DNA from: a virus
Taxonomy: Duplodnaviria > Caudoviricetes
Reading direction: 5' to 3' (one strand)
Virus record (IMG/VR): IMGVR_UViG_3300037461_000323
Location: 1-37,346 of that record
DNA length: 37,346 bases
Shown here: piece by piece, positions 1 through 37,346 of the stretch
Numbering within the stretch: position 1 is the first letter of the stretch
Layout of the letters: each line of letters starts with the position of its first letter
Position numbers and translations under genes: made by a program
The notes under the pieces: generated by a model
Database searches by the model: none
Told to the model about the DNA's origin: nothing
What the model saw: only the letters and a program-made list of their open reading frames with translations

Positions 1-1
1 C

Positions 2-496
2 CTACAGGAAGAGCTTCACGCGAATGACGTTCTCCTGAGAAATGCGTGGGAAAACTATCGTGGCGCGAAAGAGGTACTGGATGAAGTCAACTTCATCATG
101 GCGCTGTCTGAGGAGACAGAGGAGATCGCAGAGGGGGAACAGAGGCGCAGGAACACCGGGATAACCCTCAAGGCACGCAGGCAGGCTATGGCTGAGGTGC
201 AGTTCTGGTGGAAAGAGATTCACAGCTTGCGCTCTGACAGGTCTAGGATGCTCGGCCTGACGGCCACGGGTATCGCCATCAACATCGACAACCGGGAACA
301 AAAGCTTCTCGTGGCGAATGGCAATAGCGGCAATGCCCCGGTTCAGCTACCTGAGAAGATCTACATCGGATTCGATCCTGATAGAGACTGGCCAGATCCG
401 CCCACACCACAGGGGAGACCTTCTGAAACAATAACGGCCGCGCGTGAAGAGGCAGTAGAGGGAGAGTACGAAGATGCCGCCACTGACTCAGGATGA
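2..496 (+). CDS. Putative terminase small subunit (5'-truncated by window edge)
   Basis: The frame of ORF 98..496 is open back to base 2 (LQEELHANDVLLRNAWENY...). Helical protein directly upstream of and overlapping terL. Function assigned from position only. Confidence 0.55.
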   Translation, partial: LQEELHANDVLLRNAWENYRGAKEVLDEVNFIMALSEETEEIAEGEQRRRNTGITLKARRQAMAEVQFWWKEIHSLRSDRSRMLGLTATGIAINIDNREQKLLVANGNSGNAPVQLPEKIYIGFDPDRDWPDPPTPQGRPSETITAAREEAVEGEYEDAATDSG

Positions 497-3122
497 CTTG
501 ATCGCGGCCGAGCGGAAGGGGATCTCCATCTTTGAGCCGATGTCGTGGCAGAAGAAGGTGATGCTTGATACCTCTTCTGTCGTTCTGCTCACGGGTGGTG
601 GCGGTGGTGGAAAGGCTCTGGCTCTCGATACGCCTGTTCTTACGCCGTCCGGATTTGTTCCTATGGCCGATGTCCATATAGGTGATATCGTGTATGACAT
701 GGACGGCCAGCCGGTACAGGTCATCGATGAGACCGGGGTCATGTACGACAGACCGTGTTACGAAGTCGTGTTTTCCAGTGGTGAAACCGTCATCTGTGAT
801 GCCGAGCACGAATGGGTTGTCGGTATAAGCGGCATCCGCAACGGAGATACTCTGAGGCTGGTAACCACACGAGATATGTACGACAACTTCAACCGTGGGC
901 GGCCGTACTTCGTTCCGGTGACTCAGCCTGTGAATCATTCAGAGGCAGATCTGCCTATCGATCCGTGGTTTCTTGGCTTCATGATTGGAGATGGATACAT
1001 GCCAAGACTGTCCTTCTCCACGGCCGATCAAGAAATCGTAGACAGAATATCCTCTATCCTACCAGCGGGATCAGAGATTAAGCCTGCTGGTGGATACAAC
1101 TATGTAATCAACTACGGTGCTTCCGGCCAGAAGAGTCCGCGCAACCGCATAACCGGCTACGTTCATCCGACAACGAATAGCAAGTCCGGCCGATGGACGG
1201 CGTTCGCCATGAACCCGCATATCTATCTCGGCCAGTATGGCAGCGAAGATGAAGCATGGGAAGCTGTGTACGTGCATAATGGGAATCGGGATAGGTTCTA
1301 CCGAGACGCAGGAAATGGGTTGAAGAGTGACCTAGAGTCTCTTGGCCTGCTTGAGTGCAGATCGGCAGACAAGTTTATCCCGGACATCTACAAGTACGCT
1401 TCAGTAGAGCAGCGCCTAGAGTTGTTGCGCGGCCTGATGGATGCGGATGGGTCGTGTCAAGCAGGGCGCGGCCGTAGCGAGATGACGGTCATTAGCGAGA
1501 GGTTGGCTTGGGACGCGCATGAAATGATGTGCAGCTTGGGCATCAAGTCGCATATCGGATACAAGAGGGTGACCTTTGATGGCCGCGAGTACGATGGTTG
1601 GCGAATAACCTTTACCACGACCATGCCGGTATTCTGGTTGCCAAGGAAGGGCAGGAATCTACCGCGTAATACCAGCAGTATCGTTGAGCGCCGAATCATA
1701 GAGTCGATAACCCCCGTTGATTCTGTTCCCGTTAAGTGCATCTCTGTCGAGACCGGAACTTATCTGATAACAGAGTCCCATATCCCAACGCATAACAGCC
1801 GCGTTTCATACGAGAAGCTTGTTGCGTTCGCGCTTCGCTACCCACGGTCTAATGTTCTGGCGCTCAGAAAGGAACTCAACGACTGTGAGCGGTCCGTTAT
1901 CCCCACACTGGATGATCATGTGCTGGCCGAACTGGCCAAGAAGCGGAAGGCCGGAGAGAAAGAGCAAACCGTCACGAAGCGCGTGAACCAGCGCTGTTAC
2001 ATATGCAGTAATGGTAGCCGTATCTGGTGGGGTGGTATGCGGAACGCGGCCGAGCGGAAAGCCATCCGCTCTATCGGTGCCGGTGGTAGCCTTGACTTTG
2101 TTCTCATGGAAGAAGCGATTGAGTTTGAGGAAGAGGACTTCGATGAGGTCCGCGGCCGTATGCGCGGACGGGCCGCGCCGTGGAGACAGATTCTTCTGGT
2201 CACGAATCCTGACGCGCCTCTCCACTGGATCAACCGTCGCTTGATTGTCGGTCAGGAAGCGTCCGTGTACCTGTCTATGGCCAGAGACAATATCTACCTT
2301 GACGAAGAGTACATCGGAAACCTTGAGACGATGACGGGTATAGAGGGTATGAGACTCGGTAAGGGTCTGTGGGTTGACGGCACCGGGCTGGTCATCGACA
2401 CGTGGCAGAACTCGTTCAGCACGGCAACAGGGGATGATAACGGGGGAAACGTCACGCTCTCCGCTGACTACATCCCGAACGGCGGCCGAGTCGTCTGCTC
2501 AGTCGATGACGGGTACGCAGGACAGTACGACAAGAAGTCCAAGATGTTCACGGCTAATTCACACCCGCGTGTATTCCTGCTGGCGCAGATACGGCCGACC
2601 GGGCAGGTAGCTGTGTTCTATGAAGACTACGCCATCAAGGAGAGGTATCGCGCTCAGATCAACCGTCTCCTGAAGACTTGCCAGAAGAACGGCTGGCCGA
2701 GACCCTCAGAATTTCACTATGACAAATCCTCTGCTACACTAAGAGGTGAGCTTGAGGCGGCCGGGTTCAGGCAGCTTTACCCAAGCACGTCGAACCGGGA
2801 TGAGTCCATCAAGCTTCTCAAAGAGAAGGTGGCGGCCGACGGGAATGACTTCAGGGAAGTCATTGTGCACCCGCGATGCCACCACCTGATACTTGAGATG
2901 TCATCGTGGTCCATGAAGGATAACCAGCCGACGAAGATCTTTGACCACGGGCCTGATAGTCTCAGGTACCTGATAGCAAACATTGATCGGGGGTTTACCG
3001 GGGAAGGTCAGGTAGGCGTGAATGTTCCCGAAGGGGAAGCGGGGGACAGGCTTGAAAGAAAGCTGAGAGAAATAGATGAGATCATGGACAGGATAGATAG
3101 TCGGATCGGGGTAGGAATCTAA
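474..3122 (+). CDS. terL: Terminase large subunit containing an intein
   Basis: Walker A LLTGGGGGGK|S is split by the intein. Walker B FVLMEEA, LLVTNP coupling motif, nuclease motifs SVDDG and DHGPDSLRY. About 488 aa after splicing. Confidence 0.95.
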   Translation: MPPLTQDDLIAAERKGISIFEPMSWQKKVMLDTSSVVLLTGGGGGGKALALDTPVLTPSGFVPMADVHIGDIVYDMDGQPVQVIDETGVMYDRPCYEVVFSSGETVICDAEHEWVVGISGIRNGDTLRLVTTRDMYDNFNRGRPYFVPVTQPVNHSEADLPIDPWFLGFMIGDGYMPRLSFSTADQEIVDRISSILPAGSEIKPAGGYNYVINYGASGQKSPRNRITGYVHPTTNSKSGRWTAFAMNPHIYLGQYGSEDEAWEAVYVHNGNRDRFYRDAGNGLKSDLESLGLLECRSADKFIPDIYKYASVEQRLELLRGLMDADGSCQAGRGRSEMTVISERLAWDAHEMMCSLGIKSHIGYKRVTFDGREYDGWRITFTTTMPVFWLPRKGRNLPRNTSSIVERRIIESITPVDSVPVKCISVETGTYLITESHIPTHNSRVSYEKLVAFALRYPRSNVLALRKELNDCERSVIPTLDDHVLAELAKKRKAGEKEQTVTKRVNQRCYICSNGSRIWWGGMRNAAERKAIRSIGAGGSLDFVLMEEAIEFEEEDFDEVRGRMRGRAAPWRQILLVTNPDAPLHWINRRLIVGQEASVYLSMARDNIYLDEEYIGNLETMTGIEGMRLGKGLWVDGTGLVIDTWQNSFSTATGDDNGGNVTLSADYIPNGGRVVCSVDDGYAGQYDKKSKMFTANSHPRVFLLAQIRPTGQVAVFYEDYAIKERYRAQINRLLKTCQKNGWPRPSEFHYDKSSATLRGELEAAGFRQLYPSTSNRDESIKLLKEKVAADGNDFREVIVHPRCHHLILEMSSWSMKDNQPTKIFDHGPDSLRYLIANIDRGFTGEGQVGVNVPEGEAGDRLERKLREIDEIMDRIDSRIGVGI
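615..1796 (+). mobile_element. Intein (394 aa, class 3 type) with LAGLIDADG homing endonuclease
   Basis: Starts ALALDTPVLTPSG and ends IPTHN|S. Block B DAEHEW, block F VPVKCISV, LAGLIDADG motifs FLGFMIGDG and LLRGLMDADG. Confidence 0.93.
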
Positions 3123-5263
3123 TGCCTAGAACAACGATTGAGCAATTCACAGATGCGGCCGGTGACATTCCCTCTTCAAATGGCATAGGTAGTTTTTCCG
3201 CTGATAGTATGCCGTTCTACATGACGACTATCTCCGGCTTGGATAATGTCTTGCCGCCGTGGTGGTCAAAGGCCAGAGACAGGGAGATGACGAGAGTGTG
3301 GAAAGATGTCACGCTGCTGAGCGTGATGATGTTCGCCGCACAGACGAAGATCGCGAACCTTCCTATCCGTGTCGTGGCCAAGGATACGAACATCGTCTCT
3401 CATGCCAAGATGGCAGAGGAACTTACTGAGCAGTTCCATACGTTGTCTCAGTACGGAGAGGGGCTTCAGGAGATGATGGTGTCTGTCGCTGAGGACTACT
3501 TCGGGACAGACAACGGCGCGTTCATGGAAGTGGTTGCGCCGGGGAAGAAGTCAGATCCGATTGAGGGAATCCCCATAGGGTTGAGGCATCTGGACAGCTT
3601 GCAGGTTGACAGGATGTCTGACCCGCTGTTTCCCATACGGTATAGGACATCAGAGAGCGAGAATGAGGTGTTCCATCACTCCAGAGTGATCGCTATGTCT
3701 CAAATGCGCTCGGCCAGACGGAATGTCAACGGTGTTGGCTTTTGCGCGATCTCCCGCTCAGTCGAACTGGCTCAGAAATACCAAGACCTAATCAACTATA
3801 TTCGCGGAAAGATGGGCGGCCGCGCGTTCAAGCGCCTGCTTGTCGGCAAGAACATCACCGGCCGTGAGTTGATCAAGGCTATCGCCGCCTCTACCGCCAT
3901 CCAGCAGGAGATAGGCGGGATGGATGTGGACTCCATCGCTGTGGGTGGTACGGATATCGAAGTAGACTCCATCGATCTGGCCAACTTCAGTGAATTTGAC
4001 GAAGAACAGGCCACATTTAACACGATGGCGCTCATGGCGCTGGCTTGGGGGCTTGAGTTCAACGAAGTTTTCCCGATGCCGGGCAGTAAGGCCAGTGAAG
4101 AAGTCGCCCTACAGCGTTCGCGCGGCCGTTTGCCTAGCTTTTTTGTCTCCCACTTCTCCAAGCTGGCCACAGCGAAGCTTGTCCCGCCCTATTTGCGGGT
4201 GGAAATCGACTTCGTTGACGACTTCTTGGACCAGCAGCGTGAAATCATCGCTGATATTCGTTCCAGAAATCTCCAACGTCTCGTTGAAGCGGGTATTCTG
4301 ACCACCAGAGAGGCCAGAGAGGTGCTACACCGTGACAGGTATATCACGGATGTCTCAAGATTGACGATGGCGCTGGCCGAAGGGATGCTTGTAGACGACA
4401 CACCGGCTATCCGGGTGTTTATGGACCCGGCATACGACGAGATCTTGCTCATTAACCGGGAGTACCTGCTTGGAGAAGCTGATCCGGCCGTTGTGGAGAG
4501 GGATGCTCAGGCGAACATCCTCTATATCTACGGCCTAATCCCCACAACGAACAGTCAGGCGAAGCAAGAGCAGTTCAGGATAGCCCTGAAAGCCCTTGAC
4601 GGCCTTCTGGCCATATACCGGAAGCCGCCGACGACAGAAGTTGTGCCCGTAGAACCGCCCGTAGAGGAAGAAGCGCCAGCCGAACCCGTAGAAGGGGGAG
4701 AAGAGGCACCTGAAGAGGATGAAGGGGAAGTCCCGGCCGAGAAAATGCGCGTCACAAAGGCCACTGTCGCTCAGAACGAGTTCGCCAAGCGCTTCAGGGA
4801 AGATCTGCTTGTCGCTCTGACCCGTCCGGGCGGTCCTTCGCAAGAGGAACTGGAAGACAAGATGGAGAATGCGTTCAAGGTAGCCGCCTTCTTGGCATTG
4901 GGCACGGAATCCATCGAAGAGGAAGATCAAGCGGTCATCGACAGGGAGTTAGCGTTCGTCGCTTCAGGCGCGGCCGTCATCATCACCCGCGCGCTCAATG
5001 GAACGGACATGGGGCCTACCGCTGACAGGCTGGTAGCGCAGATTCGCAGGGTTTACTGGGATATCCTGCTACACTCAGAAAAGATGGAAGGGAATTACAC
5101 ATGGGTGCTAGGGGAGACTGACCATTGCGAGACCTGCCTTGAGATGGCCGGGTATGGAGAGCAACCCGCTTCCTTCTGGAAGGAGAAAGCGGGGCAAGGG
5201 ATATATCCCCAAAGCCAAGCGCTGGCCTGCACTGGGTTTCATTGCCAATGTCATATTTCATAA
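3122..5263 (+). CDS. Portal protein with C-terminal MuF/minor-head-like domain
   Basis: Follows terL with a TAATG overlap. Portal-like DYFGTDNGAFMEVV...GLRHLDS, then an acidic Pro/Glu linker, then WVLGETDHCETC...CTGFHCQC typical of MuF/SPP1 gp7-like ends. Confidence 0.8.
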   Translation: MPRTTIEQFTDAAGDIPSSNGIGSFSADSMPFYMTTISGLDNVLPPWWSKARDREMTRVWKDVTLLSVMMFAAQTKIANLPIRVVAKDTNIVSHAKMAEELTEQFHTLSQYGEGLQEMMVSVAEDYFGTDNGAFMEVVAPGKKSDPIEGIPIGLRHLDSLQVDRMSDPLFPIRYRTSESENEVFHHSRVIAMSQMRSARRNVNGVGFCAISRSVELAQKYQDLINYIRGKMGGRAFKRLLVGKNITGRELIKAIAASTAIQQEIGGMDVDSIAVGGTDIEVDSIDLANFSEFDEEQATFNTMALMALAWGLEFNEVFPMPGSKASEEVALQRSRGRLPSFFVSHFSKLATAKLVPPYLRVEIDFVDDFLDQQREIIADIRSRNLQRLVEAGILTTREAREVLHRDRYITDVSRLTMALAEGMLVDDTPAIRVFMDPAYDEILLINREYLLGEADPAVVERDAQANILYIYGLIPTTNSQAKQEQFRIALKALDGLLAIYRKPPTTEVVPVEPPVEEEAPAEPVEGGEEAPEEDEGEVPAEKMRVTKATVAQNEFAKRFREDLLVALTRPGGPSQEELEDKMENAFKVAAFLALGTESIEEEDQAVIDRELAFVASGAAVIITRALNGTDMGPTADRLVAQIRRVYWDILLHSEKMEGNYTWVLGETDHCETCLEMAGYGEQPASFWKEKAGQGIYPQSQALACTGFHCQCHIS

Positions 5264-5275
5264 CGGGGTGACGTC

Positions 5276-5872
5276 ATGCCAAGAGCAACAAGAATTCACT
5301 TCGCGGCCATCACGACAGACGTGCATGGCTTGAGAAATCTCAAAAAGAACCTGATGGGTATCTTGCGCGACACGACAAGGGACTTTGAGGATCAGTTCAA
5401 GACTGTTACCGATAAGTTCACCCACGAGAACAGTCCCGTGTGGCGTAAGTCATATGGTTTCGGCAAGCCGCCAGACGAAGGAGTTGGCACGGGTGCGGGT
5501 AAGATCAAGATTCGGGGTTTCGCCATGTCCGGCCGCCCGGTAGGGAAAGCGCTATACGGGATGGCATCGACGGAGAACGACAAGATCTTCTACTATCTTG
5601 AGGCCGGGACGGACAGGCGGTACCGGGTGATGTCGCCTGACTGGAAGTCCATGACGCGGCCGAGAATGGGCACGCGCACCTACGCCCGTAGGGGCTTTGC
5701 CATGCACTTCGACTTCAATCCGACAACGGCCGCTGAGAGAGCTATAAAGCCACGATTCTTTGCAGCGGATGTTATCAAACGTCAGGGACCACGATTCTTG
5801 ACAAAGGTAATAAAGGAATTTCATGGGAATGCAATCCTCAACTTCTTTGGAGAAACACGAGTTAGCAAGTAA
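5276..5872 (+). CDS. Basic virion morphogenesis protein, HK97 gp10-like (neck/tail completion)
   Basis: Motifs FYYLEAGT and IKPRFF resemble the Y.E.GT...PRPF pattern of that family. Confidence 0.5.
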   Translation: MPRATRIHFAAITTDVHGLRNLKKNLMGILRDTTRDFEDQFKTVTDKFTHENSPVWRKSYGFGKPPDEGVGTGAGKIKIRGFAMSGRPVGKALYGMASTENDKIFYYLEAGTDRRYRVMSPDWKSMTRPRMGTRTYARRGFAMHFDFNPTTAAERAIKPRFFAADVIKRQGPRFLTKVIKEFHGNAILNFFGETRVSK

Positions 5873-6287
5873 CGGGAACGGGACTGACGCGACAACCGCA
5901 TGGCAAGCCTTCGTGCGCTACGTAATTCGCTTCTGCGGAGACGGCTATATGATCGCCAACATCTCCGTGCTCGTGCGCCACAACACGCCTATCGCGTGGA
6001 AGGTATCGGGTCAGCCCGTGTCCGCTTTTTACTCAGACATGGACAGCGGAGACATCTCCCGCCAGTGGATGGCGTTCTCCCGGCACCTGCTGGCCAAGTG
6101 CAGCGGGAATAACGGGTTCGGGATCTTGGATGTCAGTAACGCCGTAGTCCATCGCGGCCGCCCAATCCTGTGGGTTGAGGCCGACTTCAAGAAGATCCAT
6201 CCAGTTGAGGTTGCTCAGGAAGAATCACCCGGAGATGAGATCGTGCACCGCATTTTGTACCCTCAGTACGTGCGTGACATGGCTTAG
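5823..6287 (+). CDS. Hypothetical protein with two-fold internal repeat (start uncertain)
   Basis: WQAFVRYVIRFCGDGYMIANISVLVRHNTPIAW aligns with WMAFSRHLLAKCSGNNGFGILDVSNAVVHRGRPILW. Confidence 0.7.
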   Translation: MGMQSSTSLEKHELASNGNGTDATTAWQAFVRYVIRFCGDGYMIANISVLVRHNTPIAWKVSGQPVSAFYSDMDSGDISRQWMAFSRHLLAKCSGNNGFGILDVSNAVVHRGRPILWVEADFKKIHPVEVAQEESPGDEIVHRILYPQYVRDMA

Positions 6288-6289
6288 AT

Positions 6290-6317
6290 TTGACAGGGCG
6301 CGCACAGGCTCTAAAAT
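6290..6317 (+). promoter_or_regulatory. Sigma70-type promoter of the head operon
   Basis: TTGACA (6290-6295), 16-bp spacer, TAAAAT (6312-6317). The same layout occurs at 13807. Confidence 0.7.
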
Positions 6318-6336
6318 CTCTCATAGAAACCCTGAC

Positions 6337-6368
6337 AGGGACTCGGCCGCGAGTCCCTTTTTTGTTTT
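6337..6368 (+). terminator. Terminator-like hairpin in leader, copy 1
   Basis: AGGGACTCG-GCCG-CGAGTCCCT then TTTTTGTTTT immediately before ATG 6369. Confidence 0.8.
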
Positions 6369-7448
6369 ATGAACACAAACTTCTTTGTCAGAAAAGACGC
6401 GAATGGAAAGTACCGCTGGATCGGTAGTCACACGAACTCATTTGAGGACTTGGATGATGACATACTGACGGCCGAATCCCATCTGGAATTTGCCAAAGCG
6501 ATTGATTCAGGCGAGTACCCGCTACCCCCACTGTATCTAGCCCACGAAGAACTATGGAAGATCGGTAAGACAGATCTGATCGTCGTGGATGAGATCGGAC
6601 CGGGGACGGTGTTTGTGATCACGACAGGGACTTTTGATGAAGGAATGGACAAAGTTGCGGAAGTCCTATCGGGCGTTCCCGTGGCTATGTCGCATGGGCT
6701 GTACGTGCTGCAATCCGGCGAGTTCAAGGGTAAGAGAGCCATCGAGCGCTATCAGACCATTGAAATCAGCGCCTTGCCGGAAGGTGTCGCGTTGCCAGCT
6801 AATCCTAGAACCTACTATGTAGTGGAGGATCAAATGGGAATCAAAGACAGCGTGAAGCGTGGTAAGCTGGCTGGATTACTCGGTATCGACACTGTGGAAG
6901 AGATCGAGTCGGCCAACAAGGACATTGCCACGAAAGCGAAGGATGACGGTATCGTCTTCAAGGAAGCCGAAGCTACCGGCGAAGTCACTGAAGCCGCTGA
7001 GGTTGCCGAAGAGGTAGCCGCTGAGGTTGAGGAGACGGCCGAAGTCGCTGAGGTGACTGAGGAAGTGACGGAACCGGCACCCGCGTACGTCACAGAGGAA
7101 GCCTTTGAGGACTTCGCCAGCTTGGTTGGTGAAATGCTCAAGGAATTCCGCAAGGCAATCACTGAGGATGTCGCCAAGAGTATTGGTGACTTGTCAGCCA
7201 GCGTCACGGCCGCCAACGAGCGGCTTAACGAAGCTGGAAACGAGATCAAGGCCCTCAAGAAACATCGGGATACACCGCTGGCTGCCCGCCCCGGCTACGA
7301 ATCCTTGATGAAGGCCATGATCGAAGACAGCAATGACACGAAGGCCGGTGATGAGGCCGTACCGGCTGAAGAAGAGAAAGCGCGGAAGACTCCCGCGTCT
7401 GCCAACGGCGCTCTTGGTTTGGTATACGCACTTCTGGAGGAATCATAA
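6369..7448 (+). CDS. Prohead protease fused to acidic scaffold-like region
   Basis: HK97-type protease pattern DLDDDIL...LAH...MSHG...EISALP...PANPRT, followed by a Glu/Ala-rich coiled coil. Lies directly upstream of the capsid gene. Confidence 0.75.
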   Translation: MNTNFFVRKDANGKYRWIGSHTNSFEDLDDDILTAESHLEFAKAIDSGEYPLPPLYLAHEELWKIGKTDLIVVDEIGPGTVFVITTGTFDEGMDKVAEVLSGVPVAMSHGLYVLQSGEFKGKRAIERYQTIEISALPEGVALPANPRTYYVVEDQMGIKDSVKRGKLAGLLGIDTVEEIESANKDIATKAKDDGIVFKEAEATGEVTEAAEVAEEVAAEVEETAEVAEVTEEVTEPAPAYVTEEAFEDFASLVGEMLKEFRKAITEDVAKSIGDLSASVTAANERLNEAGNEIKALKKHRDTPLAARPGYESLMKAMIEDSNDTKAGDEAVPAEEEKARKTPASANGALGLVYALLEES

Positions 7449-7449
7449 G

Positions 7450-8832
7450 ATGTCTGAACAACGGAATTTCGCTGAGAAAGTCGCCCCGAACGCACAATAC
7501 TACGGTCCGGGCGGCTTTATGAGCACTCCCGCGCTTGAAAATCCTGTCATCTCGACTCATATCCGGCCGATGGGCTTGGATGAGTATCTCCCGGCTTACC
7601 CGGCGACAGTGGTCAACCCGCTGTACCCCGTGTTTACTGGTGTGACTGACGAAACGGGCGCTGAGCCTGCCACCGTCTGTGATGATGGTCCTACGGCGCT
7701 ACTCAAGGGCGCTACTATGACGGCCAACTTCGGCCGCATCATGCGCTCAACCCCTGTCATGGACAAGGGGCAGTTATCCGAGACCGTTCGTGGGCAAACG
7801 ACTGACCTCAGCCTCTTGGCTGCTCAGGGCGCACCCGGCGGCCGCCTGAATGTCGGGAACCTGTCGGTTCCTACTGATGATATTCTCCGTTACGCCACTC
7901 GTGGCGCGTTCTTCGTTGTGGGCACCATCCTGCAACGCAAGCTGTCCCGCATGTTGTGGGCTGGCAACCCGGCGACGAACAACCCGGCGACTGACGGCTA
8001 CCGTGAGTTCCCCGGCTTGGACTTGCAGATCGGCACCGGCCGTGTAGACGCGCTGTCCGGTGTGGCTGTCCCGTCCCTTGACTCCTATGTCGTGAACGCC
8101 AACTATGCCAACGTCAACGACTACGGCATCGTCGCCGCGCTTGAGGACATGGAAGCCCGTCTGCGTAACCGCGCCATGAACCACTTCGGTACGGCCGAGT
8201 TCGCTCTCGTCATGCTGCCGGAGATGTGGGACCAGTTGACGCGCATCTGGCCGATTCAGTACAACACGACTCCCGGCATGTACGTCATGCCCGGTATGTC
8301 GAACGTGTCTGTTTCTGTCAACGCTGACGCAATGGTCGCCGCCCGTGATGAAATGCGCCGGACACGCCGCATCACCATCAACGGCTACGACTACCCTGTC
8401 ATTCTGGATCATGGTATTGCTGAGGAGACCACGGCCGATGTCGGCTCTCTAGACCCCGGCACCTATGCCAGCACGATCTACTTCATCCCGCTTACTGTGG
8501 CTGGCGGCTTCCCCGCTACCCGCATCGAGTACCTTGACTTCCGCGTCGGTATTGCCGAAGAGCAGCGCGCCGGTCTCAACACCGGCTTGGTCTGGACTGA
8601 CGATGGTAAGTACATCTGGTCGGCCAAGGAAGAGCATACCTGTTTCTGGTTCCGGGCGCGCATCGAGCCGCGCGTTGTCCTGCACACGCCGCATCTGGCT
8701 GGCAAGATTCAACGACTGGTTGTTGCCCCGCCGAGCCACTACGAATCCCCGTACCCGGATAGCGCCTACCACGTCAATGGTGGTCTGAGTGTCCGGCCGA
8801 TGGAGACGTTCTACACTCCTTGGAGTGCCTAA
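7450..8832 (+). CDS. Major capsid protein (460 aa)
   Basis: GGAGG at 7436-7440 supports ATG 7450 (MSEQRNF) rather than 7333. Position after the protease, LWAGNP...EFPGLD motif, strongly biased codons, followed by a strong hairpin. Confidence 0.85.
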   Translation: MSEQRNFAEKVAPNAQYYGPGGFMSTPALENPVISTHIRPMGLDEYLPAYPATVVNPLYPVFTGVTDETGAEPATVCDDGPTALLKGATMTANFGRIMRSTPVMDKGQLSETVRGQTTDLSLLAAQGAPGGRLNVGNLSVPTDDILRYATRGAFFVVGTILQRKLSRMLWAGNPATNNPATDGYREFPGLDLQIGTGRVDALSGVAVPSLDSYVVNANYANVNDYGIVAALEDMEARLRNRAMNHFGTAEFALVMLPEMWDQLTRIWPIQYNTTPGMYVMPGMSNVSVSVNADAMVAARDEMRRTRRITINGYDYPVILDHGIAEETTADVGSLDPGTYASTIYFIPLTVAGGFPATRIEYLDFRVGIAEEQRAGLNTGLVWTDDGKYIWSAKEEHTCFWFRARIEPRVVLHTPHLAGKIQRLVVAPPSHYESPYPDSAYHVNGGLSVRPMETFYTPWSA

Positions 8833-8857
8833 TCAGCAAGTTTGATTAACCCACTTG

Positions 8858-8891
8858 GTGTAGGGGCTGACCCACAGCCCCTACACACTTT
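8858..8891 (+). terminator. Hairpin after capsid gene (weak terminator or mRNA stabiliser)
   Basis: 12-bp stem GTGTAGGGGCTG/CAGCCCCTACAC with only a short ACTTT tail. Confidence 0.65.
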
Positions 8892-8903
8892 ACAAAGGTG
8901 AAT

Positions 8904-9353
8904 ATGAACCCTTTTTCATCTCTCCTGAAATCTCGTAAGTTCTGGCTGGCTGTTCTTGCTTTTGTGCAGGTGCTAGTCTTTACTTTGAAGCCATCATTCC
9001 CTCAAGAGTTATGGGCGGCCATCAATGAGGTCCTGCTCGTTCTGATCATCTCCGTGACCGTCGAGAATGTAGGTACGTTTGCGGCGGCCGCCATCGCGAA
9101 AGACTCGGCCTTTCAGTACCGGGCTGTCGCCCTGACTTCCGAAACGTCACGATGGCCGTGGCTGTTTCGTTCACGAAAGTTCTGGCTTGCCGTCTTGGCT
9201 GTTGTCCAGACCGTTGTATTCTCGTTACTACCTGAGTTTCCTGATGAACTGTGGCAGGGTATCAACACGGTGTTGATGGTCGTCATCGGGATGTACGCAG
9301 TTGAGGATGTTGCCGCTACCGTGTCATCGGCCGTGAAGTTTCGCCAAGAGTAG
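8904..9353 (+). CDS. Holin-like membrane protein made of two tandem copies
   Basis: SRKFWLAVLA occurs twice, each followed by two hydrophobic helices. AAAGG lies 5 nt before ATG 8904; GTG 8898 is an alternative start. Confidence 0.7.
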   Translation: MNPFSSLLKSRKFWLAVLAFVQVLVFTLKPSFPQELWAAINEVLLVLIISVTVENVGTFAAAAIAKDSAFQYRAVALTSETSRWPWLFRSRKFWLAVLAVVQTVVFSLLPEFPDELWQGINTVLMVVIGMYAVEDVAATVSSAVKFRQE

Positions 9354-9376
9354 ACCCTTGAAGCAGGAGAACCTAG

Positions 9377-9679
9377 GTGAGCACAGCTACAACTTCTCAA
9401 TGGATTCTCCTGTATGGATATGTCATCACACTGGCCGTATGCACCTTCTTCTTCTTGACGAATAGGCGCGTACGGCCGGTTGCTTTTGCTGTCGGCTTTG
9501 TCGCCCTCACCCACACGGTCTACTACCTAGCCTTCTTGGTGTATCCAGGGTGGCTTGATGGAGTACAGACCATGAACTTTTCGATAGCGATCAGGTTCCA
9601 CATCCTCTTCACCGGAATTGCATCCCTCATTCTCACCGTCTTGCACTATAAGGCGAAAGATAGGAGAGGTAGTGAGTGA
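9377..9679 (+). CDS. Small three-helix membrane protein
   Basis: AGGAG before GTG. Three hydrophobic segments and a basic C-terminus. Confidence 0.75.
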   Translation: MSTATTSQWILLYGYVITLAVCTFFFLTNRRVRPVAFAVGFVALTHTVYYLAFLVYPGWLDGVQTMNFSIAIRFHILFTGIASLILTVLHYKAKDRRGSE

Positions 9680-10208
9680 TACAGCCCTCATTATTGTTGT
9701 CGGGATGCTGCTCACGGCCGTAACCTTCGCGTTCTTATGGAAGCAGGGCGTTGGGCCGGGGATCATCGAGAAGCAACAAGATAGCCTAGATAAACAGCAC
9801 GTCCGTATCGAGCATCTCCAGCAGGAGATCGATGAGCTACGCACGGCCATGCTTCTTGACCGGGATCTACTGGCCGCTATTCGCGGGGAGATGAAGGAGT
9901 GGCGGCGGGGGATGCAGATCAACTTCGATCAGATGAAAGAGGCTGGACTTACGCCCCGCTGGATACCGCGTAACATGGATGAGATCCTAGATGTGCCCCG
10001 GCCGAACAGTACCCTTGCTCAAAAACTGGCTGAGCGCTTCAACGTAGAGGAGTTGGACTCTCTGGCGTACGACATCGGTATACTAGCTGACGATTTCACC
10101 GGAGAGACGAGACAGTCACGCGCAAGAGAACTTGTTCAGGTTGCCCACCGACTCGGTATGACGGCGAAGCTTAGGGAGAGGGCCGCGCAACTCAGGAAAG
10201 ACTTCTAG
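9672..10208 (+). CDS. Membrane-anchored coiled-coil protein with C-terminal EAD7-like domain
   Basis: GGAG before GTG 9672. N-terminal TM helix, heptad region, then LAERFNVEELDSLAYDIGILADDFTGETRQSRARELVQVAHRLG. Confidence 0.7.
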   Translation: MSDTALIIVVGMLLTAVTFAFLWKQGVGPGIIEKQQDSLDKQHVRIEHLQQEIDELRTAMLLDRDLLAAIRGEMKEWRRGMQINFDQMKEAGLTPRWIPRNMDEILDVPRPNSTLAQKLAERFNVEELDSLAYDIGILADDFTGETRQSRARELVQVAHRLGMTAKLRERAAQLRKDF

Positions 10209-10237
10209 TAGCTACCAAATGTAGCTACTGCTATAAT
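10207..10237 (+). promoter_or_regulatory. Extended -10 promoter with a double palindromic operator
   Basis: GTAGCTAC at 10208-10215 and 10221-10228. TGcTATAAT at 10229-10237, 5 nt before ATG 10243. Confidence 0.7.
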
Positions 10238-10242
10238 GTGCC

Positions 10243-10560
10243 ATGAGGCACATTATGAGAGTACGACTCACAAAGAAACTTCGAGAAAATGTAATGCGTG
10301 CGGCCGCTCTTTCAGGGGAGTCTATGGCCGCGTTTGCGCGTCGGCAAATATCTCTGTTGCCAGACAAGGATAACTCCGCTAAAAACGACGAGTGGGTAGA
10401 TACTTCTATTCGCTTGAGTGATGCCGAAATTGATAAGCTGGATGGTGTGGCCGTCAGGCTGTACACCACACGTAATGGTGCGTTGAATGCTATCCTAGAT
10501 GCGGCCGCATCCAAGGTAATCGGAGAAGATAATGCGCGTACGAATGATTCCGGACAGTGA
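10243..10560 (+). CDS. Tandem ribbon-helix-helix DNA-binding protein
   Basis: Two RHH-like units: IMRVRLTKKLRENVMRAAALSGESMAAFARRQI and TSIRLSDAEIDKLDGVAVRLYTTRNGALNAIL. Confidence 0.7.
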   Translation: MRHIMRVRLTKKLRENVMRAAALSGESMAAFARRQISLLPDKDNSAKNDEWVDTSIRLSDAEIDKLDGVAVRLYTTRNGALNAILDAAASKVIGEDNARTNDSGQ

Positions 10561-12913
10561 GCAACTGGTAGGAGTCGGTGGAATATCGACAGTCATCACG
10601 AAGTATTACGAGCACATGCCAAAGCACGGGGTGACGTTCGTCGGGCCAACGGATCATTATGATGTCCAGTTGGTTCACGCCGGAGTGACCAACTTCGACA
10701 GCCCAAGAGGCTGTAACGTGGCATCCCTTCACGGAATGTACTGGACCGGCGATCACCCGGCCATGACGAAGCCCCACTACGTGGCAAACGCCAGAATCAC
10801 AGAGAACATCAGGCAGGCGCTTGTTGTGACTGTTCCCTCAGAGTGGGTAGCACAGACAATCAGGCGCGAGTTCAGGATCAATCCCTACATCGTTCCTCAC
10901 GGTGTGGACATAGCCGATTGGGAAGGCGGCCGTGACGAAGGTTTCGTCTTGTGGGCGAAGAACACGGTGTCCAACGTCTGTGACCCCACTCCGGTCATAG
11001 AGGCATCCAAGATTCTCACGAACGTCCCGTTCGTCTCCACCTTCGGCCCCAACACGTCAAACTTCAGCGCCAAGGGCGCGCCGTTCACCGAACAGGAGAT
11101 GAGAAAGGTGATGCTTGGATGCTCTGTGTACCTATCCACCTCTCAGGAGACGTTCGGTATCGCCACGCTTGAGGCGATGGCGGCCGGGAAGCCCGTTGTA
11201 GCGTTCAATACCGGGTTCCAACCCGTCATTCACAGGGTGACCGGCTACATAGCCAGAAACGGAGACATCGATGACTTCGTTCATGGAATCAAGTGGGCGA
11301 TGGAACACAAGGAGAGGCTCGGCCAGAACGCCAAGATGGTAGCGGCGAATTACACGTGGGACAAAGCGTGTTTAGCCATGATTGAAGCGATGATGGCGGC
11401 CGAAGATCTGACCAAGAGAAACAAGACTGTCACCGTCGTCATCCCCTACCGAAACAAGGGTCATGTCCTGCGCGAAGCAATCGACAGCGCCTTGACTCAG
11501 CAATGCTCAGAGCCGGTCAAGGTCATCGTGGTGGATGACGCATCTGATGACCAGATAGCCAAGGAGATGACTGACGCTTACTCAAAGAAGCAGGTCAAGT
11601 ACGTTCGTTTACAGGAGAGGTCTGGCGTAGCGGTTGCCAGAAATGTGGGGATCGACTTGGCTCTTGGGGAATACATCGTCTGTCTGGATGCTGACGATAT
11701 GATGGCACCGGGGTACATCGACACCTGCTACCGAAAGCTTGCTCATGACCGAAGCATCGGGATAGCCTATACCGGGCTAGGACAGATCCACGAGAAGGGT
11801 ATCGTCAAGTCGGAATGGCCGGGAGAGTTCGACTTCTGGAGACAGGCGGCCGGGCACAATCAGGTGCCGACAGCGGCTATGTTCAGGAAGGAGATGTGGC
11901 GCAGAGTCGGCGGCTACCGGGCGCGGTACACACGCTATGCGCGGCTAGGGTTCGGCTCAGAGGACGCGGCTTTCTGGCTGCACGGAACAGCCATCGGCTA
12001 CCGGGCGGTGCAGGTCACGCCCGAGCCTCTGTTCTGGTACCGGCCGGGTGGATCTACATCCCGTAGCGGCTACCGGGAACTCCCGTGGCACAACTTCTAC
12101 CATTGGGACGCTCTTGGCTATCCGGCCGGGGCACCACCGAAGGGCACAATCCCGTCATGGCCGGTGAACATTTACGATCCGCCCAACGTGTCGGTGATTA
12201 TCCCTGTCGGTCCGGGGCACGAAGGGTATCTGCCTGATGCAATCGATAGCGTTGAGGCGCAGAGCTATCGCCGGGTTGAGGTCATTGTCGTGTGGGACAG
12301 CCCGGAGAAAATCCCGTCTTGGTACACGACAGGCTATCCGTACGTCAAGTTCATCAAGGGAAAGGGATCTATGGGCGCTGGCGCGGCCAGAAACCTAGGG
12401 GCAAGCAAAGCCCGGACTGAGTTCGTCGTGTTCTTGGACTCTGACGATATGATGCTTGCGGGGTTCCTTGAGTCGGCCGTGAGAGAGTGGAACAAGCACA
12501 GGGCGATCATCTACACGGACTACATCGGGAGTCATGATATTCCAGAGGGGCAAGACCCGAAGAAGCTGAAAGGATACACCGGCCATGACCCGCTCATGGG
12601 TGTAGCCTACAACCGGAACAGGCTGTACGACTTTGACCCTGAAAAGGCGAAGCGGCAGCCGGAAGAGATTCCGTACGTGTGGAGTCTGGTCACCTGCTTC
12701 CTACCACTCAAGTGGTTCAAGGCAATCGGCGGGTTCAAGGAAGATCTTGAATCGTGGGAAGATTGGGATCTCCATGTACGTCTGGCGAAGGCGGGGTATC
12801 CCTACTTCCATCTGAAAGATTGGCTGCTACACTACAGGGAGAATCTTGGTAAGAGATCCACGGAAGCGGAACTCCGCTGGAAGGAGTGGAATCTACCAGA
12901 GAGGATAGGTTGA
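10532..12913 (+). CDS. Three-domain glycosyltransferase (GT4/GT-B + GT2 + GT2)
   Basis: ETFGIATLEAMAAGKPVV (GT4). VTVVIP...VDDASDD...ARNVG...LDADD (GT2). VSVIIP...ARNLG...LDSDD...EDWDL (GT2). Confidence 0.92.
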   Translation: MRVRMIPDSEQLVGVGGISTVITKYYEHMPKHGVTFVGPTDHYDVQLVHAGVTNFDSPRGCNVASLHGMYWTGDHPAMTKPHYVANARITENIRQALVVTVPSEWVAQTIRREFRINPYIVPHGVDIADWEGGRDEGFVLWAKNTVSNVCDPTPVIEASKILTNVPFVSTFGPNTSNFSAKGAPFTEQEMRKVMLGCSVYLSTSQETFGIATLEAMAAGKPVVAFNTGFQPVIHRVTGYIARNGDIDDFVHGIKWAMEHKERLGQNAKMVAANYTWDKACLAMIEAMMAAEDLTKRNKTVTVVIPYRNKGHVLREAIDSALTQQCSEPVKVIVVDDASDDQIAKEMTDAYSKKQVKYVRLQERSGVAVARNVGIDLALGEYIVCLDADDMMAPGYIDTCYRKLAHDRSIGIAYTGLGQIHEKGIVKSEWPGEFDFWRQAAGHNQVPTAAMFRKEMWRRVGGYRARYTRYARLGFGSEDAAFWLHGTAIGYRAVQVTPEPLFWYRPGGSTSRSGYRELPWHNFYHWDALGYPAGAPPKGTIPSWPVNIYDPPNVSVIIPVGPGHEGYLPDAIDSVEAQSYRRVEVIVVWDSPEKIPSWYTTGYPYVKFIKGKGSMGAGAARNLGASKARTEFVVFLDSDDMMLAGFLESAVREWNKHRAIIYTDYIGSHDIPEGQDPKKLKGYTGHDPLMGVAYNRNRLYDFDPEKAKRQPEEIPYVWSLVTCFLPLKWFKAIGGFKEDLESWEDWDLHVRLAKAGYPYFHLKDWLLHYRENLGKRSTEAELRWKEWNLPERIG

Positions 12914-12914
12914 G

Positions 12915-13490
12915 ATGGCATGTTGCGGAAGCAAAGCAAAAAAGGAGTATCTAGCGATGCAAAAGGTAGCACCTCAGTTGGTTGATGTCATGTATCAGAA
13001 GGAAGGTCAAGTCGGCGCGGTCCCTCTCACGTCCGTGACGTACGGAGACAACGGCCGTCCCCTCTCCCTTGGCTCTCGTGCCAACGGAGACGTGTTCAAA
13101 GTCCCGGTTCAGGATGTACTTGCTCATCCTGATTATTTCCTGACCCCAAGCGGCAAGCGGTTTGTCATCAATGGGGCGACTGTCGAAGATCCCGACAAGG
13201 CTTCTACCCCGGTCTCTCTTGAGCCGGACAGCCTGATTGGTCACGCGGATGACGGAACCCCCATTCTGCTTCAGGACGCGATGGATGAGTTGTCCGGCGC
13301 GTTCGGTACCAAGAAGGCCGCCGAAGCCCTGATCGGGGAATCCGTCTATTCCGTTGCCGCTCTGGAAGGAGTTGACGACGAGTGGCTTGAGGGAGTTGTC
13401 GGCAAGCGTGCGGTAGGAACCTACCGGAAGAGCCTTGAGAAAGCGGCCGAAGAGGCCAAAGAAGCAGTAGAAGATGCTGACCCCTCTTAA
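12915..13490 (+). CDS. Hypothetical protein with N-terminal CC motif and possible C-terminal helix-hairpin-helix
   Basis: Starts MACCG. SVAALEGVDDEWLEGVVGKRA is HhH-like. Tightly packed in the operon. Confidence 0.6.
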   Translation: MACCGSKAKKEYLAMQKVAPQLVDVMYQKEGQVGAVPLTSVTYGDNGRPLSLGSRANGDVFKVPVQDVLAHPDYFLTPSGKRFVINGATVEDPDKASTPVSLEPDSLIGHADDGTPILLQDAMDELSGAFGTKKAAEALIGESVYSVAALEGVDDEWLEGVVGKRAVGTYRKSLEKAAEEAKEAVEDADPS

Positions 13491-13821
13491 AGATAATATT
13501 ACTCTTGTTCTGGCTGCCGATATGGCAGCCAGAACATACATAGAGGATCTAGGTCCGGGTAATATCTTTCTTACAAGTTATGAGTTCTTTGATAGGCGCG
13601 GGAAAGCCGGTAGTAAGCTGTCCGAAGGAGTGGCGCAAGCCCTCAACTGCGTCAAGTGCCTTTCCCTCTGGCTGGCCTTGGCCATGATCTTGCTTCGTTC
13701 AGTCAGTCGGCCGCTCTACCTGCTGATCACCGTTCCTCTGGCCGTGTCCCGTGTGGTGACATGGCTGACGGATGTATCTGAGTTTTTCTCCCCGAACCCC
13801 TCTGATTTGACTAGGCCATAG
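13474..13821 (+). CDS. DUF1360-like membrane protein
   Basis: EDLGPGNIF and ALNCVKCLSLWLA (CxxC.S.W) with hydrophobic helices. Confidence 0.55.
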   Translation: MLTPLKDNITLVLAADMAARTYIEDLGPGNIFLTSYEFFDRRGKAGSKLSEGVAQALNCVKCLSLWLALAMILLRSVSRPLYLLITVPLAVSRVVTWLTDVSEFFSPNPSDLTRP

Positions 13822-13834
13822 TTGCCCGTACAAT
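13807..13834 (+). promoter_or_regulatory. Sigma70-type promoter of the neck/tail operon
   Basis: TTGACT (13807-13812), 16-bp spacer, TACAAT (13829-13834). Confidence 0.7.
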
Positions 13835-13851
13835 AACCGTAGAACCCTTAC

Positions 13852-13883
13852 AGGGACTCGAACGCGAGTCCCTTTTTTGTTTT
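13852..13883 (+). terminator. Terminator-like hairpin in leader, copy 2
   Basis: AGGGACTCG-AACG-CGAGTCCCT then TTTTTGTTTT immediately before ATG 13884. Confidence 0.8.
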
Positions 13884-15149
13884 ATGGCTACAACAATCGT
13901 CACCACAGGTACCCCGGTCCCTCAGACTCCGCCAGTCGTGCCTAACGCTGGCGTGATGCCTCTTCCGTATACCCGGATGCCGCTGTCGGATTGGGCGGCC
14001 AGACTTGGCCTTAACCCGGTTCACTTTGCTGGCGGTGTCATCTCCGGCCGCTTCATGAGAGAGGCGGCCTGTTCTTCCCCGTGGCCAAGATACACGTGGC
14101 AGGACGGCGGGGTGAACCTCAGCCATACAGATGTGGCGCTGTCAATCGCGACGGCCGAATCTCTGATTGAGGAGTACCTTGGGTACCACGTGGCACCACG
14201 CTGGCGCGATGAGGTTCACGCCTATCCGCGTTACAAGAACCTCTACCGCACACGCGGGGTGAACGTCACCGGCCGACGGCCTGCAATCCAGATGGAACGG
14301 AGCAAGATCCTGTCCGTTTCCCGTGAGGCAAGGGAGTACATCGGGACATTTCCTGTGTCCTATCAGGACTTGGACGGTGACGGGTTCGCGGAGATCGCTT
14401 ACGTATCCGTGACTGGCGGGGCAGACATCGATGTAAACGAGATTGCCCTGTTCCCTGTCGGCCTGAGCGATCATCCATCATGGCAGATACGATACCCGAA
14501 ACGATGGGGGAACGTGGCCGGAGATACGTACTTCCTGATTGACTTCTGGTTGATGTTTGATCAGGAGATACTTTCTCGTATGCCGGGGGAGACCTACATC
14601 CCTCTTGACGCGGCCAATCCGGCAAACCTGATAGACCACGTAGACGTTTACCGCGTGTATCAGGAGACGGCCGGTGCCGTGAATCTGACTTGGGAAGAGG
14701 GTTCGTACTGCCTGCCTGACGGCAGTTCCTCACTGACGACGACAGGGATCGTAAGAGACCCTGAGACCGGAATGGTAGCGCCTACTTGGAGTTACGGGGC
14801 GCTGGCCGGACGGCTCACGCCTGATCTGGCGAACATCACCTACTATTCTGGCGCTCAGTCCAGAGAGTATATCGCGGGATACACACTTAATCCGCTCGGT
14901 GGGCATCTGGCGGACGCGGTGTTTTATCTTTCCGCTGCAAGAGTGACACGAGATATCTGTGGTTGCGCTGAAGCACGGGCACTCGTAGCAGACTTGCGGA
15001 CGGATATGTCATTAGTTTCTCCGCAGGGCAACTTCCTTGCGGTGGCCGACGCAATACAAGTTGCCCCGTTCGGTACGCGACGGGGAGAGTGGTTGGCCTA
15101 CAAGTCCTTAACCCTACTCGATAAGCATATAGAGGTCGCGTTGGTCTGA
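13884..15149 (+). CDS. Putative head-tail adaptor/connector
   Basis: AESLIEEYLGY...ITYYSG...LADAVFYLSA pattern of gp6-like adaptors with a large insert. Lies before the tail tube gene. Confidence 0.55.
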   Translation: MATTIVTTGTPVPQTPPVVPNAGVMPLPYTRMPLSDWAARLGLNPVHFAGGVISGRFMREAACSSPWPRYTWQDGGVNLSHTDVALSIATAESLIEEYLGYHVAPRWRDEVHAYPRYKNLYRTRGVNVTGRRPAIQMERSKILSVSREAREYIGTFPVSYQDLDGDGFAEIAYVSVTGGADIDVNEIALFPVGLSDHPSWQIRYPKRWGNVAGDTYFLIDFWLMFDQEILSRMPGETYIPLDAANPANLIDHVDVYRVYQETAGAVNLTWEEGSYCLPDGSSSLTTTGIVRDPETGMVAPTWSYGALAGRLTPDLANITYYSGAQSREYIAGYTLNPLGGHLADAVFYLSAARVTRDICGCAEARALVADLRTDMSLVSPQGNFLAVADAIQVAPFGTRRGEWLAYKSLTLLDKHIEVALV

Positions 15150-15165
15150 CCCTAGAAGGAGTAAC

Positions 15166-16659
15166 ATGGCACAGAATAACATCTTAAGAACTACTCAGAG
15201 CCGCGTTTTCATGACGCTCTCTAAGAGTTCACCGGCTGTGAAGCCGCTGTTCCAAGACTGCATGGTCTTGGGCGGCATCTCTCAGTCGTTTGGAGATCGC
15301 GAACCGATCTTCTGCCAAGACCCGTATCGCATCGGCCGCTACAAGATCATCGGCTTCACGGAATCTCCGGCCGAGTCTGTGGAAAGCAGCCTGAATGCGC
15401 GCTTCCCGTTCACCGCTCGTTCGGCTCTGATTCAGGCCGCTCGTGCTCAAGCCCCGGTTGACCTTCACGTCCACATGGGCGCTATCGGCTCTAACCCGAC
15501 TGTGTTCAACGCTTGGACTAAGAAGATCATCTTTGAAGGCGCTCGTATTTCGTCTGTCGATATTGACGAAGTGGGCGCGCACGACGAAGACACCCCGGTT
15601 GGCCACTCTGTGGACATCACGGCCGACGACTGGTACGAGATCGTACCCATGTCGTTCTCTGAGCGCGGCACATCCGTCAGCACGGAGATTGCCGGTGATG
15701 TGGCCCTGTTCTACAACGGCCGTCTTGAGTTGCAGCCCCGTGAGCGCGTCATGGCTTTCGCCGTGATGGCTGGCGACGGCTCGACTACCAGCCCCTCTCT
15801 GCTCTATTCGCTGGATCAGGGAACGAACTGGTACGCGGTTGAAATGACCAGTGTCACCACCTCCGGAGAGGCTAACGGAGTCGCCGTGGTTGGTGACTAC
15901 GTGACTGTCGTCGGCGGAACCGGCACGGCCGGGAAGCTTTTGTACACGCGCTGGTCCGGTCTCAACACCGTGACCACGCCGACTATCACCCAAGTCACCA
16001 CGGGCTTTGTCACGTCGAAGATCCCGAACGACATCTACTCCATCGGCTCTGTCGCCTTCGTGGCGGCCGATGGCGGGTACGTCTACAAGATCTCTGACAC
16101 CCCGTCCGGTGTATCAGTCATGTCTGCGGGAACTGCTTCCACACAAAACCTGTTCGCCATCGCCGCTTTTGACGAAAACGTCATCGTCGCCGTTGGCGCT
16201 AGTAATACCGTTCTGGTCTGCACGGATGGTGACAACTTCTCCGCCGTGACCGGCCCCGCTTCCGGCACCGCCCTGACGGCCGTCGCCTGCCTGAGCGAGA
16301 CGGTGTTCCTTGTTGGTACTGCTGACGGAAAACTCTTCTTCACGCAGGACGCTGGTGTTTCGTGGACTCAGAAATCGTTCCAAGGTTCCGGCGCGTCTGG
16401 CGCTGTAGTCAACGACTTGGCCTTCGCTAACTCGATGGTTGGGTACATGGCGTACGAAGCTACGGGCGCTTCCGGAATCCTGATGACCACCGATGGTGGT
16501 TACTCTTGGGACTATGTTCCTTCGGCCGGACTCCTGTCCTACTCGACGGGGTATCTTGGTATCGCCGCTTTGCGCGACGACCCGAACATCGTCCTTGCCG
16601 CTGGTCCGAATGAGAACGACACGGCCGGTTCCCTAATCATGGGCGAGCCTGTCGCTTAA
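15166..16659 (+). CDS. Major tail protein with C-terminal Asp-box (BNR/YCF48-like) beta-propeller
   Basis: AAGGAG RBS. Directly precedes the chaperone and tape measure genes. Asp-boxes SLDQGTNW, CTDGDNF, TQDAGVSW, TTDGGYSW. Confidence 0.7.
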   Translation: MAQNNILRTTQSRVFMTLSKSSPAVKPLFQDCMVLGGISQSFGDREPIFCQDPYRIGRYKIIGFTESPAESVESSLNARFPFTARSALIQAARAQAPVDLHVHMGAIGSNPTVFNAWTKKIIFEGARISSVDIDEVGAHDEDTPVGHSVDITADDWYEIVPMSFSERGTSVSTEIAGDVALFYNGRLELQPRERVMAFAVMAGDGSTTSPSLLYSLDQGTNWYAVEMTSVTTSGEANGVAVVGDYVTVVGGTGTAGKLLYTRWSGLNTVTTPTITQVTTGFVTSKIPNDIYSIGSVAFVAADGGYVYKISDTPSGVSVMSAGTASTQNLFAIAAFDENVIVAVGASNTVLVCTDGDNFSAVTGPASGTALTAVACLSETVFLVGTADGKLFFTQDAGVSWTQKSFQGSGASGAVVNDLAFANSMVGYMAYEATGASGILMTTDGGYSWDYVPSAGLLSYSTGYLGIAALRDDPNIVLAAGPNENDTAGSLIMGEPVA

Positions 16660-16694
16660 GAGTTTTATAGTCAAGACATACTTGGAGGTATGAC

Positions 16695-17255
16695 ATGCCT
16701 AGTGAGATCATCACCCTGAAGTCAGGGACACGTATTCGCATCAAGCCGGTTCCGGCTTTCACTGTTGAGCGTATTCAGACGCTCGTGAAGATGCCGGAAC
16801 CGCCTATCTTCTACGACGAAGAGTCTGGAAGAGATATCGTCAACCCCACAGATCCCCAATACTTGGCGGCCGTTCAGGAAGCTGAGACGCGGCGAATCGC
16901 CGTATCCATGCTGGCGGCCGTCATTTTCGGCACCGAACTGGTGGACGCCAAGGGGAACAAGATTCACGCCCCGACTCCTGAAGAGGATGATTGGGAAGCC
17001 AAGCTGTCGTACATGGGAATCGACTGGCGAGAAAAGCTGATCGAAGATGTTCCCATGCCGCCCGGTGCGAATCTGGACTTTGCTCGTGACGCTTGCTACC
17101 TGCTTTACACGCAGATGGAGAATGATGAGATTCAGATCATCGCCTCTAAGACGCTAGGCGGGGAGGCGTACGCGACAGCCGTGGACACCTTTCAGGGTAC
17201 AGAGACACGGGGTAGCACTAGACCAGTACGCCCTAAGCGGAGCAAGCCGTCTTGA
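16695..17255 (+). CDS. Tail assembly chaperone (short form)
   Basis: GGAGG RBS. Located between the tail tube and tape measure genes. Confidence 0.75.
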   Translation: MPSEIITLKSGTRIRIKPVPAFTVERIQTLVKMPEPPIFYDEESGRDIVNPTDPQYLAAVQEAETRRIAVSMLAAVIFGTELVDAKGNKIHAPTPEEDDWEAKLSYMGIDWREKLIEDVPMPPGANLDFARDACYLLYTQMENDEIQIIASKTLGGEAYATAVDTFQGTETRGSTRPVRPKRSKPS

Positions 17256-17478
17256 TGTAGGGATCACCTACTCAAGATCTTTCAGAGAGATAAACGCCTG
17301 TGTGGCCGCCGGTCTGGACTACAGCAAGTGGAGAGACGGCGGCTACGAAAGAGATTTGATGGATGAGGTTCTGGCTTGGCACGACTTAACTGGACTGATC
17401 AACTCTCACGTTGAGGACGCGAAAGCGGCCGAGATGAAGAAGAGCCAGAAGAAAGGCAGAAAGGGTAAGAAGAAGTAA
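17194..17478 (+). CDS. Tail assembly chaperone frameshift extension (+1 frame, not in ORF track)
   Basis: The +1 frame is open from 17158 to 17478 (RVQRHGVALDQY...EVLAWHDL...KKGRKGKKK*) with no early start codon, and ends 1 nt before the tape measure ATG. Confidence 0.75.
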   Translation, partial: RVQRHGVALDQYALSGASRLDVGITYSRSFREINACVAAGLDYSKWRDGGYERDLMDEVLAWHDLTGLINSHVEDAKAAEMKKSQKKGRKGKKK

Positions 17479-17479
17479 G

Positions 17480-20400
17480 ATGCCATCACTCGCGCAAGTC
17501 GGTGCGGTAGCAAGCGTATACGGTGTCAACCGCTATGTAAGCGGCATGAGGCAGATCGCGACGGAAACGTCTCGTACCAGCGCCACTGTCCGTACGGCTA
17601 CCAAGCTGATGAGCGGCAATCTCTTCACCGGGCTAGGTGCCGGGTTGAACAATGTTGGTAACCAGATCAAGATGATCGGGAACAACATTGCTCAACTCGG
17701 CTTTGCTTGGAGTACCACCTTCGGCATTCTGGCCGTAGCCGGTCTGAGCGCGATGGTCCGCGCCGGAATGGAGTACGAGCAAACCCTACAGAATATCCGG
17801 CATCTGACTAACTCCTCAGAAGAGGAGATGAACGCTTGGGCGCAGAAGCTACTTGAGCTTGGTCCCAAGCTTGGTAAGATGCCGCAAGAACTGGCGGAGA
17901 GCCTGTACTTTATCAAGTCAGTTGACTTGCGCGGCGTGACGAATCAGCTTGAGGTTCTTGAGGCCACGGCTATGGCTTCGGCCATCGGCATGGGGCAGAT
18001 GGAACCCATTACTAAGTCTGTCGTGTCTATCCTTGAAGTCTATGGCGACACAGGATTGACCGCGACAGAAGCCACGAACGGCCTTCTCGTCTCAATCCGT
18101 CTTGCAGCCTTTGAGGCTGACGGCCTGACCAGATCCTTCGCCCGTGCCCTGCCGTTTGCCAAGGCGGCCGGTATCAGCTTCGGTGAAGCGGCCGGTTTCC
18201 TTGCCATGTACTCCAGAGATGGCGCTTCGGCCGAGATGGCCACAACCGCGCTCATCAACACGCTCAACTTCGTCGTTGACCCGACGCAAGAAGCGAAGGA
18301 CACGCTTGAGGAGTACGGCTGGTCCATCCAGAGCGTTCGTGACTCAATCGCCGGACCGAATGGACTCAACGGTACGCTTGTCGTTCTGGCCGAGACGATG
18401 GGAACGGACATCGCCCGTCTGTTTACAACACGCGCGACATCCGGCGTGCTGGCCGTCACTGATCAGGCTGACGAGTACAGGAGAATCGTTCAGGAGATCG
18501 AAGCGGCCACAGATCTGGCCGTGGGTGAAATCAGCGAACTGGAAGAGGCGTTCCTTGATTACTCAAAGGGCGTGAACTTCGCGTGGAACGCCACGAAGGC
18601 TGGCTTCCAAGCGCTGGCCATTCAGGGCTTTCAGGCGATCAAGGCACCACTGGCGGCCGTCCTTCTCCAGCTAAGAGATTTCTTGGATGTCATCAGGGAG
18701 ATCGTCTACAACAATCCGATGCTGGCTGAGATGGCCCTACGGTTCATCCTGATCTCGGCCGCTATGGGACCGGCGCTCATTATCCTAGGCGCGTTTATCA
18801 GGTCAATCGGAAATGTGATGACCCTGCTTGCCGTCCCCCTGCGGTTCGTCGGCTACATGTTGCAGATTGTCCAGACGAACGCGCTCGGCCTGTTCATCCT
18901 CTTTCATGGTGTAGGGAAGGCGGCCGTCAGGGGGCTGCAAACAGGTCTCCTCAACTCCATGATGGTCATGAGGATGTTTGTCCGCCAGTTGTGGGTGACG
19001 AGAAACGCGGTCTTCGCCCTCACGGCCTCATTCCTTCACCTGAATACTCTCAGCCGCAGGCTGATTAGCGCGAATATCGCTTTCCCGTTCGTTATGCTCG
19101 GCGGGTCAATCATCAGGGCGAACAGGCTGTTCGTTTTGCTGATGACGACTATCAGCCGGGGCGCATTCCGGTTCGCCGCGTTTGTCTCAGCCTTTAATGC
19201 GACCGCGCTTATCGCGAAAGTGACGGCCGTTCGCACAGCCTTTACCGGCTTGGTCTCTTCTGTTGTTGCCAGCAGGTTTGTCGCCATATGGGTTGGCGCG
19301 TTTAACACAATCAGCATGGCGGTATCCGGTCTGGTTGCGCGAATCGCGTTCCTCTTTCCGGCGCTTGGGGCGCAACTATCCAGAATGGGATTCATGCTGA
19401 CTCTCCGGCTTGTTATGCCGGTCCGCGCGGCCGTGGCCGCTGTTGTGTCAGCGTTCAATATTCTCCCGATGGCGTTCGGTCTCGTTCTGGCAGCCGTTCA
19501 CGGAGTCCTGTGGGCTATGGATAGGGCGATCATGGCCGTGCTCAGCCGGATCGCCATGAACATGAGCATCACGATGCTCAAGCTGTGGGACGCGGTGTTC
19601 TTTGCTCTCACGAACATCGCCGGGGCATTGATAACGGCCGTATCTCAGACAGTCGGTCTTGTCCTTACGTCGATGTTCTCGGCCATTATGGCGATGATAC
19701 CCACGGTCATCTCTGCGGCGGCCGCAGCCGTTGGCGCAATCACGTCAATCGCCGGGGCCATCGCCGCCATCGCCGCGCCTGTCGTGGCGGTGGGCGCGGC
19801 CATCGCTGGTGGAATCCTGCTCATCGCTTCTGCGGCCGGGGCCGTCAAGAAAACATTCACTCGTGTCCGGTCGGACTTGAACCGCATCGCCCCTACTATC
19901 GGCGGGGACATGCGCGGCCACGGCCGGAACATCATTGAGCAGTTCGCTCAGGGTATGCTTGACGGCCTGATCGCTGTCGTTCAGGCACTCCGCTATATTG
20001 GAAGAGTCATCAAGTCTTGGCTGCAACCCGGCTCACCGCCTAAGCTTTTGCCTGACCTGACCATTTGGGGTAGCGGGGCGATGTCAGCCTACATGGAAGG
20101 CTGGTCAGAGTTCGACTTCTCCGCGTTCAGCGAGATCTCTGACAAGTTCCGGCAGTTCTTTACCTCTCTCCTGCCAGCAGACGCGACCGCTCTGGATGAG
20201 GCGAACGTCATCGGAAGCCTGATTGAGTTCAGGGACTTGATGGCATCCGCGTTCAACGAGATCGATGCTGTCGGTATGGTGTCTGATACCATATGGGCCT
20301 CAATCAACGCTGGACTACAGGGCGCGTCTCAGGAAATGCAGAACTACGTGCGCCTGACACTGATGGCGGCCGAAGCGCAAGAGCGTGTCAAGGAGATTCA

Positions 20401-22885
20401 GGAACAGATCAATGCGGTTCAGGCGCAGTTCTCCGAGCAGCTTGCGCCGATTGACAAGCGGCTGGCCGAGATCGCTGACATCCGGCAAGAGGCTGTCGAT
20501 GATGACCGCATCAAGGAACTCGAACGCATCATCGCGGACCCGCGTGCCAGCGAACGGGCCAAGATGCTGGCCGCTCTGGAGATTGAGGAGATCGGCCTAC
20601 AGGCAGACAAGGCCGAGATCGAAGAGGAGAGAGATCTACAGCTTGAGGCTCTTCAGGCGCAGCTTGACCTTGCTCAGTCCGAGTACGAGCAGATAGCGTA
20701 CCAAGCGCAACTGGCCGAAGAGATGCTGGCTCTGCAAATTGAGCAGAACGAGCTAATGCGCGAGTGGGCCAAGGCTTTGCAAGAGGCAGAGGAAGAGGCG
20801 GCGGCGGCCGAAGAGGAAGCGGCGGCCGGGGAAGGGGAGTTCGTCGGTGGCGCGTTCCCCGAAGTTGGGGAACCGCCCGACTTGGGAGATCTAGGCGATC
20901 TTGAGGGGCTTGACTTCGGTGATCCGACACGCGCTCTGGATACGAAGCTGCAAGAACTGAGAGAAGAGCTTGGCGGCCTTGCCAGCGATGTGGCTGGTAT
21001 CGGCCAGTTGATTTGGGAACGGATGAATGACCTGTGGAACAGTCGGCTCAAGCCGATATGGGATGGAATCATCAACCATCCGTTCGTTCAGGAGATCTGG
21101 CAGACACTACAGGATACCGTTGGCAATACGATAGACAGGTTCAACGAGATGAAACCGTCGCTTGATGGCGTGAGCCAAGCGATGGACTCCCTGCGGCCGC
21201 TGGCCTACACGCTTGGCTTGATCGTCGTCTCTCTGGTCAATGCCTTCGGGAATTTAATCACGAACCTTGGCGGCATCTTCGGCTCAATCCTGACTAGGCT
21301 AACCGAACTAGCGCCTAGCATCGATCAAACATTCGGTGGAATTCGGGACATCATCAGCGGTGTCATGCGGATGATCAACGGGGACGTAGAGGGTGGATTT
21401 GAGGAATTGAAGGGCGGAATACAACAAGCCTTGTTTGGAGTCCTCAGCTTCATAGGCACTCTATTTGCCGGTATAGTGGACATCGGTATCAGGATCTTAG
21501 CATCTGTCGCAGATTTCGTATTAACCTTCGTAGACAGGATTCTACAGGGCATACAAGAGGCCACAGGAATCAACACGGAGAAGCTTCGCGCATGGATTGA
21601 GGAAGCTAAGCTGTGGCTTCAAGAACTGCTCACAAACACTGACAACATCGGCCTTCTTCTGTGGCAGAAGATGGTGGAGATCTGGAACTCCATCGTTGAG
21701 AGCGTGAGAACGAAGTGGGAAGAGATACGCCTTGCCATCGCTGAGAAGGTAGAGGCCATCCGGGCGGCGATAGCGGAGAAGGTTGAGCTAATTAAAGCGC
21801 CGTTCGTGTCACTGGCCGAGCGAGTCACCGAGTTCGCCACGAAAGTGGGGGAGACGCGGGACCGCGTTGTCACGTCAATGGAAGAGATGAAGGCCGGAGT
21901 AGACGAGAAGTTCGCGTCTATCCGGGAGTTCATACAGTATCTCGTTGACAGATTCCAGTATATGCGCGACAGGATTCAAGCGTTCAAGGATCTGGTCATC
22001 GGTGACATGACGATCCTTGCTCAGAGGTTGCTGGACAAGTTCATTGAGATCACGGGCGGCATAGATAAGTGGCAGATACGTATTGACACCTTCCGACGCG
22101 GCTTTGAAGTGTTTAAGACGCTCATCAATCTCTACATGGAGAATGTCCGCGACCGATTCAGTATATTGATAGAAGCGATCATCGGCTTCTTCAAGGATCT
22201 GGCCGAGAGGGTTGAAGTTCACGTCTTGGCTTCGTTCCGCAAGTTCAAGGCCGAAGCAATCCTTGTCTTCAATGCGTTCAAGGAAATCATCATCGACAGG
22301 ATACAGCTTGTCATAGATATCTTCACGGCGCTAGAAGAGTTCGTCAAGGGCGCGTTGACGAAAGCGATTTCCGATTTCAAGGAATATGCTGTTGGGTGGA
22401 TACAAACAGTCAAGGCTCAGATCGTTGGGAACGTTGAGGCAATGATAGGCGCTTTCAACTCCTTCATGGGCACGATTGAGGGTATATACAACTGGCTGAG
22501 AACCCACGTGTTCCGTATCCAGACAGAGGGCGACCTGCCAAGCGTCGGCGGATCTGGCGGGGGTGGCGGCGGCAATGCGCCACCGGGCGGTTATCCGCAG
22601 GCGGCTCGTGGCGGCTTCTTCAGGAAAGGGAAGCCGGTATGGGTCGGCGAAGAGGGGATCGAGCTATTCGTTCCACATGATAACGGCTCGGTGGTTCCCA
22701 ATAATCGCCTAGAGAAGCTGATGAGAAGTCTCTATATTATGCGACCAGAAGGAGCAATGATGATAGGCAACAGCGCGCCAATGATTTCGTTCGGAGATAC
22801 GTATATAGACAACTCTCTCGACGCGATTAAACTTGAGGCCAGAATACGAAGTGTCGTCATTCGGATGATGGATAGACAGAGGTAG
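17480..22885 (+). CDS. Tape measure protein (1801 aa)
   Basis: TP901-like core, long hydrophobic segment, coiled coil, W/F-periodic amphipathic region, terminal ARGG...VGEEGIELFVP motif. Confidence 0.93.
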   Translation: MPSLAQVGAVASVYGVNRYVSGMRQIATETSRTSATVRTATKLMSGNLFTGLGAGLNNVGNQIKMIGNNIAQLGFAWSTTFGILAVAGLSAMVRAGMEYEQTLQNIRHLTNSSEEEMNAWAQKLLELGPKLGKMPQELAESLYFIKSVDLRGVTNQLEVLEATAMASAIGMGQMEPITKSVVSILEVYGDTGLTATEATNGLLVSIRLAAFEADGLTRSFARALPFAKAAGISFGEAAGFLAMYSRDGASAEMATTALINTLNFVVDPTQEAKDTLEEYGWSIQSVRDSIAGPNGLNGTLVVLAETMGTDIARLFTTRATSGVLAVTDQADEYRRIVQEIEAATDLAVGEISELEEAFLDYSKGVNFAWNATKAGFQALAIQGFQAIKAPLAAVLLQLRDFLDVIREIVYNNPMLAEMALRFILISAAMGPALIILGAFIRSIGNVMTLLAVPLRFVGYMLQIVQTNALGLFILFHGVGKAAVRGLQTGLLNSMMVMRMFVRQLWVTRNAVFALTASFLHLNTLSRRLISANIAFPFVMLGGSIIRANRLFVLLMTTISRGAFRFAAFVSAFNATALIAKVTAVRTAFTGLVSSVVASRFVAIWVGAFNTISMAVSGLVARIAFLFPALGAQLSRMGFMLTLRLVMPVRAAVAAVVSAFNILPMAFGLVLAAVHGVLWAMDRAIMAVLSRIAMNMSITMLKLWDAVFFALTNIAGALITAVSQTVGLVLTSMFSAIMAMIPTVISAAAAAVGAITSIAGAIAAIAAPVVAVGAAIAGGILLIASAAGAVKKTFTRVRSDLNRIAPTIGGDMRGHGRNIIEQFAQGMLDGLIAVVQALRYIGRVIKSWLQPGSPPKLLPDLTIWGSGAMSAYMEGWSEFDFSAFSEISDKFRQFFTSLLPADATALDEANVIGSLIEFRDLMASAFNEIDAVGMVSDTIWASINAGLQGASQEMQNYVRLTLMAAEAQERVKEIQEQINAVQAQFSEQLAPIDKRLAEIADIRQEAVDDDRIKELERIIADPRASERAKMLAALEIEEIGLQADKAEIEEERDLQLEALQAQLDLAQSEYEQIAYQAQLAEEMLALQIEQNELMREWAKALQEAEEEAAAAEEEAAAGEGEFVGGAFPEVGEPPDLGDLGDLEGLDFGDPTRALDTKLQELREELGGLASDVAGIGQLIWERMNDLWNSRLKPIWDGIINHPFVQEIWQTLQDTVGNTIDRFNEMKPSLDGVSQAMDSLRPLAYTLGLIVVSLVNAFGNLITNLGGIFGSILTRLTELAPSIDQTFGGIRDIISGVMRMINGDVEGGFEELKGGIQQALFGVLSFIGTLFAGIVDIGIRILASVADFVLTFVDRILQGIQEATGINTEKLRAWIEEAKLWLQELLTNTDNIGLLLWQKMVEIWNSIVESVRTKWEEIRLAIAEKVEAIRAAIAEKVELIKAPFVSLAERVTEFATKVGETRDRVVTSMEEMKAGVDEKFASIREFIQYLVDRFQYMRDRIQAFKDLVIGDMTILAQRLLDKFIEITGGIDKWQIRIDTFRRGFEVFKTLINLYMENVRDRFSILIEAIIGFFKDLAERVEVHVLASFRKFKAEAILVFNAFKEIIIDRIQLVIDIFTALEEFVKGALTKAISDFKEYAVGWIQTVKAQIVGNVEAMIGAFNSFMGTIEGIYNWLRTHVFRIQTEGDLPSVGGSGGGGGGNAPPGGYPQAARGGFFRKGKPVWVGEEGIELFVPHDNGSVVPNNRLEKLMRSLYIMRPEGAMMIGNSAPMISFGDTYIDNSLDAIKLEARIRSVVIRMMDRQR

Positions 22886-22886
22886 A

Positions 22887-25055
22887 ATGTCTTTATTAAG
22901 AATACGTGGATACACAAAAGGAATATCGTTATCGACGGCCGGTAATTCTGTCTACAACATCTCATCATACGCTATGGGAGTGCCGGTTACTGATGACGAG
23001 AGATCCGGCGCAACGGCATACTGTGAAGACTCCCTGACCTTTCAGATCGTTGGCAAGAATGCGGCGTCAGTATCAAGGGCTGTGAGCAACCTGTATAAAG
23101 CGCTTACTGAGGCCAAGCGCTTCGGGAACGCGGAGTCGGCCATTCCGGTATACCTTGAAATCGTACCAAATGAGGCGGTTGGGGAGGCTGTACAAACTCG
23201 CACGTTATGGGCAGTTGTGCTCGATTTTGATTTCCACGAACTCAACGACCCGCTCGACTCAGTCAACGGAAACGTTATTCGAGATGCTACTTTGGCAATC
23301 AAACGAACCGTGTGGGGAAGTGTTCCGCCACAAGAGTCGCCAAACGCTTTTAGCTACCCGGTAGAAGAGGATGGTCTGGCAACAAGTTCGTTTGACTTCG
23401 CGCGAGTCATCATCTCTCAGAGTAGATGGCGCTCGACCGGTGTTTGGCACAACCCTACCTACGGATTTGACGAACACAAGGCTCTTTACACGAACAACCA
23501 TTTTCGCCAGAATAACATTGATTACGTGGCGAACCTGCTACTCCCGAATGCGGTGAACATACAGCCGACAGTCTTCGTTAATGACTATCCGTTCGGGAAT
23601 CTGGCGACGACACTCAATGTCTCCTTCGGATCTGTTCAAAGATTTAATGCCATTGCTGTCGAACTCGGGGCCGCAACCGGAAAGACGATGTCAGATCTAA
23701 ATCTTGCTTATTGGAACGGATCTGCGTGGATAACAATACCCAAGAACAAGATAACAGATTTCTTCGATCTCGGATCGACTGGCCAGAAGTACATCCAGTG
23801 GGTATCTCCGGAGGGAGACTGGGTTAAGGAAAACGTCAATGGGATGAACGCTTACTGGGTGAAGCTTTTGGCCACCCCGTCATCCGGTTCGTTCACCACT
23901 CAGCCTAGGCAGGACCAGCAGTTGATTCATACGCCGAGTCTTCCATACGTCGATGTAGTCGAGCCTGTCGGCGGAGATGTAAATAGTCCTCTTGCAATCC
24001 GGATCATTCCGCTTGAACCTTGGAAGCACGTCACAGAAGATCCGGAGATGATGTCAACCCAATACAACAAGCTCATGGACTCAGTCATTATCGCGTCGTC
24101 CAGACTCATTGAACCAGATAGACATGTGCAAGATCCGGGAGTTGGTTTTTATACGCTGGCTCAGGATGCGACGATCTCTCCGGCCACCCTGTCGAACGGC
24201 GCGGTGTGGCAACAAAACCCGATGGAACCCGGTTCCTTTGCGGCATATCCTTTTTCAGAGAGCACGGACGGCCACTACGTGAGAATTATCAAAATGAACG
24301 TTCCGGCACGGCCGGGTGCCTACCGGATATTCGTGCGCTACAGGGTGACGGCGCCCGGAACGCAGACCGGCCGCATCAGCTTTAGGGTGGCTGTGTCTGA
24401 GGCGCTAAAACCAGAGACAGTGGATCTGCCCGTTAAGTCGATCAAGACCGCGCCACACAATGTCAATCTGGACGCGATGTACGCTGGACATACCGGGACG
24501 ACACTGCTGGCCGATATGGGTGTTGTCAGCTTGGCACCAGACGTACTAAGAAACCCGATTGACATGCCCTACAGCGTCGGTCTGTCAATCGAAGTAAAGA
24601 CGGCCGACTTCACTCAGGGAAAGCTTGCCTTCGTTGATGTAATCACACTTCCGGTCAACGAGTATTACACGGTAATAGAGGGCCAGAGACCGATTCTACC
24701 AATTCACCACGTCAGGAACTCCGGCGTTGTAAATAGAGAGGATGCGGCGAAGGGGGTGTTGTTTCAGCCAGTGTATCTGGCTGAAGACCTGCTCCACATT
24801 ACCGGGATGCCACACGTTGGTACGCGCGCGTACGTTTCTTCGTCACACACATGGGGTGCAAGTCGAAGGGCCATAGCGACGCAACTTGCTGTAATCGGGG
24901 GCGGGAATATGACTATCGAGCCGGATTACGGCCGCCGATTCTGGTTCTTGTGGTACAAAAGGCAGGCCGACGGAGTTGTTTACTCGGATATATCCCACAA
25001 AGCGGGTGTTCAGATGTTCGCTTCTAGGAACTACATCACATTACCACCATCATGA
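22887..25055 (+). CDS. Putative distal tail protein with inserted beta-sandwich domains
   Basis: First gene after the tape measure, 722 aa, beta-rich (YWNGSAW, YWVKL). Confidence 0.55.
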   Translation: MSLLRIRGYTKGISLSTAGNSVYNISSYAMGVPVTDDERSGATAYCEDSLTFQIVGKNAASVSRAVSNLYKALTEAKRFGNAESAIPVYLEIVPNEAVGEAVQTRTLWAVVLDFDFHELNDPLDSVNGNVIRDATLAIKRTVWGSVPPQESPNAFSYPVEEDGLATSSFDFARVIISQSRWRSTGVWHNPTYGFDEHKALYTNNHFRQNNIDYVANLLLPNAVNIQPTVFVNDYPFGNLATTLNVSFGSVQRFNAIAVELGAATGKTMSDLNLAYWNGSAWITIPKNKITDFFDLGSTGQKYIQWVSPEGDWVKENVNGMNAYWVKLLATPSSGSFTTQPRQDQQLIHTPSLPYVDVVEPVGGDVNSPLAIRIIPLEPWKHVTEDPEMMSTQYNKLMDSVIIASSRLIEPDRHVQDPGVGFYTLAQDATISPATLSNGAVWQQNPMEPGSFAAYPFSESTDGHYVRIIKMNVPARPGAYRIFVRYRVTAPGTQTGRISFRVAVSEALKPETVDLPVKSIKTAPHNVNLDAMYAGHTGTTLLADMGVVSLAPDVLRNPIDMPYSVGLSIEVKTADFTQGKLAFVDVITLPVNEYYTVIEGQRPILPIHHVRNSGVVNREDAAKGVLFQPVYLAEDLLHITGMPHVGTRAYVSSSHTWGASRRAIATQLAVIGGGNMTIEPDYGRRFWFLWYKRQADGVVYSDISHKAGVQMFASRNYITLPPS

Positions 25056-26179
25056 AATACAGGATATCGGTTGGTAGCTGCTTGATGCAGATGTTTGGGT
25101 CAAATAATCAGATCGATAGATCTCAGATTGTCTCTATCGACGATCCGTCGAACATCTCGTTCTCAACCGTTATGTTCGGCGGATATGATTCCGCAAAATT
25201 CGATATACCGCTCGATCACATGTGGGCAAGTATGTCTTCCGTCTTATTTGGATCGGACATCAGGATATACGACGATCACGGTGTTCAGGTATGGGAAGGG
25301 TTCGCCAACAAGGTGTCGATAAGCAGCGGGGCAAGTCTGATTTCTATTGGGCCGCTCATGGAAATATCAAATAGGATAAATCTGCGGTACACGACCTACA
25401 GATGGAATACCAACCCACCAACTGGTGGAGACGAAGAAGAGACAGGTTTCATCATCGGCACAGAAGAAGCCAAGGCGTCCCTAAATACATGGGGGTCCCT
25501 GTCAGAGATCATCTCTGCGCCAAGGGAGATGTCTACGGATGAAGCACTGGAGGCGGTGATGGGGATTCTTCGGACCAAACCAAATCCGAAGTACGAGTTC
25601 TCCATATCTGACTCTAATGGTCAAGAATCCATCACGATAGAGTGTCTTGGGTACTTTCACCTGCTCAATAAGATGATCTCCGACTACTACAATAACGCGG
25701 ATATCAGACCGGCCAACGAAGTGATCTCGCACCCGTTTTCTCACGCTGGTATCTTCTTCGATATGTCCGGCGTTGAGCCAGTGGGTTACGAGTTGGCGCT
25801 ATATAACGCGGAGATCGAGACATCATTTGATTTCATCGAGTCCGCATACGAGCATGTTAATGCCCTGTCCGACTATGGGTTTACGTTAGGCGTATACAAC
25901 AATCGGACGGTTTACTTTAGCGAGATAAAGAGACCTGACTGGCCCAGCGTGTTCGTGTCGGCCTCTACCGGCGAATTGGCGCAAGGATTCGGGATACCGC
26001 GGCCGTCTTATGTTGTGCCCGGCATGTGGGCGCAAGCGGTCGATTTTCCAACGTATATATCAGCCGCCAAGCAAGAACCGTTCATTGTGTCCGGCATAGA
26101 GGTCGCGGGTGATAGGGCATCCATCAATGCGAGTACGTTTTCTGCCCTAGACAAGATTCTAGGAGAGAGAGGTCTGTAA
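25052..26179 (+). CDS. Putative baseplate hub / Tal-like tail protein
   Basis: ATGA overlap. GGYDSAKFDI...IRIYD...VWEG pattern of hub proteins. 375 aa. Confidence 0.55.
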   Translation: MKYRISVGSCLMQMFGSNNQIDRSQIVSIDDPSNISFSTVMFGGYDSAKFDIPLDHMWASMSSVLFGSDIRIYDDHGVQVWEGFANKVSISSGASLISIGPLMEISNRINLRYTTYRWNTNPPTGGDEEETGFIIGTEEAKASLNTWGSLSEIISAPREMSTDEALEAVMGILRTKPNPKYEFSISDSNGQESITIECLGYFHLLNKMISDYYNNADIRPANEVISHPFSHAGIFFDMSGVEPVGYELALYNAEIETSFDFIESAYEHVNALSDYGFTLGVYNNRTVYFSEIKRPDWPSVFVSASTGELAQGFGIPRPSYVVPGMWAQAVDFPTYISAAKQEPFIVSGIEVAGDRASINASTFSALDKILGERGL

Positions 26180-26460
26180 TGCCGAAGTTTTCTAGCCAAA
26201 ATTCTCGTGTCAGAGCAAACATCATGACTAATTCTGCGCCAAGGCAGCGGGTTGTCGCTGGCGTGCTGTACTACTGGGTTGGATATTGGGTTCCGGCGTC
26301 GGCCGTCGAAAACATAAGCTACAACGATTCAAACGGGAACGATTCGGAGCGGTACGTTATAAAAGTAGAAGTGATAGACGGCGTGCTAAGGGCTGTCGCC
26401 TACCCCGCGTCACCCGTCATGATCGGGTCCGACCCACCAGTAGAAGGAGATTTGTACTAA
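26179..26460 (+). CDS. Small hypothetical tail-region protein
   Basis: TAATG overlaps at both ends. Confidence 0.65.
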   Translation: MPKFSSQNSRVRANIMTNSAPRQRVVAGVLYYWVGYWVPASAVENISYNDSNGNDSERYVIKVEVIDGVLRAVAYPASPVMIGSDPPVEGDLY

Positions 26461-29400
26461 TGGCAACGTATTACGTTCAGGCGGGTGTCGGGTCTGGCGG
26501 TAATGGATCGTCCGGCAATCCGTTCAAGGACATAAACGCAGCCGATGCGGCCGCATCACCCGGAGATACCATTCGCGTTCGTCCGGGTAAATACGCATCC
26601 GGCCAAGCTATCTACACGAATAACACAACATGGCTGGCGGATACCCCGTCAAATAGGCCGGTCATAGATGGTGGTTATCATATCGGTCTGGCCGTTAAAA
26701 CATTCAATGGCCAAAAGAACGCGATGCCTGCGCCAACCGGATCGACGACCTGTCTCCGCATCAAGGGCGATAACGTAACGGTCGATGGCTTCGTTTGCCA
26801 GAATAGCGAGTATCACGGTATCGGGATATCCGGGGATAACGTGACCGTTAAAAATTGTACGACCTACTTCACGTACGTAAACGGTATCTTCTCGAACGCA
26901 AACAAGCCGGGCGGGACTATCGGCCTGACAATCGAAAACTGTCAGATCTATATGGCATCTATCCGCTATACTGCCGGGCCGACCGGGGCCGGACCAACCG
27001 GAGAGGCGGGTCAGCAGGGTGGGGCCGGGATGCTCCTTGGCGATATGCGCCCACCAGTTCACGTAAACGGGTTGACGGTGGGCTACTGCTTTGGAGAGGG
27101 ACTTGATATCGACAAGGGTTCCCGTGGCACGGAGCAGAATCCTCTCCTGTTCGAGAATCTAAGACTATTCAATTGCAATCATACCCCGCTTTACTTCAAC
27201 AGGACGGCGTGGGTTGTCGTACGCAACTTCGTGTCCTATTTTACCGATGTCGGGATAACGGTCCACGGCGGCGAGAAAGGATTGGCCAATGTGTGCCTTC
27301 GCGTTAAGGACGAGACAGAGAAGAGCGGCGTCAGAACGGAGAATATCGCCATCTATAACGGCATTGTCGTCAACGGTGGTGGATTGATCTCTTGGGGCGG
27401 CGGATCGGGCACGAACGATATGAACGGGGCGCGTGTAACGGAGACCAGAAACTTTTATTTAGGGCACGTAACGGCCGTTGTTGGTCCACACGCAGATCAG
27501 CCAGCGATCCTGATTGGCGCAAACCCCGGCAGGGAGCAGCAGGGCCTGCTTGAGAACTGCATCTTCGATAACTCTATCGGGGAGAACTTCCCCCTATCCA
27601 AGACGTCCGGAACAGTGAAGGTTGTCACCAGAAATAATAACTGGCACACGCCGCCCAGTTCGTACTTTGCAGAACCGACTAATGTTGTCGGATCTCCTGG
27701 GCTGGTGAACCCGACAAAGGTCCTCAGGACAACCGGATACCCCAACCCGAATGCGGTAAACTACTCTCAATTCAATCCGACAGACAACTTTAACGCTAAT
27801 GACTATCGGCCGACCGCGCAATCTCCGGGAATCAACAAAGGTTCCACAGCGGGAAGCGCAGGCGGAACAACCGTTCCAAGTCAGGCGAGACAAAAGGATT
27901 ACGGTGGCGCGAATCGTTCCGGAGTCCCGGATATTGGCGCGTGGGAGTACGGCGGGGTTATTGTGGACCCACCGGATGGAGAGGTCTTCGCCCTCTTCTC
28001 GGCATCAGATACATCCGTCCTTGTCGGGGAGACAGTAAGCTTCACTGACAACTCTTCTGCGACCGGAGACGCGAGTATATCAAAGAGAACTTGGTACTTT
28101 GGGGACGGGGCAACCAGTTCTGCAACTAACCCAACTCATACCTATAACCAACCGGGTTCGTACGTCGTCAGACTTGTAGTAGAGGATACGTCCCTGTTCC
28201 TGTCATCAGAGTATCAGGTAACGATCAACGTGGATACAGCAGTCTCGCCCCCCGGTGGCGGCGTGGTATTCGCTACTGCGCGCGTGGTGCTGCCTACTAC
28301 AAGCACGGCCGGCCAGACAATTACGGCCCCCGAGCTTGACGGTCTCGTTCCGAAGTCGGCAAGACTCTACCTGACAAGGACGACGGCAAACAATACAGCC
28401 GTCAGTGGAGAGATGCTGTCCATCGGGTTCTTTGCGGATGCGGGACAATCTGGTGGCGGGACGAAGGGGAACGCCATAAGCACCAGCACAAAGCATGGTA
28501 GCGCAGCTACGGTAGCCAAGACGTTCATGGGAAGTGAGTCAGGCATGATACTGTCCGACCCGGACTTCGGCGCGTTCGGTGCTATGTATCATGTTGAGTG
28601 GGTACCGAACGGGATGGTAGTCAGCTACAGCGTTGTGCCGGGATACGAAGAGCCATTTCTGCTCACCGTTGTCTTCTGCGCGGGGAACCAGTATCACGCC
28701 AGAGTGATAGAGACGGAACTTAATAATACGGGGGTGGCACCAATCATCTCTCCCGGATTCTCGGCCGACGTAGCTACGTTCCTCTCGTCGTCTCGGTACA
28801 TAGCGATAAACGATCAAGACTCCATCATGTCGATTGGGTACGCGGATAGAAATGGCAATAGCGCGGCTGTCATGAGGTATGCGGGGTCGGGGATCAGCCC
28901 GATTCGGTACACAGAGTCTCTCAATGGCTCAGAGGTCTCCAGACGCCCGTCTGGAGACGGGTACTCCATTGTGAAGGTGCAGTCATTTACGTCGGCGGGA
29001 GTGACTCTTGAGGTGACGGAAAACGATTTCAATGCGCCAATCGCCGTCCTGATGGAGTCATTCGGTGAATCGAGAGCAAAAGTGGGTGTGACAAACGCTC
29101 AGGCGGCAGCAAATGTGCTTGGCTGGCAACCTCAGTATATCGAGCATGTTGTTACATGGAGAGGGGCGGAGGGAATCGGATCGAACAACAAGGCCGGGAC
29201 CATCGGCGTCCATGTTGCCGTTGATGGCGAAGAGTACACAAACTTAATCAGCGGCAGGCACAATGTAACACCGGCCGAAAGTCGTGGGATGACTTCTGAC
29301 TCCATAACTGTCCTCAATAATATCGGGACCGTCTCCGCTAGGGGAACGACCTCTTTTAGCGGAACGGGGTACTCATACAATTGGACTACGGGGCCATACG

Positions 29401-30539
29401 ACAACTACTTCTTTATCTATCTTGCCGTCGAAGTGGGTTACGGAGAGGGGGAGACTCTTGTGGCTGATTTTGAGGCAAGCACCCTGTTTGGTCAGCCGCC
29501 TCTTACAGTTCAGTTTACCAACCTGTCATCACCGTCAGCCACTTCGTTCTTGTGGGACTTTGGGGACGGGGGTATTTCCACACAAGAAAATCCGTCGCAT
29601 ACCTACTACGAAGAAGGGACGTTCGCTGTTACGCTTACCGTAAGTGACGGCACCAACGAAGCGACGAAGGTTGAAGTTGCGTACATAACGACGCTTATAG
29701 ATCTCGGCGCATCCGGAGTTCCCTTTATTATCGGACCTTATAAGTTCCGTATTGACTCCGGAGTAACGTCCCCAATTGTGTATAGCCACCCGGAAGATGA
29801 GGAGGCAGGCACAGTCGTTCTCCCGTCCGGCTCTTCCGGAACAGTCTATATCCCCGAAAGAGCGGCCGCGCCTGTTCCGCGCGCAGGACACTCTTCCCTG
29901 TGGGTCGATTCAGAAACGAAGCAGCTAGTAATGACCACTTACGATGGAGTTTCTTACGCAATACCGGCGATAGAGATTATTCCGGAAGGGGGTGGCGGAG
30001 ATCCGCCAGTGCTAGAGGCTATAGACGTGTCGTCAACCATAGAGAACGGGAATAGGGATGCTCAGCAAGACGGGGCAACGGTCAGTGTGTCGTCAACCAG
30101 AATAAACCAAGGCTCACTTAACCAGCTTGCGATATTCATCTTCCCGCTCGATGTGCCTAACGGGGCTTCTATTCAGTCCGCTAGTGTCAACTGGAACTTC
30201 ACGAATGAAGAATTTTCGACACCGGACATCACGATTCGCGGACAAGCAGCCGGTAATGCCGCAGACGCAACGACCGCAAACAACGATATATCCTCTCGCC
30301 CGACAACAGACAGCTTCGTTACGTGGGTTGTCACGGAACCTCTCGGCACCGGGGGCAAGAGTTCTCCTGATATAAAGTCTATCATTCAAGAGATCGTCAG
30401 TCGGCCGGACTGGGTTCAAGGAAACAAGGTCGCTATTATCACAAGCGTGAATCAATCGTCTTCAAAAATGCGCGTCAACGCCTATGAGGCTGCCGGAGAG
30501 AAGTCGCACCTGAATGTGAGATACGTGAACTATGGGTAG
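26460..30539 (+). CDS. Tailspike/receptor-binding protein: parallel beta-helix, two PKD domains, C-terminal beta-sandwich (1359 aa)
   Basis: True start is likely ATG 26460 (AAGGAG upstream, TAATG overlap). YYV...GNGSSGNPFKDINAA...PGDTIRVRPGKY, PDIGAWEY, PKD motifs WYFGDG and WDFGDG. Confidence 0.8.
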   Translation: MATYYVQAGVGSGGNGSSGNPFKDINAADAAASPGDTIRVRPGKYASGQAIYTNNTTWLADTPSNRPVIDGGYHIGLAVKTFNGQKNAMPAPTGSTTCLRIKGDNVTVDGFVCQNSEYHGIGISGDNVTVKNCTTYFTYVNGIFSNANKPGGTIGLTIENCQIYMASIRYTAGPTGAGPTGEAGQQGGAGMLLGDMRPPVHVNGLTVGYCFGEGLDIDKGSRGTEQNPLLFENLRLFNCNHTPLYFNRTAWVVVRNFVSYFTDVGITVHGGEKGLANVCLRVKDETEKSGVRTENIAIYNGIVVNGGGLISWGGGSGTNDMNGARVTETRNFYLGHVTAVVGPHADQPAILIGANPGREQQGLLENCIFDNSIGENFPLSKTSGTVKVVTRNNNWHTPPSSYFAEPTNVVGSPGLVNPTKVLRTTGYPNPNAVNYSQFNPTDNFNANDYRPTAQSPGINKGSTAGSAGGTTVPSQARQKDYGGANRSGVPDIGAWEYGGVIVDPPDGEVFALFSASDTSVLVGETVSFTDNSSATGDASISKRTWYFGDGATSSATNPTHTYNQPGSYVVRLVVEDTSLFLSSEYQVTINVDTAVSPPGGGVVFATARVVLPTTSTAGQTITAPELDGLVPKSARLYLTRTTANNTAVSGEMLSIGFFADAGQSGGGTKGNAISTSTKHGSAATVAKTFMGSESGMILSDPDFGAFGAMYHVEWVPNGMVVSYSVVPGYEEPFLLTVVFCAGNQYHARVIETELNNTGVAPIISPGFSADVATFLSSSRYIAINDQDSIMSIGYADRNGNSAAVMRYAGSGISPIRYTESLNGSEVSRRPSGDGYSIVKVQSFTSAGVTLEVTENDFNAPIAVLMESFGESRAKVGVTNAQAAANVLGWQPQYIEHVVTWRGAEGIGSNNKAGTIGVHVAVDGEEYTNLISGRHNVTPAESRGMTSDSITVLNNIGTVSARGTTSFSGTGYSYNWTTGPYDNYFFIYLAVEVGYGEGETLVADFEASTLFGQPPLTVQFTNLSSPSATSFLWDFGDGGISTQENPSHTYYEEGTFAVTLTVSDGTNEATKVEVAYITTLIDLGASGVPFIIGPYKFRIDSGVTSPIVYSHPEDEEAGTVVLPSGSSGTVYIPERAAAPVPRAGHSSLWVDSETKQLVMTTYDGVSYAIPAIEIIPEGGGGDPPVLEAIDVSSTIENGNRDAQQDGATVSVSSTRINQGSLNQLAIFIFPLDVPNGASIQSASVNWNFTNEEFSTPDITIRGQAAGNAADATTANNDISSRPTTDSFVTWVVTEPLGTGGKSSPDIKSIIQEIVSRPDWVQGNKVAIITSVNQSSSKMRVNAYEAAGEKSHLNVRYVNYG

Positions 30540-31095
30540 TTACAACTCATCGATAGCCCAATCCACAGACGACGCCCGTATGTCAGATACCGGGGTGATG
30601 AACCTGAACGGAGCAAATATAAACGCGGGTGTCGCTGATGTCAAGTTCGGTTTTGTTTACCAAGATGTCACTATTCCACCCGGATCTACCATCACATCAT
30701 GTGTCATGGACGTCTACCTACCGAATGCGTCGTACGACGATCCGAATCTGATAATACAGATGGAGGCAGCGGATACCGTATCCACATTTGGATCTAATAA
30801 CTACAACATGGATAGGCCGCTCACCACTTCGTATGTCATATGGAATCAGTCATCCATTGGAACCGGGTGGATACAGACCCCTGACTTCGCGAGTGTTTTG
30901 CAGGATGTAATCGACCGCCCCGGATGGGCAAGCGGGAACGACATCTCGGTGATAATGACGTCCCTTTCTGGTTGTAATGTCCGTATAAACGCTTATGATA
31001 ACGGAAACAGCACTCAGGCCGCGCTAAGTGTTGTCTACAGTGAAGGTGGTGGGCTAAATAGTAAGATGGCGCACTACAGAAGGATGAGACGATAA
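30532..31095 (+). CDS. Stand-alone paralogue of the C-terminal domain of the preceding protein
   Basis: IPPGSTIT...TPDFASVLQDVIDRPGWASGN...VRINAYD versus VPNGASIQ...SPDIKSIIQEIVSRPDWVQGN...MRVNAYE. Confidence 0.75.
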   Translation: MGSYNSSIAQSTDDARMSDTGVMNLNGANINAGVADVKFGFVYQDVTIPPGSTITSCVMDVYLPNASYDDPNLIIQMEAADTVSTFGSNNYNMDRPLTTSYVIWNQSSIGTGWIQTPDFASVLQDVIDRPGWASGNDISVIMTSLSGCNVRINAYDNGNSTQAALSVVYSEGGGLNSKMAHYRRMRR

Positions 31096-31122
31096 CGCTA
31101 AGCACAAGTATGGAGAAACAGC

Positions 31123-31401
31123 ATGTCAAAACCAGATGTGATCATGAGGGAGTACAGAAGGAGATCTACCGCCTTGCTCGACGCGCTCGGTGATGTCAAT
31201 GACGTTCTGTCTGTCGTTGAGGGGGTCGCATCTGACGATGCTGGCCGCCAAGCCTTTTTCGCGGGATTTTTTACGGAGTTCCCGGATTACGACATGAGCG
31301 CTGCGACATTCTTTGATAGCGTAGTCAAGTGGCGAGAGCTTAGGACGTGGATACAGACCGCAGCTAATTTCGTTCCGATAAATCAGACTCGTACGGACTA
31401 A
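31123..31401 (+). CDS. Hypothetical protein
   Basis: GGAG RBS, fills the operon gap. Confidence 0.7.
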   Translation: MSKPDVIMREYRRRSTALLDALGDVNDVLSVVEGVASDDAGRQAFFAGFFTEFPDYDMSAATFFDSVVKWRELRTWIQTAANFVPINQTRTD

Positions 31402-31406
31402 GTCAT

Positions 31407-34304
31407 ATGGACGGCTTTCTCAGGCAGAGCACAGCGGTAACGATTAAGATCGGCCCGTTTATTGATGACACGGACGGGAAGTCACCAGAAGATGGTCTGA
31501 CGATTTCCCAATCCGATGTGAGGGTATCCAAGAATGGCGGAGACATGGCCAGTAAGTCTAGTGCGGCTTCGTGTACCCATGATGAGATTGGATACTATAA
31601 CTGCGCGCTGGATACAACGGATACCGGAACGCTAGGTATCCTAGAGGTGGCCGTCCATGAGTCCGGATCCCTGCCGGTATGGCATCGATTTATGGTTATG
31701 CCAGCGAATGTATGGGATTCTATGTTCGGGGCAGACAGGCTACAGGTTCATACGGCCGAGATAACAAGTGGTCTTATAACTTCGTCCGTCTTGGCCGCTG
31801 GCGCAATAACGGCAGCCACTATAGCCACAGACGCAATCGATGGGGATGCAATCGCATCCAGCGCGGTGACTGAAATTCAATCCGGTCTGGCTACAGCATC
31901 CAGCATCTCAACTCTCGCCGGATATGTGGATACAGAAGTGGCTGCCATCCTTGCTGCCGTGGACACAGAAGTGGCGGCGATCAAGGCCAAGACTGACTTG
32001 ATCCCGGCTTCCCCCGCATCCACGGGGGATATCCCCACGGCTGGCGCTGTGGCGGACGCCGTATGGGATGAGGCGATCTCCGGTCACTTGGGCGCTGGCT
32101 CAGCGGGTAACGCTTTGAACACGGCCGGGTCCGCAGGAGATCCGTGGACAACTCCTCTGCCGGGTGCGTACGGTGCCGGAACGGCTGGAAACATCTTGGG
32201 TAATCGTCTGGATGTAGCTGTTGGCACGAGACTGGCCACAGCCGGATACACCGCGCCACTGGATGCGGCCGGTGTTCGCGGGGCTGTCGGGTTGGCTAGT
32301 GCTAACCTTGATACCCAACTCACGAACATCGATAACTTCATCGATACCGAAGTCGCCGCCATCTTGGCTGCGGTTGACACCGAAGTCGCCGCCATCAAGG
32401 CTAAGACTGACAATCTCCCCGCCGCACCTGCGGCGGTAGGCTCAGCCATGACCTTGGCCGCAGGCGCTATCACGGCCGCTGTCATTGCCACAGACGCCAT
32501 CGATGGGGACGCCATCGCAGCGACAGCCGTCACGGAGATTCAATCCGGGCTGGCCACGGCCGCCAGCATCACCACGCTGACGGGCTACGTTGACACAGAG
32601 GTAGCCGCCATCAAGGCGAAGACGGATAACCTACCAGCTTCACCTGCGGCGACGGGGGACATCCCGACAGCGGCCACTATAGCTGACGCGGTATGGGATG
32701 AGGCTATCGCCGGACACGTGGCCGCAGGTAGCTTCGGGTCTGAGGCCCAGTCCCATGCCACCACATCTGACCTTTCAACTCTGGCCACAGCGGCCGCTCT
32801 GGCTACAGTGGACTCTAACGTTGATACCATCCTAGCGGCTGTGGATACAGAGATAGCCGCCATCAAGGCCAAGACCGACAATCTCCCTGCTTCACCTGCG
32901 GCGACGGGGGACATCCCAACTGCGGCCACTGTGGCCGATGCTGTGTGGGATGAAGTCCTGTCCGGACACCTGACAGCGGGTAGCACGGGCAGCGCGCTCA
33001 ATGCGGCCGGTAGTGCTGGAGATCCGTGGGCCACAACTCTCCCCGGTGCCTATGGTGCCGGGACGGCCGGTAAGATAATCGGTGACAACCTTGATGCTCA
33101 GGTGAGCACCCGTCTGGCGACAGCCGGGTACACAGCGCCACTGGGTGCGGCCGGAGTCAGAGGTGCAGTTGGCTTGGCCAGCGCGAATCTGGACACTCAG
33201 CTAAGCGGACTCAGCACGCTTGATTCGACGGACGTTCAAACGGCCGCCGAAGCGGCACTGACGGCTTATGACGCAGCTACTCCTGCTGACCTTTCGACTC
33301 TGGCCACAGCGGCCGCTGTGGCTACGGTAGACAGTAACGTCGATTCCATCCTGACGGCCGTGGATACTGAAGTAGCGGCAATCAAGGGTGTAACAGATAA
33401 GCTGGACACGGCGCTTGAGTTGGATGGCGCGGAATACCGTCTGACCGCTAACGCGCTTGAGCAAGCGCCGTCCGCTGGTGGTGGCACGGCCGACTGGACA
33501 GAAGGGGAGAAGGAACAGATCAGGCACCGTCTCGGACTTGACGGTGCGTCTGACGAGCCAACGGCCGCCCCGTCCCTGTCAACAGCAATCGACTTAGCGG
33601 CCGCACTCGACGACTTAGCCGCCATCAAGGCAAAGACGGATAACATTCCTGATGATCCGGCATCCGATACCACTCCGGTCAGTCTCTCCGCAGGGGCGAT
33701 ATCTGACGTTACGGAAGCGGTCGATAATGTAATCGTGGCTCACCGGCTCAATGAGCTTCTTTCGGGAAGTGTATCCGGGCCGCTCGAAGAAACGAGCCTC
33801 TTTGGAATGTTGACGGAACACTCCTCTGGAGGAGACATCCAGTTCACCCCGATAGCGCTTGAGGACTCAGCAAGAGACTGGACAGCGGTGGAGAAAGAGC
33901 AGATCCGCTACCGGCTTGGCTTGGACGGGGATATGACTACCCCCGTGGCCACGGCCGACCTTCCCGCTCAGGTGTGGAAGGAGTCATTAGCCGGACCGTT
34001 CTCCGCTGGACCGGCCGGGGATACGGTGAACGACATCATGTCCACTGTCGGGGCAATCGGCTCACCCACCGGAGTCGGCGCGGTAGAGACGATCTACACC
34101 GTAAAGGACAACGATGGTGACCCGATACCGGATGTGGATGTTTGGGTGTCCGCGAACTCAGACGGCGGAACAGTCGTGGCGCGCGGCCGGACTAACGCTA
34201 GTGGAGAGGTGACTTTCTGGCTGGACTCCGGCACGTACTACGCTTGGAGACAGAAGAACGGATGGAACTTCACGAACCCGACTACCTTTACAGTGTCGGA
34301 GTAA
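31407..34304 (+). CDS. Repeat-rich Ala/Thr/Asp fibre-like virion protein
   Basis: Repeated DTEVAAIKAKTD, ADAVWDE and GSAGDPW-LPGAYGAGTAG. C-terminal carboxypeptidase-regulatory-like fold (DGDPIPDVDVWV...GRTNASGEVTF). Confidence 0.7.
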   Translation: MDGFLRQSTAVTIKIGPFIDDTDGKSPEDGLTISQSDVRVSKNGGDMASKSSAASCTHDEIGYYNCALDTTDTGTLGILEVAVHESGSLPVWHRFMVMPANVWDSMFGADRLQVHTAEITSGLITSSVLAAGAITAATIATDAIDGDAIASSAVTEIQSGLATASSISTLAGYVDTEVAAILAAVDTEVAAIKAKTDLIPASPASTGDIPTAGAVADAVWDEAISGHLGAGSAGNALNTAGSAGDPWTTPLPGAYGAGTAGNILGNRLDVAVGTRLATAGYTAPLDAAGVRGAVGLASANLDTQLTNIDNFIDTEVAAILAAVDTEVAAIKAKTDNLPAAPAAVGSAMTLAAGAITAAVIATDAIDGDAIAATAVTEIQSGLATAASITTLTGYVDTEVAAIKAKTDNLPASPAATGDIPTAATIADAVWDEAIAGHVAAGSFGSEAQSHATTSDLSTLATAAALATVDSNVDTILAAVDTEIAAIKAKTDNLPASPAATGDIPTAATVADAVWDEVLSGHLTAGSTGSALNAAGSAGDPWATTLPGAYGAGTAGKIIGDNLDAQVSTRLATAGYTAPLGAAGVRGAVGLASANLDTQLSGLSTLDSTDVQTAAEAALTAYDAATPADLSTLATAAAVATVDSNVDSILTAVDTEVAAIKGVTDKLDTALELDGAEYRLTANALEQAPSAGGGTADWTEGEKEQIRHRLGLDGASDEPTAAPSLSTAIDLAAALDDLAAIKAKTDNIPDDPASDTTPVSLSAGAISDVTEAVDNVIVAHRLNELLSGSVSGPLEETSLFGMLTEHSSGGDIQFTPIALEDSARDWTAVEKEQIRYRLGLDGDMTTPVATADLPAQVWKESLAGPFSAGPAGDTVNDIMSTVGAIGSPTGVGAVETIYTVKDNDGDPIPDVDVWVSANSDGGTVVARGRTNASGEVTFWLDSGTYYAWRQKNGWNFTNPTTFTVSE
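31790..33650 (+). repeat. Degenerate in-frame coding repeats
   Basis: About six copies of (DTE)xAAIKAKTD-like units, plus a duplicated block of about 65 aa near 32127 and 33009. Confidence 0.85.
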
Positions 34305-34406
34305 TGTGGTAATATCCTGTTGTCGCTTATTGATCTATGTCTCCTGTAATGGTTGTGTAGTAAATGGATTCACAAAAGGGCTGCTGGAACAGGCAGCCCT
34401 TTTGTG
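34287..34406 (+). ncRNA. Candidate small RNA transcription unit (about 85 nt)
   Basis: TTTACA-17 bp-TAATAT with TG extension, non-coding body containing TCTCCT, ending at the terminator. Confidence 0.4.
34371..34406. terminator. Bidirectional intrinsic terminator between convergent operons
   Basis: CACAAAAGGGCTGC-8 nt-GCAGCCCTTTTGTG is a perfect 14-bp inverted repeat with A and T tracts. Confidence 0.9.
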
Positions 34407-34412
34407 TTTCTG

Positions 34413-34655
34413 CTAGACGGGTTCTTTCTTGAAGATCTCCTTATGCGCTTTCGCCATCAAGTCGTGGATGCTTGGCGCGGAGAAGAACGAAGTCACTCCG
34501 GAGTGATCGTCTGTGTATAACATCCAGACGGTTCCGGATTGCGTAGACCCCATCTCTATCTTCCGCGCGGCCTGAAGAATCCCCGCTAGTGCGTCTAGCG
34601 TGATGTACATCCCGGCGAATATAAGATCCTTGTCCTTATCGCTTACCACTGGCAT
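34413..34655 (-). CDS. Hypothetical protein
   Basis: 80 aa, overlaps the primase stop, ends just before the terminator. Confidence 0.7.
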   Translation of the reverse strand: MPVVSDKDKDLIFAGMYITLDALAGILQAARKIEMGSTQSGTVWMLYTDDHSGVTSFFSAPSIHDLMAKAHKEIFKKEPV

Positions 34656-35502
34656 GGGCGTTCCCCTTTGTCCACCCGCCCTGCTTGGCGAAGTGGAATA
34701 GTGTCCCGACGCTTACCTTACAGTCATCGGGAAATCCCCTGAACTTTTCCTCAACCTCTCCGGGCTGGCCGGGAGACCACTCCTCAACGAGAGAGACCCC
34801 GGTGTCTCCGGGATAGACGGAATGCACGGCCATCAGAACGCGCACCCAATCCTGATAGTCCATCACCTTCGGAACGAACTTGAGAGCACCCCGGATATCA
34901 TCGACGCTGATCGCCCCGCTCTGGCCACTCCCGTATGAAGGCCGCTCTCTCTTCGGCGGCGGCGGTGGAGAATACTCCATGTACAGGGCACACAGTTCGT
35001 CAGACCTCTCTTCCAGTGTTTCTGGTAGCCGTGGTAGTCCGTAGTTCTCAGCGCGGAAGAGACGGCCGGTCACGGTCAGGCCGTGCTTGTTCGCGTACAT
35101 CTCATACCCGGTCTGAGGCTGGTGGACATTCCCCGGAACCTTGCCGACACAGAAGATGTGCAGGCCGGTCCCGGATGGAGAATACTCAGTCCGGGACCGG
35201 AGTAGATTGACGATCCTCACGGCCATCGTGTTCGGCACGCCGTTGGCGGAGATGCAGTTATCCAGATCCACGCCGACAACGCCGCTCTCCTCAGTATGAA
35301 CGAACGTAATACCATCGAAGCCCATCCGATTCTTTGCGGCCCAAGCCTCACGCGCCGTGGCCCACGTCGATGGATCGTTGAACTTCGCATTGTGGCCGGT
35401 CATCGGGTTCTTCGGAACCTTACGCGGCTTGCGTAATTCTCCGGCGTACACGGACTTCCAGCACACCCACTGTGGGATAGACTTCCACTCTTCGACATTC
35501 AT
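34636..35502 (-). CDS. AEP primase-polymerase (NrS-1-like) with PriCT-2 domain
   Basis: QWVCWK, KVPKNP, DPSTW, GVDLD, EYSPSGTGLHIF, TVTG. C-terminal DYQDWVRVLMAVH...GTLFHFAKQGGW. Confidence 0.88.
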   Translation of the reverse strand: MNVEEWKSIPQWVCWKSVYAGELRKPRKVPKNPMTGHNAKFNDPSTWATAREAWAAKNRMGFDGITFVHTEESGVVGVDLDNCISANGVPNTMAVRIVNLLRSRTEYSPSGTGLHIFCVGKVPGNVHQPQTGYEMYANKHGLTVTGRLFRAENYGLPRLPETLEERSDELCALYMEYSPPPPPKRERPSYGSGQSGAISVDDIRGALKFVPKVMDYQDWVRVLMAVHSVYPGDTGVSLVEEWSPGQPGEVEEKFRGFPDDCKVSVGTLFHFAKQGGWTKGNAHASGKR

Positions 35503-35522
35503 GGGAACACCTCTCTATTTCG

Positions 35523-35873
35523 TTAGCCTGTTGTCTGGTCTGTCCACCCGTGTCCACCAGCCAACTTCCGCGCAAGAATATCGCGTAAGTCATCGACGCT
35601 AAACCCGAACAGCCACGCCATCAAGGAGATGTAGTAGAACAGATCGGCCAGTTCGTCCATCATCTCAAGCGCCGTGGGGAACACGTTCGGCTTGTACAGG
35701 TACTTCTTGACGAGTTCGGAGAACTCACCGGCCTCACCCGTAATGCCAAGGGTCAGGTGAACAAGCTGCTCATCGAACGGCTCATCCTTATCTCTCCACG
35801 TCTTCAGGAATTGTTCCTGAAAGACATCGGGCGGCTTATGCCCTGATACCCTGCTAGATTTTCCTTTGCTCAT
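35523..35873 (-). CDS. MazG-like nucleotide pyrophosphohydrolase
   Basis: LGITGEAGEFSELVKK...DELADLFYY. Confidence 0.88.
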   Translation of the reverse strand: MSKGKSSRVSGHKPPDVFQEQFLKTWRDKDEPFDEQLVHLTLGITGEAGEFSELVKKYLYKPNVFPTALEMMDELADLFYYISLMAWLFGFSVDDLRDILARKLAGGHGWTDQTTG

Positions 35874-36487
35874 ATCATTTCTACCAGACCGCTGATATTG
35901 TTCCAGTCATACACGTCATCCACACGGATGATACCCATGTGGGCGAATGTCGCCTTCAGGTTTCTCGTGTGCTGGCTACAGAACTCCCGGCCAGCAACCC
36001 AGAACTTTCTGGCATGGCTGCACTGGTCAATCGTTCCGCTTGTCCAGTGACGCACGGCCTTTTCGCACTTGTCACCTCTGACAGTGGAATACCTGCCTAT
36101 CCACTCCCTCTTGTTGATGTAATCGGCCGCTATCAGCATGTACAGATCTTCCGGCACCGGCTTAAGCATCTCCTCTTCCCTGTCAGAGATCGTGACCGTG
36201 ACGTGCTGGCCGTCTCTCTCAAGCAGGAGTGCGCCGATATCGATGCTGCCGACAACCAGAGCGGGACGCCTTGCAACCTGATAGGGCGTGTCGCCACGAC
36301 CGAACGCCGTAACCCACGGCCCTTCGGCCGAGACACCGAAGCTGGTCCGCACGTATGCCGTACCCTTGAACGGGTTGGACAGCATGGAGTTCAGGAGATC
36401 CCGGCCGTCTATCCTGATAGTCTCATACTCGTTAGACGGTGGTGCGGGATCTCCTACCGTGACTTCTCCGCTGAATTGAATCAACAT
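35870..36487 (-). CDS. Hypothetical protein with C-terminal Cys/His cluster
   Basis: GAGGTGA RBS. C...QCSH...FCSQH. ATGA overlap with the MazG-like gene. Confidence 0.7.
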   Translation of the reverse strand: MLIQFSGEVTVGDPAPPSNEYETIRIDGRDLLNSMLSNPFKGTAYVRTSFGVSAEGPWVTAFGRGDTPYQVARRPALVVGSIDIGALLLERDGQHVTVTISDREEEMLKPVPEDLYMLIAADYINKREWIGRYSTVRGDKCEKAVRHWTSGTIDQCSHARKFWVAGREFCSQHTRNLKATFAHMGIIRVDDVYDWNNISGLVEMI

Positions 36488-36495
36488 ATCTCACC

Positions 36496-36613
36496 TCATT
36501 TGTCGAACTTGGTCATCACCACCATGACGGTGCGGACATCTGTGCCTGAGTCCTTGAAGGTTCCTTCCGGCAGATCTGCGATGAACCCGGCATTCTTCAC
36601 TTTTCGTAACCAT
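36496..36613 (-). pseudogene. Remnant of a DNA adenine methyltransferase C-terminus
   Basis: Translates ...FIADLPEGTFKDSGTDVRTVMVVMTKFDK*. No SAM-binding or NPPY/F motif upstream. The RBS-linked ATG (36613) is out of frame. Confidence 0.55.
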
Positions 36614-36625
36614 AGTTTCACACTC

Positions 36626-36799
36626 CTAAAATTCTGAATCGTCTTTGTACGGGAACTCTAGGCTCTTTGAGAATCCCCTAACAATACGCCGGATAAGCCT
36701 GTACGCGAAGTACAGGATAACCAGCAAGAGAAGGATGCCAGACAGGACAACTCTGGCATCAGTCTCAGGCTGGCGAATAATCGTGACGGCGGCCATCAT
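36626..36799 (-). CDS. Small single-pass membrane protein (57 aa, not in ORF track)
   Basis: MMAAVTIIRQPETDARVVLSGILLLLVILYFAYRLIRRIVRG... with an ATGA overlap with the upstream gene. Confidence 0.65.
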   Translation of the reverse strand: MMAAVTIIRQPETDARVVLSGILLLLVILYFAYRLIRRIVRGFSKSLEFPYKDDSEF

Positions 36800-37164
36800 T
36801 GCCACATCGTGTCCTTGTCGATGGCCGCCATCGTCTCAGTGATAAGCTCGTGGGGTGCCCACTGGTACACCTCAAGCATGGACGGATCGCACGCCTCTGA
36901 ATTGGCTGTCGTGCGTAACACTCCGGCGAACTCCTCTCCCATCTTCTCAGGGTTGTAGAAGTACCGGCAAAACACCACCGTGCTCACCTGCCCACTCGGC
37001 CAGCGTGCCTCATTGACGCTAGTCACAAACCCGTACTGGATGTCCGGGTGACTGTCGTCACCGGCCGCGTGAGTCGGGGTGTACTTAACCTGTGTTCCCG
37101 CTGGCCAGTCAGGGTGGTCCCTGCGGGAAGTAATCTTCACATCAATCGATGCACGGTCTGCCAT
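36796..37164 (-). CDS. Hypothetical protein
   Basis: 122 aa, AGGAAGGTGA upstream, coupled to neighbouring genes. Confidence 0.7.
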   Translation of the reverse strand: MADRASIDVKITSRRDHPDWPAGTQVKYTPTHAAGDDSHPDIQYGFVTSVNEARWPSGQVSTVVFCRYFYNPEKMGEEFAGVLRTTANSEACDPSMLEVYQWAPHELITETMAAIDKDTMWQ

Positions 37165-37167
37165 ATG

Positions 37168-37344
37168 TCACCTTCCTGAATTTGTTATTGTGTACTCACC
37201 ATCAATGGTGTCGTCATCAACGGCCTGCACCGGCTGGCGCGCGAGTTCGATGGCTTGCAACACCTTGATGAAGTCGTACATGATGTCCACAATCGTCGGC
37301 GCTGGCGCTCTCAACGGCTGAGGGGTGCTTGCCTGCTGAGGCGG
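37168..37344 (-). CDS. 3' end of a hypothetical protein (truncated by window edge)
   Basis: Open frame PPQQASTPQP...DDDTIDGEYTITNSGR* ending 3 nt before the next ATG. Confidence 0.55.
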   Translation of the reverse strand, partial: PPQQASTPQPLRAPAPTIVDIMYDFIKVLQAIELARQPVQAVDDDTIDGEYTITNSGR

Positions 37345-37346
37345 CG

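Follow-up and report, generated by a model that had tools for sequence, protein, structure and literature searches.

Described systems closest to the locus

The definition of EAD7 comes from NTP-dependent conflict systems of hosts (Kaur et al. 2020, PMC7159879; 2021, PMC8195603), and in the sections of those papers that treat binding, homotypic contact between EADs is a proposal. The part of PMC7159879 on EAD-coupled conflict systems places one EAD copy on the core component and a cognate copy on the effector, often encoded adjacently. In multicellular bacteria, such adaptors are predicted to connect the parts of death and immune complexes. Among lysis genes, the part of PMC13123898 that covers LysY and LysZ describes a multi-TM protein, LysY, followed by LysZ, which has a TM helix, a long helix, a linker rich in Pro and a C-terminal module. 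The single-TM, N-out/C-in proteins LysF1b and LysA2b are proven lysis regulators, according to excerpts of PMC13056207 and bioRxiv 10.64898/2026.08.27.747656, and single-TM N-out proteins lie beside multi-TM genes in Gordonia phage cassettes, without predicted coiled coils in the portion of PMC9671378 that deals with them. Two further systems concern death folds. In the account excerpted from PMC10312443 (Wein et al.), pCARD of Acinetobacter phage 133 is a CARD-only protein encoded beside rIIAB that inhibits gasdermin defence, and PMC13236601, again in part, reports that LypABC of Caulobacter crescentus is used for GTA release, linking a CARD-NLR-like immune module to the release of phage-like particles.

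The window, a whole virus record of 37,346 bases, encodes a 3-TM protein followed by a protein in which a TM helix and a predicted coiled coil lead to a C-terminal EAD7 domain. With LysY/LysZ of corynephages and actinophages this pair has in common a multi-TM gene, then a TM/long helix/Pro linker/C-terminal element, near holin genes, and with LysF1b it shares the N-out/C-in topology predicted for it; the partner here has three TM helices rather than four, and a folded EAD7 takes the place of the single helix at the tip. Because homology to the D29 pair went undetected (hhalign with single sequences gave 0.4% probability to D29 gp30 and 0.1% to gp29), LysY/LysZ are likened to the pair by body plan and gene order only. 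The likely Chloroflexota hosts presumably lack the LM/LAM layer that LysZ acts against.

Like pCARD, the protein is a phage-encoded death-fold domain without an effector, but it is membrane-anchored, paired with a 3-TM protein and holin-linked, whereas pCARD is a domain-only, soluble decoy; here a TM helix and a 60-aa helix precede EAD7. LypABC differs, as far as the excerpted account goes, in being encoded by the host and in forming a complete set that includes peptidases and an ATPase, whereas the phage supplies the adaptor tip only. The domain resembles EAD7 (PF19960) in passing the family cut-off, in being small, all-helical and non-enzymatic and in its death-like fold; compared with host EAD7s it is single-copy, has no fused effector or core component, is tethered by a TM helix and coil, and forms a subfamily of its own. 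No second EAD7 gene was seen in the phage, the related phage G004 having one match, and the arrangement of a conflict system was likewise not found, there being no effector or core fusion and the neighbours being membrane and virion genes. The sequence-only reading had known of no described phage system of this kind, a claim overtaken by the phage death-fold decoy pCARD as already described in the relevant part of PMC10312443. Our literature search turned up no phage EAD7 or EAD-linked lysis gene, and the source-data tables of PMC7159879 could list such proteins. Both halves, the lysis-regulator body and EAD7, have precedents; for their fusion and its spread we found no published account.

Architecture and fold of the TM-coil-EAD7 protein

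The protein and its parts are as follows.

9672..10208, + strand: TM-coil-EAD7 protein, 178 aa (translation without internal stops, Pfam, AF2)
9681..9737, + strand: single TM helix, aa 4-22, predicted N-out/C-in (hydropathy, K/R bias)
9756..9941, + strand: long helix, predicted coiled coil, aa 29-90 (AF2; coiled-coil matches for aa 1-93)
9954..9968, + strand: PxWxP motif, aa 95-99, at the start of the proline-rich linker (conservation)
10002..10205, + strand: EAD7 death-fold domain, the Pfam part (aa 116-175) being 10017-10196 (Pfam, model, structural matches)

The ORF at 9672-10208 starts at a GTG behind AGGAG, and its start overlaps the upstream gene by 8 nt. Pfam EAD7 (PF19960) matched aa 116-175 of the 178-aa protein at 46.8 bits (E 2.6e-12), well over the curated cut-off of 32 bits, and the EAD7 label given by the sequence-only reading is correct. 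The AF2 model of the full-length protein had a TM-length helix (3-26) and a second helix (29-90), then a linker of low confidence (99-112) that leads to a helical domain (115-175); the order TM helix, coiled coil, helical domain, first read from the letters, was borne out by hydropathy, AF2 and the coiled-coil matches. P95 and P99 of the PxWxP motif were each kept in at least 90% of 104 family sequences.

Modelled alone, the EAD7 domain consisted of four long helices at pLDDT 94. Its eight best structural matches in a search of 48,161 chains were all CARD/Death folds, in keeping with the Death-like fold that had been proposed; the top match was 9frr (Z 8.1, rmsd 2.0, 64 aligned) and the second an Azospirillum bacterial death-like domain, 8ss1 (Z 7.9). 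Death-fold proteins made up 39 of the 50 rows listed, as judged from titles and general knowledge. A Z near 8 is middling by the search tool's own scale, and the death-like fold call rests on the concentration of matches in one superfamily, not on the Z value. Foldseek with the full-length model gave no match at E 0.001, and a PDB sequence search found none. Contigs from an independent run agreed with the window wherever they covered it, the EAD7 part included. These results confirm that the C-terminal domain of 9672-10208 is an EAD7 of the death-like fold class.

The gene pair and its neighbours

The other features of the window that bear on the pair are these.

474-3122: terminase large subunit (Pfam/PHROG match)
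8858..8886, + strand: 12-bp hairpin, putatively terminator/attenuator-like, between the probable capsid gene and three membrane genes
8898..9353, + strand: holin-like protein, 149-151 aa, four predicted TM helices (phrog_297, phrog_14607, Pfam Phage_holin_1, G004 homologue)
9377..9679, + strand: 3-TM partner of 100 aa, with an 8-nt overlap with the next start and a likeness to LysY in position and shape only
10206..10230, + strand: 10-bp inverted repeat, putative terminator or operator, before an RHH-like gene
17480-22885: tape-measure gene (Pfam/PHROG match)

The capsid gene upstream of the three membrane genes is named by position only. The first hairpin was not called by a U-tract terminator scan; the segment 8835-8900 folds at -26.6 kcal/mol (z -4.2), with 0 of 200 shuffles equally stable. 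The repeat at 10206..10230 had z -2.7, with 4 of 200 shuffles equally stable. Two hairpins bracket a three-gene membrane unit, and a promoter scan of 8700-10600 found no promoter-like site. The holin-like protein, whose likely start is the ATG at 8904, matched phrog_297 (holin, E 0.0018) and phrog_14607 (holin/anti-holin, E 0.0022), and its match to Pfam Phage_holin_1 (E 0.013) fell below the cut-off. In G004, a related phage with which the window is syntenic (20 of 21 proteins match), a holin-like homologue likewise follows the capsid gene. No endolysin was recognised by Pfam or PHROG among the 30 window translations scanned; the G004 gene for a GH25 lysin lies upstream of terminase, beyond the start of the window contig. 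No Pfam or PHROG family was found at E 0.001 for any of 24 members of the 3-TM partner, and its ESM Atlas match to DUF5966 (0.90, recognition below threshold) is a lead only. The terminase carries a LAGLIDADG domain mid-protein (aa 312-364), probably an intein.

The neighbourhood was then compared across related loci. Motif scans gave 57 loci, from which 13 were dropped (four without the motif in the ORF scan, two spurious and seven with other EAD7 forms); the remaining 44 and the window formed 28 clusters at 70% identity. A small multi-TM ORF lay directly upstream, mostly overlapping, in 24 of the 26 clusters with upstream room, and in 22 of these 24 it was 3-TM, the 3-TM proteins falling into two subgroups that phmmer did not link. 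With four prophage loci added, neighbourhood counts were made on 32 clusters. Of the 20 clusters with room, 17 had a holin-like gene within -3/+5 kb; the holin seeds for this count were drawn from these loci themselves, and PF23809 is the one seed family to pass its curated cut-off. C39-like, M23 or GH25 genes were seen beside the module in 7/32 clusters. The synteny of holin-like, multi-TM and TM-coil-EAD proteins, which the sequence-only reading had made a test of its proposal, recurs. Its placing of the gene in a lysis cassette holds with a qualification, having as its basis the weak holin match and the gene context of relatives, with no endolysin recognised among the window translations scanned. 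It had rightly seen a membrane protein near a holin but had missed the two-gene module shaped like LysY/LysZ.

A beta-helix gene occurs near the module in 15/32 clusters; its 470-540-aa product is often encoded between the EAD7 gene and the holin-like gene, as at L017:1574-2998 (-), L090:5800-7272 (-) and L089:10316-11941. This protein may serve as a glycan lyase in release or else belong to the virion. Its use as a substitute endolysin is weakened by the window homologue, which is the N-terminal part of a 1417-aa PKD protein: at 26286-30539, in the tail region, a beta-helix-like N-terminal region is joined to PKD repeats.

Extent, selection and membrane orientation of the family

A phmmer search of 1.84 billion representative proteins gave 222 matches at E 0.001, and family statistics were taken from the 150 best of these plus one earlier match. 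Among these 151 matches listed, 109 were 140-235 aa long, 106 of them with an N-terminal hydrophobic helix, and there were at least 106 transmembrane clusters at 50% identity; the remainder were mostly long multi-EAD7 proteins. Many of the 33 long EAD7 proteins scanned were fused to STAND NTPases, CHAT, TIR or SAVED. In the ESM Atlas, 21 of the 30 nearest clusters fell in three EAD7 sets, whose best clusters (172-197 aa) were 50-80% viral among members with a record. Five of the 109 proteins were dropped (three without a TM helix, two atypical), leaving a family alignment of 104 members. A profile of the TM-coil part only retrieved 20 proteins, and all 20 carry EAD7. All 11 pairs of related genes gave a dN/dS under 1 for the TM-coil part (0.00-0.33) and likewise for EAD7 (0.06-0.75); the TM-coil-EAD7 gene is under purifying selection. 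A tblastn search of INPHARED with P0001 and the L014 4-TM protein gave no match, and a related-locus search of viral contigs with the TM-coil-EAD7 protein, the capsid and alignment A3 confirmed nothing; no RNA holder came up.

More K/R residues follow the TM helix than precede it in 104 of 104 aligned members (means 2.9 and 0.14, respectively), and by this bias the EAD7 domain is predicted to lie at the cytoplasmic face, N-out/C-in, as the adaptor role first proposed for it had presupposed. I-spanins have N-in/C-out topology, a coiled coil in the periplasm and a lipoprotein partner. Weak TM-plus-coil matches resemble Rz-like i-spanins (phrog_214 and phrog_89, in 6/23 members each), and phrog_2658 ('hol-like chemotaxis') gave a similar weak match in 5/23 (best E 9e-7); the charge bias of the family is the reverse of that in i-spanins and its domain is of a cytoplasmic type, and an Rz-like i-spanin was ruled out on this topology.

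Coil-EAD7 genes without a TM helix were seen in prophage tail regions (L167:1495-1998, L168:1456-1965, L177:1432-1950), after the probable tail tube gene; in L167 and L168 a 2-TM holin-like gene follows. The membrane anchor is therefore not universal.

Hosts and their EAD7 repertoires

The Promineifilum MAG G001 (Chloroflexota) carries one phage copy of the gene, and G135, of the same order, carries three, in three unrelated prophage-like elements with an HK97-type capsid, a Mu-like portal and a third type, respectively. In each of these elements the TM-coil-EAD7 gene lies downstream of the 3-TM gene and upstream of a holin-like gene, and the ORFs scanned in them yielded no Pfam lysin. All seven class genomes checked that hold a phage copy were EAD7-rich, with 9-24 matches (G001 17, G135 24, G354 12, G270 12, G445 9, G478 20, G456 23), and 14 control genomes had none; EAD7-bearing hosts, on which the sequence-only reading depended, are thus present in 7/7 Chloroflexota carriers. 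Of the three findings that this reading had named as refuting it (no match to EAD or Death-like folds, a domain outside the cytoplasm, hosts without EAD7), none was made, and its interpretation is supported in part. The Phycisphaerales MAG G002 and the Bauldia MAG G003 gave only 1-2 EAD7 matches, probably on phage contigs. The contigs with the module, L051 (G002) and L056 (G003), sit in MAGs without a wider EAD7 repertoire and are probably misbinned, the alternative being hosts without EAD7. A search for the window capsid in 401 class genomes gave no match; the window's own host is likely, by inference, a member of the Chloroflexota.

Hosts lacking peptidoglycan, for which another route of lysis would be required, were considered and rejected: murA was over the cut-off in 4/5 hosts and PBPs in 5/5, with murG matches in 5/5 (one over the cut-off). 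Since the hosts keep murA and PBPs, lysis by an ordinary endolysin is available.

Proposed role in lysis control

We consider a lysis-linked role very probable when the preferred reading and the first three alternatives below are taken together. The preferred reading itself, held tentatively and at a little under an even chance, is that the two proteins control lysis late in infection, with the EAD7 tip binding to EAD7 proteins of the host and thereby keeping its suicide signalling down until the cell lyses. The 3-TM and TM-coil-EAD7 proteins would act in lysis like LysY/LysZ or LysF1a/LysF1b, and coiled-coil oligomers would display EAD7 at the inner membrane face. There EAD7 would bind host EAD7 adaptors or effectors (TIR, STAND and EAD8-trypsin fusions) homotypically, bringing no effector, as with pCARD. 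Host suicide signalling would be held in check, and abortive death delayed until virions are made and the holin triggers.

In favour of this reading count the LysY/LysZ-like body plan, the multi-TM gene (24/26), the holin-like gene (17/20) and the EAD7-rich carriers (7/7), many of whose EAD7s are fused to TIR, STAND, CHAT or EAD8-trypsin; the part proposed for the tip follows the analogy with pCARD. The module's presence in three unrelated G135 elements, the TM-coil profile that retrieved EAD7 proteins only (20/20) and dN/dS below 1 (11/11) also argue for the preferred reading. Against it count the clustering of phage EAD7s with one another, the absence of host tracking, the EAD7-poor G002 and G003, the TM-less variants, the lack of homology to D29 gp30/gp29 and the origin of the holin seeds in the same loci. 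A widespread phage family with such an adaptor on a lysis-type membrane protein offers a natural probe or inhibitor of the predicted EAD death/immune wiring, and lysis timing and abortive infection, usually separate topics, are joined in it. The LysY/LysZ pattern also reaches beyond Actinomycetota with this family, and phages of a little-known group of hosts gain a marker gene.

Descent of the phage EAD7

A FastTree tree was built from 275 EAD7 domains, 104 phage and 171 host. The phage label changes 18 times on the tree, as against 84 when shuffled, and one clade holds 94/104 phage and 13/171 host domains. A single phage clade was not rejected (p-AU 0.75) in a weakly resolved subsample of 91 rows and 63 columns. 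Five phage EAD7s, four from prophages and that of the window, scored higher to other phage EAD7s than to G135/G001 host domains, and prophage EAD7s resembled the EAD7s of their own host no more than those of other hosts, a comparison biased by the choice of the other-host set for similarity to the phage profile. An own subfamily and no host tracking argue against simple mimicry of host EAD7. Fixed phage-host differences lie mainly on helices 2-3, with charge polarity kept overall: position 129 is D/N in 70% of phage and R/K in 52% of host domains, and position 139 is P in 40% of phage and Y/F in 69% of host domains. As in host domains, helix 2-3 of phage EAD7 is acidic (mean -4.9) and helix 4 basic (+2.0). 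The helix 2-3 differences might be what a chain-capping decoy looks like. The pattern is compatible with one ancient capture, after which the domain either took to orthogonal self-assembly or became a generalist capping decoy, two courses that sequence by itself does not separate. According to the part of PMC7159879 on partner EADs, these tend to be each other's closest relatives; given that tendency, the phage-only clustering points to self-binding.

A rather unlikely alternative therefore merits the most weight among the rivals, namely that the protein is a LysY/LysZ-like regulator whose once-captured EAD7 only polymerises the phage protein, clustering the 3-TM partner or the holin, its divergence keeping it from cross-reaction with host EADs. 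The single phage subfamily without host tracking would suit it, as would the complementary acidic and basic helices, the strong conservation and the fixed late position. The coiled coil could, however, already oligomerise the protein. The EAD7-richness of all checked class carriers also tells against it, though capture from such hosts predicts the same. The viral death-fold-only proteins vFLIP and the poxvirus pyrin-only proteins are reportedly host inhibitors, and so is pCARD, in the part of PMC10312443 that describes it.

Candidate host partners

Host EAD7 fusions include those with TIR (EAD7-TIR-FGS), a STAND NTPase (EAD7-nSTAND1), CHAT (EAD7-CHAT) and EAD8-trypsin. Two further host systems might serve as partners. 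The first is an operon of an EAD7-EAD8 adaptor, an EAD8-trypsin and a 3-4-TM protein (L141:4649-8722 (-) in G135, L145:5934-8733 in G001, and L148-L164), which looks like an undescribed protease-to-membrane-effector death cascade. The adaptor was found in 17/151 order genomes with the EAD8-trypsin adjacent in 16/17 loci, and the small TM gene was seen in G135 and G001. G135 also encodes an EAD7-EAD8-trypsin.

The second, also brought to light by the follow-up, is a membrane protein with EAD7 that is found across the order and encoded where the division cluster begins. This 3-TM, Pro-rich, tandem-EAD7 protein occurs in 145/167 genomes of the order and 13/401 class genomes, and its gene lies directly upstream of mraZ-mraW in 12/12 loci, these being the 12 best matches; the loci (L109:811-1695 (+) in G001, L120:685-1728 in G135, and L185-L196) are divergent from a DUF1232 gene. 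The gene was not found in G354 or G270, both carriers of phage copies. The mraZ-linked gene suggests a housekeeping or division role for the 'immune' adaptor domain EAD7. The phage 3-TM partner was considered as a homologue of this host protein and rejected, the TM parts giving no profile match.

It is conceivable, though unlikely, that Chloroflexota phages wired their lysis clock into the host EAD7 network, so that the host's immune or division state times or executes lysis, the plug being either the EAD7-EAD8 adaptor and trypsin cascade or the mraZ-linked 3-TM-EAD7-EAD7 protein. If true, a phage lysis system coupled to a network of bacterial death-fold adaptors would be seen here for the first time, and EAD7 would also have a housekeeping role in division.

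Docking of the tip on the mraZ-linked protein, with the lysis machinery placed at division sites or wall synthesis stalled, appears improbable. The host gene is common in the order and heads mraZ/mraW, its product is membrane-anchored with similar reach, and a conserved target would explain the conserved phage subfamily. Yet few EAD7s are less phage-like than the two tandem repeats (20-43 bits, against medians of 50-71 in other host groups), the gene was missing from the searches of two phage-copy carriers and is rare in the class, and its TM part does not match the phage 3-TM protein.

More doubtful still is that clustered phage EAD7 nucleates a host death cascade to lyse the cell, much as LypABC serves GTA release in the excerpted account of PMC13236601. 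The EAD7-EAD8 adaptor, EAD8-trypsin and small TM protein would supply such a cascade, and the three G135 elements yielded no Pfam lysin among their scanned ORFs. But G004 carries its own GH25 lysin, C39-like, M23 or GH25 genes accompany the module in 7/32 clusters, the hosts keep murA and PBPs, the adaptor is patchy where the module is widespread, and the EAD7s of the adaptor show no special likeness to those of phages (median 50 bits).

STAND/Avs systems sense late structural proteins. A stand-alone anti-defence or superinfection factor, riding the late operon or expressed in the lysogen and having nothing to do with lysis, is equally doubtful: such sensors would make a late decoy useful, TM-less variants exist and many carriers are prophages, but 8700-10600 has no promoter-like site, the gene is translationally coupled to the 3-TM gene and hairpin-bracketed with the holin-like gene, and its position is conserved rather than patchy.

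Other genes observed

Between capsid and tail genes, the window (10243-12913) and L126:14316-19999 carry an RHH-like gene and a large GT4-GT2-GT2 glycosyltransferase, to which G004 adds an epimerase and a DegT aminotransferase; together these genes suggest virion glycosylation. Three loci (L011, L012, L035) encode a host-type EAD7 fused to a putative FHA-like domain, labelled by eye from the sequence. G004 also encodes, at L128:3902-5260 (-), a phage sulfatase with a TAT signal.
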